DNA of 64,000 nt from an uncultured Gammaproteobacteria bacterium (lineage in GTDB: Bacteria; Pseudomonadota; Gammaproteobacteria; Steroidobacterales; Steroidobacteraceae), in contig CAWETY010000010.1 in the NCBI GenBank assembly GCA_963812125.1, forward strand, positions 272,747 through 336,746, given 5' to 3'. This document shows, one piece after another, positions 1 to 64,000 of this stretch. Below the pieces are notes generated by a model. It was not told the DNA's origin, made no database searches, and saw only the letters and a list, made by a program, of their open reading frames with translations. The first letter of the stretch is position 1. Each line of letters opens with the position of its first letter. Made by a program: the position numbers and the translations under genes.

Positions 1-1
1 C

Positions 2-133
2 AAGGCGGAAGATGCTTTCAAAGCGGGCAATCCGGAGGATGCTGTGACATCCGGCAAAGATGCGCAAAGCAAGGTCGCATCTGCGGCTGCCGCACTGAAA
101 CTGACCCTGCCGCAGCCTCAGCCCCAAACCTGA
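2..133 (+). CDS. 3' end of a CDS starting upstream of the window (product unknown)
   Basis: Frame open from window edge to TGA 131-133 (...KAEDAFKAGNPEDAVTSGKDAQSK...LTLPQPQPQT*). No family recognised; may be non-coding. Confidence 0.25.
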   Translation, partial: KAEDAFKAGNPEDAVTSGKDAQSKVASAAAALKLTLPQPQPQT

Positions 134-157
134 CCCCAACGAACGCCCAGGCGCAGT

Positions 158-742
158 TTGCTAAAGCCCAAACTCCGCCTGGGCCGGCCCGTGGACCGGT
201 CAATCGACCGAGCCGTGGTCGATGCCGTGCTCTTGGAACTCAAGCTTCACGGCTATCGTTCGATCACCATGGAGGGAATCTCGCGCAAGACCGGCCGGGC
301 GCGTGCGAGCCTTTACCGGCGCTGGCCGAGCAAACGACATCTCGTGGCTTACGCGGTCGTGTCGGAATTAGGCGCTCACCCGACGCCGGACACGGGATCG
401 CTTCGCCTGGACCTGATGCGAACTGTTGAAACCCTGGTCACCGGCTTTCAGGGCGCCTTAGGTTCCGCGGTTGCAGGCCTGGTCGGCGAGATGGCGGATG
501 ACCCGGTACTCGCACGGACCATCCGCAAGGACGTGCTGGCGAAGCGCCGGCGCTCGATACGCGCCGCATTTCGCCGGGGCATCAAACGCGGGGAAATTCG
601 CGCTGACGTCAATGTCGAGCTATTCATCGACATTCTCATAGCGCCTTTTTACTTTCGCGCGCTGTTCGGTCACCTTAAGCTCTCTGCCAAAATGATCGAA
701 ACGGTGGTCGATTCCGTGCTTCGGGGTGCCTCAGTACGCTAA
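158..742 (+). CDS. TetR/AcrR family transcriptional regulator
   Basis: TTG start. N-terminal HTH 'ITMEGISRKTGRARASLYRRWPSKRHL' is typical of the TetR family; 194 aa. Confidence 0.85.
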   Translation: MLKPKLRLGRPVDRSIDRAVVDAVLLELKLHGYRSITMEGISRKTGRARASLYRRWPSKRHLVAYAVVSELGAHPTPDTGSLRLDLMRTVETLVTGFQGALGSAVAGLVGEMADDPVLARTIRKDVLAKRRRSIRAAFRRGIKRGEIRADVNVELFIDILIAPFYFRALFGHLKLSAKMIETVVDSVLRGASVR

Positions 743-757
743 CTTCGTGCCGGCTTA

Positions 758-1405
758 CTATTTGGAATCCTCGCGGCGCGCTCGCGCAACGGCGGACTGC
801 AGCGCATGCAAATCCGAAACGCCCGAGACTATGCGCCGGCCCACCAAAATTCCCGGTGTTCCGCGCAACCCCAGTCCGCGGGCCTCGCGGTCATTGCGCA
901 TCAAAAGTTCGTCGATTGACGCTCGATGCGCAACCAAATCTTTTTTCAGCTTCGCCATGTCAATGCCGGCGCCCTGCAAAGCTGCATCGACCTGGCTGGA
1001 TTTTTCAAGGCGGGGCGCACCGATCAGCGCATCGTGCGCCTGCAGGTATTTACCTTGATAAACCGCGGCCAACGCGGCTTGCGCAGCATAAATCGACACT
1101 CCACCAAAGATGGGCCACTCCTTGTAGAGAACCGCGGCGCCGTGATCCTGAGCGATGAAGGGCCGGAAAACCGGAGCCAAGGCTCTGCAAAAGGGGCAGT
1201 TGTAGTCGAAGTACTCAACCACCGTGACGTCGGCTTTGGGGGAGCCGAACACCGGGACGCCCGGTTCACTGAGTATGCGCTTCACCGCCTCTGCAGCGAT
1301 GAAAGAGGATTGCTGCGCTTCGGCGCTGGCCGGCAGGCAAAGAGCCAGCCCCTGGACCGCAAGCAGCCAAATGAGGCCGCACCATTTAAGGAATTCACGT
1401 TTCAT
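758..1405 (-). CDS. DsbA-family thiol:disulfide oxidoreductase (secreted)
   Basis: Signal peptide MKREFLKWCGLIWLLAVQGLALCLPASA. Thioredoxin-fold active site 'YFDYNCPFC' (CxxC). Confidence 0.8.
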   Translation of the reverse strand: MKREFLKWCGLIWLLAVQGLALCLPASAEAQQSSFIAAEAVKRILSEPGVPVFGSPKADVTVVEYFDYNCPFCRALAPVFRPFIAQDHGAAVLYKEWPIFGGVSIYAAQAALAAVYQGKYLQAHDALIGAPRLEKSSQVDAALQGAGIDMAKLKKDLVAHRASIDELLMRNDREARGLGLRGTPGILVGRRIVSGVSDLHALQSAVARARREDSK

Positions 1406-1582
1406 GTCTCGGCTCCCGGGATGCTTCGAGCATTAGCCATCAGGTAAATGATAGCTAATTACCGCAATAATTTGATTTTTTTGAAAAACGCTTGATTCGA
1501 CGGCCGAGACGGGGAAGATGCCCTGACGCATCGCGACAAGGGAGAGTTAGACTGACGCTTCCAGACTGCCGCAGCGGAGCCA

Positions 1583-2449
1583 ATGAATAGATCTGCGAGA
1601 GCGCGTTGGATCGGGCCGCGGCTGCGCACCACCCTGTGGGGGAGTGTCGGCGTGCTGACCTTATCGATGCTCTCGTTGACCTGCGTACGGGCGGACACCA
1701 TGCGAGCATCGGATCGGACCTCTGAGTGGCACAAAGCCACGATTCACGGCCACGCAATCTATTATGCCGTCCGCGGCACGGGTTCCACGCTCGTTTTTCT
1801 GCACGGCGGAGGCGATTCAGGCGAGCACTCCTTCGTGCGCCAACTGGATGTCTTTTCAGAACACCATCATATCGTTGCACCCGATCAGGTGGGTCAGGGG
1901 CGAACGCCCGACGTGCCCGGACCTTTGAGCTACACCGCAATGATGGAAGATACCGCCGCGCTGCTCGGAAAGCTAAAACTGCGGCAGGTCGATGTAGTCG
2001 GATTCAGCGATGGCGGAATTTTGGCGCTGATGCTCGCGGTCCGGCACCCCGAATTGGTGCGGCGACTCGTCATCAGCGGCGTCAACATTGCGCCGGAGGG
2101 CCTAAGACCCGAAGACTTGGAGGAATTGCGCGCGAGCCAGATTCCCAAACCCAAGACCATCGATGAAAAGCTGTCGAAACTATGGCTCACGTCTCCCACC
2201 GAAGAGGAGCTGAATCTCGGGCTTCTCGAAAAAATCACCGCGCCGGTGCTGGTAATTTCGGGCGATCGCGACGCGATCACGCTCGAGCACACGCTCAAGA
2301 TATTTCATGCACTGCCGGATGCGGAACTGTGCGTGCTGCCAGGTACGGATCACGCGACCTTCTCGGGACGCTCGGAGTGGCTCAACCCGATCATCGGCGC
2401 CTTTCTCGATCGTGCGCGAAGCACTGCTTCCAACGGTGCGCCCGAGTAG
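1583..2449 (+). CDS. alpha/beta-fold hydrolase
   Basis: 'LVFLHGGGDSGEHSF' oxyanion region and nucleophile elbow 'GFSDGG'. Hydrophobic N-terminal segment. Confidence 0.8.
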   Translation: MNRSARARWIGPRLRTTLWGSVGVLTLSMLSLTCVRADTMRASDRTSEWHKATIHGHAIYYAVRGTGSTLVFLHGGGDSGEHSFVRQLDVFSEHHHIVAPDQVGQGRTPDVPGPLSYTAMMEDTAALLGKLKLRQVDVVGFSDGGILALMLAVRHPELVRRLVISGVNIAPEGLRPEDLEELRASQIPKPKTIDEKLSKLWLTSPTEEELNLGLLEKITAPVLVISGDRDAITLEHTLKIFHALPDAELCVLPGTDHATFSGRSEWLNPIIGAFLDRARSTASNGAPE

Positions 2450-3668
2450 CCAAATCATCACCCACGCGCCGTACCGAAGGGTTCTCATCTCGGGTGCCGG
2501 CATTGCCGGGCCCACCCTCGCCTTCTGGCTGCGTGCGGCGGGTTTCAAGCCGGTTCTGATTGAATCAGCGCCGGCACCGCGCAGCGGCGGCTATGTCATC
2601 GACTTTTGGGGGATCGGCTACCAAATTGCCGAGCAGATGGGGTTGCAATCCGAGATCGAACGCGTCGGATACCACATGCGCGAAATGCGGATCGTGAACG
2701 ACCGCAGTCGTCGAATGGCGGGATTCGGAACCAAGGTCATGAGTGAGCTGACGGGCGGCCGGTTCATCACGCTGGCTCGCAGCGATTTGGCACGTTTGCT
2801 ATTTGAAAAAATTGCCGATTCGACCGAGGTGCTGTTCGGCGACGAAATAACCGGCCTCGCGGAGCGATCTGACTGCATCGAGGTCGCTTTCCGGCACGCC
2901 GCGGCGCGGCCTTTCGATTTCGTCATCGGTGCCGACGGCTTGCATTCCAACGTTCGCAAATTGGCGTTTGGCTCGGAGGAGCAGTTCGAGAGACCGCTGG
3001 GCCATATCGCCGCCGCGTTTGAAGTAGCAAATTATCGCCCGCGCGATGAAGAGGTGTATGTACTCTTCGGCCGTCCAGGACGGATGCTGGCCCGATTTGC
3101 GCTACACGGCGATCGCACGCTGTTCTTATTCGTGTTCGCGTCGCATAGCTATCCGTACTGCAGATCGCTGGATCTGGCGGCTCAAAAGAACATTCTGCAC
3201 GAGCAGTTCGGCAAGGATGGCTGGGAGTGCCGAGCCATCCTGGCCCAGCTCGATCAGGCACAGGACCTCTATTTCGACAGCGTGAGTCAAATCGAGATGC
3301 GGAGCTGGTCGCGCGGCCGAGTTGCACTGGTTGGCGATGCCGCATTTTGCATCTCCTTGACCGGCGGCCAGGGGTCGGCGCTGGCAATGACCTCGTCGTA
3401 TGTCCTGGCGGGCGAGTTGGCAAAGGCCGGCGGCGATCACGCAAGCGCTTTTCAGTCATATGAACAGAAGTTGTACCCGTTCATGGTCTCGAAGCAACGG
3501 GCCGCGGCACGATTTGCGGCCGCCTTCGTACCAAGAACTCCATGGGGCTTGTGGCTGCGCAATCAAGTCATCAGGTCGGCAGCGATACCCGGGTTAGCCA
3601 GATGGGCATTGAGCCGGGACATCGTGGATACGCTCGAACTGCCAACCTATGAATGGTCAGGCGCCTAA
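2436..3668 (+). CDS. FAD-dependent monooxygenase (aromatic-ring hydroxylase class)
   Basis: 'VLISGAGIAGPTLAFWL' Rossmann motif, 'GADGLHSNVR', 'GRVALVGDAAF'. No ATG sits near the N-terminus. GTG at 2436 (14-nt overlap with the upstream gene) is preferred over the track start at 2307. Confidence 0.8.
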   Translation: MRPSSQIITHAPYRRVLISGAGIAGPTLAFWLRAAGFKPVLIESAPAPRSGGYVIDFWGIGYQIAEQMGLQSEIERVGYHMREMRIVNDRSRRMAGFGTKVMSELTGGRFITLARSDLARLLFEKIADSTEVLFGDEITGLAERSDCIEVAFRHAAARPFDFVIGADGLHSNVRKLAFGSEEQFERPLGHIAAAFEVANYRPRDEEVYVLFGRPGRMLARFALHGDRTLFLFVFASHSYPYCRSLDLAAQKNILHEQFGKDGWECRAILAQLDQAQDLYFDSVSQIEMRSWSRGRVALVGDAAFCISLTGGQGSALAMTSSYVLAGELAKAGGDHASAFQSYEQKLYPFMVSKQRAAARFAAAFVPRTPWGLWLRNQVIRSAAIPGLARWALSRDIVDTLELPTYEWSGA

Positions 3669-5065
3669 GTGAATTCATTTTGATAGGCGATCGGGCGGAT
3701 GAAGCGAGCGAGTGCGCGCGTTCCGACGGAGGTGAAGCGGCTGTCGGTGGTGGCCGGGAACGGGCCGCCGTGTACGGTCGCCTTGCCGACTTCGACGCCG
3801 GTAGGAAAGCCGTTGAACACCAGTCGTCCTGCGCGTTGTTCCAAGGTCCACAAGAATTCGTCTTGGTCGGCGAGCTCGCGGGGCTCCGCCCACACCGTAG
3901 CCGTGAGCTGACCTTCCAGCGCCCGTGCGCAGCGCAAGAAGTCTTTGGGATTCGAACAGTAAATGACCAGACTGGTGGGGCCGAAAATCTCATCGTGCAG
4001 GGCGGGCGTGCGCAGGAATGTATCGAGATCCACGGCGAGCAGCGCGGCGCCCGACTGCCTGCCCGCGCCTGAGGCTGCTCGCGCGAGGGATTGAACCCCT
4101 TCGAGGCCTGCGCGTTCATCAATAAGGCGCCGGCAAGCGGCATGGATGGCTGCGGTCAGCATTGCAGCCGGCGCAGATTGCGACAGCTGCGAAGCCAGGG
4201 CGTCGATCCAGCCTCTGGTTGCGGCGTCATCCACAGCAAAGATGAGGCCCGGCTTGGTACAGAGCTGACCGACGCTGCCGGTGATCGATGTCTGCATGCC
4301 TGCCGCGATCGCCGCTGCCCTGGCGGCGGCTGCGCCGGGAAAGACGAAAATCGGATTGACGCTCGACATTTCGGCGAAGAATGGAATGGGCTGGGCACGA
4401 TCCTGTGCCGCCCGCCACAAGGCGAGGCCGCCCGATCGCGAACCGGTAAAAGCTCCCGCCATGATCCGGGGATGTTTCACCAGATTTACACCCACTTCGT
4501 AGCCGGCGTCGAACAACAATGAAAATACAGCGGCGGGCAAACCGCATTGCGCAGCGGCAAGACTCACGGCATTTCCGACCAGCGCGGAAGTCTCTGGATG
4601 CGCCGAATGGGCCTTGACGATCACCGGGCAGCCCACTGCCAATGCGGACGCGGTGTCGCCCCCGGCAACGGAGAAGGCCAACGGAAAATTGCTTGCGCCG
4701 AATACCACGATGGGACCCAAGGGTACAAAGCGCGAGCGGATTGCCGGTTTAGGCTGCGGGGTGCGCGCCGGGTCGGCCGCCTCGATAGACTCGTCGATCC
4801 ACCGGTTGGCCTCGGCGATATCGGCAAACATCCGCAGCTGTGCGCAGGTGCGGCCGCGTTCCGCCACGAGCCGCGCTTCCGCAAGGCTCGTCTCGCGCGC
4901 CGCGCATTCGATGAGAGCGCTGCCGAGGCCCTCGATGCCATGTGCAATAGCGCGCAGGAACCGAGCCCGAAGTCCTGGAGCGCTGCGGCTGTAGGAATAG
5001 AAAGCAGCCGCAGCCGCTTCGGCCGCTGCGTTTACTTCTTCGGCCGATGCGGAGGTAATAGTCAT
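3665..5065 (-). CDS. aldehyde dehydrogenase (NADP+), alpha-ketoglutaric-semialdehyde-dehydrogenase-like
   Basis: 'FTGSRSGGLAL', catalytic Glu region 'EMSSVNPIF', catalytic Cys region 'GQLCTKPGLIF'. Start taken at MTITSASAEEV (5065) rather than the Arg/Cys-rich extension to 5218. Confidence 0.85.
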   Translation of the reverse strand: MTITSASAEEVNAAAEAAAAAFYSYSRSAPGLRARFLRAIAHGIEGLGSALIECAARETSLAEARLVAERGRTCAQLRMFADIAEANRWIDESIEAADPARTPQPKPAIRSRFVPLGPIVVFGASNFPLAFSVAGGDTASALAVGCPVIVKAHSAHPETSALVGNAVSLAAAQCGLPAAVFSLLFDAGYEVGVNLVKHPRIMAGAFTGSRSGGLALWRAAQDRAQPIPFFAEMSSVNPIFVFPGAAAARAAAIAAGMQTSITGSVGQLCTKPGLIFAVDDAATRGWIDALASQLSQSAPAAMLTAAIHAACRRLIDERAGLEGVQSLARAASGAGRQSGAALLAVDLDTFLRTPALHDEIFGPTSLVIYCSNPKDFLRCARALEGQLTATVWAEPRELADQDEFLWTLEQRAGRLVFNGFPTGVEVGKATVHGGPFPATTDSRFTSVGTRALARFIRPIAYQNEFT

Positions 5066-5208
5066 GCAACGAGATCCATGGCAGTTGTGGAGCGCAAGCC
5101 TATGACATTGAAAGCCACACTTCCACCCGGAGGCCGCCGATATGCGTAGGCAGCTACGGTATCCACAATTGGCGCGAGCCTTAGGATGTGAGATGGTTCG
5201 AGTCACTG

Positions 5209-6198
5209 ATGCACGCAATGGTACTCAATGAGTTGCGCACGCCGCTGAGGCTGACCGAGCTCGCCGATCCACGGCCCGGCCCGAACGAAATTCGAGTCAA
5301 GGTGAGCGCCTGCGGCGTGTGCCGCACGGATTTACACGTGGTCGACGGTGACCTGCCGGCGGGCAAACTACCCGTCATTCCAGGTCACGAGATCGTCGGG
5401 CGCGTGGAGACACTGGGCGCGGCTGTGCGAGACCTCGAACCCGGTCAGCGTGTGGGTGTTCCCTGGCTGGGTCACACCGATGGGACTTGCGGCTACTGTC
5501 TTAGCGGACAGGAAAATCTTTGCGACCGGCCGCTTTTTACCGGGTACACCCGTGACGGAGGCTATGCCAGCGCCGTCATCGCGGATGCTCGCTTCGCGTT
5601 TCCGCTGGGCGAGACAGGCGAGGATGTCGCTCTGGCGCCGCTGCTGTGCGCCGGCCTCATCGGTTGGCGTTCGCTCGTCATGGCCGGCGAGGGAAGGCGA
5701 TTGGGCATCTATGGATTCGGCGCCGCGGCGCACATCGTCGCGCAAGTCGCGCGTTGGCAGGGCCGCGCGGTGTTCGCATTCACCCGTCCCAACGACCTCG
5801 GCGCACAGTCATTCGCCCGCAAACTTGGGGTGGAGTGGGCCGGCGGCTCGGATGAGATGCCGCCCGAACTCCTCGATGCCGCCATTATTTACGCCGTCGC
5901 GGGCGAGTTGATTCCATTGGCTCTCAAGGCGGTGCGCAAAGGCGGCCGCGTCGTCTGCGCCGGGATTCACATGAGCGACATCCCAAGCTTTCCCTACGAT
6001 CTATTGTGGGAGGAGCGTCAACTTCTTTCGGTCGCCAATCTCACGCGCCGCGATGGGCTCGATTTTCTGCGTCTAGCGCCGCAAATCGGCATCGTGACAA
6101 CGACGACGCCCTACCCCCTGCATCGAGCCAACGAGGCGCTGGCAGATCTGCGCGCCGGCCGCTTCAGCGGCGCCGCGGTGTTGGTTCCAAACGGCTGA
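5209..6198 (+). CDS. zinc-dependent alcohol dehydrogenase family protein
   Basis: 'CGVCRTDLHVVDG', 'GHEIVGRVE', 'GYCLSGQENLC', Rossmann 'IYGFGAAAHI'. Start taken at MHAMVLNE. Confidence 0.9.
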   Translation: MHAMVLNELRTPLRLTELADPRPGPNEIRVKVSACGVCRTDLHVVDGDLPAGKLPVIPGHEIVGRVETLGAAVRDLEPGQRVGVPWLGHTDGTCGYCLSGQENLCDRPLFTGYTRDGGYASAVIADARFAFPLGETGEDVALAPLLCAGLIGWRSLVMAGEGRRLGIYGFGAAAHIVAQVARWQGRAVFAFTRPNDLGAQSFARKLGVEWAGGSDEMPPELLDAAIIYAVAGELIPLALKAVRKGGRVVCAGIHMSDIPSFPYDLLWEERQLLSVANLTRRDGLDFLRLAPQIGIVTTTTPYPLHRANEALADLRAGRFSGAAVLVPNG

Positions 6199-6379
6199 TC
6201 CGCGGCTGCGCGTTATGTTCAATGCTGCGAGCAGCGTGACCCTTAAAATCGGTTGGCCTATTCGGGTCTGTACGGTACGCTACGGCGAGAAGCCGGCGGG
6301 AGCTTGGCGCTCGTGATTGATCACGAACCGGGCTCATCACGGCCGACATTTCAACAATTATTCTAAGGGGTCATCCGAC

Positions 6380-9300
6380 ATGGACAGAAAGGAAAAGGTC
6401 GTCGTGGGGACGACTGCACACACGTGGACGCGGAATTTACGCATGGTGGCGTTGACCGCGATTGTTTCGATCGCCGCCGCCATGCCGACCGCGATCGCGC
6501 AACAGGCCGGCGCGAACCGCTTCAAAGCCTTCAGCCGTACCGGACCGCTCGCCAAGCCGAACAAACCCCTATCGCTGCTCGGCGCAGAGCGCGTCAAAGT
6601 CGTGGTGACCATGAGCCATGAGTCCGTCGCGGAAGTGCGCGCGCGTACTCCCGGACATGTCATCAGTCAGGCGGATCATGAGGCGATTCACGCCCAGGTG
6701 GCGCAGCAGCACGCCGCGCTCGAACCGACCATCGTGTCGCGCGGCGGCAGAGTGCTGGCACACTATCAAGACGCCATGAACGGCATGAAAATCGAGATCG
6801 CCCGCAGCGAAATCGCGGGTCTCTCGAACCTCCCCGGCGTGGTGCAGGTGGTCGGCGTTCCTAAGTACAAAATCAGCAATACCGTCAGTGTGCCCTTCAT
6901 CGGCGCGCCGCAGGTATGGCAAGGGGTCCCGGGATTTCGCGGCGAGCACGTGAAAATCGCCATCATCGATACCGGTGTCGACTATACGCACGCGAATTTC
7001 GGCGGCCCAGGGACTGAGGCAGCATTTGCCGCTGCCGCCGCCACCAGCACCGCACCGGCGGATCCCACCCTGTTCGGCCCGAATGCCCCCAAGGTGAAAG
7101 GCGGCACGGATCTGGTGGGCGATGCTTACAATGCCGATGTACCCGGCAGTGTGCCGGTACCGGATCCTAATCCTCTCGATTGCAACGGCCACGGCAGTCA
7201 TGTTTCCGGGACGGCCGCAGGTTTTGGCGTCACCAATGATGGCGCCACGTATCACGGGCCGTACAATGCGGCCGCCTACGCGAACGGCTTCGGGATCGGT
7301 CCGGGCGTCGCCCCGCTCGCAGATCTTTATATGGTGCGCGTGTTTGGCTGCGCCGGATCGACCGATGTCGTCTCCGACGCCATCGAATGGGCCGTGCACA
7401 ACAACATGGATGTGATCAGCATGTCGCTGGGCGGCGCCTACGGCACCAGCACCAGCGCGGACGCAATCGCCTCCGACAACGCCGCGAAGGCCGGCATCAT
7501 TGTGGTCGCGGCGGCGGGCAACGCAGGCAGTGCGCCCTATATCACCGGCGATCCGGCATCGGCCACTCATGCGATCAGCGTCGCGGCGATGAATGCGCGG
7601 GCATTCCTGGTCAATGGTCTGCAGATCGCCTTTTCTTCGGGCAGCAGCACCATCGGGGTCGAGGCCAATAGCCTGAAGCCGCCGAGCGGCAATGTGCCGG
7701 CCATGATCTTGACCTCCGGCAGTGGGTTGAGCTTGGGCTGCAATGCCACCGACTTCCCGGCGGCCGTCGCCGGCGCGCTGGTCATCATTTCGCGCGGCAC
7801 GTGCTCCTTCGACCAAAAGGTGACCAATGCGCAGAATGCCGGCGCGGTCGCGCTGGGCGTGGTGAATAATGCCGCCGGATTCTTCAATCCGCTGATCGAT
7901 GCGGCGAAGATTCCATTCATCGAGCTGCAATTGAGCGACACGCCGACTTACCTGGCCGTGCCGTCGATGGCAAACGCGTCGATCGCGCCTGCGAATATTC
8001 CAGACGCAACCTTCAGGCTGGCCGCCTCCTTCACATCCTCTGGCCCGCGCAGCGGCGATGGGGCGCTGAAACCCAATATCGCGGCGCCGGGGGTCAATGT
8101 GTTTTCGACTTCGATCGGCACCGGTACCGGCGGCCAATATGATTCGGGTACTTCCATGGCGACCCCGCACGTGGCGGGCGTGGCGGCGCTGGCGGTGCAA
8201 GCGCACAAGAACTGGCAAGAGCCCGGGGTGCGTGCGGCCGTCGTCGAGACAGCGGCACCAGCCGCGCTTCCGGACTTCAATCCGCGCATCGAGGGCGGCG
8301 GTCTGGTGCAAGCGGTGGGCGCTACCGCCACCAATGTCACGGCGCATGGCGATGAAGGCGACAAACTGGGGCTTTTGTCCTTCGGCGTCGCCGAATTGAC
8401 TCGCAATTTTCATGATGAACGCGACATCATCGTGCGCAATCACGATCGCTTGCCGGCTTCATTCACCGCGACGGCCATCGTCCGCAGGCGGCGTGCCGCA
8501 TACGGTCCATCTGGGGAGTTCCAGCGTATCGGTTCGCGGTCACGATGAGAGCGTTGTGCGCATGACGCTCGATGTGCCGGCGGGAACCGCGGGTGCGACG
8601 CACGATGCCTTCGGCAATGTCCAATTTGAGGATGCCTCGGGCGTCATCGCACTCTCGCCGGAAGCGGCGACGAATAACGGTGTGAGCCTGAGCCTGCCTT
8701 ACTATCTCGTGACCCGTGCCCGCTCAACCGTGGACGCGGATTTGCGCGATGGCAAGAATCCGCGCATTCATTTGTCGAATTCCCGGGGCGTGATCTCCGG
8801 CAACGGTGATTTCTACGCCTGGGGTCTCACGAATCCCAAGACCGGAACCATCGATACTGCCTTCGAACCGCGAGCCGTGGGTGTGCAGAGCAATCCGATC
8901 TCGGCCAGCGACAGCGTCCTGGTATTCGCCGTGAACACGTACTGGCGCTTCTCAAATCCCGCGTCGGGCGAATACGACATCTATATCGATGTCAACGGCG
9001 ATGGCGTCTACGACTACGTGCTGTTCTCTGCCGATGTCGGCGCCGTGGAAACGGGCAGTGCGAATGGACAGATCGGCACCTTCCTCTTCAATCTGTCCAC
9101 CGGTGCGGAATTCGCCGAGTTTGCCGCGGATGCGCCGACCGACGGGTCCACCGTGCTCATGCCGGTGCTCGCGTCGGATCTTGGCATTTCGCCGACCAAT
9201 CCGCGCTTCAGCTACACCATGAATGCGTTCGATGCCACCGGGGCCGGTGAATCATTGACCGGCACCGGCTCGTTCAATGCCTTCACGCCGTCCGTCTCGA

Positions 9301-9461
9301 ATGCGATGTTCGTGCCGGTGGCGCCCAACACCACCGTCGACGTGCCCGTCGCCGTCGACCCGGCGGAGTTTCAGTTGACGCCGGCGCTCGGCTTCATGGT
9401 AGTGACCGAGGACAACGTCTCGGGCGCGACCCAGGCGAATCTGATCAGGCTGAAACACTGA
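6380..9461 (+). CDS. secreted subtilisin-like serine protease (S8) with PA-domain insert and long C-terminal extension; frame broken near 8470-8490
   Basis: Catalytic motifs 'AIIDTGVDYTHANFGG' (Asp), 'CNGHGSHVSGTAAG' (His), 'SGTSMATPHVAGVAALA' (Ser). PA-like insert 'LVIISRGTCSFDQKVTNAQNAGAVALGVVNN'. ORFs 6317-8548 and 8412-9461 join as ...LPASFTATA|PSSAGGVPHTVHLGSSSVSV after a +1 shift. AAGGGG lies before ATG 6380. Confidence 0.85.
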
Positions 9462-9468
9462 GGGCAAG

Positions 9469-9503
9469 GGCCCGCGTGGGAGAATGTCAATCCCGCGCGG
9501 GCC
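9469..9503. terminator. GC-rich hairpin between convergent genes (possible bidirectional terminator)
   Basis: GGCCCGCGTGGG (9469-9480) / CCCGCGCGGGCC (9492-9503), 11 of 12 complementary, with an 11-nt loop. No clear T-tract. Confidence 0.4.
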
Positions 9504-9556
9504 GCTTCGTCAAGCCTGACACGCCCGGCAATATGCCGCCCGACTTCGCAGCGCCG

Positions 9557-10702
9557 CTAAATCACGGCGTGTAAATTATCGGTCGAGCGTGCGTCGCTGG
9601 CGTGAACTTTCCAGGCATCCAGCAGAGCTTTTTCGCGCTCGGGCGTGAGGCCAGCACCCAACTTTGCGCGCTCCTGCGGCGGACGCTGCAAATGCCAAGT
9701 CAGCGTGTCATCGACCGTCGTCTGAACGGGGCGAATTGCCAGGCCTTCGCGCAATGCACGCACGACGCTCGCCTCGTTGAGGCCCGCGTACTCGCCCGGC
9801 GCCGGAATCCAAACCGGTATATCCGATAGGGGCTTGATTCCTTGCTTCTCGAGGAAATCCGCAGGTATCCACACGGGACTTGGCGCAGGGTTGGGATGCG
9901 CCATCGCATCGGCCGCGGCAATGCTCGCCGAGACCACATCGCCAATGGTGAATTTTCCGGGAGGCGAGGTAGCGTTGAAAGTGCCGACGGTTCGGCGCTC
10001 GGCCAGCCTGATCACGAATGCCGCGAGATCACGCGCGTCGATGAATTGCACCTGATCGCCCGGCTTGCCCGGAGCCACCATCTCACCGCCGCGCGCTGCC
10101 CGCGCCGGCCAGTAGGTGAACCGGTCTGTAGGATCGCGCGGACCGACGATCAGACCCGGGCGCACGACGGTCACGCGCCCCGGCATCGCCTTTTCAGCGG
10201 CCTTTTCGCACAACGCCTTCAACGGTCCATAAGACTCGCCGTCGACTTTCTCGGTGGATTCATCAGCGATCTTGCTGACCGGCGAATCCTCGGTGCTCGG
10301 GACCGCAAAGTTTGCGTAAACCCCGACTGTAGAAATGAAGATGTAGCGCTGCACATTGGGTGCGAGCAATTCGGCGGACAATCTGACGTGACGCGGCACA
10401 TAACCTGAATCATCGATCACGACGTCCCAATGTTTGCCCCTGAGCGCGTTCAGCTGCGCGTCGCGATCGCCCTTAAGATGAACGAGCTGCGGAAACAAAT
10501 CTGCATTGGTTTTGCCGCGATTGAACAGAGTGACCGAATGCCCGTGCCGGAGCGCAAGTTCAACGATATGAACGCCAATGAATTTGGTTCCTCCGAGTAC
10601 CAGGATGCGCAGCGGCCGGGGTGATTTCTCCTTCGCCGTCACGTTGCCCGATGCCGCAAGCGCCGCTGCGGACAGGACTTGTACAAACTGCCGTCGATTC
10701 AT
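9557..10702 (-). CDS. NAD-dependent epimerase/dehydratase (extended SDR) family protein with twin-arginine signal
   Basis: 'MNRRQFVQVLSAAALAASGNVTA' Tat-like signal, then Rossmann 'ILVLGGTKFIGVHIVE'. Confidence 0.8.
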   Translation of the reverse strand: MNRRQFVQVLSAAALAASGNVTAKEKSPRPLRILVLGGTKFIGVHIVELALRHGHSVTLFNRGKTNADLFPQLVHLKGDRDAQLNALRGKHWDVVIDDSGYVPRHVRLSAELLAPNVQRYIFISTVGVYANFAVPSTEDSPVSKIADESTEKVDGESYGPLKALCEKAAEKAMPGRVTVVRPGLIVGPRDPTDRFTYWPARAARGGEMVAPGKPGDQVQFIDARDLAAFVIRLAERRTVGTFNATSPPGKFTIGDVVSASIAAADAMAHPNPAPSPVWIPADFLEKQGIKPLSDIPVWIPAPGEYAGLNEASVVRALREGLAIRPVQTTVDDTLTWHLQRPPQERAKLGAGLTPEREKALLDAWKVHASDARSTDNLHAVI

Positions 10703-10927
10703 CCGTCACCTCGTCATGAATTTGCGTAGCCCAGGGAGCAGGCACTCGATGCTACCCGGGCGCCCCTCGAGTTGCGAACATTTGCGGCGAGTGGATGCCC
10801 GAACGCGTTCTGATCGCCGAGACCGATGCGGCGGCGCGGCAGCGGCGCGCCGTGCGTGATACGACCAGAAAAGCACCAGGACGAGCGGCTATACTTGAGC
10901 TACGCCGGGCAACGGGGGGATAGAATA

Positions 10928-11266
10928 ATGCGCGCAAGCTTGGTCATTTTTCTTTTGATTCTTTCCACTTGCGTTTTTGGGCAAGCCGCTCCGGTATCGC
11001 CGTGCGCGGGGGCGGAATTCAAGCAACTGGATTTTTGGCTGGGCGACTGGGATGCCAGCCGGAATGCATCGCCCAGTGGGCCGGCCGGTCACGGCAGCAA
11101 TCACATCACCCGCACCACATTGGCGCGGCCGGGCAATGTGAAAGCCAATCGCATGGTGTTTGCCGACATTGCGCCAAATAGCTTTATCTGGCACTGGCAG
11201 GCAACGCAGGACGGGAAGAACTGGTCGGATAGCTGGGTCATCCGCTATACGCGCAAGAAAAAATGA
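10928..11266 (+). CDS. small secreted hypothetical protein
   Basis: Signal peptide MRASLVIFLLILSTCVFGQAAP, then 'FKQLDFWLGDWD'. Start moved to ATG 10928. No family assigned. Confidence 0.45.
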   Translation: MRASLVIFLLILSTCVFGQAAPVSPCAGAEFKQLDFWLGDWDASRNASPSGPAGHGSNHITRTTLARPGNVKANRMVFADIAPNSFIWHWQATQDGKNWSDSWVIRYTRKKK

Positions 11267-11907
11267 ATCGAGCAGCCGGAATGCTGAAGGTGAAGGCCGT
11301 CGCTGTGCTCGGGTTTCTTTTCACGGGCCCGTTCGCCGCCGCACAAATTCCCGCCGGCCTAACCTCCAAGAGCATGACTAATTCTACGCCCGCCGGGCCG
11401 CAGGTGCCGCCCGATACTGCGGTATTGCTGCAGAAAGCGAGCCGAGATATCGCATTCTCGAACGGCCATTTGTCCGGGCCGGGCGCGGAATTTCTGTTCG
11501 CCGAACTTGCCCATGCTCAGTTCGTCTTGATCGGCGAGAGTCATTATGATCACGACACACCTATATTTGTCGGCGCCCTCTACCAGGACCTGCACGCAAA
11601 ACTCGGCTTTCACCATGTTGTCGTTGAGCAGGATCCAGTTGGCATGCAAGACGCCTTGCGGCCGGGTGCGCGCGGCGAAGTAACAGCGATCGCCGCCATA
11701 GCACGTCGCGATCCTTATTTGATCGGCTTCGCCTCCGACCAAGACCTGCAATTCCTGGCAGACGTCGCCCGCATCGAGAAGGGGCCCGATCCAATCTGGG
11801 GACTCGAGCAGATGCGCATATTCATCAATGGGTACGATGCCATCATGCTGCTCCCGGACAGCCGCAAGGCAGACATGACTCTCACGGGCTTTCCGAATCC
11901 TTTCTAA
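11263..11907 (+). CDS. secreted hypothetical protein
   Basis: ATGA overlap with the upstream ORF. Signal-like 'MLKVKAVAVLGFLFTGPFAAAQ'; 'VLIGESHYDHDTPIF'. The C-terminal ~30 aa look unnatural, so the gene may be truncated or frame-shifted. Confidence 0.4.
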   Translation: MNRAAGMLKVKAVAVLGFLFTGPFAAAQIPAGLTSKSMTNSTPAGPQVPPDTAVLLQKASRDIAFSNGHLSGPGAEFLFAELAHAQFVLIGESHYDHDTPIFVGALYQDLHAKLGFHHVVVEQDPVGMQDALRPGARGEVTAIAAIARRDPYLIGFASDQDLQFLADVARIEKGPDPIWGLEQMRIFINGYDAIMLLPDSRKADMTLTGFPNPF

Positions 11908-12088
11908 GACCGCTCGCGATCGACGGCTAGTCGATAAGTTTCGCGCGACCCGCTTTCTCTGCACCAAGCCTTAACTCGGCAGCTGTCATCGCAGACACGC
12001 TCAATGACAACGCGCCCTGCGCGCGCAACGCTCTTGGGGCGATGCCACTCTCGCGTTCGCGTTTGCCTGGTCAACCATGGACTACCTC

Positions 12089-14063
12089 TTAGTCCAAATG
12101 GGCGCTGATCAAGTGAAAGGCGAACGAAAACACCGCTAGGTACAGCAGCGCGAGCGCCAGCACCCCGCTCCAAACCTTCGCCCAGACGCCTCTGCCGCTA
12201 CGCAAGGTCAGCCATGCATGCCAAATGGCCACCGCAACACCCGCGACGCATAACAGACCAATCAGTTGAAACAATCGAACCCATGGCGTGACGCCCACTT
12301 TGGAAGGAAAATCCGCTGTCAATGCCAGGAACCAGCACAGAATATAGACGACGCCCAGGACTGCGGCGAAACGCGTTAATCGATAAGCCCGCGCTTGGTG
12401 CCCCGTAAGCTGCAGAGTGCGCCCATAGCGGCGACGCAAGATCGCCGCTACGGGCCATGTCAGGGCCGTGAGGAGCATCACACCGACGGCCAATCCCAAC
12501 AATGGGACGTGCAAGCGGCTCGACCACAGATAGGGCACCTTTAGGTCCGCCATAAACGAAATCACCTGATCGGACCAAATGGACTGCACGTGTCCATCTT
12601 TGACTTTCGCCAGGAGATGCGCATCACCTCCAACTTCGCGCCAAACGAACGGTCCTATTTCGCGCCACGTTTGTGCCCGCGCGTTTTTCTCAAACGTCAG
12701 GGTGGCGGCAGTTTCGATCGTGCCATCGGCATTGGCCCGGACAAAAGGTTTCAGGGCCAGGAATCGCATGATCAGCGATAACCCTTCCTGATAATCGCCC
12801 CTCTGCTGGCGTGACCAATCATATTCTCCTGCCACTTGCTGCGCGTGCTCTTCGGCGGTGTGCGCGGTGGGCTCCTGAGGGAGCGGAAGGAGTGGGGAAG
12901 TAGCGATCCATGAACTGCTCAAACAGCTTGGTTCGCAGCATGAATGCGGCCGGAAAAATTCCTTTTACCTCCCCGTCGCTGTTGACGGCCGTGAACAGCC
13001 CGATGTTCTGGTCGAGCAACAATTTCATTTCCGCATGAAATCCCTCGCCGTCGCCCGAGTGACCAATGACTCGGTGCCCCTTGTAGTCGTCAAAAAAAAG
13101 CCCGAGCGCTATGGGTTGAGCGCCCGTCATCGGCGCGAAGACCGGCGCGTGCATGAGCTCGAGGGTTTGCGGCCGCAGCAATTGATAGTTCTCGTAACGG
13201 CCTTGCTGCAAATGCGCCAGCATGAACCGCGTCATATCATGAGCTGTCGTCGAGAGTCCACCTGCCGGCGCTTCAGTCGGCATCATTTCCTTTATGGTAT
13301 CCGGCGGATAAGGCTCGCCAGAGGAAGCCAACGGATAATTTTTGGCCGCAAACGGCTGCAACCTCTCGGGCAACGTCAAATGGAAGGTTGAATGATTCAT
13401 TCCCAGCGGCTCGAGAATGTGCCGCTCGATGTAAACCGAAATGGCCTCGCCGGAAACGCGTGCGACGATGTAACCTGCCAAATTCAATCCGTAATTCGAA
13501 TAGGCCGGCACTTCTCCCGGCGGATAAATCCGCTCCGGAATCATCAGCAAATGCTGTCGCAGCGTGAGCGGCGGCTTGTAACTCCTATAAGAAGTCTCCT
13601 CGAAGCCTGCCGTGTGCGTTAGTAAGTTACGCAGAGTAACCGGCCTGCCAAACGCCGGCGGGATTCCAAAATCCAAGTAAGCGTTGACATCTCGATCCAG
13701 GTCAAGCTTGCCCTGCTCCACGAGTTGCATGACCGCAGTCGCTGTGAAAGTCTTCGAGAGCGATGCCACGCTCGTCACAGTGCGCAACGCGTCCATCGGG
13801 GTTTTCTTGGAGACGTCGGCGTAGCCGTAGCCCTTCTCGAGCAGCACTTGGCCATCTTTCACGACAGACACCAACAACCCGGCGATGTCTCCGTCCTGCA
13901 GCGCGTAGGGAACCAAGCCATCGAGCCATGCTTCGAGATCCGCGCGATTCAGCTGCGGCGCGGAAGCTTCCGCTGATGATGGCGGCGGCGCCTGTGCGAC
14001 CGCAGCCGTCCCGAGAACAGCCAACGCACAGACGATTGTGATCGTTTTGAAAATATCGCGCAT
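12089..14063 (-). CDS. beta-lactamase-family serine hydrolase with C-terminal multi-TM domain; frame broken near 12885-12905
   Basis: Signal peptide MRDIFKTITIVCALAVLGTAAVAQA and SxxK motif 'SLSKTFTA'. ORFs 12819-14135 and 12089-12922 join as ...FMDRYFPTP|LLPLPQEPTAHTAEEHAQQ. The C-terminal part has four hydrophobic helices. Confidence 0.8.
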
Positions 14064-14179
14064 TCGCTCGAATTTTGTGCTGAACATTGAACCCGAGCGC
14101 CACCCCCCAATGCCGCAGTCGGCTAATGTGGGCACATCACGCGGAAAGGCATCAGGATTTCTGCAATTCGAAAGTTCTT

Positions 14180-17100
14180 CTAGGTCGCCCCCGGCATCAT
14201 GGCCTTGCTCCTGCGCTTAGGACGGCTAAAGCGCAGGCGTCTCCTGACGCCGCGCATCGCGGTCAGTATTGCCAGCAGGCCGATTGAAGCCGGGTCGAGA
14301 TCCCCGCCCCCCGAATGACCTGAACTCGACGCCGATCCTGAACCGCCGCTAGAGCCGCTGCCCGATCCGCCTCCAGAACTGGCAGTGAAGTTCACGACGG
14401 TCTGCGCTTGTATATCATTTCCATAATTATTGGAGCACGTCATGGCGTATGTATGCTGTGTTCCCGACGACTCTTGGATGGACATGGAACCCGAGGTCGG
14501 CTGTGGCCCGGCGAAGGCGATACTTGCTCCGCTATCTTCCGATGCATTGCATTGGAACGAGCTGGTCGACGACCAAGTCAGCGTGAAAGCTGTCCCCAAC
14601 ACCGCGTTCTGCGTGCTCGCCACCAAGCTGACGGCCGGTTGCGCGTCCCAAAAGACCGTGACCTGCTGATTGGCGGAAAGCGGACCGTTTTGACAGGTGA
14701 GCCCATAGGAGACTGAGCCTGGCTGCGACTCGACAACGGTCATCGATCCATACCATGGAAGTGTTCCGCTCCAGCCATCGCCCGTCGCACTATTGGTTGC
14801 CGTGCAGGACGCAGCTTGCGGCGAATTCCAGTTCAAAGTCACCGACCGACCCACGACATTCCTGCTCAAGGAACTCCCGAACCCGATGTAGATCTGCGTT
14901 GCGGGGGCATACACCCAAACCGTGGTTTGCGCCTCCACGGCTGCGGTCCCGGTTCCGCACACCAGGGTCAAGGGAGCGTCGAATCCTAGCGGCTCCACTA
15001 CGCCAAGGGTTCCTTTCTGGGGCTGCGGGCCGCTCCACCCGTCGCCCGCGGTGCCACCGTAGCCGGTGCAGGGCCCCACCGCGGAATTCCAGGTCAGGTA
15101 CACAGGTTGGTTCTCGAACACCGAGATGGTACCGCCGGGTGTCAGCGTCAGAACGCTTCCGCCAACGTTGTTGAAAATAGCGGTCGCAGACGCACTGGCG
15201 GTGGCTCCGACACCGCAGGTGATGGAAAAATTATAAGTGCCGGCGCTGGCCTCGCTGATCAACGACGCGCTGGTATTGCCGGGGCCGCCGTAATACGGCC
15301 GCGGTCCATTCCATCCGTCGCCCGCACCTCCGCCACTGCCGATACAAGGCAGAACATTCGTCGACCAGGCCAGATATCCGCCCGACAGCATGAACTCACT
15401 ACCGTTTTCCGTGGTCAATGTGACTTGCGGATTGGGCTGTTGCTGCCATTGAATCGTTGTGCTGCTGGTAGTCTGCACGGACCCGCTGCCGCAGGTGAGC
15501 ACATAGGTGTACGTGCCTGCGATCCACTGGGGTTGCGTATCGGTCCCTTGCGGGGGAAATCCGCTGACATCGGTGCCGCCCACGGGTCCCGTATAGTCGA
15601 TCTCGCAGGGCTCTACGTTCGACGTCCAGGTCAACACGTTGGGAAGTTGCGGGACAGACAGATCAATCACGTAACTCGGCTGCGGCGCCATCAACGTGGC
15701 GCTAGGCGGCGCACCCGAAAAGGTATACGTAACCTCTGCGGTAGCTGCAACCGCCGGCGGCCCGCAAGAGATCTTGTAAACGTAGGTGCCTGCGGTCTGC
15801 TCCGTGAGATAGGCGCTGCCAAAATTTCCGCTCAAGGCTCCCGCCCAGTTGTCGCCGGGAGCGCCACCGGAAGCGGTGCAGTCCCCCGAACCGTGCCAGT
15901 TAAAGGCGATGCCCTGTCCGAGCCGCAAACCCGCTAGTGAGTACAACTGCATCGATGCGGTCGGCAAAACAAACGTCAAAGTGAGGGTTTGCGAAATGGC
16001 CTGGCTGCCAGTGCCGCAAGTCAATGTATAGTCGTAGGTTCCCGGCTGGTTCTCGGTGACATTGACTTGACCTGACGCCCCAAGCGAACCGCTCCAGCCA
16101 TCGCCTGGTGAGCCGCCCGTCGCGGTGCACGAAGGATTGTTGGATCTCCACACAAGAATGTTGGCGACACCGACGTAGAGTTGAAGATTCTGATCGTAGA
16201 AGGTCAAAGTCGGCGGCGCCACTGACCAAGTTACCTGCACCTGCGCCGCGCTAGAGCGCGCGCCGATCGTGCAAGTGACACCGTAGGTCACAACGGCCGG
16301 ATCGGATTCGGTGACTGCCAAATATTGGCCGGTGTTCAATACCCCCGTCCAGCCATCGCCGGGGACGCCACCCATTGCGGTACATACCGCGCCAGCGGTT
16401 GTATTGATCACAAGGTTGACCGTGGAACCGGTTTGAGCCGCCGTCTGCGAGACATACAAGGAGGTAGTCGGCGGAAAACCAGCTATGCCGGGCGATGTGG
16501 TGGCGCCCGTATTCGTGGGATCAAGCACCGAGGCCAGCGTGATCGAGCCGGTGCTGCTTGATGCGTCCGCCGTCGAAGTCCAGGTGCTCGCAAGTCGGCT
16601 GAACAGTGCAGACACGGTGTCTTTGCTGGGTGCCGGCGGCGGATTGACGGGACACTGACCCGCGACGGCGCGGCTCGCGGATCCGACGATTAAGTTGTCC
16701 TTGTTGAACAGTCCCGAACCCGAGGCGCCGTGATCGAGGCTGCCCAGCGAATTGACGACACCCCAATAGGTCGTGTTGTAACCTACAGACAGTTGAGCCG
16801 CGGTGAAATCTTCGGTGATGGCCGTCCCGCTGAACGTTGCGTATTGCTGGGAATTGCCGCCGGCATAGTCGACGGTGTAGCCATCGACCAGCGCCGCACC
16901 GCTCGCGTCCCAACCCGCGAAATAGGCATCCTGGAAATACGGTTGGGAATCCAACCGAATGAGCCATTGATCTTGCTGCTCGACCACGGTGGTCGCGCCA
17001 CCTTGAACTTGACTGGATTCATCAAAGATCGTCAGCAAATTCTGGCCGCAGGGCGTGATCGAATTCCAGTACACCTGAACGCTGGCCGCGGCCGCCGGAT

Positions 17101-17827
17101 CACCCCCGCCATCATCTCCGTTTTCGCAATGCCGTGCGGCGAGAACATAAGGAATGCCATCTTGAGGCACGTCGTTGAGCAGCGTCCCGCTGCAGATGAT
17201 TTTGTTGGAAATGACCAGGGCAACACTGGCGTAAGCCTGGCTTTGGGTGGCGGCACTTGCATCGCAGGCGTAGTTCTCCACACACGTGGAACTGGCGTTC
17301 GCGGCCAGCGACTTCAGCGCGCGGTAGTGCGGGTGATCCGCAACGCCGCTTGCCAAGCTCTTATAGCCGGCCTGAAAGGCCGCAATTTGCAACAGCGTCT
17401 GATGGCGCAGTTGCCTGGGTACGCTGATGTGAATGGCCAGTTGGTCGCCCTGCACGGGTCGGCTCCAGAAATCGGCTCGATGCAGGTCGCTGCCTCGAAC
17501 AGTGAATTGGCGTCCGCCTCCGACGACAGTCAATGTGCCTTTTTGCGGCAGCGACAAGCGATTGGCGTGAAAGCCCACACTGAGCGCCGTCGGGATTTTG
17601 ATCGCATAGTCCCAAACGACATTGTCTCCATCGCTCGACCATCTTCCGCTGGATTCCGAATCCAGGCGATGAAGAACATCCACCGCGAATTGCGTGCTGT
17701 GCCTCGCCGCTCGATCGATTAGCGGATCCAGATTGACGCGATAGGTCTCGACGGCGGCTGCAGCGCTATTCGCAAAACCGCAAAGCGCCATGAACAGGGA
17801 TGCCAAGAAAGGTAACCGAAACATCAT
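14180..17827 (-). CDS. large secreted S1 (lysyl-endopeptidase-like) serine protease with eight tandem two-Cys modules and a C-terminal sorting-like tail
   Basis: Signal peptide MMFRLPFLASLFMALCGFANSAAA. 'CSGTLLN', 'LAARHC' (His), 'YFAGWD', 'HGASGSGLF' (Ser) and 'VGSASRAVAGQC' align by eye with Achromobacter/Lysobacter protease I. Eight repeats carry C..GG.PGDGWSG...Y.LTC. Gly/Ser linker, then 'GGGDLDPASIGLLAILTAMRGVRRRLR'. Confidence 0.8.
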   Translation of the reverse strand: MMFRLPFLASLFMALCGFANSAAAAVETYRVNLDPLIDRAARHSTQFAVDVLHRLDSESSGRWSSDGDNVVWDYAIKIPTALSVGFHANRLSLPQKGTLTVVGGGRQFTVRGSDLHRADFWSRPVQGDQLAIHISVPRQLRHQTLLQIAAFQAGYKSLASGVADHPHYRALKSLAANASSTCVENYACDASAATQSQAYASVALVISNKIICSGTLLNDVPQDGIPYVLAARHCENGDDGGGDPAAAASVQVYWNSITPCGQNLLTIFDESSQVQGGATTVVEQQDQWLIRLDSQPYFQDAYFAGWDASGAALVDGYTVDYAGGNSQQYATFSGTAITEDFTAAQLSVGYNTTYWGVVNSLGSLDHGASGSGLFNKDNLIVGSASRAVAGQCPVNPPPAPSKDTVSALFSRLASTWTSTADASSSTGSITLASVLDPTNTGATTSPGIAGFPPTTSLYVSQTAAQTGSTVNLVINTTAGAVCTAMGGVPGDGWTGVLNTGQYLAVTESDPAVVTYGVTCTIGARSSAAQVQVTWSVAPPTLTFYDQNLQLYVGVANILVWRSNNPSCTATGGSPGDGWSGSLGASGQVNVTENQPGTYDYTLTCGTGSQAISQTLTLTFVLPTASMQLYSLAGLRLGQGIAFNWHGSGDCTASGGAPGDNWAGALSGNFGSAYLTEQTAGTYVYKISCGPPAVAATAEVTYTFSGAPPSATLMAPQPSYVIDLSVPQLPNVLTWTSNVEPCEIDYTGPVGGTDVSGFPPQGTDTQPQWIAGTYTYVLTCGSGSVQTTSSTTIQWQQQPNPQVTLTTENGSEFMLSGGYLAWSTNVLPCIGSGGGAGDGWNGPRPYYGGPGNTSASLISEASAGTYNFSITCGVGATASASATAIFNNVGGSVLTLTPGGTISVFENQPVYLTWNSAVGPCTGYGGTAGDGWSGPQPQKGTLGVVEPLGFDAPLTLVCGTGTAAVEAQTTVWVYAPATQIYIGFGSSLSRNVVGRSVTLNWNSPQAASCTATNSATGDGWSGTLPWYGSMTVVESQPGSVSYGLTCQNGPLSANQQVTVFWDAQPAVSLVASTQNAVLGTAFTLTWSSTSSFQCNASEDSGASIAFAGPQPTSGSMSIQESSGTQHTYAMTCSNNYGNDIQAQTVVNFTASSGGGSGSGSSGGSGSASSSGHSGGGDLDPASIGLLAILTAMRGVRRRLRFSRPKRRSKAMMPGAT

Positions 17828-18178
17828 CCGTGAAACTCCCTTGTTCTATCCAGATCTAGTTGTTTGTTCGGGCGCTAGAATCATAAACCCATAGCCGCAA
17901 CCTGGTTTGAGGATTTAGGAATTCAAAACTGCTTTCCCGCCGCCTCAAGTGATGCTCTAGCCCTGGCGGCTTTCATTGCTGCCAACGGCGCCGGCCCATG
18001 GCCACCGCTCCGCATTGGGCAGAGCCGGTTATGTTAGATCAGCGCTGTGGACGGAATTTCTCGAAGAATTGGCGCGGCCTCGGACTGAGCAACTGGGGCA
18101 ACGCGCGGACTCAGGCGACGCGGCTAAAGATGGCGTCGTCGATTGGCTCGTTGACACCTATGGCAAAAACCAACGCAC

Positions 18179-18397
18179 TTAGGTTCGACGAACGGAGACA
18201 CGACGACGCCCCGCGCTCGGGCGCTCCTCGGCGGCTGTCCACGGCTTGCCGGTGCGAAGCTCTATGTAGTCTCGCATCAAGCGTCGCACGACCTGCGAAG
18301 GTGTCAGGTCCTCTTGTGCACACAGGCGCTCGAACAGTTCCTTCTTGCGTGGGTCGACCAAAATGGTAAGCCGGGCGGTGCGATCTTCAGCAGTCAA
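18179..18397 (-). CDS. ribbon-helix-helix (CopG/Arc-type) DNA-binding protein
   Basis: 72 aa, TTG start. 'ARLTILVDPRKKELFERLCAQEDLTPSQVVRRLMRDYI' fits a beta-strand/helix/helix RHH pattern. Divergent from the hyf-like operon. Confidence 0.55.
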   Translation of the reverse strand: MTAEDRTARLTILVDPRKKELFERLCAQEDLTPSQVVRRLMRDYIELRTGKPWTAAEERPSAGRRRVSVRRT

Positions 18398-18413
18398 ATG
18401 GGACTCACATTAG

Positions 18414-18443
18414 GTGACATGTCAATACGTATAACATTATAAT
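18414..18443 (+). promoter_or_regulatory. sigma70-like promoter upstream of the hyf/ehr-like operon, overlapped by a 10-bp palindrome
   Basis: GTGACA (18414-18419), 18-nt spacer, TATAAT (18438-18443). Perfect palindrome TGACATGTCA at 18415-18424. AT-rich intergenic region, with ATG at 18526. Confidence 0.35.
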
Positions 18444-18525
18444 AGAAATTACATGACCGCAAATGGCAGGATCCGGTTTATCGACGTGGTAGCAGCCATT
18501 TCACGACCATGAGAACCGGCGCCTG

Positions 18526-20535
18526 ATGAATCTTGGTTCCACCTCGCCGTTAGCGCTCTCTGTACTGTTGCTTGTGGCATGGTGCTTGGTTGGGGTCGCC
18601 GGGATGCTGCGGCCCTTGAGTCTCGCTTTGGTGGGCCGGACGCTGTTCCCGCTGGGCGCCGTTGTCGGTGCCGCGCTGGCAGTCGTTGCGGCGACAAGCC
18701 TTGGCCACGCCACCGAACAGCTCGTATTGCCGATCGGGCTGCCGGACTTGCCCGTTCACTTGCGCCTCGATGGACTTTCGGGCGTGTTCTTGGTGTTGCT
18801 GGGCGGTGCCTCTGCCGGCATTTCGATTTTTGCGGCTGGCTACTTCAGGCGGGGAGAAGGCACGGCGCCCGGCTTGCTCTGCCTGCAATATCACTTGTTT
18901 CTCGCGAGCATGGGCTTTGTATTGCTCGCCGATGATGCATATGCATTCATGTTGGCATGGGAAACGATGGCACTGTCGTCGTATTTCCTGGTCACCACCC
19001 AACATCGCATTGCAGAAATTCGCAGAGCCGGGTTTCTCTACCTGCTGATGGCCCACTTGGGTGCGATCGCAATTCTCTTGAGCTTCGGCATCCTTCAGGG
19101 CGGCAGCTGGCATTTCACGTTCGACGCGATGCGAAGTGCACACCTGAGTGCAAATTGGGCGACGCTTGCATTCTGTCTTGCGCTGCTTGGATTTGGAGCC
19201 AAGGCAGGCCTCGTGCCCCTGCATGTATGGCTGCCGGAAGCACACCCGGCTGCGCCTTCTCCGGTTTCGGCGCTGATGAGCGGCATCATGCTCGAGACGG
19301 CGTTGTATGGGTTGATTCGGGTCAGTTTTGATCTCTTGGGTCAGCCGCCCCTATGGTATTGGGGATTGCTGCCGTTGACTCTCGGACTCTTTAGCGCCTT
19401 GTACGGCGTCGTATTCGCAGCCGCTCAAACTGACATGAAGCGTCTGCTCGCCTACTCCTCGATTGAAAACATTGGGATCATGTTTACCGGCCTGGGATTG
19501 GCGATAGTGTTCGCGGGCGTGGGTATGCGTGCCGCGGCGGCGCTTACATTGATTGCAGTCATGTACCAGGCGCTCAATCATGCATTCATGAAAAGCCTGC
19601 TATTTCTCGGTACGGGTGCGGTGTTGCACGCAACCGGGGAACGCAATCTAGGGCGCCTGGGGGGCCTGATCCATCGCATGCCCTGGGTCGCGTGGCTGAC
19701 GCTCATCGGCGCGCTGGCCATTGCTGGATTGCCTCCCTTGAATGGATTCGTGTCTGAATGGTTGCTCCTCCAATCCTTCCTGTTCTCGTACAAGGTGCCG
19801 CACGCCTTCATCAACATGCTGCTGCCTCTGGGCGCGGCGCTGCTCGCGCTCGCTGCGGCACTCGCGGGCTATGTCATGGTCAAATTCTTTGGCGTGATCT
19901 TTCTCGGTCAGCCGCGGGAACCTACTCTGCAACAGGCTCACGACGCTGGATTTGCCGAGCGCCTCGGGCTCGCGTGGCTTGCGTTCGGCTGCGTGCTGCT
20001 CGGATTCTTTCCGACCACCGTCATTTCATACTTCAGCATCGTCACTCAGCAACTCGGTTTGGGTGAACTGCCGTTGAGCAATGCGCCCTGGTGGCTACTG
20101 GTGCCTATTCCGGAACGAGAGTCCTCTTACGCACCTCTGGTATTTTTTGCGGTGATTTTAGTTGTCGTGGCGTTGGCCGTTGTCAATGTGCGCATCTTCT
20201 ATCATCGGCGCGTGCGCAAAGGCGCAGCTTGGGACTGTGGCTTCGGGGCGCTCACGAGCCGCATGCAAGATACGGCGGAAGGCTTCGGTCAGCCGATTCG
20301 CCATTTATTCCAACCCCTGTTCTTTCTCATTCGCGAACTGCCGGGCCCTTTCGACACAAAACCCAAGTATCGCTTGGAAATTGGTGATCGCATTTGGCGC
20401 GCTCTGTATGAGCCCTTGGGTCCGCTCGTCCGGCGGGTCGCAGATAAAGTCGCTTGGCTGCAGCAAGGGCGCATCGCGACTTACTTGCTCTACAGTTTCG
20501 TTACACTCGTCGTCTTGCTGGCGCTGATGCTATGA
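18526..20535 (+). CDS. hyfB: HyfB/HycC-like (NuoL-type antiporter-like) membrane subunit
   Basis: 669 aa, polytopic. 'GAKAGLVPLHVWLPEAHPAAPSPVSALMSG' and 'KRLLAYSSIENIGIM' are typical of the NuoL/HyfB family. Confidence 0.88.
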   Translation: MNLGSTSPLALSVLLLVAWCLVGVAGMLRPLSLALVGRTLFPLGAVVGAALAVVAATSLGHATEQLVLPIGLPDLPVHLRLDGLSGVFLVLLGGASAGISIFAAGYFRRGEGTAPGLLCLQYHLFLASMGFVLLADDAYAFMLAWETMALSSYFLVTTQHRIAEIRRAGFLYLLMAHLGAIAILLSFGILQGGSWHFTFDAMRSAHLSANWATLAFCLALLGFGAKAGLVPLHVWLPEAHPAAPSPVSALMSGIMLETALYGLIRVSFDLLGQPPLWYWGLLPLTLGLFSALYGVVFAAAQTDMKRLLAYSSIENIGIMFTGLGLAIVFAGVGMRAAAALTLIAVMYQALNHAFMKSLLFLGTGAVLHATGERNLGRLGGLIHRMPWVAWLTLIGALAIAGLPPLNGFVSEWLLLQSFLFSYKVPHAFINMLLPLGAALLALAAALAGYVMVKFFGVIFLGQPREPTLQQAHDAGFAERLGLAWLAFGCVLLGFFPTTVISYFSIVTQQLGLGELPLSNAPWWLLVPIPERESSYAPLVFFAVILVVVALAVVNVRIFYHRRVRKGAAWDCGFGALTSRMQDTAEGFGQPIRHLFQPLFFLIRELPGPFDTKPKYRLEIGDRIWRALYEPLGPLVRRVADKVAWLQQGRIATYLLYSFVTLVVLLALML

Positions 20536-21479
20536 AGATATTTGACTGGGCGGTGCAAGTGATGGGGATCGCCTTGGCGCTGGCCGCCGCGCCTGTGTTT
20601 CTCGGATGGGTGAATCAGTGCCGAGCGTGGCTGCAGAATAGGTCTGCACCGAGCATCCTGCAGCCGTATCGTGGCATCCGCAAGTTATTCCATAAGGATG
20701 CGGTGATAGCGCAGAACGCTTCGCAACTATTCCGGCTCGCGCCCTACGTGGTCTTTGGCGCGATGGTGACGGCCGCAGCCGTGATTCCTTCGATTGCAAC
20801 GCGCTTGCCCATTACGCGAGCCGCGGATGCGATCGCGTTGGTTGGGCTTCTTGCAACCGCGCGCGTGTTCCTGTCCTTGGCGGCAATGGACATCGGGACC
20901 CCCTTCGGCACGCTCGGTGCACGCAGAGAAATGATGATCGGATTTCTCGCGGAGCCCGCACTGTTGGTGGTCATCTTGGTCGTTTCCCTGACCTGCGCCA
21001 CCACGGCATTGCCGATCATAGCCGAACGCCTCTCGGCGCAGGCCTTCGCACTCAATCCAAGTCTCGCCTTTACCGCGGTCGCCTTCACCATGGTGCTCCT
21101 GGCCGAAAATGCACGTATCCCGGTCGACAACCCCGCGACGCATCTTGAGTTGACCATGATTCACGAAGCGCTGCTGCTGGAGTATTCCGCGCGTCACCTG
21201 GCGCTCATGGAATGGGCCGCGGCGCTGAAGTTGTTCAACTATGCGTGCATCGGTTTCGCGGTATTCATTCCCTGGGGCATAGCGACAAGCGATGCACCGC
21301 TGGGATTGGCACTGTCGGTCGCATTGCTGGGTGCAAAGCTCATTGTCGCCGGCGCTGCATTGGCATTTATCGAGACGCTTTCGGCGAAACTGCGCGTGTT
21401 TCGCGCACCAGAGTTTCTGGCAACGGCTTTTCTGTTTGCAGTGCTCGGATTGCTGGTGCGGTTGTTGCTGGGGGCATGA
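20532..21479 (+). CDS. hyfC: HyfC/HycD-like (NuoH-type) membrane subunit
   Basis: ATGA overlap with the upstream stop. Polytopic; 'ENARIPVDNPATHLELTMIHEALLLEYS' is characteristic of formate hydrogenlyase subunit 4 / NuoH relatives. Confidence 0.85.
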   Translation: MKIFDWAVQVMGIALALAAAPVFLGWVNQCRAWLQNRSAPSILQPYRGIRKLFHKDAVIAQNASQLFRLAPYVVFGAMVTAAAVIPSIATRLPITRAADAIALVGLLATARVFLSLAAMDIGTPFGTLGARREMMIGFLAEPALLVVILVVSLTCATTALPIIAERLSAQAFALNPSLAFTAVAFTMVLLAENARIPVDNPATHLELTMIHEALLLEYSARHLALMEWAAALKLFNYACIGFAVFIPWGIATSDAPLGLALSVALLGAKLIVAGAALAFIETLSAKLRVFRAPEFLATAFLFAVLGLLVRLLLGA

Positions 21480-22150
21480 ATATGAATGCGCTGTCGTGGG
21501 ACCTTCAATTGCTGAACACCCTGGCGGCACTATTGCTGCTGCTGTCATTCGCCATGCTGTCGCAGCGACGCATCGTCGCCCTGGTCAATCTGCTCGCGCT
21601 GCAGGGGGCACTATTGTTTCTCGCGACCTTGCTGCTTGCCTGGCGAACGAGCGATTTCAACTTGTATTTGTCCGCGGGACTGACGCTTGGACTTAAGGTG
21701 ATCTTCCTGCCATGGCTATTGCATCGTCTCATCCGTCGCCTCGGGGTGTACTGGGACACCGAACCGCTGCTCAACATCACCGCAACCATGCTGGTGGGCG
21801 TACTGGTGGTCATCTTTTCTTTCGGGCTGGCCCAACCGATTTCGGCGCTCGCGAGCACGGCCACGCGCAATTCCATCGGCATCGCCGTGGCGGTGATTCT
21901 CATTGCGTTCCTCACCATGATCACGCGTCGAAAAGCGATGTCGCAGGTGATTGGATTCCTATCGATGGAGAACGGGCTGTTCTTCGGCGCGATGAGCGCC
22001 ACCTACGGCATGCCGATGGTTGTTGAGCTCGGAGTTGCGCTCGACGTTTTAGTGGCGATGTTGGTTCTGGGCGTATTTTTCTTCCAGATTCGGGAACAAT
22101 TCGACAGTCTCGACCTGAAGAATTTTGAAACTCTGAAGGAGGATCAATAA
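21476..22150 (+). CDS. hyfE: HyfE-like (NuoK-related) membrane subunit
   Basis: ATGA overlap with the upstream stop. 224 aa, hydrophobic; 'KAMSQVIGFLSMENGLFFGA' resembles hydrogenase-4 component E. Confidence 0.8.
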   Translation: MNMNALSWDLQLLNTLAALLLLLSFAMLSQRRIVALVNLLALQGALLFLATLLLAWRTSDFNLYLSAGLTLGLKVIFLPWLLHRLIRRLGVYWDTEPLLNITATMLVGVLVVIFSFGLAQPISALASTATRNSIGIAVAVILIAFLTMITRRKAMSQVIGFLSMENGLFFGAMSATYGMPMVVELGVALDVLVAMLVLGVFFFQIREQFDSLDLKNFETLKEDQ

Positions 22151-22151
22151 G

Positions 22152-23609
22152 GTGGAGTTCATCGTTCTTCTAGGCACTCCGCTCATGGGCGCCCTGACCT
22201 TAAGCATTTTAGGGGGCCGGCGCTGGGCACCCGAAGCCAATGCGATCTTCTCATTGATTACGTTCTTCGCCGCATGTGCGCTGACGGCAAGGGTCGTGGC
22301 ACATGGCAATTTATCGGTCGGACACGAGCAATTCTTCATCGATGCCTTTAATGTCTTTCTGGTGACGCTGACTGCATTCGTCGGCCTGACCACTTCATTG
22401 TTCTCGCGCCCCTATATGCGCATTGAGGCGGAGCACGGTCGGGTAACGGCTGGTCAGCTACGCCTGTACCACAGCATGTACCAGATGTTCATCGCAACCA
22501 TGCTGGTTGCTCTCACGACCAATAACATGGGACTCATGTGGGTGGCGATGGAGGCTGCAACCCTATCGACCGTGCTGCTGGTGACACTGTATCGGACCCC
22601 CGCGAGCCTCGAGGCCGGTTGGAAGTATTTTATTCTCTGCGGCGTCGGGATTTCCCAGGCGCTGTTCGGCACCATCCTGATGTACTTTGCGGCCGAGAAG
22701 GTCTTGGGCTCCGAGGGCGTCAGTGCGTTGCTGTGGACGCATCTTAATTCCGTGAAAGCTCAACTCGAGCCTTCGGTACTGGGGCTTGCATTCGTTTTCC
22801 TGCTCGTCGGCTATGGGACCAAGGTCGGCCTTGCACCACTGCACAATTGGTTGCCGGATGCCCACGCCGAAGGCCCGACTCCTATTTCCGCGGTTTTGTC
22901 AGGACTGCTGCTCAATGTGGCGATGTACGCCGTCGTGCGCTGCAAGGTGCTGGTCGAGGGCTCGCTGAAATCGGCCTTGCCGGGCAGGATGTTGATGGGT
23001 TTTGGCTTGCTGTCGGTGGTGCTCGCGGCGTTTTTCCTGTGGCGACAACGCGATGTAAAGCGTTTATTCGCCTATTCCTCGATCGAACATATGGGGATCG
23101 TTGCCTTTGCGTTCGGAATGGGCGGCCCCGTGGCCAACTTCGCCGCGCTGTTGCATATGACGGTGCATTCACTGACCAAGTCGTCCATTTTCTTTGCCGT
23201 GGGACACGCCACGCAGAAAGCCGGCTCACAACTCATGGACAACATTCGCGGGCTCATCACCTTGAGTCCCACGGTTGGCTGGGGATTAATGATGGGCAGC
23301 CTCGCCATTCTCGGCACCCCGCCATTCGGCGTATTTGCGAGTGAATTTCTTATTCTGACGACGGCCATGAAACAGCAACCCTGGGCGACACCTATATTGC
23401 TGTTGGCGCTCGGCGTGGCCTTCGCGGCAATCTTTGGCCGTGTGCAGTCGATGGTCTTTGGAGATACCACAGCCAAACGTTTGCCGCATCCACCCGCGCT
23501 CGTACCCGTGTTCGTCCACTTGGGTTTGGTGCTGGTGCTGGGGTTTTTCATTCCGCCTTATCTGGCTGACTGGTATCGGGCTGCTGCGCGCCTGATCGGT
23601 GGAGAATGA
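22152..23609 (+). CDS. hyfF: HyfF-like (NuoM/N-type antiporter-like) membrane subunit
   Basis: GTG start 1 nt after the upstream stop. 'GTKVGLAPLHNWLPDAHAEGPTPISAVLSG', 'KRLFAYSSIEHMG'. Confidence 0.88.
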   Translation: MEFIVLLGTPLMGALTLSILGGRRWAPEANAIFSLITFFAACALTARVVAHGNLSVGHEQFFIDAFNVFLVTLTAFVGLTTSLFSRPYMRIEAEHGRVTAGQLRLYHSMYQMFIATMLVALTTNNMGLMWVAMEAATLSTVLLVTLYRTPASLEAGWKYFILCGVGISQALFGTILMYFAAEKVLGSEGVSALLWTHLNSVKAQLEPSVLGLAFVFLLVGYGTKVGLAPLHNWLPDAHAEGPTPISAVLSGLLLNVAMYAVVRCKVLVEGSLKSALPGRMLMGFGLLSVVLAAFFLWRQRDVKRLFAYSSIEHMGIVAFAFGMGGPVANFAALLHMTVHSLTKSSIFFAVGHATQKAGSQLMDNIRGLITLSPTVGWGLMMGSLAILGTPPFGVFASEFLILTTAMKQQPWATPILLLALGVAFAAIFGRVQSMVFGDTTAKRLPHPPALVPVFVHLGLVLVLGFFIPPYLADWYRAAARLIGGE

Positions 23610-23610
23610 G

Positions 23611-25173
23611 ATGGCTCTGCAACGATGGTTCCAGCAGGCGACCGAGGACTCCGAAACTAACGGAGGGATGATCTCGGGCGCACCAAGAGTTCTTGGCCTG
23701 ACAGTTTCGAGCGACGCTTGGCAGCAGGCCGCCGAGCACGTGGCAACCGGAGGGGGTCGATTGCAGTCTCTCTGGGCAAGTCGCGATCGCAATGGCCATG
23801 ACTGGGTCCGAGTCGCGTATACGGCTGCTCAGGGCGTGCTTGTGCTGAGTTTGCCGTTACCTGATGGGGAAAGCCGTTACCCTGGGATTCAGCAATGGTT
23901 TCCGAGTGCCAGCCGCATGCAGCGCGCCGTGGCGGATCTGTCCGGACTGCGCTCGACGGATCCGGATATGCGCCCGTGGTTGCGTCATGCGGCTTGGCCC
24001 GAGAGCTTTCATCCGCTAGTCGATACCCGCGCGCCGCCGCTCCCCTCGATGCCGGTGATCGACAGGTACGCTTTCATTGCGGTGGAAGGGGACGGTGTGC
24101 ATGAAATTCCGGTCGGGCCCGTTCATGCGGGCATCATCGAACCCGGTCACTTCCGGTTTTCGGTGGTCGGCGAGAAAGTGCTTCGGCTCGAGGAGCGCTT
24201 GGGCTATGTCCACAAGGGCATAGAACGGCGCTTCATTGAATTCCCGCTGCTGGACGGCCACCGACTGGCGGCCCGCATCTCAGGCGACTCTGCCGTTGCT
24301 TTTTCGTGGGCCTATTGCCAGGCGCTCGAAGGCATGGCCGCAGCGCACTTGCCAGATCGAGCCGTACACTTGAGGGCCATCGCGCTAGAATTGGAGCGCC
24401 TGGCCAATCACTTGGGCGATCTTGGCGCGATTGCGAACGATGCCGGCTTTTCCTTCGGGCTCAGCCAGTTCTCGCGGCTCAAAGAGCAGCTGCTGCGCGC
24501 AACCGAGGAAGCGCTTGGACAGCGATACCTCATGGATTTCGTTGTGCCCGGCGGCACGCGCGTGGACCTGTCATCCGCCGGTGTGCGCTCGCTTGATTGA
24601 CTCGATCGTATCGGTTGCTCCGGAGGTGAAAGCACTGAGTGCAATCTATGATGATCACGCCGGTTTGCGCGACCGGTTCGTAGGCGCGGGCGTCGTCGCA
24701 CCGACTCTCGCCGCGCAGTTAGGCCTGACCGGCCTGGCAGGACGCGCGAGCGGACAAGCCTTTGACCTGCGCTGCGATCTGCCCTGCGACCCGTACACGC
24801 ACTTGGCCCAAAAAAGATCGTGCATACGGAAGGCGATGTGGCGGCGCGCGTGGCCGTGCGCTTCGATGAAGTGACCGAATCGGTGCGTCTCCTGCAGCAG
24901 CTCCTGCGGGAACTGCCCGCGGGGCCGCATCAAGGGAGAATTTCAGTACCGGATGAAGGAGCACAAGGTGTCGGAATGATCGAAGGCTGGCGCGGCCCCG
25001 TATTTCTCGCACTGGAGGCAGGCCCGGATGGAATGATCAGACGATGTCACCCGCAAGACCCATCGTGGCAGAACTGGCCGGTGATTGAGCACGCCATCAT
25101 CGACAACATCGTGCCGGATTTTCCGCTGATCAATAAATCCTTCAACTTGTCCTATAGCGGCCACGATTTATAG
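23611..25173 (+). CDS. HycE/HyfG-like large subunit (NuoC+NuoD fusion) lacking the [NiFe] cysteine ligands; two frame breaks (about 24585-24600 and the A6 run 24810-24815)
   Basis: 'GPVHAGIIEPGHFRFSVVGEKVLRLEERLGYVHKGIER' is typical of group-4 large subunits. Three ORFs (23599-24600, 24422-24874, 24820-25173) join as ...LSSAGV|LIDSIVSV... and ...YTHLA|KKIVHTEGDVAARV... The L1 motif reads RISGDSAVAFS and the C-terminus reads NLSYSGHDL*. GGAGAA lies before ATG 23611. Confidence 0.85.
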
Positions 25174-25175
25174 CC

Positions 25176-25722
25176 ATGCTGAAAACGCTTGGGCAAAATC
25201 TGCCGCATCGGAATCATCACCGAGCCTGCTCCACCGAGTGACGAGTCACTGCGTATCCTCGACGCGCTGCAGTCCCGGATTCTCGAAGTCCTCGGCCGTG
25301 CACTGTGCATTCGAGCAATCGATGCCGGGTCGTGCAACGGCTGCGAGTTGGAGATTCACGCGCTCAACAATCCTCTTTACAATATCGAAGGCCTTGGCAT
25401 TCGGTTTGTGGCAAGTCCGCGGCACGCCGACCTATTGTTGGTGACGGGACCCGTGGCCAAAAATATGGAAGTGGCGCTGCGCCGCACCTACGATGCGACG
25501 CCGGATCCGAAACTCGTGGTTGCAATCGGCGATTGCGGTTGCACCGGTGGAATATTCGGCGAGAGCTATGCGACGTGCGGTCGCGTCTCCACGGTGATCC
25601 CGGTCGATGTGGCGGTGCCCGGGTGCCCGCCGAGCCCTCGACAAATACTCAGCGGTATTTTGACGGCGATTACCCAAGCGGCACCCGAAACTTTGAATCG
25701 GCGTCAAAGTGTGGGCTTGTAA
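25176..25722 (+). CDS. HycG/HyfI-like (NuoB-type) Fe-S small subunit
   Basis: 'GSCNGCELEIHAL', 'GDCGCTGGIF' and 'PGCPPSP' are the conserved [4Fe-4S] ligand motifs. The track ORF starts at TTG 25189. ATG 25176 (MLKTL..) lies 2 nt after the upstream stop but in another frame, so either TTG is the start or a further 1-nt indel lies near 25180-25192. Confidence 0.85.
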
Positions 25723-25807
25723 AACCCGAACTGCTCTCTGCCCTCCTCTCCGAGATCAGCCAGCCATGAAGCAATGCCATGCATCGACGATTGCCCTGCG
25801 CTCCACG

Positions 25808-26341
25808 CTATGCGTGTTTCATGCGCCAGGCGACGATCATTGAGATCGGTAAGCCGATCATGATGATATGACTCGGCAGCGCGATCGCGATCGACGCTGC
25901 GCCAACGTACAGGGGGTGCCCAATGACTGAAAGTGGCAAGATCACGTAGTTTAGTATCAGGAAGAAAAGTGCTCCAAAGGCGAGACCGGAAAAGAACGGA
26001 TGCCTTACCAGCCATCGCTGCCGTTTCGCTACCAAAACGAAAATAGCAGCAGCACCGATCGTTATCAAGAAGTGGAGTCCGACTCCGATAACCGCCATTT
26101 TGTCACCCCCCTGGATGACTGCATCTTTACCGAGCAATGCAGCGGCAACCCCTTTCCAGGGTCTTAAGACGGACGTCCCCGCATTGAGAGATTTCACCGT
26201 GTTAAAGGCGAGATCAATCGCGCCAGCGGCTACGCCCGCGAGTGCAACAGTCAAAGCCGAATGGGCGATCTGATGGAGTGCTTCGTCCGCATGGACATCA
26301 ATCGCCCCAAGTTCCGCACTATTCCGTAGTTCTTCACCCAT
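25808..26341 (-). CDS. hypothetical inner-membrane protein
   Basis: About four hydrophobic helices (e.g. 'MAVIGVGLHFLITIGAAAIFVLV', 'FFSGLAFGALFFLILNYVILPL'). Start taken at MGEELRN. No family recognised. Confidence 0.5.
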   Translation of the reverse strand: MGEELRNSAELGAIDVHADEALHQIAHSALTVALAGVAAGAIDLAFNTVKSLNAGTSVLRPWKGVAAALLGKDAVIQGGDKMAVIGVGLHFLITIGAAAIFVLVAKRQRWLVRHPFFSGLAFGALFFLILNYVILPLSVIGHPLYVGAASIAIALPSHIIMIGLPISMIVAWRMKHA

Positions 26342-26526
26342 GGTCTTCCTCGCGATTAATGGTGCTCGCACGATAGAGCGAACAACCGGCACCTTCAAGA
26401 TCCAATTCGCTGCTGATTTTGGGGACCACGAGGAACCAGCCAAATGTCGTCTCCGCTTCTAACGCTTCTCCCGGATCGACGTCAGGCGAATTCACCTATC
26501 TAGCGGCCGGCGGGCATGTCGCGCGG

Positions 26527-26703
26527 CTATCGGTATTCCTTGAGTCCTTTAAAGCTGGCATAGATTGTCATGGCGTGGCCATGCCCGAGGCCATGGTCCT
26601 TCTTGGGCCAGCTAACGACTTCCATCGCCTTGACGCCCGGCTTCAACGAACCTTTCTTCTCGGCAAGATTCTTGAAGTCTTCGGATAGGCTACCGCCCTC
26701 GGC
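26527..26703 (-). pseudogene. N-terminally truncated DUF4287-like remnant
   Basis: The minus-strand frame gives '...SEDFKNLAEKKGSLKPGVKAMEVVSWPKKDHGLGHGHAMTIYASFKGLKEYR*'. This matches my memory of DUF4287 proteins (..KPGVKA.E.V.WLK.D.GLGHGHA.AIY). A TAG lies immediately upstream and there is no start codon. Confidence 0.45.
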
Positions 26704-26806
26704 CTAAGACGTTTTATCGCAGCAAAAACCTCAGCTGATACCCAATAAATCTCGTCCTGTCGGGCATTCCTGGAACTCTCCGCCACGTCGTGTCATTGTT
26801 GTAAAA

Positions 26807-27289
26807 ATGCGCGTGCTGAAGACTCAACTACGCCAACTCCAGAAGCTCCTTCGACGCCGGGGATCGAGTCCTCAGGATGCGGAGGACCTGGTCCAAGAGG
26901 CAGTCGTTCGATTATTCGCCTACACGCGCAAAGTAGGTGAAGTGCGAAACACGGAGGCATTCTTAACCCGCACCGCCATGAATCTGGCGGTGGACCTGCA
27001 CCGAAGTTCGCGCCTCGACCGCTTCGAGCCCGAGCCTGTCGAGGTCCTCGATTTATTGGACTTAGGACCGGCACCAGACGAGGTGTTGGCCGCCGAACAG
27101 CGCCTACTGCGCATGAAAGAGACCCTTGACCGGGTCAGTCGCCGAACGCGCGAGGTGTTCTTCATGCATCGACTACAAGGATTGAGTCACGCCGAAATTG
27201 CTCGGAGCCTGGGCGTCACGCCGAGTGCTGTTGAGAAGCACATTGCCAGCGCACTCACGACCCTGACCATCGAGCGACAACGCGAATGA
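26807..27289 (+). CDS. ECF (FecI-type) RNA polymerase sigma factor
   Basis: Region 2 'AEDLVQEAVVRLFAY...FLTRTAMNLAVDLHR' and region 4 'REVFFMHRLQGLSHAEIARSLGVTPSAVEKHIASAL'. Confidence 0.85.
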   Translation: MRVLKTQLRQLQKLLRRRGSSPQDAEDLVQEAVVRLFAYTRKVGEVRNTEAFLTRTAMNLAVDLHRSSRLDRFEPEPVEVLDLLDLGPAPDEVLAAEQRLLRMKETLDRVSRRTREVFFMHRLQGLSHAEIARSLGVTPSAVEKHIASALTTLTIERQRE

Positions 27290-28298
27290 ATGAAGCACCC
27301 GAACGAAACTCCGACTTAATCCCGCCCGAGTGCATTGCGGAAGCGGGCGTCTGGGTGGCACGCTTACACAGTGGCGAGCCAGACAGGATCGCCATGGCGG
27401 GCGTGAAGCGATGGCTTAAGGCGAACCCGATGAATGTCCGCGCGCTGGAGTTGTGCACGGAGATTTGGGAGGAATCCGCGAATCTGCGGCGTATCACGCC
27501 CTTCGAGAGTCAGGCGCCTGCCGCGCCGCGAAAACATCGTTTTCTGCCAATGGCGGCCGCCGCCGCGGCGCTTTTGGTTGTTGCGGGCAATGATTCTTTG
27601 GCTTGCTCCGGCGGCTGACCTAACCACGGATGTCGGGGAACAAAGGCTGGTCACGCTACAAGATGGCACGCACGTATTCCTAAACACCGCCACCCGTATC
27701 GCCGTCGATTTCGATGCCCACGCCAGGTGGGTGGAACTGAAATCAGGCGAAGCGCTGTTTGATGTAGCCAAAAAGCCGACATGGCCTTTCATTGTCAAAG
27801 CCGGGGATCGCCAGATCAAGGCACTTGGTACTTCTTTCGTCGTCAGACGCGACGCGACGCAGACTTCGGTGACCTTGGTCGAAGGAACCGTATCGGTCAG
27901 CACGGATGGGCCATCCCGCAACCGAGGTGATGGGCGCACCCGCCGCCCCGCGGGTCTTTACGCTGAAGCCAGGACAAAAGTTGACCTTCTTGGGAGCGCA
28001 AGCCCGACTTGACATGACACCGCTCGACAAAGCGGTCGCGTGGCGACGCGGAGAGATTATTTTCGACGATACCAACCTGTCCGACGCGGCGGCTGAATTG
28101 AATCGCTACAACAAGGACAAGCTCGTGGTCGAGCAGCCCAGCGCACAAGCGCTGCGGGTGACGGGGCTCTTTCAAACGGGCGATTCGCTGAGCTTCGCAC
28201 ACGCGGTGGCGCAAAGTTATGGACTGACGGTAGAAGAGCGAAAGGACGCGATTGTTCTGTCGGGGGCGCCCGTCCAACATTCCGCTTCCACTCCCTAG
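27286..28298 (+). CDS. FecR-family anti-sigma / transmembrane sensor; two frame breaks (about 27575-27590 and 27900-27945)
   Basis: ATGA overlap with the sigma gene. 'AEAGVWVARLHSGE' N-domain, TM 'MAAAAAALLVVAG', 'VTLQDGTHVFLNTATRIAV...ELKSGEALFDV...FIVKAGDRQIKALGTSFVV', C-terminal 'LSDAAAELNRYN'. Spread over three frames. Confidence 0.8.
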
Positions 28299-28428
28299 CG
28301 AATTCTTTTGCACGTGCTCGCGGGCGCTCCCCGCCGACTTTGGATGATGCAGGGCCCCATGGCTTTTGGGGTATCGCTGAGGTTTTTTCGCAGCTGCAAC
28401 GTCATCTCCTGATAAGGGGGAGATAAGC

Positions 28429-31085
28429 ATGCATAGTGGCATACGTTCGCTATTTGCTCGAGCAGTGCTGGGATGGCTGTTCCTGTCGTGTGCGGTCCAT
28501 GCCGACGGACAAGCTACCGTCAAATTCAATCTGCCGAGTCAATCGTTGGCCGAGTCGTTGCGCGCCGTGGCAAGCCAAACGCAAACCAATATTCTCTTCG
28601 ATCGCGTCTTGGTGCGCGGTTTGATGGCCCAGGCACTGGATGCGCAGCTGAACCTCGATCAGGCGATGCGCCGCTTGCTGGCTGGGACGGGACTCGCCTA
28701 CCGAAAGACAGACGAGAAGACCGTCGTTATTGTAGTGGCCGACAAGACGGGCGATCCTGCTACCACCCGCGACACCGCGAGCCCGAGCAGCCCGGCGCCG
28801 ACGCAGCATCTCGCATCCAGCGCCGGTTTGACTGCCGGCGGAAGCGACGCCGCGATCCTCCATGGCAAAAGACAGCGATGCCCAGGCTCGAAGAAATCAC
28901 CGTCACCGCTCGGCGTCGCGAAGAAAGCCTGTATGCAGTTCCCGTGGCCGTGACTGCATTGTCGCCCGGCGACCTCCGCGCTCGCGGCATCCAGACCGCG
29001 GAAGATCTGCAGAATTACGTGCCATCGCTCAATGTGTCGAGCAGTGTCACGCGCGATGATTACACCTTCTCGCTGCGTGGCATGGGACCCACCGGCGGCT
29101 CGGGACCCGGGGCCGTGTTGGCCGGCGGCGGCACCGGCGTCGTAACGTATTTCGCCGATGTACCGACCAGCGGCGCGGGACCAGGGCTTTTCTACGATCT
29201 TGAGAGTGTGCAGGTCGCAGCCGGCCCTCAAGGTACGCTCTTCGGAAAAAATACCACAGGCGGTGCTGTCTTGTTCGTGCCGAAGAAGCCAGTGAATGAC
29301 TTCGAGGGCTCCGTGGAATATGGAATGGGCGACTACAACATGAAAACGGCGACCGCGGTGGTGAATGTGCCCTTGGTCGATGACAAAGTGTTGCTGCGTG
29401 TCGCCGGCCAATTTCTCGATCGGGATGGATTCACCATCGACCGCGGTCCGTACTTCGCCGGCAAGGACTACGACAATCGAGCCTATTGGGCGCTTCGTGC
29501 CAGCCTGCTGCTGCGGCCCTTCGACAACGTGGAGAACACCACCATCTTCAGCGCGCTGCACAGCGAGGGGAATGGCGATGGGTTCGTCCTCACGGCCGTC
29601 AATCCGGCCGGAGCCTTCGGATCACTGCTGTCACCGATTCTGGCCGAGCAACAAGCGTCCGGCATCCGTTCCACGTCCCTCTCGGCAAATGAAATTGATC
29701 GACGCTACAACGACGGCATCATCAATACCACGCGCTGGTCCATCAGTGAGCAATGGCAATTCAAAAACATCTTCAGCTATCAGGTGCAGAAATGGCGTAA
29801 CAGCGAGGACGTCGACGGCACAAGCTTAGTGTTGGATGATCTCGTGCCGGTGGGTCAGGGGTGGCATACCCAGGTGGGGACCTACACCGAGGAGCCGCAG
29901 ATACAGGGGGCGGCGCTGGATGATCACTTGAAAATTACCGCCGGCGCTTACTATGAAGACGGCCACAACTTGGGACCCCAACCCTACCAGGTGCAAGTCG
30001 CACTCGGCAATTTTCTCATTAACCAGGTTGATCAAAGCAACGCGGAGCGAAGTCGAGGCCTGTATGCGCAGACCACATACGATTTCGGCGGACTTTATTC
30101 GAGCTTGGACGGGCTCAAGCTCACCACCGGATATCGATACACCTGGGACAATTATAGCTACGGCATTGCCAGCTTCAGTCCAAGCCTTGGTAACGCATGC
30201 CTCACATCGTCGGGTAGCTACCCTGAAAGCGATTGCGCATTCTCCGCATCCGGACAAAGCGGCGGCAGTTCTTGGACACTGGGGCTCGACTATCAACTAC
30301 CTGTCGCGCTGGTGTACTTAAGATCCGGGCGCGGCTACGTTCCCGGCGGCTTCAACCCCTCGTTCGGTTTCACATCGGGAGGCGTCAATACGCCGCAGTT
30401 CCGATTTGCACCGGAGTCCGTGATCGACGTCGAATTGGGCGTGAAGTCCGAGTTCGATATAGCGGGCGCTCCCGCGCAAGTCACCGCGGATATCTTTCAC
30501 TCTGACTACACCAACATTCAGCGCTATGTCTCCGAAGTGCTGCCCGGCGGCATTGCTTCGAATTTTACCGCCAATGCCTCGGAAGCGCAGATCGAGGGAT
30601 TTGAATTTCAAGGCAGCATCGCGCCCGTGACAGGGCTGACCCTCACCGCGACCTACTCCTACAATCATGGCAAGTACACCAAGATCGATCCGGCGGCGGC
30701 GCCCTCCCTCGTCGGCGTACCTTTTGCCTACTTGCCAGAAAATAAGGCGAGCCTCGGCGCGACCTACAAATTGCCGCTGGCGCAGACCGCCGGCGAGTAC
30801 TCGCTCGGGCTGTTCTACTCTTATCAGTCGCGCTTTTTTGATGCTCCGTCGGTCCAGCCGTTCGACTACATCGAAGGCTACGGACTTCTGAATGCGCGTC
30901 TGGACTGGAATCACATCTTTGAGACGACTTTAGACGCGTCGTTCTTCATGACCAATGTGACCGACAAGGTGTATCGCGTCGGTCAATACAATGACTTGGT
31001 GGCGAACGGCTATATCACCTCCTTTTACGGCGAGCCGCGGATGTGGGGTGTGCAATTGCGCTACCGTTTCGGCAAGGCTCCTTAG
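28429..31085 (+). CDS. TonB-dependent receptor/transducer with N-terminal STN signalling domain; two frame breaks between about 28855 and 28885
   Basis: Signal peptide, then STN domain 'FNLPSQSLAESLRAVASQTQTNILFD...LDQAMRRLLAGTGLAY'. Plug 'LEEITVTARRREESLYAVPVAVTAL', beta-barrel ending '...GVQLRYRF'. Frames run 28429 -> 28862 -> 28473. Confidence 0.9.
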
Positions 31086-31164
31086 CGATTGGGGATACCA
31101 TGCAATGCAATTCAAGGCCCATGTAGCCGGCGTGCCGTCATCGAGATCTCGATATTCGCGAGCA

Positions 31165-32250
31165 ATGCACTGGGCGATGCGGTTGCTGATGGCAGCGGTC
31201 GCAATCCTCGCAGCGCATCGCGTTCCAGCCGAAGCGCGCGGATTGAAAGCTCAAAAGCTGCCATTCGTCAGCCCGGACGCTTCGGCGCACCTAAGAGCGT
31301 TCACCCTGCCCTACTCGAGCTTCGCGAGCCCAGAGGCGAAAATCGCCTACGCACAATTGTTCGCCACCGATCATCACGCGCCCCCCGCGGATGCGGACAT
31401 TGCCACTCGGCGGGCCTATTACGATCGATTCAACAGCGCGCTGGCACGCCGCGCCGCGGAAATTTACCCGTTCATATCGAAAATAAGGTGTTCGGCGGTG
31501 TCAGGGCCGAAGTCATCACTCCAAAGGAAGGTGTGGCTGCCAACGAGCGCGATCGCATCCTGATCAACTTGCACGGTGGCGCTTTCTTGTGGGGTGAGGG
31601 CAGTGGAGGTGAGATTGAATCGATCCCGATTGCCAGCGTCGGACGGGTCACCGTCATCACGATCGCCTACCGACAGGGCCCCGAGTACAAATTTCCCGCA
31701 GCGAGTCAGGACGTAGCGACGGTATATCGCATGCTGCTAAAAGACCATGATGCCAAGAAAATCGGCATTTATGGCTGCTCGGCCGGCGGAATCCTCACCG
31801 CAGAGGCGGTTGCTTGGTTGCAAAAGGAACACCTCCCGATGCCCGGCGCGGTGGGCATTTTTTGTGCGTCCGCAGGCAAATTTGGCGGTGACTCCGTGCG
31901 GCTCGCCCCGGAACTTGCCGGACAGTCACCGCTTCCCGGTTCAACGAAAGGGAAACTGAGCTTCACACCGTACTTCAGCGAAGTGTCGCTAAGCGATCCG
32001 CTTGGTGCTGCCGATGAACTCAAAGCAGGTCATGGCGCACTTTCCGCCAACCCTGTTGCTCGCAGGCTCGCGCGATTTCGCCGTTAGTTCCGTCTGTCAA
32101 ACCGACATCGAACTGACCAAGGCGGGCGTAAAGACCGAGTTGCATATCTGGGACGGCCTGTGGCATTCGTTCTTCAATAATCCAGACTTGCCTGAGTCGA
32201 AGGAAATGTACTCCATCGTCATGAGCTTCTTCGACCGCAATCTAGGTTGA
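31165..32250 (+). CDS. secreted alpha/beta hydrolase (esterase/lipase, HGG type); two frame breaks (about 31455-31470 and 31995-32005)
   Basis: 'ILINLHGGAFLWG' (HGG oxyanion), 'GIYGCSAGGILTAEA' (GxSxG), C-terminal 'PPTLLLAGSRDF...WDGLWHSF'. Signal-like MHWAMRLLMAAVAILAAHRVPAEA. Pieces lie in three frames. Confidence 0.8.
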
Positions 32251-32592
32251 TCAAACATGCGGCGGCGGCCGGCTTTCTTCGTCTGGCCGGGCATTCTCCG
32301 TGTGCTCGCCGTTCGGGCGACATCACGCCGTCCATGGCTAGTCAGCCCAGTCTTCACATCCATGTGCGGCCGTGCGGTTGGTTAGACGGGATTACGCATC
32401 TCGTCGAGAAGACATCCGATCTCACCCTGCCGGATTCTTGGCCGAAGCGCCTGCGAAACCGTTGCCACTTCCGCGTGCATTTGACAATGCGCCAGTCGCG
32501 ACGACAACACTGCGACACCGTCGCGGGACGATCGCAAACACCCATGGCATAAAGGGCACCTCGGCGAAGCCCTCGCCTCTCGAGATGGAACA

Positions 32593-32985
32593 GTGCGCAC
32601 AACCGGCCGAACTTTGGTCCAGGATCTTGCAGCGGAATATACAAAGCGAACCCGTGCGAAGGCCGCCTTGGTATCGACGTCATGGCACAACAGTGTGCTC
32701 AACCTGTCCGAACTCATCATACTCAAATATGCGCCTGCGCTGACGGCCCGACGCCGGCAGCTCACCCTGACTTCGAATGGCGTTTTAGACGAGTCCCGCT
32801 GGCTGCAGGACGTCGAATGCTTCATTGACGAGGTGATCGACAAGGCAGGCGGCCACGTAAGAAGTTCACCGGAACGCCTGCGGGCTGTCAGATGGATGAT
32901 CGCTGCTGCAACGGCTCAATTTGCCTCATCGACAGCCCCAGTTTCGATTGATGCCGAAAGCGCCGCCGTTGAATTCGCCGCCTAG
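32593..32985 (+). CDS. hypothetical protein (weak call)
   Basis: 130-aa ORF with a protein-like composition but no recognisable motif. Start uncertain; the surrounding region has competing ORFs in all frames. Confidence 0.2.
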   Translation: MRTTGRTLVQDLAAEYTKRTRAKAALVSTSWHNSVLNLSELIILKYAPALTARRRQLTLTSNGVLDESRWLQDVECFIDEVIDKAGGHVRSSPERLRAVRWMIAAATAQFASSTAPVSIDAESAAVEFAA

Positions 32986-32991
32986 CCGAAC

Positions 32992-33312
32992 ATGAGCTTC
33001 GAGGTCCGCCGTCCAGTCAAACTCTCTCGTAGGATCACCCGGAATTTCGCGAGCCGCGACTGGACCTCCATCGGTCGTCGCAGAACGCATGCCACTCTCC
33101 GCACGGCCGGCATTCGCGCGAGCCTGAGCTCTCTCAGCGATCCCAGCTATATGCACACGGATGAGTCGCGCGTTGTCGGCTTCGACACGCCCGCCACGAA
33201 TGCCCGACTCGTTATTCGTTCATCACCCGAGAAAGACTGGAGCGACTGGCTTTGGTTGGGCCTAGTAATGTTTGCAATCGCAGCCGTCGCGGCAGTACAA
33301 GTGATGCAATGA
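32992..33312 (+). CDS. hypothetical protein with C-terminal TM helix (weak call)
   Basis: 106-aa ORF 7 nt after the previous ORF. C-terminal 'WLWLGLVMFAIAAVAAVQV'. No family recognised. Confidence 0.2.
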   Translation: MSFEVRRPVKLSRRITRNFASRDWTSIGRRRTHATLRTAGIRASLSSLSDPSYMHTDESRVVGFDTPATNARLVIRSSPEKDWSDWLWLGLVMFAIAAVAAVQVMQ

Positions 33313-33357
33313 TCAACGGCACCCGTGCAATTGCTGGGTGTACCATCCGAAGCATCT

Positions 33358-34035
33358 ATGGATCCGCTCTACAAGAAAGCCATCGCGCAAGGGGTCGCGG
33401 GGATGGCCGTATTCGTCGCCTTCATTTTCTTGCCCGCGGGCACGTGGCACTACTGGCAAGGCTGGCTCTTTATCGCAGTCTTTTCCGCCTCGACCATCGC
33501 CTTCACCGTCTATCTCGCTCTCTACGACAGGCCGCTTCTCGAGCGCCGCATGAATGCCGGACCACAGCATGAGAAAGAATGGTCGCAGAAGATCATCGTG
33601 TCGCTCATCATCCTCGCGTTTCTCTATCTTTATCATCTTGCCTCCACTCGATTACCGCTTTGGCCTCTCACCGGTGCCCGCATACCTGTCCTTCGTAGGG
33701 GACATCTGATCGTATTGTCATTCCTCTTTATTTTCTGGGTGCTGAAGGTCAATAGTTATGCTGCAGCCAACATCAGTGTGCGCGATGATCACAAAGTGAT
33801 CGACACCGGCCCCTATGCGTATGTGCGTCATCCCATGTATGCTGGCGCGCTCTGGCTTTTCATCGGCATGCCGCTTGCACTCGGTTCGTGGCTCACGATC
33901 TGTCTCGTCCCACTCATCTTGCCGATACTTGTTTGGCGGCTTCTTGATGAGGAAAGGATCCTGCGCCGCGATCTTCCCGGCTACAACGAATACGCAAGCC
34001 GCGTGCGCCATCGTCTCATCCCGTACCTCTGGTAG
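33358..34035 (+). CDS. isoprenylcysteine carboxyl methyltransferase (ICMT)/phospholipid methyltransferase family membrane protein; two compensating frame shifts (about 33620 and 33705)
   Basis: 'VIDTGPYAYVRHPMYAGALWLFIGMPLALGSW' and 'EERILRRDLPGYNEYASRVRHRLIPYLW' are the family signature. Between about 33620 and 33705 the alternative frame reads the expected 'SIFIILPPLDYRFGLSPVPAYLSFVGDI'. Confidence 0.75.
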   Translation: MDPLYKKAIAQGVAGMAVFVAFIFLPAGTWHYWQGWLFIAVFSASTIAFTVYLALYDRPLLERRMNAGPQHEKEWSQKIIVSLIILAFLYLYHLASTRLPLWPLTGARIPVLRRGHLIVLSFLFIFWVLKVNSYAAANISVRDDHKVIDTGPYAYVRHPMYAGALWLFIGMPLALGSWLTICLVPLILPILVWRLLDEERILRRDLPGYNEYASRVRHRLIPYLW

Positions 34036-34064
34036 GAATTCGCAGTCAGGAGCCGGTTGAGACC

Positions 34065-35693
34065 TCACTCGGCAACGCAGGCAAAACTCTTGGCCTCGGT
34101 GACCTCGCCGGATCCTAAGTACTTGGCCACCTGCGGGAATGGACACAGTGGTCGGGTCAAGGCGACGCCCTTGGCCTTGTCGTCCCCGTTGAACTTGGTG
34201 GCGATGACGCGTGCAGGCGCGACGCCCTGTTCCACCCAGCGCTCGAGCGCGACCACCAGGTCGTGCTCTGTATCGCCGGCACCGCCCGCCTGACCGAATT
34301 CATTCGGACCAGGGCCGCCGCCGCAGTGACCGACGCCCGGCGCCAGAAACAGTCGATAGAACTCTTGGGTCTTCGCCAACGCCGCCGCCGGGATCCTATC
34401 CTGCGCGGACACCACGGACTGGTAGTAGTGCACAGAACTTAACGGCGTGACGATCGGATCCGCCAAGCCTGCGTAGGCGATGTATTTGCCGCCGCGCGCC
34501 TTGAATGCTTTGAAGCTCACATCGGTGGCGTCCATAATCTTACCGATCTCGCGTGCATCGTTCAGAGTCTTGTCGAGATCGAGGTTCTTAAAGCTCCACT
34601 GGCGATCCTGGTAGACGAAATTGCGGAAGAAATTCCCGCCGTACATGCTCATTTGCGCCTCGGTCTGAGCCGCCTTGAAACTCGCGGTGCTGACCACACC
34701 GCTCCAGTCCAGTTCGCTGCCGTAAGGCTGACCGGCGAACACCTGCTTCCCGGCGTGGTCCCTGGGGCCCCGGTGAATCAATTCATAGGTGTGCAACTTC
34801 GCGGGCGCTAACCTAAGCGCCCCGCTCTTCACCTTGCACTGTAGAGGGTCGCTCAAGAATCCGTGCTCGGCATCTCCGGTCTTGGCGCAGGCGTTTGTCA
34901 CGACTTTGTCGACCTTCTTGAAATCCTCGAGCGTCAGATAGCCTTCCTTGCCGGCAAGATTGACGCTCTCATTCCAGACGAAACTAGTGAACAGGTGCAC
35001 CCAGTCGTTCGCCGCGGCACCGCTGAGAATGCCATCGAAATCCTCAGGATAGCGTTGCGACTCCATGTAACCTTCCTGGCCGCCCTTGGAGCAGCCGACG
35101 AAGTAGGAATGCACCGGCCCCTGTCCGTAAAACCTGGCGGCAATGGCCTTGGCGGCCACGGCTGTGAGATGCACGGCGCGGTAGCCGTAGTCGATGATCT
35201 TTTCCCGATGACCCAGTGCCCAGTCGGCCGCAGTGGGTCCGATGGCGGGCGCGTCGTGACCATCATCGGTGGAAGCCACCACCGATCCCCCGAGCAAGGG
35301 ATTGACCATCGAGTCGTAGCGGATGAAGCCCGCGAAGCCGCCATTGCCGACCGATTCATAGCGCCCGCTCCAGCCGGAAGCCGGCAGCCACACTTCGAAC
35401 TTGATATCCGAGTCGCCGGTCGGATGGAGGTGACCGACCACGCGGCAGAAAGCTGCGGGTACGGGCTTTGGATGCATGAACGCCTTGGCCCAATCCGGGA
35501 CTGGCGGGGTGAATGTGTCGGCCGCTGTCGACTGGGCCAGAGAAATGCTGGTTTGCGGCAGCGAAACCTTTGCGAGTTCCTCACAACTCATGGGTACCGC
35601 ACGTGCGAGAGTGGCGAGTAGAATGAGGTTGAAGCAAAGCGATGCGCGTAATGACCCGCGTAGCGTCGCGCGAAATATTTTTCTAGTCGGCAT
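34065..35693 (-). CDS. tannase/feruloyl esterase family alpha/beta hydrolase (secreted)
   Basis: 'YFVGCSKGGQEGYMESQRYPEDFDGILSGAAANDW' and 'FLAPGVGHCGGGPGPNEFG' are typical of the tannase/feruloyl esterase family. Signal-like N-terminus; start taken at MPTRKIF. Confidence 0.85.
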   Translation of the reverse strand: MPTRKIFRATLRGSLRASLCFNLILLATLARAVPMSCEELAKVSLPQTSISLAQSTAADTFTPPVPDWAKAFMHPKPVPAAFCRVVGHLHPTGDSDIKFEVWLPASGWSGRYESVGNGGFAGFIRYDSMVNPLLGGSVVASTDDGHDAPAIGPTAADWALGHREKIIDYGYRAVHLTAVAAKAIAARFYGQGPVHSYFVGCSKGGQEGYMESQRYPEDFDGILSGAAANDWVHLFTSFVWNESVNLAGKEGYLTLEDFKKVDKVVTNACAKTGDAEHGFLSDPLQCKVKSGALRLAPAKLHTYELIHRGPRDHAGKQVFAGQPYGSELDWSGVVSTASFKAAQTEAQMSMYGGNFFRNFVYQDRQWSFKNLDLDKTLNDAREIGKIMDATDVSFKAFKARGGKYIAYAGLADPIVTPLSSVHYYQSVVSAQDRIPAAALAKTQEFYRLFLAPGVGHCGGGPGPNEFGQAGGAGDTEHDLVVALERWVEQGVAPARVIATKFNGDDKAKGVALTRPLCPFPQVAKYLGSGEVTEAKSFACVAE

Positions 35694-35786
35694 TAACTTC
35701 CCCCCGCTATTGTCCATGCCCTCAATTTGCATGTATTTAAGGTCCGAGCGCAGCCACTTCGGGTCCTGCCCCTCACCGACCTTCGG

Positions 35787-36464
35787 CTATTTTCCGCATG
35801 TTTCCGTAGCGCCGCCTTTCCTTTCCATTTGCGGCGGACCCAACAGCGTGGCGGCGAGTTCGCGCGCCGACATCGCGCCATAAATGCGGGGCTCAATGGT
35901 GCCCTCGTTGATCATCGTCGCAAGACCATGAACGAATGCCCACGATCGAAGACTTTCAATTTCATCCTGCATCGCATCGCGAGGCTCTGACTGAGCAGCA
36001 TGCACCGCTCCGCGCAATACCTCATACGCGGAAGTCCGCGCGGCATCCAGATCCGCATCGCCCGATGCCTGATGGACGCTGGAGCCGAACATTAACTTGA
36101 ACAGGCCGGGGTTGGAGGTGGCAAAAGCGACATAGGCAATGCCGGTAGCGTTCAGCCGCGCCAGCGGATCCTTCGCGGCACTCATTTCCCGTCGCATGGC
36201 AGCGGCAAATTCCTTAAACCCAAGCGCGGCAATGGCGGCGAGCAACGCGGCCTTATCGGCGAAATGATTATAAGGCGCGGCCTGCGAGACGCCGGCTCGT
36301 CGTGCCGCGGCACGCAATGTGAGAGCTTCGTAACCCTCCGACTCCAGAATTTCGCGCGCAGAGCGAATGAGCGCGGCCCGCAGCGCGCCGTGATGATAGC
36401 TGGCCTTTTTAGGCGCCGTTCTATCGCGTGCCTTCTTGCGTGCCGTTTTTGCCTGAGGAGACAT
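35787..36464 (-). CDS. TetR/AcrR family transcriptional regulator
   Basis: 'LTLRAAARRAGVSQAAPYNHFADKAALL' HTH. Divergent from the UrcA-like gene. Confidence 0.85.
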   Translation of the reverse strand: MSPQAKTARKKARDRTAPKKASYHHGALRAALIRSAREILESEGYEALTLRAAARRAGVSQAAPYNHFADKAALLAAIAALGFKEFAAAMRREMSAAKDPLARLNATGIAYVAFATSNPGLFKLMFGSSVHQASGDADLDAARTSAYEVLRGAVHAAQSEPRDAMQDEIESLRSWAFVHGLATMINEGTIEPRIYGAMSARELAATLLGPPQMERKGGATETCGK

Positions 36465-36506
36465 GCCTGCAACATAGCTGGTGCAGCGCAGAAAAGCCAG
36501 CGCATG

Positions 36507-36551
36507 TTGACATTGTTAATATTCATGCTATATTGGTATTAACAGCGTTAA
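36507..36551 (+). promoter_or_regulatory. sigma70-like promoter with overlapping inverted repeats (candidate TetR operator)
   Basis: TTGACA (36507-36512), 16-nt spacer, TATATT (36529-36534). Perfect 8-bp inverted repeat TGTTAATA (36515-36522) / TATTAACA (36537-36544), and TTAAC-AGC-GTTAA (36539-36551). Confidence 0.4.
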
Positions 36552-36593
36552 CATTCGCTCGAATCCGCATCCAGCCACATCAAGGAGACCGTC

Positions 36594-36980
36594 ATGAAAA
36601 CATCGATCAAAACCCAGTCCAAATTAGTGAAAACCATCCTGGCCGCCGGCTTTCTAAGCCTTGGCTGCGCGGCAATCGGCGAAGATGCGCTGGCATCTGA
36701 CTCCCCAGCCGCGGCAACGGTCACCTATCCCGTTGGCTATTCGGACCTGGATATTTCCACCGCGAAAGGCGCCAAGACGCTCTATTTGCGCATCCGCTAC
36801 GCCGCGGAAACGCTCTGCGAAGCCGCCGCCAGTTGGGGCAAGAAAGAGGGAGAAGCGTGTGTCCACAAGGCTGTGAATGACGCCGTTGCGCGCGTACATG
36901 CCCCGCTGCTGTCGCAATATCAACAACTGCGCAGCAAGAGCGACAAAGCCAGCCCCGCGCAGCTTGCGAAGGCCAATTGA
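36594..36980 (+). CDS. UrcA-family secreted protein
   Basis: Signal peptide; 'VGYSDLDISTAKGAKTLYLRIRYAAETLC' matches the UrcA-family pattern as I recall it. Confidence 0.6.
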   Translation: MKTSIKTQSKLVKTILAAGFLSLGCAAIGEDALASDSPAAATVTYPVGYSDLDISTAKGAKTLYLRIRYAAETLCEAAASWGKKEGEACVHKAVNDAVARVHAPLLSQYQQLRSKSDKASPAQLAKAN

Positions 36981-37003
36981 GTAATGAGCGGACGCGATAA
37001 CTT

Positions 37004-37029
37004 GGGCGGTGGGAGATGATCCACCGCCC
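37004..37029 (+). terminator. hairpin downstream of the UrcA-like gene
   Basis: GGGCGGTGG (37004-37012) / CCACCGCCC (37021-37029): perfect 9-bp stem, 8-nt loop, no strong T-tract. Confidence 0.4.
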
Positions 37030-37401
37030 GAGTCTGGGGGATGCAAAGAACGAGCGTCGAGGGGGACCGGCGCTTGCGAACACGCTCGCCGTGTTTCTTC
37101 ACAATGAAGACTTCAGCGCAATTTTATGCGATGGGCGAAAGCCGCTAGTTGCCGGGCATGACCGTTCGGAAGGCGCGGGTAAACACGCAACTTTGATCGC
37201 TGCGGCACGTCGGTAACGATGTCGCCAGCGCATTTGCCGGGCACGAAACCCAAAGTCAAACGCATTGCTTCTAACCGGCGCTGGCGCCCGCCTTCACCAA
37301 AACAATTCCTGGCTCGACGACGGCAGCCAAGCGCGGTTCCGCCCCAAAGCCAACTTGGACGATTTCCCCCTTCCGCATGAGTACGATGTCGAAAAGATCG
37401 C

Positions 37402-37734
37402 TCAGTCGTCCGCTTTAATCTTAATGTCGTTGTGCACCGATACCACGTGTTCGGTATCGCGCGCTATTGACACCGCCTTGTCGATTGCCGCCTGCGATCT
37501 TGCCGTCCCGCTCAACCATACGACGCCATCTTTATCCGTATCGACATGGATTCGCCCGAGGCTAGTAATGTGCTCTGCAGCGAGCTTTGTCTTGATCTTT
37601 GACGTGATGGCCGAATCCTTCACGAAGTTGGCGGGATGCGAGCGATCCGTATCGGAGTCCTTGTCCGCCATGACCGCGGCAGAAGCGAATAGAGCGCAAA
37701 AGGCCAACGTAGTTAGCACCATTTTTGATTTCAT
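37402..37734 (-). CDS. BON domain-containing (OsmY-like) periplasmic protein
   Basis: Signal peptide MKSKMVLTTLAFCALFASAAVMA. 'DSAITSKIKTKLAAEHITSLGRIHVDTDKDGVVWLSGTARSQAAIDKAVSIARDTEHVVSVHNDI' fits the BON domain pattern. Confidence 0.75.
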   Translation of the reverse strand: MKSKMVLTTLAFCALFASAAVMADKDSDTDRSHPANFVKDSAITSKIKTKLAAEHITSLGRIHVDTDKDGVVWLSGTARSQAAIDKAVSIARDTEHVVSVHNDIKIKADD

Positions 37735-38416
37735 AGCCTTATCCTCGAAGTGTTTTATTTCTGGAGACGCCAGACAGAAACGATCATCCTGCGCCTCGAG
37801 AACTCAGGTTTCCGTACGTTAACGTACATATCGCACAAAACCTAAACGATCGGCAACGCGACCGAAGGAACGCTCAACATCGGCGGTGTGATCTCGCATC
37901 GTTCTACATTCGACAGCCGGCCCTTTGAGGGCAGCCTCTCAATCACCCGCGGCAAAACCCGACGCGACGTGCGATTACCGGGATTGACGATACACATCGT
38001 GCCTGGGTCAGGCCCGCGACTTGAACCTCCTGCGCCGAATTTGCGTTTCGGCGAGCTGTATCTGGCGAGCGATCCGCGGCGATTCTTGGAAAATCTCACC
38101 CGCGGGCGCGGTCGGCGTGATCGCGTGCTGCCGCAACCAACCCTCGAGGCGGAGCTCGATCGCATTTTGAGGCGGTTGAGGGGTTCTATCGAAAATATGG
38201 GTTCCGACTCTGCGATTCGAAGAGTCGACAGTTATACCTGCCGCTAGGAGCTGAGTAGGATTCCCAAGCTGCAGGTATTCGCGGAGGCGCGATCCGGACT
38301 CGGACTAGCGATTCGCCTTTGCCCCAAATCGGTCGATATTGAGCTGATTTCGCAGCGATTATCGTTGGGGGCATCGGAATTCCATTTTCTGCGGATACCC
38401 CCAATTCCATGTAGAG

Positions 38417-38440
38417 TTCAGACGGCTGGCCGACGCATTC
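38417..38440 (+). repeat. degenerate att-like direct repeat, copy A
   Basis: TTCAGACGGCTGGCCGACGCATTC matches 19 of 24 positions of copy B. The core GACGGCTGG is identical to the tRNA-Lys 3' acceptor/T-arm segment at 40583-40591. Confidence 0.4.
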
Positions 38441-38611
38441 GCGCTCTAAGGGTCTGTTTATGCGAAGAAAATTCATTCTTGCATACTACGAGGCCCCAAA
38501 AAGGCCCCACGCACACGTGGATTTCCTCGAACATCTGCGGACGCCGGCGGAAATCGCTGTCACGACTTTTCAGCGGCAAGTTAATCATTCGCCGCTGAGC
38601 CGTCTTGCACT

Positions 38612-38794
38612 CTAGTCGGTACTCTGGCCCGCGGCTTTCTTTCTCGCCGACCGGCGTCCGAGCGTGCGGTCGAGCTTATCGAGCAGCGCCAGACGCACCT
38701 CTGGTCAACCGCGTGTGGCGCGCAGCCGATAGTGGTTCTCGGCATCAAGCTGTGCGAGCGCGACGGTGGCCCGCTCCAGCGTCGTCGGAGACAT
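38612..38794 (-). CDS. small hypothetical ORF downstream of vapC (frame-shifted near 38705; weak call)
   Basis: ATG at 38794, 6 nt after the vapC stop: 'MSPTTLERATVALAQLDAENHYRLRATRG*'. It continues in another frame as 'PEVRLALLDKLDRTLGRRSARKKAAGQSTD*'. Confidence 0.2.
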
Positions 38795-38800
38795 ACTAGA

Positions 38801-39199
38801 TCAAGGTGTGATGAGCTGCACGGTCGGAAAGTAGGTGCGATATCGCGCCACATCGCGTGTGAGGATCGGGCATTGCATGACGGCAGCGTGTGCGCCCACA
38901 TAAAAATCCGGCAATACGCTTTGCTTGACGCCGCGAGCGCGCCGGTAGCTGAGAAACACCTTGCCAGCCAAAAACAACGCTTCACGCGGGATGTCCTCCA
39001 CGTTTAGGGATGCTTCGATGATTACCGCTTCAAGTTCCTCGATCCTGGTGAAGGCAATGGAGAGTTCTGAGTAAATGATGGGATTGATCGCGAGAGTGTC
39101 GGTGGCACTCGCCGAGTCGAGCTTCCCTTGCGACCAAACCGCCCACTCGGAATCGTCTTCGAGCACGTCGAGTAGGACGTTCGTATCGACCAGAATCAT
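38801..39199 (-). CDS. vapC: type II toxin VapC (PIN-domain ribonuclease)
   Basis: 'MILVDTNVLLDVL' with the conserved Asp, '..IIYSELS..' and C-terminal 'LPDFYVGAHA...ILTRD' fit the PIN signature. It abuts the antitoxin stop (TAAATG). Confidence 0.85.
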   Translation of the reverse strand: MILVDTNVLLDVLEDDSEWAVWSQGKLDSASATDTLAINPIIYSELSIAFTRIEELEAVIIEASLNVEDIPREALFLAGKVFLSYRRARGVKQSVLPDFYVGAHAAVMQCPILTRDVARYRTYFPTVQLITP

Positions 39200-39436
39200 T
39201 TAGTTTCCGCGCGTCAGCGCGATAATCTCTTCCGTCGTCATACGCACGGTGGCCCGACCGCGCAGCTTCGCGAATCTGCTGGTCCGTCGCTTGGCGGCCG
39301 CCTTCGCAGCGCGCAACGCGATCTCACCGCTGTCGAGCCGCTCAAAGGTGACCGCCGCCCCGGGCTTAAGACCAAGATAGTCTCGAACCTTCTTCGGAAC
39401 CGTGACTTGTCCTTTGCTCGTGAGGTTGGTCGCCAT
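39200..39436 (-). CDS. vapB: type II antitoxin VapB (AbrB/SpoVT family)
   Basis: 'LTSKGQVTVPKKVRDYLGLKPGAAVTFE' is a SpoVT/AbrB swapped-hairpin motif. 78 aa, immediately upstream of vapC. Confidence 0.85.
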   Translation of the reverse strand: MATNLTSKGQVTVPKKVRDYLGLKPGAAVTFERLDSGEIALRAAKAAAKRRTSRFAKLRGRATVRMTTEEIIALTRGN

Positions 39437-39614
39437 AAAGTGTTACCTAACATGTAAAGTAATACTGTAGCGGAACATCGTGCCTAGGTCACGGGTTTTC
39501 GCTCTTTCGCGACCCGCCCGTATAAATGCAAAGGTTAGCAAACGGAAGTTCCAAATAATCGATGTGAATTATAGCTATTTACTATAACATATTGATTTCG
39601 TTTTTAAACTTTTG

Positions 39615-39638
39615 TTGAGACGGCTGGCCACTGAATTC
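39615..39638 (+). repeat. degenerate att-like direct repeat, copy B
   Basis: TTGAGACGGCTGGCCACTGAATTC. It shares the 12-nt core AGACGGCTGGCC with copy A. Its flanks partly resemble the tRNA-Lys 3' end (TGGTGGGACGGCTGGGACTCGAACC). Confidence 0.4.
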
Positions 39639-39805
39639 TCAGCCTAAGTTCCTGTTCTCACAGGAATTCAATATCCGAGTTTCTTTGGATGCCCCCAGCG
39701 CCCCCCCCCTTAAAGTATTGGCTGTGAGCGGACGTCGTTGGACTTTCAATTCAGCCTAGTTGTCAGCCCGGCGGCACAAGTCGCGCTTGCGTGACCAGCC
39801 ATTGA

Positions 39806-39958
39806 TTACGCCGCCATCTGCCTCCAGGCGCGCTTCACTCGTCGACGCGAGATCAGCAAGTCCGCAGAAACATTGAAGCGCTCGCGAAGCCTGCGAACCA
39901 TTGTGAGGCTAAGTTCACGCACCCAGCCCTCCGTTGTTGCGCGCGCGATCCGGTACGC
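39806..39958 (-). pseudogene. HigA/XRE-type HTH segment, in frame with the upstream ORF and separated from it by a single TGA
   Basis: '..AYRIARATTEGWVRELSLTMVRRLRERFNVSADLLI..' resembles the C-terminal HTH of HigA/COG5499 antitoxins (..R.RVSE.L.GKR.LSLEMIRRLHE.LGI.AEVLI). It has no start of its own and shares the frame of ORF 39965-40423. Confidence 0.45.
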
Positions 39959-39964
39959 TATTTG

Positions 39965-40423
39965 TCACTTTTTTGTTAGATCGATCTTCGCAGTGTCCGG
40001 CATAGTAATCTTCAAACTGGGTTCTGGCGGGTCAATTTTCAATACACCGCTCTCTGGTAGTGTAATGCTCACCACATCGCCGTCTGACAGAGTGATTCGG
40101 TCCGGTATCTTTAAGGCACCAAGAAAATCGCTTAGCTTTGTTGTGCCTGCGGACGAAGTAATGCCCAGTCCGCTTAAACCGTAAGTCTTGTCGCGCAGTT
40201 CTTTGAGCAGTCGCTGTTTTTCATCCTCCATCTTCTTGATGCTCGATCTCAAGCGTTCCGCGTCATTTTCGGATTGGCCTTTGACCTCCTGGAGTGACTC
40301 CTTCGTTGTGGCAAGATCACGTGTGGTCGTGGCGAGTTCGGCTTGCAATTCGCTGATGCGGCCGATCTGAGTCTTAATATCGGCCTCCGGGACAATGTCA
40401 GTCCAATTCTCGATAGCTCGCAT
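39965..40423 (-). CDS. hypothetical coiled-coil protein (probably the N-terminal part of a nonsense-interrupted HTH protein)
   Basis: 152 aa. The N-terminal half is heptad-like and charged (ISELQAELATTTRDLATTKESLQEVKGQSENDAERLRSSIKKMEDEKQRLLKELRD). It ends '...AKIDLTKK*', where an HTH helix would begin. Confidence 0.45.
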   Translation of the reverse strand: MRAIENWTDIVPEADIKTQIGRISELQAELATTTRDLATTKESLQEVKGQSENDAERLRSSIKKMEDEKQRLLKELRDKTYGLSGLGITSSAGTTKLSDFLGALKIPDRITLSDGDVVSITLPESGVLKIDPPEPSLKITMPDTAKIDLTKK

Positions 40424-40576
40424 CGCATCCTATCTCAACCTCACCGGCTATAACTCGGCCTTACAGCACAGAACGCCCTGCCCCAAATGTTCGCGCGCGC
40501 AGACCCCGTGCGAAATCCGTGTAGGGCCTATTCGTCGGAAGATGGAATTTATTTTACGAGGTAATTCAGGGAGTTA

Positions 40577-40652
40577 TGGTGGGACGGCTGGGACTCGAAC
40601 CCAGGACCAAAGCCTTAAAAGGGCCTTGCTCTACCAACTGAGCTACCGTCCC
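40577..40652 (-). tRNA. tRNA-Lys (anticodon UUU), CCA encoded
   Basis: The reverse complement folds as GGGACGG-TA-GCTC-AGTTGGTA-GAGC-A-AGGCC-CTTTTAA-GGCTT-TGGTC-CTGGG-TTCGAGT-CCCAG-CCGTCCC-A-CCA. 76 nt, canonical cloverleaf. Confidence 0.95.
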
Positions 40653-40752
40653 ATTTGCAGGCGCGCATCATAGCCGAACTTTGCCGCTAGATCACCGGCA
40701 AACGCCCGGGGGCCTGGCTGCAGATGTGGTGCGGCTGGCCGCGCCAGGCAAT

Positions 40753-41430
40753 CTAGCGGTAGCGCGTGGGATCCGGCGTATTCGCCGCGGCAAAGCCTGC
40801 CGCACGCAGCCGGCAGGAGTCGCACCGGGCACAGGCCCTGCCCTCGGCGTCGGCCTGATAGCATGAAACGGTCGCGCTGAAATCCACGCCAAGGCTCAGG
40901 CCGGCTCGAATAATCTCCGCTTTGGTCATTTCGATCAGCGGTGCGTGAATTTTGAAACGCGCGCCCTCGACGCCGGCTTTGGTGGCCATTTGTGCCAGCT
41001 TTTCGAACTCATCAATGAAGGCGGGACGGCAGTCCGGATAGCCGGAATAATCGAGAGCGTTGACGCCAATGAAAATATCCCGGGCGCCGATGACTTCGGC
41101 CCAGCCCAGCGCCAGCGCTAAAAACAGGGTATTACGGGCGGGAACATAGGTCGCCGGAATTCCCGGCTGCGGCGTCTCGGGTACGGCAACGCGGGTATCC
41201 GTCAGCGCCGAACCCCCGATCCCCGCCAAATCCACCCGCATGACCCGATGCTCATGCGCACCGAGCGCACCGGCGACTCGCGCCGCCGCGTCGAGTTCGG
41301 CGCGATGCCGCTGACCATATTCAACGCTAAGTGCATGGCACTGAAAATTCTTCGAGCGCGCCATTGCCAGCACCGTAGCCGAATCGAGACCGCCCGAGAG
41401 CAACACGATGGAGCGCGCATGGGCCGTCAT
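40753..41430 (-). CDS. queC: 7-cyano-7-deazaguanine synthase
   Basis: '[14 protein letters not shown]' PP-loop, 'YGQRH..EL', C-terminal Zn-Cys cluster 'SCYQ...ACARCDSC'. Confidence 0.95.
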
Positions 41431-41433
41431 GGG

Positions 41434-42096
41434 TCACTTACCGGGCACATCGCCCCACAAGATCTTGTGGAGCTGCAACTGAAATCGAACGGGCAAGCGA
41501 TCTGCGAGAATCCAATCCGCCAACAGCGTGGGTGCCAGTTGGTTGTAGCTGGGCGAAAAAAGGATGCGGCAGCGCTCGCTCAGCCCATGCTCGCGCAGGA
41601 AATCTTTGCTCCAGTCATAGTCCGCACGCGAACAGATCACGAATTTCAGTTGGTCGCGCGGCGAAAGATGCGCGAAGTTCTCAATGCGATTGCGCGCCGC
41701 CTCGTTTGAGGCCGGCGTCTTGACATCGATCACGCGCGAAACGCGCGAATCGACGGCCGCCACGTCGAGCGCGCCGCTGGTCTCCAGCGAGACTTCATAT
41801 CCGGCATCGCACAGACGTTGCAGAAATTTCAGGCAATTCGGCTGCGCCAGGGGTTCGCCGCCGGTCACGCAGACGTGCCGGGTCCCAAGTTCACCGACTT
41901 TGAGCAGAATGGCGTCAAGGTCGAACCATTCTCCGGAGTGAAAAGCATATTCGGTATCGCAATACTGGCAGCGCAGCGGACAACCGGTCAGCCGCACGAA
42001 CACCGTAGGGAATCCTACGCAGTCGGCCTCGCCTTGCAACGAATGAAAAATCTCATTGATGCGCAAGCGCTCGGATTTGACCGCCTGCTCACTCAA
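41434..42096 (-). CDS. queE: 7-carboxy-7-deazaguanine synthase (radical SAM)
   Basis: 'LRINEIFHSLQGEADCVGFPTVFVRLTGCPLRCQYCDTEYAF'. TTG 42096 overlaps the ybgF stop (TTGA) and gives about 220 aa. The track start at 42204 would overlap ybgF by 112 nt. Confidence 0.9.
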   Translation of the reverse strand: MSEQAVKSERLRINEIFHSLQGEADCVGFPTVFVRLTGCPLRCQYCDTEYAFHSGEWFDLDAILLKVGELGTRHVCVTGGEPLAQPNCLKFLQRLCDAGYEVSLETSGALDVAAVDSRVSRVIDVKTPASNEAARNRIENFAHLSPRDQLKFVICSRADYDWSKDFLREHGLSERCRILFSPSYNQLAPTLLADWILADRLPVRFQLQLHKILWGDVPGK

Positions 42097-42902
42097 TGTT
42101 TCTCGGACGACATCTTGTCCAGCCGTTGTTGCGCCAAGCGCGCCGCGGGTGTGTCGGTAAATCGCGCGACGACCTGGCCGAGCACTTCGCGGGCCGACTG
42201 CCACTGCTTGGTCTCATAGCGGCAGAAGCCGATCTTGAGCAGCGCGTCGGGGAGTTTGCGCGATTGCGGATAAGTGTCGACAACGCGCTGAAATGCCGCC
42301 TCCGCCTCCGGATAGGCCTTGTTCACGTAGTAGGCTTCCCCGAGCCAATACTGCGCGTTGTCCGCCAGCGAGCTGGTGGGATAGGCCGCCAGAAATTTCT
42401 GGAAGGCACCGATGGCGCGGTCATATTGGCCGTCTTTCAACAGATTGAACGCTGCCTGGTAAGCGACTTTATCTTCGCCGGAGTCGGCGGCGCTGGTCCC
42501 GGCAGCAGCGCCAGCAGCGGAAGCGCCCAATGCCGCGCCGGCCGCCGCCGCAGGCGGGGCGCTCGCAGCCGCCGCCGAGCCGGCGCGCGCCTCCAGATTC
42601 TTCAAGCGCTGATCCAGGTCCGCGTACATGTCCCGCTGTTGTTTGCGGCTCGATTCCAGGGCGTTGTTCAACTGATCGACGTCATTGTGCATGGAGCGCA
42701 CGTCGCTGCTCAGGGCTTCCAGCTGATTCGAGACGTCGAGCAGGCTCTTATTGGCCATCACCCTTTCGATACGCTCGAGGCGCGTATCCAGGTCCTTCAA
42801 TTTGATCTGCACCGGATCCTCCTCCGGCGGGGTCGATGCGCAGCCGCTCAACGCCCACAAGAGGCACGCTGCGCTCAAACCCAGTAAGGCAGGCCTATTC
42901 AC
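42093..42902 (-). CDS. ybgF: Tol-Pal system protein YbgF / cell-division coordinator CpoB
   Basis: Signal/lipobox-like 'LLWALSGC', coiled-coil N-domain, Ala-rich linker, C-terminal TPRs ('AYQAAFNLLKDGQYDRAIGAFQKFLAAYPTS...'). GTG 42902 overlaps the pal stop (GTGA). Confidence 0.88.
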   Translation of the reverse strand: MNRPALLGLSAACLLWALSGCASTPPEEDPVQIKLKDLDTRLERIERVMANKSLLDVSNQLEALSSDVRSMHNDVDQLNNALESSRKQQRDMYADLDQRLKNLEARAGSAAAASAPPAAAAGAALGASAAGAAAGTSAADSGEDKVAYQAAFNLLKDGQYDRAIGAFQKFLAAYPTSSLADNAQYWLGEAYYVNKAYPEAEAAFQRVVDTYPQSRKLPDALLKIGFCRYETKQWQSAREVLGQVVARFTDTPAARLAQQRLDKMSSEKH

Positions 42903-43447
42903 GGCAGATAGACCAATTCCACGCGCCGGTTTTTCGCCCATGCCGCCTCGTCATCGCCCTCGACCGCGGGCCGCTCGGAGCCGAAACTGACCGTGCTGAC
43001 CTGCGATTCCGCCACGCCCTGCAGCATCAGGGCCCTGCGTACCGCCTGCGCGCGGCGTTCGCCCAAGCCGATATTATATTCGCGGGTGCCGCGCTCGTCG
43101 GTGTTGCCTTCCAGTTTCATCTTCAGCTTGGGATTGGCGCTCAGAGTGTGGGCCGCGGCGGTCACGATGTCCGCGAACTCCGGCTTGATCTCCGACTTGT
43201 CGAAATCGAAATAGATGATCTTGCGCGCGAGCGGTCCCGTCCCCTCGCCGTTCAGGCCGCGCGCGCTGCTATTGGCATCCCCGCCCAGCGGCGAAGTCGC
43301 GGTCGACGCGCCTTCCGCGGCGTTGGCACCTGAATCCGGAACCTGGGTACCGGCGACGGGTGCGTCATGCACGTTGTGCTTCTTGGGGCAACCGGCCAGC
43401 AGTGCGGCGCCTGCAATGAGCACGGCGATCGAAAGGATGCGTTTCAT
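42899..43447 (-). CDS. pal: peptidoglycan-associated lipoprotein Pal
   Basis: Lipobox 'LLAGC'. OmpA-like domain 'IYFDFDKSEIKPEF...LEGNTDERGTREYNIGLGERRAQAV'. Confidence 0.95.
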   Translation of the reverse strand: MKRILSIAVLIAGAALLAGCPKKHNVHDAPVAGTQVPDSGANAAEGASTATSPLGGDANSSARGLNGEGTGPLARKIIYFDFDKSEIKPEFADIVTAAAHTLSANPKLKMKLEGNTDERGTREYNIGLGERRAQAVRRALMLQGVAESQVSTVSFGSERPAVEGDDEAAWAKNRRVELVYLP

Positions 43448-43528
43448 TTATTTCTCCGTCCTGATCCTAAGTGAATCCATGGCTTGTAAGGGTACCGGCG
43501 ATCAGGCTAATTGTGTATTAGTTTGACG

Positions 43529-44827
43529 TCAGAATGGCGCCCACGCGGGCTCTTGGAGTTCTCCGTCGCTCGAAATAAGCCGCTGCTGCACTCTGCCATC
43601 GGCGCTGACCAGGGCCAGCACGCCCCTTCCCTTGTCCCGGCTGGCATAGATCAGCACCGCCCCATTGGGTGCATAGCTCGGTGAGACATCAAAATGGCCT
43701 TTCGTCAGCACCTGGACATCGCCGCGCCCGCGAAGATCCATGGTCGCGATTCGATAGTCGCCGTTCTCCTGGGTCACAAACGCCAATTGCGACTCATCCG
43801 GGGAGATGCGCGGCCGCGCGTTGTAACTGCCTTGGAAGGTAAGACGCCGCGGCTTGTCGCCCGGTTTGATGCCGACCTTGTAAATCTGCGGCCCCCCCGC
43901 CCGGTCGGAAGTGAAATAAATGCTTTGGCCGTCCTTGGACCACTGCGGTTCGGTATCGATTCCCGGATCATCGGTGATGCGGGCCAACACTTGGCTGCCC
44001 AGGTCCAATGTATAGATGTCCAAGTTGCCGTCGCGCGTCGACAGCACCAACGCCAGCTTACGGCCGTCCGGAGACCACGCCGGCGCCTGATTCACGCCGG
44101 CATGCGCCGAGACCACCCGCCGATCGCCGGTCTTCAAGGTCTGCACGTATACGGTCGGCAAGCGCTGCTCGAAAGAGACGTAAGCCAGGCTCGAGCCGTC
44201 GGGCGACCATGCCGGCGACATCAGCGGCTCATGAGACTGCATGACGACATGCGGGTTTTCTCCGTCGGCATCAGCCACGATGAGCTGGAAGGTCTTGTCG
44301 GGCAGATGTCCCAACACCGATACGTAAGCAATGCGGGTGGAGAATGCGCCGCGGATCCCTAAGATCTTCTCAAAGACCGCGTCGGCGATTTGATGGCCGG
44401 CGGATCGCAAACCGGCTCGATTGGCGCTGATCTGAAAGCCCAGCAGCCGCTGCCGGGTAAGTACGTTGTACAGTTCGTAGGTAATGCTGTAGTGGTCCGT
44501 GCCGTCCGCCTGCATGGAACCCACGACCATGTAGTCATTGTTGAGCCTGCGCCAATCGTCGAATGCGATAGTGGCGCCGGTGTGCGGCTGATCGATCATG
44601 TCCTTGCGGTCCATGGTTCTGAAGCGGCCGCTGCGCGCGAGATCGTCGCTCACCAGCTGCGCCACATCGAACGAAGCTGCGGTCACTTGCGCCGCTGCGA
44701 ACGGCACGACGGCAATCGGAATGGCTTCGGTCTGACCCTTCGTGATCTCGACGACAAATTCGGCGTGCGCCACAGGACCCGCCAATGTCAGCACGAGGAC
44801 CGTCAAACACGAAAACAGCTTATGCAT
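43529..44827 (-). CDS. tolB: Tol-Pal system beta-propeller protein TolB
   Basis: Signal peptide and repeated 'P.WSPDG..LAYVS' propeller blades. 432 aa. Confidence 0.95.
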   Translation of the reverse strand: MHKLFSCLTVLVLTLAGPVAHAEFVVEITKGQTEAIPIAVVPFAAAQVTAASFDVAQLVSDDLARSGRFRTMDRKDMIDQPHTGATIAFDDWRRLNNDYMVVGSMQADGTDHYSITYELYNVLTRQRLLGFQISANRAGLRSAGHQIADAVFEKILGIRGAFSTRIAYVSVLGHLPDKTFQLIVADADGENPHVVMQSHEPLMSPAWSPDGSSLAYVSFEQRLPTVYVQTLKTGDRRVVSAHAGVNQAPAWSPDGRKLALVLSTRDGNLDIYTLDLGSQVLARITDDPGIDTEPQWSKDGQSIYFTSDRAGGPQIYKVGIKPGDKPRRLTFQGSYNARPRISPDESQLAFVTQENGDYRIATMDLRGRGDVQVLTKGHFDVSPSYAPNGAVLIYASRDKGRGVLALVSADGRVQQRLISSDGELQEPAWAPF

Positions 44828-44836
44828 GGGTGAACT

Positions 44837-45721
44837 CTATTCCTCAGGATGAAAGTGAATCACCAGGTTGCGCTCGAACAATGCCGGGTCCGGCGGCGCC
44901 GGCAAGGGCGAAGCCCGGTATACGGCATTTTCGATCGACTGGCGGGCGGCGGCGTCGCCGTTGCACTGGCTGACGTGCGCGCTGGTCACCTCGCCGCCCG
45001 GAATCTGTGTAATGTTTACAATACAATCCAGCCCGGCACGCGCCGATGGCGGCTTGATCCAGGCATTCTGAATTCTGGCAGCCAACCGCGCAATATATAG
45101 CGCCCGCGCCGGGCTGGCCTCGACCGCGCTGACATGCTCTTCCTCGGCCAGCTGACGCTTCAATTCCGCTTCGCGGTCCGCCTTCGCTTTTGCGTCCGCG
45201 GCGCGCTTGGCATCGTCGGCCTGCTTGGCCTCCGCGGCGCGCTTGGCCTCCGCCGCGCGCTTGAGATCGTCTGCCCGTTTGGCGTCATCGGCGCGTTTAA
45301 GTTCCTCGGCATGCTTCGCGGCGGCGGCTTTCTGCGCCTCGGTGGCGCGTGCCGCCTCGGCTTGCTTGGTGCGCTCGACTTCGGCTGCAGCCTCTTTGGC
45401 CTGCTCCGCCTCCTTTTGCCTTTCAGCGGCCATTTGCGCATCGGCCACGGCCTGCGCGGCAGCGGCATCGGCCGCGGCTTTCGCGGCCGCGGCCGCGCGC
45501 ACCCGCGCCGCCTCTTGCGCGGCCCGCTCGGTCAGCGCACGTTGCGCGGCGTGCAAGACTTGCGAATCGATGACGACGGCATCGACAGGAATCGGCTGCG
45601 CCGTGGGCAGCGAGTGGTTGATGGAGATCAGCGTCGCCGCCAGCAGCGCGGCCGCCAGCAACCCATGCAGTGCGACGGAGAGCAGCAGGGGCCATGAGTG
45701 TTCGCGAAAGAAACCCGGCAT
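44837..45721 (-). CDS. tolA: Tol-Pal system protein TolA
   Basis: N-terminal TM 'WPLLLSVALHGLLAAALLAA', long Ala/Lys/Glu-rich helical domain II, C-terminal domain III. Position between tolR and tolB. Confidence 0.88.
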   Translation of the reverse strand: MPGFFREHSWPLLLSVALHGLLAAALLAATLISINHSLPTAQPIPVDAVVIDSQVLHAAQRALTERAAQEAARVRAAAAAKAAADAAAAQAVADAQMAAERQKEAEQAKEAAAEVERTKQAEAARATEAQKAAAAKHAEELKRADDAKRADDLKRAAEAKRAAEAKQADDAKRAADAKAKADREAELKRQLAEEEHVSAVEASPARALYIARLAARIQNAWIKPPSARAGLDCIVNITQIPGGEVTSAHVSQCNGDAAARQSIENAVYRASPLPAPPDPALFERNLVIHFHPEE

Positions 45722-46201
45722 TCAGCGCGCTCCGCTGGAGGCTCCGTTGGCGGGGCGCGGGTTAGGCACATTGCGTACCGGGTCGGTCAGAAACCCGACT
45801 TTCGAAGCTCCGGCCTTCTGCAGCAGCACCATGGCCCGCACCACCGTGCCATAGGGGACGGTGGTGTCGGCCTTGACCAGGACCGGCGTCTGCGGATCGC
45901 GGCGCAGGAGCGCGGCCGTGCGCGAGCTGACGGTCGACTCGGACACGGGCTGATCTTGATTCTGGCCGAAATTGATGTACAAGCGGCCGCCGGAATCGAT
46001 GGTCAGGATCAACGGCTCGTGCTTCGCCAGGAAATCCGCATCGATCGGCTTGGCACCCGCGTCCGGCAAATCCACCTTGACACCTTCCTTGAGCAAGGGC
46101 GCGGTGATCATGAAAATGATCAACAGCACCAGCATGACGTCGATGTAGGGCACCACGTTGATTTCGCCCATCAACCGTCGGCGGCGTTGCGGCGTCGGCA
46201 T
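45722..46201 (-). CDS. tolR: Tol-Pal system protein TolR (ExbD family)
   Basis: 'MGEINVVPYIDVMLVLLIIFMITAPLL' is ExbD/TolR-typical. Confidence 0.92.
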   Translation of the reverse strand: MPTPQRRRRLMGEINVVPYIDVMLVLLIIFMITAPLLKEGVKVDLPDAGAKPIDADFLAKHEPLILTIDSGGRLYINFGQNQDQPVSESTVSSRTAALLRRDPQTPVLVKADTTVPYGTVVRAMVLLQKAGASKVGFLTDPVRNVPNPRPANGASSGAR

Positions 46202-46204
46202 CGC

Positions 46205-46888
46205 TTACCCCGGCGCCCGGGTGGACCCGTGGCGCTGCAAGATGGTGGAGAACTCTTCGACGAACGTATCGAAGCGCAGTTCCAAGCGGCTGACTTGATC
46301 GGCCAGGCGATTGTAGGCAATCACGGCGGGGATGGCCGCAAACAGACCCACGGCGGTCGTGATCAACGCTTCGGCGATGCCCGGCGCCACCGCCGCAAGC
46401 GTCGCCTGCTGCACGTTGCCGAGATTGTGGAACGCACTCATGATCCCCCAGACCGTGCCGAACAATCCCACGTAGGGACTGGTCGAGCCGACCGTGGCCA
46501 AGATCGCCAGGTTTTGCTCCAAGCGATCGAGCTCGCGCAGTTGCGCCACCCGCATCGCGCGCCTAGCGCCGTCCAACAGCTGCTCCGCGGGCACCCCTTG
46601 CTGGCGCAGCCGGCTGAACTCGCCGAACCCCGACTCGAAGATGCTCTGCAGACCGGTGCCCGCGCGGCCCTTGGTCTCTATATTGCGATACAGGGTGGCA
46701 AGATCGCCCCCGGACCAGAACGCGGTTTCAAATTTCGCCGCTTGGCGGCGCGAGCGGCCGATCACCTGGCTCTTGTGAAAGATGACGGCCCAAGAGGTCA
46801 CCGAAGCGATCAGCAGCAGTCCCACCACCACCTGCACGATGGGACTCGCATCCAGCACCATGCTCCAAACCGACAAGTCATTGGGCAT
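46205..46888 (-). CDS. tolQ: Tol-Pal system protein TolQ (MotA/ExbB family)
   Basis: 'LATVGSTSPYVGLFGTVWGIMSAF...VAPGIAEALITTAVGLFAAIPAVIAYN'. Confidence 0.95.
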   Translation of the reverse strand: MPNDLSVWSMVLDASPIVQVVVGLLLIASVTSWAVIFHKSQVIGRSRRQAAKFETAFWSGGDLATLYRNIETKGRAGTGLQSIFESGFGEFSRLRQQGVPAEQLLDGARRAMRVAQLRELDRLEQNLAILATVGSTSPYVGLFGTVWGIMSAFHNLGNVQQATLAAVAPGIAEALITTAVGLFAAIPAVIAYNRLADQVSRLELRFDTFVEEFSTILQRHGSTRAPG

Positions 46889-47291
46889 TGCGCCACTCCG
46901 TAAAAAGATCTTTGGGGATGGCGCGCGGCTTCAGCGTGCCGGAATCGAGGCAAGCGACACGCACCGTGGCATCGATCAACTGCTCGTCGCCCCGCTCTAT
47001 GGTTTGCTTGAAATGTATTGTGGCACCCGCCAGACGCTCGAGGACCGCCGTGACGAGAATTTCATCATGCAGCAGCGCGGGACGCAGAAAGTCCACGGTA
47101 ATATTTACCACCACGAACTGCAGGCAGCGCTGCGCGCGCAACTGCTGCTGATCGATCCCCAACGCCCGCAACCAGTCGGTGCGGCCGCGCTCCAAGAATT
47201 TCAGGTAATTCGCGTAATACACGACGCCGCCCGCATCGGTATCTTCCCAGTAAACATTGAAACGCGACGCGAAGCTCGGCGCAGCGGACAT
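46878..47291 (-). CDS. ybgC: Tol-Pal-associated acyl-CoA thioesterase YbgC (4HBT family)
   Basis: 'VYWEDTDAGGVVYYANYLKFLERGRTDWLRALG'. Position upstream of tolQ. Confidence 0.88.
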   Translation of the reverse strand: MSAAPSFASRFNVYWEDTDAGGVVYYANYLKFLERGRTDWLRALGIDQQQLRAQRCLQFVVVNITVDFLRPALLHDEILVTAVLERLAGATIHFKQTIERGDEQLIDATVRVACLDSGTLKPRAIPKDLFTEWRNAQ

Positions 47292-48336
47292 TTATTGGCT
47301 GTCCCGGAACAGCGAAAGATTCATTTCCCGCTCGGGAGCGGCCAGGCCAAAGTGCGCATAGGCGGCGCGCGTCGCCACCCGTCCGCGCGCCGTGCGCATC
47401 AAAAATCCCTGCTGGATCAGGAACGGCTCGATGACATCTTCGATGGTGCCGCGCTCCTCGCTCATCGCAGCGGCCAGGCTGTCCACGCCCACCGGGCCGC
47501 CATCGAATTTCTCGATGATCGTCAACAGCAGCTTGCGGTCGAGCATGTCGAAGCCTTCCGGGTCCACCTCGAGCATGGTGAGCGCCGCCAGCGCGACTTC
47601 GCCGCTGATGATCCCCGACGCTTTCACTTCGGCAAAATCGCGCACCCGGCGCAGCAGCCGATTGGCGATGCGCGGCGTGCCGCGCGATCGCTCCGCGATG
47701 CGGTCGGCGCCGTCCGGCTGCAGGTTCAACTGCAGAATCGACGCGCTGCGGATCACGATCTGGGTCAAATCCGCGGTGCTGTAGAACTCGAGCCGCTGCA
47801 CGATGCCGAAGCGATCGCGCAGCGGCGAGGTCAGCAAGCCGGCGCGGGTCGTGGCGCCCACCAGGGTGAAGGGCGGAAGATCCAATTTGATGGAGCGCGC
47901 GCCGGGGCCCTCGCCGATCATCAGGTCGAGCTGCGAGTCTTCCATGGCCGGATACAGCACTTCCTCGACGACCGGACTCAAGCGATGTATCTCGTCGACG
48001 AACAGCACGTCGCGAGGCTCGAGATTGGTGAGCAGCGCCGCCAGATCGCCGGCGCGCTCGAGCACCGGACCGGAAGTCTGGCGCAGATTCACCTTCAGTT
48101 CGTTGGCGATGATGTGCGCCAGCGTGGTCTTGCCGAGTCCCGGGGGCCCGAATATCAAGACATGATCCAGCGCCTCGCCGCGCATGCGCGCCGCCTGGAT
48201 GAAAATGTCCATCTGCGTCTTGACGTTCGGCTGGCCGATGTAATCGTGCCAGGGTCTTGGGCCGCACCGCCCGATCGATCAATTCGTCGTCGCGGCGGCT
48301 GCTGCCGGCAATGATCCGATCCTGTTCGATGCTCAT
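47292..48336 (-). CDS. ruvB: Holliday junction DNA helicase RuvB; frame break near 48240-48250
   Basis: Walker A '[13 protein letters not shown]', 'LFVDEIHRL', '[17 protein letters not shown]'. The N-terminus '[29 protein letters not shown]' is in another frame and joins as ...RPKTLA|[19 protein letters not shown]. Confidence 0.95.
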
Positions 48337-48345
48337 ACGCGATAT

Positions 48346-48947
48346 TTAGGCTTTCACCGCGGATTTGAGGGCGCGGCGAATGATTTCGGTGGTCGACAGT
48401 CCCGGCTCATCGGCCGACTTCAGCAGCCGCGTGATTTCCGGGGGCTTATAGCCCAAGGCGATCAGCGCGCTGAACGCCTCGCTTTGCGCCGATTGCGCGG
48501 CGCCGGGGTTCAACGGATTGCCCGCGAGCGGCCGGCAACGAGAGCTTCTGCACGCTGTCGCGCATCTCAATGATGATCCGCTCCGCGGTTTTTCGGCCGA
48601 TGCCGGGAATTCGCGTCAGCATGGCGACATCCTCAGCCTCGATGGTGCGCAGAAAATCCTCCACGCTCGCCCCGGACAGCACGCCCAACGCGATCTTCGG
48701 CCCCACTCCCGAAACCTTGAGCAGCCCGCGGAACAGGCGCCGCTCGCCGTCGGTGCCGAAACCGAACAGGATATGGGCATCCTCGCGCACCACCAAATGC
48801 GTGAACAGCGCCACCGGTTCACCGGTGGCCGGCAGTCCGTAAAAAGTCGACATCGGCGCTTCCAACTCATAGCCGACGCCATTGACATCCAGCATCAGCA
48901 TGCGGCGGCTGCTTCATCGCCAGCCGGCCCTTGAGAAAGCCGATCAT
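48346..48947 (-). CDS. ruvA: Holliday junction DNA helicase subunit RuvA; two frame breaks (about 48900-48910 and 48490-48545)
   Basis: 'MIGFLKGRLAMKQPP' | 'MLMLDVNGVGYELEAPMSTFYGLP...LLKVSGVGPKIALGVLSG...LTRIPGIGRKTAERIIIEM' | '...SEAFSALIALGYKPPEITRLLK' lie in three frames. Confidence 0.9.
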
Positions 48948-49461
48948 CGGCTAAAGCCGCCTGCAGCAGAAGCGCCCGTCCGCGCAGCGCGTGGCACACC
49001 GCCGCCGCCAGGGCATCGGCCGCGTCCGCGGGCACAGGTCCATCGAGCTTGAGCAGGCTGCGCATCATCAGCTGCACCTGGGCCTTTTCGGCATTGCCGG
49101 CGCCGACGACGGCCTGCTTGATCTGGCGCGTCGCGTATTCGAACACTTCGACGTTGGCGTTTGCCGTGCCGCAAATGGCCGCGCCGCGCGCCTGGCCCAG
49201 CTTCAAGGCGCTGTCGGGATTGCGGTTCACGAACACCTTTTCAATGGCGATTTCCTGCGGTTGATATTGCGCAACGATGGTTTGCATACAGCGAAAAATT
49301 TCGCACAGCCGGGCCGCAAAATCGGCCTGCGCGGTGCGGATGACGCCGCTCGCCACGTACGTCAAACGCGAGCCCGCGGCATCCAATACGCCGAAGCCGG
49401 TGCGTTGCGAGCCCGGATCGATGCCGAGCACGCGGATGACCGCCACTTCACGCTCGCGCAA
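48895..49461 (-). CDS. ruvC: crossover junction endodeoxyribonuclease RuvC
   Basis: 'RVLGIDPGSQRTGFGVLD', 'EIAIEKVFVNRNPDSALKLGQARG', 'DAADALAAAVCHA'. The start may be GTG 49440. The 3' end overlaps ruvA by about 50 nt, so the true stop may be TAG 48951-48953 after another indel. Confidence 0.9.
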   Translation of the reverse strand: MREREVAVIRVLGIDPGSQRTGFGVLDAAGSRLTYVASGVIRTAQADFAARLCEIFRCMQTIVAQYQPQEIAIEKVFVNRNPDSALKLGQARGAAICGTANANVEVFEYATRQIKQAVVGAGNAEKAQVQLMMRSLLKLDGPVPADAADALAAAVCHALRGRALLLQAALADDRLSQGPAGDEAAAAC

Positions 49462-49533
49462 TTTGATTCGTCAGTAGGGGCTGGCATGGCCCGAGTATGA
49501 TACCGGCAATAGCCGCCTAAACCCACCCGAAGC

Positions 49534-51654
49534 ATGGAAACAAGCGCACCCAGCCGGACCGCGAGCGGCCGATTGCATGCCGCCATCGCGGCTGCTGCGC
49601 GAGATCGAATTGCCGCTCCAAGCCGAAATGCTGCGCGATGCCGCTTTGGAGGTGGCCGACATCGTGCGCTCACTGGACGCGGACGACGATGTGGTGATCG
49701 CCGCGATGATTCAACCGCTGCTCGACGCCGGCTACATTGAAGTTCCGGGAGCGGCGCTGCGCTTCGGCGAGGAACCGCTGCGCCTCGCGCTGGCCTTGAC
49801 GCCAACTGGGCGAGTTCGGCCTGCCGGCGGACTGGGCGCCCGAACGCGGGCTCGAAGCGGCGCAAGCCGAAGCGCTGCGCAAAATGCTGCTGGCGGTGAT
49901 CGGCGATGTGCGGCTGGTCGTGGTGCGGCTCGCGCAGCAGCTGCAGCGGATGCGCTCCGCCAAGGACCTCGGCACGGCGCGGCAGCGCAAGCTCGCGATC
50001 GAGACCCGCGAGGTGTATGCGCCGCTCGCCAATCGCCTCGGCGTGTGGCAGGTCAAATGGGAACTGGAAGACCTGGCGTTTCGTTATCTGGAACCGGTGC
50101 AATACAAGCATATTGCCGCCGCGTTGAAGACGCGCCGCTCCGAGCGCGAACGCTACATCGAGGAATTGAAAGCGGTGCTGGAGAAGGCGATGCGCGGCGC
50201 CGGCATCGATGCGCTCATCGAGGCGCGGCCCAAGCATATCTTCAGCATCTGGAAGAAAATGCAGGTCAAACAGCTGGCCTTCGAGCAGCTGATGGACATT
50301 CGCGCGGCGCGGGTGCTGGTGGGGAGCATTGCCGACTGCTATGGGGCGCTCGGGGTGGTGCACTCGCTGTGGCAATTCATCCCCGGCGAGTTCGACGACT
50401 ACATCGCCACGCCGAAGGACAATCTGTACCGATCGATCCACACCGCGGTCTTGGGTCCCGGCCAAGAGCCGGTCGAGATTCAGATCCGCACCCACGAAAT
50501 GCATGCCGACTCCGAACGCGGCGTCGCGGCACATTGGCGCTACAAGGAAGGCGGCCGCGGCAATCAGGCCTACGAGCGAAAAATCAACGAGCTGCGCTCG
50601 CTGCTGGCGCCCGCCGAGAACCCGGGCGGCAGCCGCGATTTTCTCGAACGCGTTCGCGTCGATCTGTTTCAAGACCGCATTTATGTGATTTCGCCGAAAG
50701 GCGAAATCGTCGATGTGCCGGTCGGCGGCACGCCGCTCGACTTTGCCTATCAAGTGCACACGGATTTGGGTCATCGCACGCGCGGCGCGAAGGTCAACGG
50801 CCGCATGGTGCCGCTCGACTATCGCTTGAAGAACAGCGAAACCGTGGAAATCATTACTGCCAAGACCTCGCAGCCCTCGCGCGACTGGCTTTCGGCTCAA
50901 TCGGGCTTCTTGGCGAGCCCGCGCCATCGCAACAAGGTGCGGGCGTGGTTTCGCAAGCAGAACGAGGCGCAGAACAAGGTCGAGGGCCGCGCCATGCTGG
51001 AGCGGGAATTGCAGCGCTTGGGGCTGAAGAGTCCGCCCATGCCTGAGCTGCTGGGCGAACTGGAACTGGACAGCGCCGAGTCCTTGCATGAGGCGCTGGG
51101 ATTGGGAGAGATCAGCGCGGCGCAAGTCGCCGGCGCGATGCAGCGGTTGCTGCATACGCGCGAGGAGCGTATGGATCACTCTCGCGCGCCGAGCAGCGGC
51201 CGCGCGCCCGAGCTCGCCGTGCAAGGAATCGGCGATCTCCTGTCAACCTATGCACGCTGCTGCAAGCCGGTGCCGCCGGAACCCATCGTGGGCTACATCA
51301 CCGTCGGGCGCGGCGTGAGCATCCACAGTCAGGCCTGCGCCAATCTGGCGCGCCTCAAGGCGAAGTCGCCGGCCCGCGTGCTGGCGGTCGATTGGGGCAA
51401 AAGCGGGAACGGCGAATTTCCGGTCGATATCGAGGTGCAGGCTTTCGACCGCCGCGGCCTGGTGCGCGACGTCAGCGCCGCTTTGGCGGATGAGAAAATC
51501 AGCATCCAGGGAATGACCACGGTCACCGATCAAGCACGACAAGGTGGCGCATATGCGCATCGGCATTTCCATCTCGGGATTGCCGCAGCTGTCCAAAGTC
51601 CTGTCGCGCATCGCGCAGCTGCCGAACGTCATCAGCGCCCGCCGCAAGAAATAG
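49534..51654 (+). CDS. relA: GTP pyrophosphokinase RelA (RelA/SpoT family); at least two frame breaks (about 49795-49806 and 51520-51530)
   Basis: 'REVYAPLANRLGVWQVKWELEDLAFRYLEP', 'RPKHIFSIWKKM', 'DIRAARVLV', 'EIQIRTHEMHADSERGVAAHWRYKEG', TGS 'IYVISPKGEIVDVPVGGTPLDFAY'. The ACT-domain end 'KHDKVAHMRIGISISGLPQLSKVLSRIAQLPNVISARRKK*' is in a third frame. The start is uncertain (ATG 49534 or 49577). Confidence 0.9.
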
Positions 51655-51713
51655 GCTGATCGGCGGCGTGCGTTGCGCGCGAGCGGCGTGCGTATGGCGC
51701 GCGGGCGGCGATG

Positions 51714-53588
51714 CTATGGGGCGGCGCTGTAGGGGATCGAGACCGTTCCGGTTTTGGAGGTGCCCGCGCTGTTCACGTAGCTGAAGCCAAAGGCGAGGGT
51801 GCCGCTCGCCGCAGAGGTGGGCGCGTAAGTGAGCGCTACCTGGCAAGCGGACCCGACGCTCACGCTGGCGCATGTGAAGCTGCTCGCCGGCGCACTCCAG
51901 CCGAGCGCCAGCGCGGAGAGGTCCGCCGACAGGCCGCTGGCGAAATTACCGTCATCGGTGGTGAAGGTGACCACTACGGCGTTGCTGCTGCCGGTGACTG
52001 CCGCCTCCGTGGCCGGATTGGCGCTCCCGGCCACATTGTCATTGGTCGTCGTCTGGTAGGGGATGCCGACCGTTCCGCTCTTCGCCTCGCCGGCATTGTT
52101 CAGGTACGAGTAGCCGAGATTCAACGTGCCATTGTCGACGCCGGCCGGAGCATAGGTGAGCAGGAGCTGGCAGGCCGCACCGCTGTCCACAACCGTGCAG
52201 CTGAATGCGCCCACTGCGGCGCTCCATCCGGCGGGCAGCGCGGTCAGGCTGCTGGTCAGCTGCAACGCGGTGGCGAGACGCGCATCGTCGGTGGTGAAGC
52301 TCACACTGACGGTTTGGCCGGGCGAGCCCAACATGGCCGTAATCTGCCCCGACGGCGCGGCGGTGCCGATGACGTTGTCATTGGTGGTCGCGGCGTACGG
52401 AATATTCAGCACGCCGAAATTGGGCTTGCCGCTGGCATCGGTATATTCATAGCGCAAGCTCAACGTCCCCGCCGTCAGAGCAGTCGGCGCGTATTTGAGC
52501 TGCAGCTGGCAACCGTTGCCGGTGCTGACGCTGGCGCAGCCAAAGGAGGTTGCGGTGCTGCTCCAGCCGGGCGGCAGCTTGGTCAGATCGGTGAGCACGC
52601 TCAATCCGTCCGCGGTCCCGCCATCTTCCGCGGTGAAGGTGACGGCCACCGCCTGTGTGCCGCCCATATTCGCCGCATTGACCTGGCCGGTCGGAGACAC
52701 ACTCGTGGTCACCGTGCCGTTGCTAATCGTGGCGTAAGGAATGTTCAGCGCGCCGCTGCGCGCCGCGCCGGAACCGTCGACGTAAGTGTAGTTCAATGTG
52801 AGCGTGCCGTTGGCCGCGGCCACCGGCGCAAAGGTCAGCGGCAGCTGGCAGCCGCTGCCCGTGCTGACGACGGTGCACGCCAATCCCGGCGCCGTGCTGC
52901 TCCACCCCGCCGGCAGGGCGGCCAGGGTCACATTCAGCGACGTCGCTGCATTGCCGTCATCGGTGCTGAAGGTGACATTCACGGATTGTTTGCTGCCGCC
53001 GAGCGCCGCGTCGATTTCGCCGCTGGGCGATACGGAAGCGACAACGTTGTTCGTCGCGGTCGATGCATAGGAGAGCGTGAGGCAGGGACCCGGCGTTCTC
53101 GGTAAGCCGGCGTTGTCGACGTACACGCAGTCGAGCGTCAGAGTGCCTGTTTCAATTGCCGTGGGGGCATAGGTAAGGGTGAGAACGCAGCCGTTGCCCG
53201 GTCCAACTGCCGCGCAGGTCAGATTGCTCTGCGCGCTCCAATCCGCAGGCAGCGTTCCCAAACCGCCATACACAGAGAAGCCCGTGAGCGTCAGGCCGTC
53301 CGCGGATGTGAAGGTCACGTTGATGGTCTGGCTGGCACCGACGGCAACGCTCAAGGCACCGACCGATGCTGTGGCGGAAACGAGATTGTCGGTGCCGGCG
53401 ACCCCGCCGCCGACCGGCGCCGCCTTCGGCGGCGTGACTGGAGCCGCCGGCATGGTCACACCGGTCGGGGTGGGCGCAATGCTGCCGCTTTCGCTGCCCA
53501 TGGAGGTCGATCCGCAGGCCGCAAGAACCGGCAGCGACAACACGCCCAGCAGCAGCCATCGAAGGCCTGATAGCATTTTTTCCCACCT
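51714..53588 (-). CDS. lipoprotein with five tandem ~100-aa two-Cys repeat modules
   Basis: Lipobox 'LPVLAAC'. Five copies of V.V.F.T.DG....L...L..LP.GWS....F.C..V..G..C.L.L.YAP....GTL.L.Y.Y....G..K.G...IPY. Confidence 0.7.
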   Translation of the reverse strand, partial: RWEKMLSGLRWLLLGVLSLPVLAACGSTSMGSESGSIAPTPTGVTMPAAPVTPPKAAPVGGGVAGTDNLVSATASVGALSVAVGASQTINVTFTSADGLTLTGFSVYGGLGTLPADWSAQSNLTCAAVGPGNGCVLTLTYAPTAIETGTLTLDCVYVDNAGLPRTPGPCLTLSYASTATNNVVASVSPSGEIDAALGGSKQSVNVTFSTDDGNAATSLNVTLAALPAGWSSTAPGLACTVVSTGSGCQLPLTFAPVAAANGTLTLNYTYVDGSGAARSGALNIPYATISNGTVTTSVSPTGQVNAANMGGTQAVAVTFTAEDGGTADGLSVLTDLTKLPPGWSSTATSFGCASVSTGNGCQLQLKYAPTALTAGTLSLRYEYTDASGKPNFGVLNIPYAATTNDNVIGTAAPSGQITAMLGSPGQTVSVSFTTDDARLATALQLTSSLTALPAGWSAAVGAFSCTVVDSGAACQLLLTYAPAGVDNGTLNLGYSYLNNAGEAKSGTVGIPYQTTTNDNVAGSANPATEAAVTGSSNAVVVTFTTDDGNFASGLSADLSALALGWSAPASSFTCASVSVGSACQVALTYAPTSAASGTLAFGFSYVNSAGTSKTGTVSIPYSAAP

Positions 53589-53803
53589 CATCCCAGTGTC
53601 TTGCAAAGCGAACGTCTCGGAGCGGCGACGCCGTTCGCAGGGCTGGAAAGGTAGGCTGGGGGTGTATTGGCGGGTGTGAACTGCGTCACGCGGCGAGGCG
53701 CGTTCCGCTTATCGTCAAATGAGATTTTGCTCACACCCGCGCGCAGCCGGCGCGCCGCGCGTATCTGTGGGACAAACGCTACACCTCGAGCCCGAAGGCA
53801 CAG

Positions 53804-55231
53804 CTAGCGGTTCAGCGCATCGATGGCTTTCTTGTCGACGGCGAGCGCCGCCTCGTGAATCGCCTCCGACAAGGTGGGATGCGCATGGATGGTGCGCTGA
53901 AGGTCTTCGGTGCTCGCCGAATATTCCATCGCCAAGACCGCTTCGGCGATCAGTTCACCGGCCATCGGCCCGATCACATGGACGCCGAGCACTTCATCAT
54001 CGTCCTTGGCGGAAACGATTTTCGCCATTCCCGCGCCGGCTTCCATGGCGCGTGCGCGGCCGCTCGCGGCAAACGGAAATGTGCCGGTTTTGTAGGGCCT
54101 GCCGCCGGCCTTCACTTGCTCTTCGGTCTGTCCGACCCAGGCAATTTCGGGCTGGGTGTAGATCACGGAGGGAATCACCTTGTAGTTCACCTCGCCATAG
54201 TGTCCGGCGATCAGATCGGCGACCATCACGCCCTCCTCCTTGCCTTTGTGCGCGAGCATCGGGCCGCGCACCACATCGCCGATTGCCCAGACATTGGGCG
54301 CGCCGGTGCGGCAATGCTCATCGACGACGATGAACCCGCGCTCGTCCAACTGGACTCCGGTGCCTTCCGCCAGCAATCCTTCGGTAAAGGGACGGCGCCC
54401 GACCGCCACCACGAGCTTGTCGACCTGCAAAGAATGCTCGCCCTGCGCGTCGCTGTACACCACATCCACGGCATCGCCGGACACCGCGGCGCTCAATACC
54501 TTGGCGCCCAATTTGATATCGAGGCCCTGTTTCTTGAAATGACGCTGCGCTTCCTTGGCGATGGTTTGATCCACCATGGGCAGGAACGTCTCCAGCGCTT
54601 CGAGCACCACCACTTCGCTGCCGAGCCGGCGCCACACGCTGCCGAGCTCCAGACCGATGACGCCGGCGCCGATGACGCCCAGGCGCTTCGGGACCGCATC
54701 GAACTCCAGGGCATTCCAGGAATCGACGATGTGCTTGCCGTCATGCGGCACGGATCGCAAGCGGATGGGCGTGGATCCCGAAGCGATGATCACGTTCTTG
54801 GCCTCGAGAGTTTTCTCGCTGCCGTCCGCGCCCTTCACCAACACCTTGTTGCCGGGAAGCAGGCGTCCATGCCCCTGGATGCCCAGCACGCCGTTGGCCT
54901 TGAACAGCGCATTGATTCCATTGGTCATGGTTTTTACGATGGAGGCACGGCGCTTCTGCATCGCCGCCAGGTCGAGCGTGAGCGCGCCAATTTTGATGCC
55001 GTGGGTCGCGAATTCGTCCTTTGCCGCGCTGAAACAATTCGGATGACTCCAGCAACGCCTTGGACGGAATGCAGCCGGCATTCAGGCAGGTGCCGCCAAA
55101 CGCATAACTGCCGTCGGTGTTTCGCCACTCATCCACGCAGGCCACTTTCAGCTTGTTTTGCCCGCTCGAATCGCCGCCGGGTAACCCGCGGGCCCCGCGC
55201 CAATGACAACCACATCGTAAACGTCGCTCAT
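53804..55231 (-). CDS. lpdA: dihydrolipoyl dehydrogenase (E3); two frame breaks (about 55160-55168 and 55015-55030)
   Basis: '[24 protein letters not shown]' | '[12 protein letters not shown]...[22 protein letters not shown]' (redox Cys pair) | '[10 protein letters not shown]...' then '[16 protein letters not shown]' and '[14 protein letters not shown]', in three frames. The ATG overlaps the sucB stop (ATGA). Confidence 0.95.
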
Positions 55232-56467
55232 ATATGCAGCACCATGCGTGCCGGATCCTCCAGACACTGCTTCACCGTCACCAAAAACTGCACCGCCTCG
55301 CGGCCATCGATGATGCGATGGTCGTAAGTCAGCGCGATGTACATCATCGGCCGGACCACGATCTGACCGTCCACCACCATCGGCCGCTCCTGGATCTTGT
55401 GCATCCCCAATATGGCGCTCTGCGGCGAATTCACAATGGGTGTCGACAGCAAAGAGCCGAACACCCCGCCATTGGTGATGGTGAAGGTGCCTCCGGTGAG
55501 CTCCTCCATGGTGATGGAGCCGGCGCGCGCGCGCGCGGCAAAATTCGCGATCGATTTCTCGATGTCCGCGAAGCTCAATTGATCCGCGTCGCGCAACACC
55601 GGGACGATCAAGTCCGCGGTCGGTCGAAACCGCCACGCCGATGTCGAAATACTCGTGATACACGATGTCGTTGCCGTCCACCGAGGCATTCACCGATGGA
55701 AATTTCTTCAGCGCCTCGACGCAGGCCTTGCTGAAGAAGGACATGAAGCCAAGCTTCACGCCGTACTGCTTCTCGAATTGATCCTTGTAGCGCGAGCGCA
55801 GCTCATTGACGGCCTTCAGGTCGACCTCATTGAACGAGGTCAACAGCGCCTGCGTGGCTTGCGCCTGGACCATGCGCTCCGCGATCCGCGCGCGCAGCCG
55901 CGTCATCGGCACGCGCTGCTCGGCTCGATTGCCGCGCGCGCCGGCCGGCGCGGCACGAATTGCGGCGGGAGCGGCCTTGGCAGCAGTGCTTGGCGCGGCG
56001 CCCTCCTTCGCCGACAGATAGTTCACGACGTCGGATTTTGAAACCCGGCCATCGCGCCCTGATCCGGCAACCGTCTTCGGGTCGACTCGATTTTCTTCCG
56101 CGACGCGCTTTGCCGCGGGACTGAGCTTGCCGCCGGAGGACTCCGGCTTCACCGATTCCTTTGCCGTCGCCGTTGCGCCGCTCGCAGCCGCCATGATAGC
56201 GGGAGCACTCGCGCCGGGTACCGCGGCGGCCGTCTCTTCGATCACGGCCAGGAGTTGACCGCTGGTCACCGTGGTGCCGTCGGTCAGCTTTATCTCCTTG
56301 ATGACGCCGGCCACCGGAGCAGGCACCTCGAGCACCACTTTGTCGGTCTCTAGGTCGACCAGATTTTCATCCCGCACGACGCTGTCGCCCGGCTTCTTGT
56401 GCCACGAGACCAGCGTTGCGTCAGCCACCGACTCCGGCAGCTGCGGCACGCGAACTTCGATTGTCAT
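55228..56467 (-). CDS. sucB: 2-oxoglutarate dehydrogenase E2, dihydrolipoyllysine-residue succinyltransferase; frame break near 55615-55630
   Basis: Lipoyl domain '[16 protein letters not shown]', E3-binding '[12 protein letters not shown]', catalytic '[15 protein letters not shown]'. Joins as ...[10 protein letters not shown]|[18 protein letters not shown]. Confidence 0.95.
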
Positions 56468-59350
56468 GAACCTGTCCTAGTTTGAGCAGCCGGGACGCGC
56501 AAGGTTTGTCGGGAAGTCTCTTCCGGCGGCTCGCCCTGCAGTGCCGCCGTGACCAAGTTCTTCTGCTGCTGCTCATGCAGCGATGCGATGCCCGTCGCGG
56601 GCGCCGCGGCGCCGGCGCGCCCCGCATACAGCAACTCGTAACTCTCATCGAGCTTCGCCTGCAGCCGGTGGCGGATCTGATACCAGCCGCCCTGATTCTG
56701 CGGCTCTTCCTGGCACCAGACGATTTCGCGCGCGCCCGAATACTTCTGCAATATCGCCTCGTACTCTTCGGAGGGAAAAGGGTAGAGCTGCTCGATCCGC
56801 ACGATCGCCACGGTATCGACCTTCGCCTCGCGCCGCGATTTCAGCAAGTCGAAATAGACCTTGCCGCTGCACAGCACGATGCGCGTCACGGCCGAGGCCC
56901 GCACATCGTCGATCTCATCGATCACCGGCTGGAAACCGCTGCTCGACAGTTCCTCCAATCGCGACACCGACAAGGGGTGACGCAGCAGACTCTTGGGAGT
57001 CATGATGATGAGCGGCTTGCGCAGCGGCCGCAGCATTTGCCGGCGCAGCAAGTGAAACATTTGCGCCGGCGTCGACGGAACGCAAACCTGCATGTTGAAC
57101 TCGGCGCAAAGCTGCAAGAATCGCTCGAGGCGCGCCGAGGAATGTTCCGGCCCCTGGCCTTCGTAGCCATGCGGCAGGAACAAGGTGAGGCCGGAGAGGC
57201 GGCCCCACTTGGCTTCTCCGGAGCTGATGAACTGATCGATGATGACCTGCGCACCGTTGCTGAAATCGCCGAATTGGCCTTCCCAAATGGTCAGGCAACG
57301 CGGCTCGGTGGTCGAGAATCCGTATTCGAATCCCATGACGGCTTCTTCGGACAGCACCGAATCGGTGACCGTGAAGGTCGGCTGATTCGTGGCGATATGC
57401 TGCAGCGGCACGTACCAGCGCCCCGAAGCCTGGTCATGCAGCACCGCGTGGCGATGAAAAAATGTGCCGCGGCCGCTGTCTTGACCGGTGAGGCGGATGG
57501 GATAGCCCTCCTGCATCAGGCTCGCATACGCAAGATTCTCGGCGCAACCCCAGTCCAAAGCGAGTTCGCCGTTCACCATTTTCTCGCGCGACTGCATGAT
57601 GGCGAGCACCCGCGGATGCAAATTCCAGTCCGTGGGGTAGGTCGTGATCGCCTTGCCCAATACGCGCAGTCTGGCCAAATCCACGCCGGTCTTCACCGCT
57701 TCCCAGTCCGCGCCGAGATACTCGCTCCAGTCCACGGTGTAGCGGTTGCCGATCAGCCCGAGCGCGGCCCGCGCCTGGGGTTTGCCCTGGTCCAGCCCGC
57801 TGCGGTACTGCTCCATCATGGCGGCGGCGTCAGCCGCGCTCAAGATACCCTCGCCGGCCAGCTTGTCCACGTACAGCTGACGCACGGTGGGCTTCTTGCG
57901 GATGATTTGATACATGAGCGGCTGCGTCGCGGCCGGCTCGTCCGCTTCATTGTGTCCGTGCCTTCGATAGCAGACCAGATCGATGACCACATCCTTGTGA
58001 AATTTCATCCGGTAGTCGAGCGCGAAGCGCGTCACGAAGCAAACAGCCTCCGGATCGTCGGCATTCACGTGCAGAATGGGTGCTTCGATCATCTTGGCGA
58101 CATCGGAGCAGTACAAGGTCGAGCGCGCATCGTGCCGCTCGCTGGTGGTGAATCCGATTTGATTGTTGATGATGATGTGAACGGTGCCGCCGGTGTAGAA
58201 GCCGCGCGCCTGCGATAGCTGCAGGGTCTCCATGATCACGCCCTGCCCGGCAAATGCCGCGTCGCCATGAATCTGCACCGGCAAAACCTTGTCGCCGAGC
58301 GTGTCGCCGCGCCGCTCCTGGCGCGCGCGCGCCGAACCTTCGACCACCGCATTCACCACTTCCAAATGCGAAGGATTGAAGGCGAGCGCCACGTGCACAT
58401 TGCCGGATGCGGTCTTCAGGTCGGCGGAAAATCCCTTGTGGTACTTGACGTCGCCGGAGCCGCGCAGCTTGGCGAGGTCGTACTGACCCTCGAATTCGCT
58501 GAACAGATCGGCCGGCGATTTACCGAGCAGGTTCACCAGCACATTGAGCCGGCCGCGATGCGCCATGCCGATGATGGTCTCCTCGACGCCGGCTTTGCCG
58601 CCGTGCTGAACCAGATCGTCCAGCGAGGGAATCAAACTGTCGCCGCCCTCGAGCGAGAAGCGCTTCTGACCGACGTACTTGGTATGCAGATAGCGCTCGA
58701 GGCCTTCCGCCGCGGTCAATTGCCACAAAATATTTTTCTTCTCATCGACGCTGAAGCGATGCTGCATGCGGCCGACTTGGAAGCTGTCCTGCAGCCACAG
58801 GCGCTCTTCGGTATCCGACACGTGCGCGAATTCCGCACCGATGGTATCGGTGTAGATGAACTTCAAGTCGCGAAGAATGTTGCTGAGCGTGGTGCGCTCC
58901 GGGATGGCGTGATTGCGGCTGCCGGTAAAAAATTCCGTATCCAGGTCCGCCGTCGGACAGCCCGAAATACTGCAGGTCGAGCACGTAGGGTTTGGCCCGC
59001 TCCTGCAAACCCAGAGGATCCAGATTGGCGATCAAATGACCGCGGTTGGCATAAACTTGAATGAGTCGCGACACCGCACCCTGCTTGGCGCTGGCCCCGT
59101 CCGAAGGCACGGCTTTGGGCTGCGTATCGGCCGCGGCGGCCGGCTTCTGAGCCCGCGCCAAGAGCCGCTCGCGGATCGGCCCATGGGCAATGTCCACGCC
59201 GCTGCCCTTCAGGCTCTTGAAGTAGCTCGCCCAGGCCGGATCGAGGCTGCTCGGGTCGCGCAAGAATTGTTCGTAGAGATCTTCAATGAACCCGGCGTTT
59301 CCGCCGGACAGCGCCGTGGTCGCTAATTGGTCGGCAAGTGATTGGCTCAT
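56464..59350 (-). CDS. sucA: 2-oxoglutarate dehydrogenase E1 component; frame break near 58955-58960
   Basis: 'GNAGFIEDLYEQFLRDPSSLDPAWASYF' N-terminus, 'MAHRGRLNVLVN', 'HGDAAFAGQGV', 'LPHGYEGQGPEHSSARLERFLQL'. Joins as ...YFGLSD|ADLDTEFFTGSRNHAIPERTTLSNILRDLKFIYTD. The stop overlaps the sucB ATG. Confidence 0.95.
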
Positions 59351-59475
59351 GAGTGCGGCGGTTTGCGAAAAACCTCAAATATATCAAGGTGATAAAGGGG
59401 GAGGAAAGCTTCTGAACAGCGCCTTAGTTTAGCCGAAGGCGGCACAATATGGAATGTGACGGCGGTCTTAAGAAT

Positions 59476-59983
59476 TTACAAGACCGGCAGGTCGCCCGAG
59501 CCTTTCAGCATCCAAATTTCGTAGCCGATGAGCCACGCGTAGACCAGCAACACCGCGTACAGCACGAGCCCGACTCGCAGCAGGCGCATGAATCGATAGC
59601 GCGACAGAAATACCATGACTACGATGCCGGTGCCGGTCATGGCCCATTTTGAACGCGGCAAACGCGGCCACGCTGCGGTAGACGAGCACGGCCATGATGG
59701 GATTGATCTCATCGGCCCCGTGCAGCAGCAATATGCCGGTCAGGAATGCGTCCGCCGCGCTCAACAGCAATATGCCGATGGACACGCCCAGCAGGTGCGC
59801 CGAATACCAATCGACAGGGTGAAAACGCGAGTCGCTCAGCCGCCGCGCCGGCCGGCGCCGCCGCGGGTTGAAGCTGCCGTATAGAACGGACCAGACGAAT
59901 CGATGGCGCCGATCGTTACGATTGCGGCGCTCAAAACCCCAAGCCGGCGGCAGCGCCGCAGTCCCTTCCCTCATCTCGTCCAC
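59476..59983 (-). CDS. DUF5658-like small membrane protein; frame break near 59640-59655
   Basis: N-terminal Arg-rich 'ERRNRNDRRHRF', then 'LLLSAADAFLTGILLLHGADEINPIMAVL'. It continues in another frame as 'AMTGTGIVVMVFLSRYRFMRLLRVGLVLYAVLLVYAWLIGY'. Family assignment is from memory. Confidence 0.5.
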
Positions 59984-60051
59984 TATCCAGACTTGCCGCC
60001 GTCAGGCCAAGCCCTATGCGTCATAATGCAGGCGCGCCGGGCACTATATTT

Positions 60052-61494
60052 TCACGAAGCCGTGACGAGTTTGGCGACGAAGTCGCTGACCGGCATCGCC
60101 AGCAACGCTTTTCGATCCGCGAACATCGCCTTGATCGATTCGGTCTGCTTCGGCTGGAAGTGCGCAGCGACGCTGCTCTCGAATTTCCTGACCAGCACCG
60201 GCATGCCTTCGGCGCGCCGCTTGCGGTGTCCGATCGGGAAATCCACCGCCACGCGCTCACTCGAGGAGCCGTCCTTGAAGAACACCTGCACCGCATTGCC
60301 GATGTAGCGCTTTTGCGGGTCGTAGTAGTCTTGCGTGAAGCCGGCGTTTTCCCTGACCTGCATGCTGGCGCGCAGCGCATCGACGCGCGGATCGCTCGCG
60401 ACGGCATCCTCGTAGTCGGAGGCCTCCAGTCGGCCGAAAAGCAGCGGGATGGCGACCATGTATTGAATGCAATGATCGCGGTCGGCGGGATTCGCGAGCG
60501 GTCCGGTCTTATCGATGATGCGAACCCCCGGCTCCTGGGTCTCGATCACCACGCGCTCGATCTGATCGAGCCTTGCCGCCACCTGTGGATGCAGCGTCAT
60601 CGCCGCTTCGACCGCCGTCTGTGCATGAAATTCCGCCGGGATAGGAAATCTTGAAAAGCACGTTCTCCATCACGTAGCTGCCGAGCGGCTGCGGCAACAC
60701 GAGCGGTTTGCCCTTGAACAGCACGTCTTGGAAACCCCAGGTTTTTGCGGACAGCGCGGAAGGATAGCCCATCTCGCCCTTGAGCGCGAACAGCGCATGG
60801 CGCACGGCCCGGCTGGTCGCATCGCCCGCGGCCCAGCTCTTGCGCGAACCGGTGTTCGGCGCGTGCCGGTAGGTTCGAAGCGCGCCGCCGTCGATCCACG
60901 CATTCGATACCGCATTGATGATCTGATCGCGAGTGCCGCCGAACATGGCGGTCGCGACCGCGGTGGAGGCAACCCGCACCAGCAGCACATGGTCCAGCCC
61001 GACTCGATTGAAGCTGTTCTCCAATGCGAGCACGCCTTGAATTTCATGCGCCTTGATCATGCCGGTGAGGACATCGCGCACCACGATGCGTTTGCCCGAG
61101 CGCGACAGATAATCGGCCACCGCGAGAATGGCGCCGAGATTGTCCGAAGGATGGCCCCACTCAGCCGCCAGCCACGTGTCGTTGAAATCCAACCAGCGAA
61201 TCATGGCGCCGATGTTGAATGCGGCGGTGATCGGATCCAGTTCATAGGCCGTTCCCGGAACCCTCGCGCCATTCGTCAGAGTCGCGCCCGGCACCACCGG
61301 CCCCATCAGCTTGGTGCACGCGGGATACTTCAACGCTTGAAAGCCGCAGGCCAGGGTATCCATCAGGCAATAGGCCGCCGTTTCATAGGCCAGCGGGCTG
61401 GCGATCTCGTAGCTCAGCGCGTAGTCGGCGATTGCCGTAAGAACCGGATCCGGCGCCGGCCGCTCGGCAGACTTGATATCGTGGGCATGGACAT
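60052..61494 (-). CDS. prpD: 2-methylcitrate dehydratase; at least two frame breaks (about 61478-61482 and 60600-60625)
   Basis: '[43 protein letters not shown]', '[22 protein letters not shown]', '[17 protein letters not shown]', 'FPIGHRKRR'. The ATG at 61494-61492 overlaps the prpC stop. Confidence 0.95.
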
Positions 61495-62660
61495 CAGGAG
61501 CGCTCCGCGAGCGGCACGAAGGTCAGATTTTCAGGACCCGTGTAATTGGCGCTCGGCCGGATGATTTTTCCGTCCTCGCGCTGCTCGATGACATGCGCCG
61601 CCCAGCCCGAGGTGCGGCTGATGACGAACAGCGGCGTGAACATCGCCGTGGGAACCCCCATCAGGTGATATGAAACGGCCGAGAACCAATCCAGATTGGG
61701 AAACATTTTTTTGATGTCCCACATGACGGCTTCGATTCGCGCGGCCACTTCGAAACCGAGCATCTCATGGGCCTCGCGCGCGAGGGCGCGCGAAACCTCC
61801 TTGATCACCTGATTGCGCGGATCCGACACGGTATAGACCGGATGCCCGAAACCAATGATGACCTCCTTGTTCGCCACGCGCCTGCGGATATCCGCTTCGG
61901 CGGCATCGGGAGTGGCATAACGGCTCTGGATTTCAAAGGCGACTTCGTTCGCTCCGCCGTGCTTGGGGCCGCGCAACGCGCCGATGGCGCCCGTGATGCA
62001 GGAATAAAGGTCCGAACCTGTGCCCGCAATGACTCTGGCGGTGAAAGTCGACGCATTGAATTCATGTTCGGCGTACAGATTCAACGAAGTGTGCATGGCG
62101 CGCACCCAGCTTGCCGGCGGTTTTCGGCCGTGAAGCAAGTGCAGAAAATGCGCGCCGATCGAGTCATCGTCGGTCTGCACCTCGATGCGCCGGCCCTCTT
62201 TGGAGTAGTGATACCAGTAGCACAACATCGAACCCAGGCACGCCAGGAGCCGGTCCGCCAACTCGCGCGCAGCATCGCTCGTATGAGCGTCCGGTTCGGG
62301 CACCGTGCAGCCGAGCGCCGAGACGCCGGTGCGCAGCACGTCCATCGGATGGCTGGCTGCCGGCAGCTGCTCGAGCACGGTGACAACGGCGGCGGGCAGC
62401 CCACGCATCGCCTTGAGTTTCTTTTTGTAAGCCGCCAATTCCTTGCCGTTCGGCAACTTTTCGTGGATCAGCAAGTAGGCGATTTCTTCAAATTCGCTTT
62501 GGGTGGCGATATCGAGAATGTCGTAGCCGCGGTAGTGCAGGTCGTTGCCGGTTCTGCCCACCGTGCACAGCGCGGTATTGCCCGCCGCGACGCCGGAGAG
62601 TGCGACCGATTTCTTCGGTTTGAATGCGCCCGCGCTTTGCGGCTCGGAGTTGCTGGTCAC
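61494..62660 (-). CDS. prpC: 2-methylcitrate synthase
   Basis: Citrate-synthase motifs '[15 protein letters not shown]', '[13 protein letters not shown]', '[13 protein letters not shown]'. Intact 388-aa ORF lying between prpB and prpD. Confidence 0.95.
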
Positions 62661-63550
62661 TTTTCTTTTCCTTCAGCGAATAACTGGTCCAACTTCGCCT
62701 CGTAGGCGTAATAATCCAGATACTTGTACAGGTCGGCGCGCGTCTGCATGGTCGCCAATACGTTCTTTTGCGTGCCGTCGCGGCGAATCGCCTGGTAGGT
62801 ATTGAGCGCCGCGGCGTTCATCGCACGGTAGGCCGAACAGCAATGCAGGACGATGTCGACGCCGACCGTGGCCAATTCGTCGCGGGTGTACAACGGCGTC
62901 TGGCCGAATTCCGTGATGTTGGCGAGAATCGGCACCTGCACCGCGTCTTTGAAGCGCCGGTACATGGCGAGTTCCGTGATGGCCTCGGGAAAAATCATGT
63001 CGGCACCGGCCTCGACGCAGGCAACCGCCCGATCCAAGGCCTTCTCCATCCCCTCCACGGCGAGCGCGTCGGTGCGCGCCATGATGACAAATTGATCGTC
63101 GGTACGCGCATCGACGGCAGCCTTGATCCGATCAACGAGCTCCTGCTTGGAGACGATTTCCTTGCCGGGCCGATGGCCGCAGCGCTTCGACTGCACCTGG
63201 TCCTCGATGTGCATGCCGCCGGCGCCGAATTTGGTGAACGACCTGACGGTGCGCGTAATGTTGAATGCGCCGCCCCATCCGGTATCGGCGTCGACCAGCA
63301 GCGGCAATGGACAGACATCGGTGATGCGGCGGATGTCGACCAGCACATCATCCATGGTGCTTATCCCCAGATCCGGGACGCCCAAGGAATTGGCCGCGAC
63401 GCCGCTGCCGGCGAGATACAGCGCTTTGAATCCACAGGCCGCGGCCATGCGTGCGGTGTACGCGTTGATGGCCCCGACGACCTGCAGCGGTTTCTCAGCG
63501 GCGACGGCGGCCCGCAGCCGCGCGCCGGCGGAAATGGCTGCGGCCGTCAT
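62657..63550 (-). CDS. prpB: methylisocitrate lyase
   Basis: '[15 protein letters not shown]', '[22 protein letters not shown]' (KRCGH active site). Start taken at MTAAAISAG (63550), which overlaps the upstream SDR stop (ATGA). Confidence 0.95.
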
Positions 63551-64000
63551 ACGCGCCCCGCGACCGGGATGAGCGCGCCGGTCACCGCACTGGCCTCGTC
63601 GGACGCCAAAAAGGCGATGACCTCCGCCGCTTCGCTCAAGCGAACCCAACGTTTGAAATCAGCTTGCGGCATATCCATCCTGTTCTTGGGCGTGTCCAGC
63701 GTGCTCGGCAAAATCGCATTGACGGTGATGCCGCGGTCCTTCAGTTCATCGGCCAATGCTTCGGTCAATTGTGCGACTCCGGCCTTGGATGCCGCGTACG
63801 GGCCCATGCCCGCCGATGCCTTCTGAGCGCCCATGGCGCCCACGTTGACGATGCGTCCGCTCGCCGCGCGCAGCAAGTAAGGCAGTGCCGCCTGGCACGA
63901 AACCACCGCCGTTCTCAAATTCAGCTTGTACATGGCATCCCAACTATCGATTGTACCTTCGCCAAGCTTCTCCCAGCGAAATCCTCCGGCGATATTGATC
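63547..64000 (-). CDS. SDR-family oxidoreductase (5' end beyond the window)
   Basis: '[57 protein letters not shown]' with the catalytic YxxxK. The frame stays open to the window edge. Confidence 0.8.

Follow-up and report, generated by a model that had tools for sequence, protein, structure and literature searches.

Complexes of the energy-converting hydrogenase-related (Ehr) type are related to the group-4 hydrogenases, do not possess the residues that coordinate Ni and Fe, and have no function assigned to them (PMC6349859, PMC10284858, PMC6728331). The exact six-gene cluster considered here has been published for Cupriavidus since at least 2010 (PMC2864759), and the cluster of Acidithiobacillus ferrooxidans, classed as non-hydrogenase by HydDB, encodes a complex without detectable expression under the conditions tested (PMC7735108). 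The 'hyc' locus Rv0081-Rv0087 of Mycobacterium tuberculosis has been described as an EHR complex of hyc-family genes in an operon with the small regulator Rv0081 (PMC6728331), and Mbx has been cited as related to the hydrogenases but with a reaction that does not involve H2 (PMC6349859).

In the window (the whole 64-kb stretch of DNA that was analysed), we identified six co-directional, tightly packed genes at 18526-25722 (Table 1), with HyfB-, HyfC-, HyfE-, HyfF-, HyfG/HycE- and HyfI/HycG-like products. Judged from gene content and sequence, this locus is an Ehr complex of the proteobacterial hyfBCEFGI kind from an uncultured Steroidobacteraceae-like gammaproteobacterium. The original prediction had named the Ehr grouping, which is real and matches the three reports cited first above; its layout, ATGA overlaps and family assignments agree with the ORF coordinates and the Pfam/NCBIfam matches. 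Overall, its gene set, lost ligands, absent partners and promoter-like site stood, but its reading of the large-subunit gene (g5) as a single ORF and of the small-subunit gene (g6) in the frame of its ATG did not, although it had itself called for a translation corrected for frameshifts. The complex is widespread and already described, a descendant of hydrogen-producing enzymes that has lost the [NiFe] site, here in a soil bacterium. What our study adds to this published kind of cluster is the Steroidobacteraceae-type copy, together with several details: the single ligand-less clade, the kept proton-transfer residues, the gained Asp, the lack of a NuoI/HycF-like subunit, and the usual divergent RHH_9 gene with a conserved promoter.

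Table 1. Positions of the genes and sequence features in the window.
Feature	Positions	Strand	Basis or remark
Divergent ribbon-helix-helix (RHH_9) regulator gene, 72 aa, TTG start	18179..18397	-	Pfam PF19839 RHH_9, E = 2.2e-23
Palindrome TCAC-N5-GTGA overlapping the -35 hexamer	18405..18417	.	Read from sequence
Sigma-70-type promoter-like site GTGACA-18 nt-TATAAT	18414..18443	+	11/12 matches
g1, HyfB/HycC/NuoL-type antiporter-like subunit	18526..20535	+	669 aa, C-terminal ND3-like extension
g2, HyfC/HycD/NuoH-type membrane subunit	20532..21479	+	315 aa, ATGA overlap with g1
g3, HyfE-type membrane subunit	21476..22150	+	224 aa, ATGA overlap with g2
g4, HyfF/NuoM-N-type antiporter-like subunit	22152..23609	+	485 aa, GTG start
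g5, NuoC+NuoD-fusion large subunit, HycE/HyfG-like	23611..25173	+	520 aa once two 1-nt indels are corrected
L1-equivalent motif R-I-S-G-D-S-A-V-A-F-S	24274..24306	+	Former ligand positions Ser224, Ser227; alignments to HycE/HyfG
Extra base (~24592-24594) creating premature in-frame TGA 24598-24600	24590..24600	+	Base absent from 7/7 relatives
Missing base restoring the original frame	24805..24812	+	Alignment; TTGGC-CC in window, GCGCC in relatives
L2-equivalent C-terminus N-L-S-Y-S-G-H-D-L-stop	25144..25173	+	Aligned to HycE DPCYSCTDR
g6, NuoB/HycG-like small subunit	25176..25722	+	181 aa once one extra base (~25189-25191) is removed

The former [NiFe] site and the accompanying subunits

The large subunit contains the Pfam domains Complex1_30kDa and Complex1_49kDa, and its corrected sequence is 92% identical to full-length metagenome proteins of 520-521 aa. 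RVCGICGFAHS of E. coli HycE/HyfG aligns to RISGDSAVAFS of g5, and DPCYSCTDR with its 32-aa extension aligns to NLSYSGHDL-stop; therefore, the four ligand positions in g5 read C>S, C>S, C>S and C>G, exactly as predicted, and no extension follows, the end of g5 coinciding with the HycE maturation cleavage point. In the frameshift-corrected translation of 520 aa, all four positions are thus occupied by residues other than Cys. Going by these alignments, the large subunit is incapable of coordinating a Cys4-ligated [NiFe] centre, and the locus is not a hydrogenase; the earlier statement that it 'cannot bind Ni-Fe' is accurate as regards Cys4 ligation, and for the whole orthologous family examined.

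The ligand-less signature was found in 80 GTDB species loci, plus Rhizobium and Variovorax, and, among the best 150 cluster representatives at 50% identity, in about 130; these proteins constitute one large clade adjoining a Cys-containing grade in an NJ tree. The C-terminal N-L-S-Y-S-G-H-D-L-stop is invariant in alignment A1, and N-L-[SAT]-Y-S-G-H-D-L is present in 75 of the 80 loci. Residues of the clade were counted on 73 full-length 50%-identity cluster representatives. Asp226, situated between the two former Cys positions of the N-terminal motif, occurs in 71 of them, against V, A or I in the sister sequences that contain Cys; the near-invariant Asp is a gain specific to the ligand-less clade. 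The hydrogenase proton network is kept (His172 in 72 representatives, Glu177 in 70, His267 in 68, Arg378 in 72, Glu420 in 71 and Arg461 in 72), and the roles of the HycE equivalents of these residues have been described (PMC9474812). In 60 of the 73, Asn takes the place of the 'canopy' Asp that is otherwise strictly conserved (HycE D529), which could point to an altered proton pathway. The AlphaFold model, with a mean pLDDT of 58.8, is too poor for viewing the pocket.

The g1 product belongs to NCBIfam NF005086 'hydrogenase 4 subunit B' (862 bits, cutoff 667), has HycC as its best solved homologue (7z0s_C, E = 1e-59), and contains Glu146 in TM5, Lys in TM7 and TM12, and Cys571 (equivalent to HycC Cys537, the ND3-loop Cys). 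The g2 product matches Pfam NADHdh (NuoH; E = 5e-30), with HycD as its best solved homologue (7z0s_D, E = 9e-38). For g3, the match to NCBIfam NF008556 'hydrogenase 4 membrane subunit' (E = 1e-26) lies under the cutoff of that model, and E. coli HyfE retrieves the gene by tblastn (E = 5e-12). The g4 product belongs to NF005045 'hydrogenase 4 subunit F' (850 bits, cutoff 543) and carries the Lys motifs of TM7, TM8 and TM12; the Glu and Lys residues canonical for antiporter-like subunits occur in g1/g4. The g6 product matches Pfam Oxidored_q6 (NuoB; E = 7.5e-32) and retains, as was claimed, the four Fe-S cysteines (CxxC, C, C) in GSCNGCE, GDCGCTGG and PGCPP.

All six genes are under strong purifying selection, with dN/dS of 0.03-0.14 (g1, 0.06; g2, 0.05-0.07; g3, 0.03-0.05; g4, 0.03; g5, 0.13; peripheral subunits g5 and g6, 0.08-0.13). 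Orthologues are annotated by PGAP as 'hydrogenase 4 subunit B/F', 'hydrogenase-4 component E' or 'formate hydrogenlyase'; JGI names the large subunit 'Ni,Fe-hydrogenase III large subunit'; the expectation of a hydrogenase-4 or formate hydrogenlyase annotation was largely right, except that the PGAP name for the large subunit is 'NADH-quinone oxidoreductase subunit C'. As predicted for the ferredoxin subunit, formate dehydrogenase, hyp genes and HycI, tblastn with E. coli queries (HypA-F, HycI, HycH, HycB/HyfA, HycF/HyfH, HydN, HyfJ/R, FocB and FdhF) returned nothing significant in the 64 kb, and no conserved partner gene was found within +/-10 kb across the 80 loci, the RHH_9 gene excepted.

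In at least 55 of the 80 related loci, an RHH_9 homologue lies at the corresponding place on the corresponding strand. Across 15 aligned loci with an overall identity of only ~70%, the segment CTCACATTA(A/G)GTGACA hardly varies, and both hexamers of the promoter proposed at 18414-18443 are conserved across relatives. The palindrome is a candidate operator, or may in part be the ribosome-binding site of the RHH gene.

Frame breaks in the peripheral subunit genes

As sequenced, g5 is not open: the frame from 23611 meets the TGA, the conserved reading shifts to the +1 frame until ~24808 and then returns to the original frame, so that the ORF predicted at 23611-25173 is broken by two 1-nt indels. 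The predicted g6 start, ATG 25176, is likewise detached by a 1-nt indel from the conserved ORF, for which the open frame starts only at TTG 25189. Alignment to seven relatives identified three indels of one base each that the window alone carries (+1 at ~24592-24594, -1 at ~24808 and +1 at ~25189-25191). It is important to note that the disruption extends further than the original prediction recognized: FecR is spread over three frames, the STN domain of a TonB receptor lies in a different frame and the HD domain of relA/spoT is divided; at least seven breaks of frame fall in four unrelated genes across the 64 kb. The large-subunit ORF is also broken in four long-read 'MFD' MAG loci, and several breaks occur in a CTTG context, which suggests systematic base-calling error. 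With unrelated genes broken alike, intact frames in the relatives and a dN/dS of 0.03-0.14, the three indels in g5 and g6 are, on strong if indirect evidence, most likely assembly or sequencing errors and not decay, and so the genes would be functional in the organism. That the frameshifts are real, with g5 and g6 as recent pseudogenes of a complex being lost in the source organism, agrees with the premature TGA, the out-of-frame g6 ATG and the position of the three indels outside long homopolymers; we regard it as very unlikely, given the breaks in unrelated genes, relA/spoT included, the CTTG context of several breaks, the comparable breaks in other long-read MAGs, and the lack of surplus amino-acid change, the stretch between the g5 indels matching the relatives closely.

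Proposed mechanism and alternatives

Our preferred reading, to which we assign a probability of roughly 0.55, is that of an Ehr complex, and no hydrogenase, in which Fe-S redox chemistry is coupled to ion movement via the former [NiFe] pocket, under RHH_9 control and with artefactual indels. The membrane complex would comprise six subunits, namely the antiporter-like HyfB and HyfF, the NuoH-like HyfC, HyfE, and the peripheral NuoC-NuoD fusion and NuoB-like protein, the last of these carrying one [4Fe-4S] cluster. By homology, the passage of protons or ions through the membrane subunits would be coupled to the redox state of this single cluster by way of a pocket that has lost the metal and kept its proton-relay residues, with the conserved carboxylate of Asp226 as an acquired protonatable site. 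The divergent RHH_9 regulator probably controls expression from the conserved sigma-70-type promoter. The electron donor and acceptor must be encoded elsewhere, as a ferredoxin subunit of NuoI/HycF type is missing from the cassette; the presence of only one Fe-S cluster, without a NuoI-like subunit for electron entry or exit, counts against redox-ion coupling, as do the Asn at the canopy position and the undetected expression in A. ferrooxidans.

The absence of NuoI/HycF, of HycB and, in 80 loci, of any conserved redox partner close to the cassette, the homology of HyfB and HyfF to MrpA and MrpD, and the loss of every metal ligand of the catalytic site also agree with a vestigial or solely regulatory peripheral arm, on an Mrp-like cation/proton antiporter that is independent of redox state or no more than gated by it, and whose Fe-S cluster is structural or sensing. 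This is rather doubtful, since purifying selection on the peripheral subunits is strong and a deep clade has conserved the four Fe-S cysteines and the entire proton-relay network, beyond purely structural need. A minimal complex-I-like ferredoxin (or flavodoxin):quinone oxidoreductase, with quinone in the remodelled pocket, is unlikely. Homologues of NuoB, NuoD and NuoH form the quinone site of complex I, the cluster occurs in aerobic or facultative hosts that use quinones (Cupriavidus, Rhizobium, Burkholderia, Steroidobacteraceae), and quinone has been raised as a possible Ehr acceptor (PMC6349859); however, the equivalent of Thermus Nqo4 Tyr87 is Gly225 in g5, as in hydrogenases, the small subunit has the hydrogenase-type CxxC and not the tandem-Cys N2 motif of complex I (PMC9474812), and g1, g2 and g5 are all nearer FHL than complex I among solved structures. 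A true Hyf/formate-hydrogenlyase-type [NiFe] hydrogenase, possibly with TGA as selenocysteine or with programmed frameshifting, has next to no chance of being correct, in spite of the automatic annotation and of Sec-containing group 4 hydrogenases having been proposed in silico (PMC13582414). The TGA lies off the ligand positions and is due to the 1-nt insertion absent from the relatives, whose ORFs are uninterrupted; the non-Cys residues at four of four ligand positions, the absence of hyp, hycI, hycF and fdhF homologues from the window and the HydDB class of the A. ferrooxidans orthologue (PMC7735108) effectively refute this identity.

Comparison with known systems

Complex I (NuoA-N) shares the ancestry of NuoB, C, D, H and L/M/N with the window complex, and g5 ends where NuoD ends; the window complex lacks NuoA, E, F, G, I and J, and the scores are below those to FHL. 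The P. furiosus MBH (6CFW) and MBS/Mbx (6U8Y) have homologous NuoB/C/D/H modules and Mrp-type antiporter-like subunits but 13-14 subunits, including a NuoI-like ferredoxin subunit, and are much more distant (MbhL 4.6e-32 and MbsL 3.5e-19). Among solved structures, E. coli FHL-1 (HycBCDEFG, PDB 7Z0S) is the closest to g1, g2 and g5 (HycC 1e-59, HycD 9e-38, HycE 2e-49), followed by MBH. E. coli FHL-1 and hydrogenase-4 (FHL-2, HyfABCDEFGHIJR) share with the window complex the fused NuoC-NuoD large subunit and the CxxC-type small subunit, and the beta1-beta2 loop Glu, the canopy Arg and the His/Glu/Arg proton path of FHL are conserved in window-type proteins. Unlike FHL, the window complex has no [NiFe] cysteines, C-terminal extension or protease, g6 is without the ~85-aa C-terminal extension of HycG/HyfI, and Asp replaces the aliphatic residue between the L1 cysteine positions; HyfA/HycB, HyfH/HycF, HyfD, HyfJ, HyfR, FocB, FdhF and Hyp are absent from it. 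The M. tuberculosis locus Rv0081-Rv0087, which lies within the DosR regulon, presumably has a matching subunit set in a different gene order.

The closest systems are the Ehr (or Ech-hydrogenase-related) hyfBCEFGI clusters of C. metallidurans CH34 (Rmet_4666-4671), C. necator H16 (H16_A2196-A2201), A. ferrooxidans and Rhizobium johnstonii 3841 pRL11. The window copy differs from published Ehr clusters in its hosts, Steroidobacteraceae-like MAGs, with proteins up to 92% identical only in metagenomes, in its three frame-breaking indels, and in its upstream gene, a divergent RHH_9 where Rhizobium has a co-directional HTH gene. Its large subunit is 47-57% identical to those of Variovorax, Cupriavidus, Paraburkholderia and Rhizobium, and it shares with the hyfBCEFGI clusters the six subunits in identical order, the absence of accessory hydrogenase genes and the signature R-x-S-G-D-[ST] ... 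S-Y-S-G-H-D-L-COOH.

Gene layout and reading frames of the cassette

The six co-directional genes and their junctions, read from the ORF list and translations, match those of the original prediction, and a tblastn search with E. coli K-12 proteins gave the same one-to-one gene correspondence for the cassette. Its subunits are homologous to those of group 4 membrane-bound hydrogenases, antiporter-like subunits included. In the HyfB-like g1, the Glu of TM5, the Lys of TM7 and of TM12, and the Cys of the ND3 loop (Cys571, equivalent to HycC Cys537) are retained, as are the Lys motifs of the HyfF-like g4.

Features of the window and their coordinates (window positions; g1-g6, the six cassette genes)
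Feature	Position	Strand	Observation
1215-aa ORF	14180-17827	-	no Pfam match at E <= 0.01
DNA similarity to relatives	18174-25713		six genes and divergent gene
RHH_9 ribbon-helix-helix gene	18179-18397	-	72 aa; Pfam E = 2.2e-23; divergent from g1
g1	18526-20535	+	antiporter-like HyfB; NCBIfam NF005086, 862 bits, above cutoff
g2	20532-21479	+	NuoH/HyfC (Pfam/NCBIfam); ATGA overlap with g1
g3	21476-22150	+	HyfE, NCBIfam score below cutoff; ATGA overlap with g2
g4	22152-23609	+	HyfF; NCBIfam NF005045, 850 bits, above cutoff; GTG start
g5	ATG 23611 to stop 25173	+	NuoC+NuoD fusion (Pfam/NCBIfam)
g5, RISGDSAVAFS	24274-24306		aligned to HycE/HyfG RVCGICGFAHS
g5, extra base	~24592-24594	+	none in seven relatives
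g5, premature TGA	24598-24600		in the frame from 23611
g5, missing base	~24808	+	relative to seven relatives
g5, NLSYSGHDL-stop	25144-25173		aligned to HycE/HyfG DPCYSCTDR
g6	ATG 25176 to 25722	+	NuoB-like small subunit (Pfam/NCBIfam)
g6, extra base	~25189-25191	+	none in seven relatives
ECF sigma/FecR/TonB set	26807-31085	+	directly downstream of the cluster
FecR	27286-28295	+	split across three frames: DUF4880, FecR, FecR_C
TonB-dependent receptor	28429-31085	+	STN domain frame differs from plug and barrel frame
Short, low-scoring ORFs only	~36.5-40.5 kb
tRNA gene	40580-40652	-	single; sole Rfam match in the window
relA/spoT	49577-51656		HD domain split

It is important to note that, while all the observations behind the original prediction held, its description of g5 and g6 as intact did not: as sequenced, g5 runs into a premature TGA, and the g6 ATG lies in a different frame from the conserved small-subunit ORF, for which the first open codon is TTG 25189. 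The conserved reading of g5 moves to the +1 frame after the TGA region and shifts back into the original frame near position 24808. In a nucleotide alignment with seven relatives, three 1-base differences were found in the window only. Once corrected, the products of g5 (520 aa) and g6 (181 aa) are both collinear with those of the relatives, with dN/dS values of 0.03-0.08 for g1-g4 and g6 and 0.13 for g5, and the g5 stretch between its two indels is a close match to the relatives.

These indels are most likely assembly errors, because unrelated genes in the window (FecR, the TonB-dependent receptor and relA/spoT) are broken alike, because purifying selection on the corrected genes is strong, and because the large-subunit ORF is also broken in four related loci from 'MFD' MAGs, which are long-read assemblies. 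Pfam domain splits were used to recognize such breaks, as GC3 and codon-usage frame plots are too noisy for frameshift counting at ~58-60% GC. Several frame breaks in the window, all three in g5 and g6 among them, adjoin a CTTG, a pattern suggestive of a systematic error in assembly or base calling. By the same evidence, there is very little likelihood that these frameshifts are real and that g5 and g6 are pseudogenised in the host organism. The TGA at 24598 was also considered as a selenocysteine codon or a programmed frameshift and rejected: it is created by the window-specific 1-nt insertion and, since it lies away from the ligand positions, a selenocysteine reading has no basis.

Former ligand positions and retained Fe-S cysteines

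The phmmer alignments against PDB sequences and the MAFFT alignment with E. coli HycE and HyfG agree in both motif regions of the large subunit, and place Ser, Ser, Ser and Gly at the ligand positions of g5. There is no Cys at any of the four L1 (RxCGxCxxxH) and L2 (DPCxxCxxH/R) positions that group 4 [NiFe] enzymes carry, and the same is true family-wide. The g5 product ends at the exact position of HycE maturation cleavage, where HycE and HyfG go on for 32 residues, and the alignment to both shows no C-terminal extension of the Hyc/Hyf type. The complex cannot be a Cys4-[NiFe] hydrogenase, and we consider the chance that it is a true hydrogenase to be negligible. An AlphaFold2 model of the corrected large subunit, built on a 24-sequence alignment, had a mean pLDDT of 58.8, falling below 50 in the pocket regions.

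The small subunit g6, by comparison, still has each of the four Fe-S cysteines (CxxC, C, C), its GSCNGCE, GDCGCTGG and PGCPP segments aligning to the Cys of HycG/HyfI, and so has the CxxC...C...C arrangement of the proximal [4Fe-4S] small subunit of group 4; it differs from HycG/HyfI in lacking their C-terminal extension of ~85 residues. A tblastn search of the 64-kb window with E. coli proteins found no homologues of HypA-F, HycI, HycH, HycB/HyfA, HycF/HyfH, HydN, HyfJ, HyfR, FocB or FdhF, ORF clustering found no ferredoxin, formate dehydrogenase or hyp gene conserved within +/-10 kb of 80 related loci, and the cassette holds no NuoI-like input subunit. The alignment to E. coli HycE/HyfG thus agrees with the original prediction of four substituted ligands (C>S, C>S, C>S, C>G) and no extension, and its further claims, that g6 retains its Fe-S cysteines and that hyp, HycI, ferredoxin-subunit and FdhF genes are absent from the window, were borne out as well.

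Relatives, clade structure and genomic neighbourhood

Homologues of the corrected large subunit number in the thousands; the best 120 are full-length, mostly 519-522 aa, and 74-92% identical, and are named 'Ni,Fe-hydrogenase III large subunit' at JGI and 'NADH-quinone oxidoreductase subunit C' at NCBI. When GTDB species representatives were scanned for the motif, 554 loci had the Ehr signature, and the best 80 of these are almost all from MAGs of Steroidobacteraceae or of unclassified Gammaproteobacteria; the genome of the window is not one of the 80, as the top DNA match to the window is only 88.9%. The same six-gene set was found by tblastn against plasmids and chromids in several cultured genera, with large-subunit identities of 57% in Variovorax and in Cupriavidus metallidurans CH34 and C. 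necator, 53-55% in Paraburkholderia, 51-52% in Burkholderia and 47% on pRL11 of Rhizobium johnstonii 3841 (operon RL_RS31230-31255). The Rhizobium and Variovorax large subunits carry the same signature (R[TI]SGD[ST]TVAYA ... N[CL]SYSGHDL), and PGAP names the six products in these organisms hydrogenase 4 subunit B, NuoH, hydrogenase-4 component E/'formate hydrogenlyase', hydrogenase 4 subunit F, NuoC and NuoB family.

This cluster has already been described. The CH34 genome paper lists hyfBCEFGI (Rmet_4666-4671), with the same six genes in H16 (H16_A2196-A2201), and deems the operon incomplete and a role in lithotrophy unlikely (PMC2864759). In A. ferrooxidans, the catalytic subunit encoded by hyfBCEFGI was classified as a non-hydrogenase by HydDB, and the proteins were undetected (PMC7735108). 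Ehr complexes are defined as group 4 hydrogenase-related complexes of unknown function in which the residues coordinating Ni/Fe are lacking (PMC6349859, PMC10284858, PMC6728331), and the Ni- and Fe-coordinating residues are indeed missing from g5 (definition as cited in PMC6349859, PMC10284858). With both the cluster and the Ehr definition in the literature, the Ehr-type, non-hydrogenase interpretation first made from the sequence is supported; since the cluster has been published for Cupriavidus and A. ferrooxidans, the window copy is a further member of a known Ehr kind and adds no new kind of complex.

Searching the corrected large subunit against 1.84 billion cluster representatives gave 6539 matches at E <= 1e-3, of which 1015 reached E <= 1e-30. 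Among the best 150 representatives, which stand for 50%-identity clusters, ~130 are ligand-less at the positions covered, and 18 have all four Cys (RxCGxC ... [EN]LCY[SA]CxDR) and no C-terminal extension. In a neighbour-joining tree of 97 sequences, a rough one without support values or HydDB references, the ligand-less proteins form one clade adjacent to a grade with four Cys, that is, beside and outside the Cys-containing group 4 sequences. This single clade suggests that the ligands were lost once, anciently, and that a radiation followed. The nearest Cys-containing relatives (P0169, P0172, P0185, P0191, P0192 and others) are 33-41% identical, end at DR, and may be a true-hydrogenase sister group of the Ehr clade. 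Some members, 5 of the 80 loci and 6 of the 73 representatives, have a Cys at the first of the former ligand positions alone (R-[IV]-C-G-D-S; for example, in the large subunits P0015 and P0100); this Cys may be a leftover or serve as a functional thiol.

The proton-transfer residues of HycE have been defined in the FHL structure paper (PMC9474812). Mapped from HycE onto 73 ligand-less representatives, their equivalents are His172 (HycE H188, 72/73), Glu177 in the beta1-beta2 loop (E193, 70/73), His267 (H284, 68/73), Arg378 (R395, 72/73), Glu420 (E437, 71/73), the canopy residue Arg461 (R478, 72/73) and Asp519 (D536, 73/73). The canopy Asp, HycE D529, is replaced by Asn in 60 of the 73, and an Asp stands between the two former L1 Cys in 71 of them, where the Cys-containing sister sequences have V, A or I. 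On these counts, the L1 Asp and the canopy Asp-to-Asn change define the ligand-less clade.

In at least 55 of the 80 related loci, a divergent RHH_9 gene occupies the corresponding position. Between it and g1 lies a promoter-like GTGACA-18-TATAAT (11/12 matches), whose -35 hexamer is overlapped by a TCAC-N5-GTGA palindrome; both are nearly invariant across 15 loci that are otherwise only ~70% identical, in line with the promoter proposed originally. Rfam gave no match in the operon leader. Clustering of every ORF lying up to 10 kb to either side of the 80 loci revealed no widely conserved neighbour other than RHH_9, and there is no flank synteny with relatives beyond the region of DNA similarity. 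The beta-lactamase-family gene, the 1215-aa repeat protein and the ECF sigma/FecR/TonB set were considered as parts of the system and rejected, as they are not beside the cluster in relatives.

Several neighbours are described here in their own right. The ECF sigma factor, FecR-type anti-sigma factor and STN TonB-dependent receptor genes form a cell-surface signalling set, not syntenic in relatives. The 1215-aa ORF, also unlinked to the Ehr cluster in relatives, has a signal peptide, a trypsin-like-looking N-terminal region, ~8 tandem repeats of ~85-90 aa, each with two Cys and GG-x-x-GDGW-x-G, and a Gly/Ser-rich linker followed by a hydrophobic, Arg-rich C-terminal tail. A spermidine-synthase-like gene, named 'fused MFS/spermidine synthase' by PGAP and absent from the window, recurs near the cassette in 25 of the 80 loci (~30%; e.g. 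L002:15184-16074, a related locus) and flanks the Variovorax cluster on both sides (L082:2747-3481 and 11684-12442). In R. johnstonii 3841, a co-directional 98-aa HTH gene (L081:3533-3829) overlaps the hyfB start and there is no divergent RHH gene, a layout that resembles the Rv0081-first arrangement of M. tuberculosis.

Proposed function and comparison with known systems

Judged from its conserved residues, the complex has retained a single Fe-S cluster site along with the proton relay and the residues for ion translocation, and the cassette is under strong constraint. We infer that it is a minimal redox-coupled ion-translocating module, in which the single cluster would couple its redox state to the movement of protons or ions via the remodelled pocket; there Asp226, which stands between the former L1 ligands, is a candidate protonatable group. 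Its electron partners would be encoded outside the cassette, and the RHH protein would control cassette expression.

A more specific and rather doubtful proposal is that the former [NiFe] pocket has become a new functional site, either a metal-free redox-Bohr 'proton-loading' centre driven by the single [4Fe-4S] or a site for a different cofactor or small substrate. Such a site would comprise the near-invariant Ser-Gly-Asp-Ser/Thr and Ser-Tyr-Ser-Gly-x-Asp-Leu-COOH together with the retained Glu/His/Arg proton relay. If true, this would be the simplest redox-driven ion pump known for the superfamily of complex I, and it would occur in genetically tractable aerobes, C. necator H16 and R. johnstonii 3841. 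Ehr is a widespread branch of the complex I/membrane-bound hydrogenase superfamily whose function is a long-standing question, and the window alone makes no difference to its testability; the experimental handles for cultured hosts of orthologues are the clade-defining Asp, the retained proton relay, the absent NuoI-like input subunit, and the dedicated RHH regulator with its conserved promoter. Databases label Ehr proteins as hydrogenase-4 or formate hydrogenlyase, which affects Steroidobacteraceae, Burkholderiales and Rhizobiales and inflates the inferred H2 metabolism of soil metagenomes.

FHL-1 and FHL-2 have the ferredoxin-like subunits HycB/HyfA and HycF/HyfH and the partner FdhF, none of which is in the window or conserved within +/-10 kb of the 80 loci. 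Complex I has NuoA, NuoI and NuoJ, which the cassette lacks, and the NCBIfam NuoD and NuoH models score the window proteins far below their cutoffs. A minimal ferredoxin:quinone oxidoreductase is improbable, given that the quinone-site Tyr of complex I (Nqo4 Tyr87) is Gly225 at the equivalent position of g5, and that g6 carries the hydrogenase-type CxxC, where cluster N2 of complex I is bound by a tandem Cys (CC). A redox-independent or redox-gated Mrp-like antiporter has a somewhat better, though still low, probability. The complex shares only MrpA/D-like domains with Mrp antiporters; their MrpA-G set is without a NuoB/C/D/H module, and, unlike Mrp, the window complex possesses homologues of NuoB, NuoCD and NuoH.
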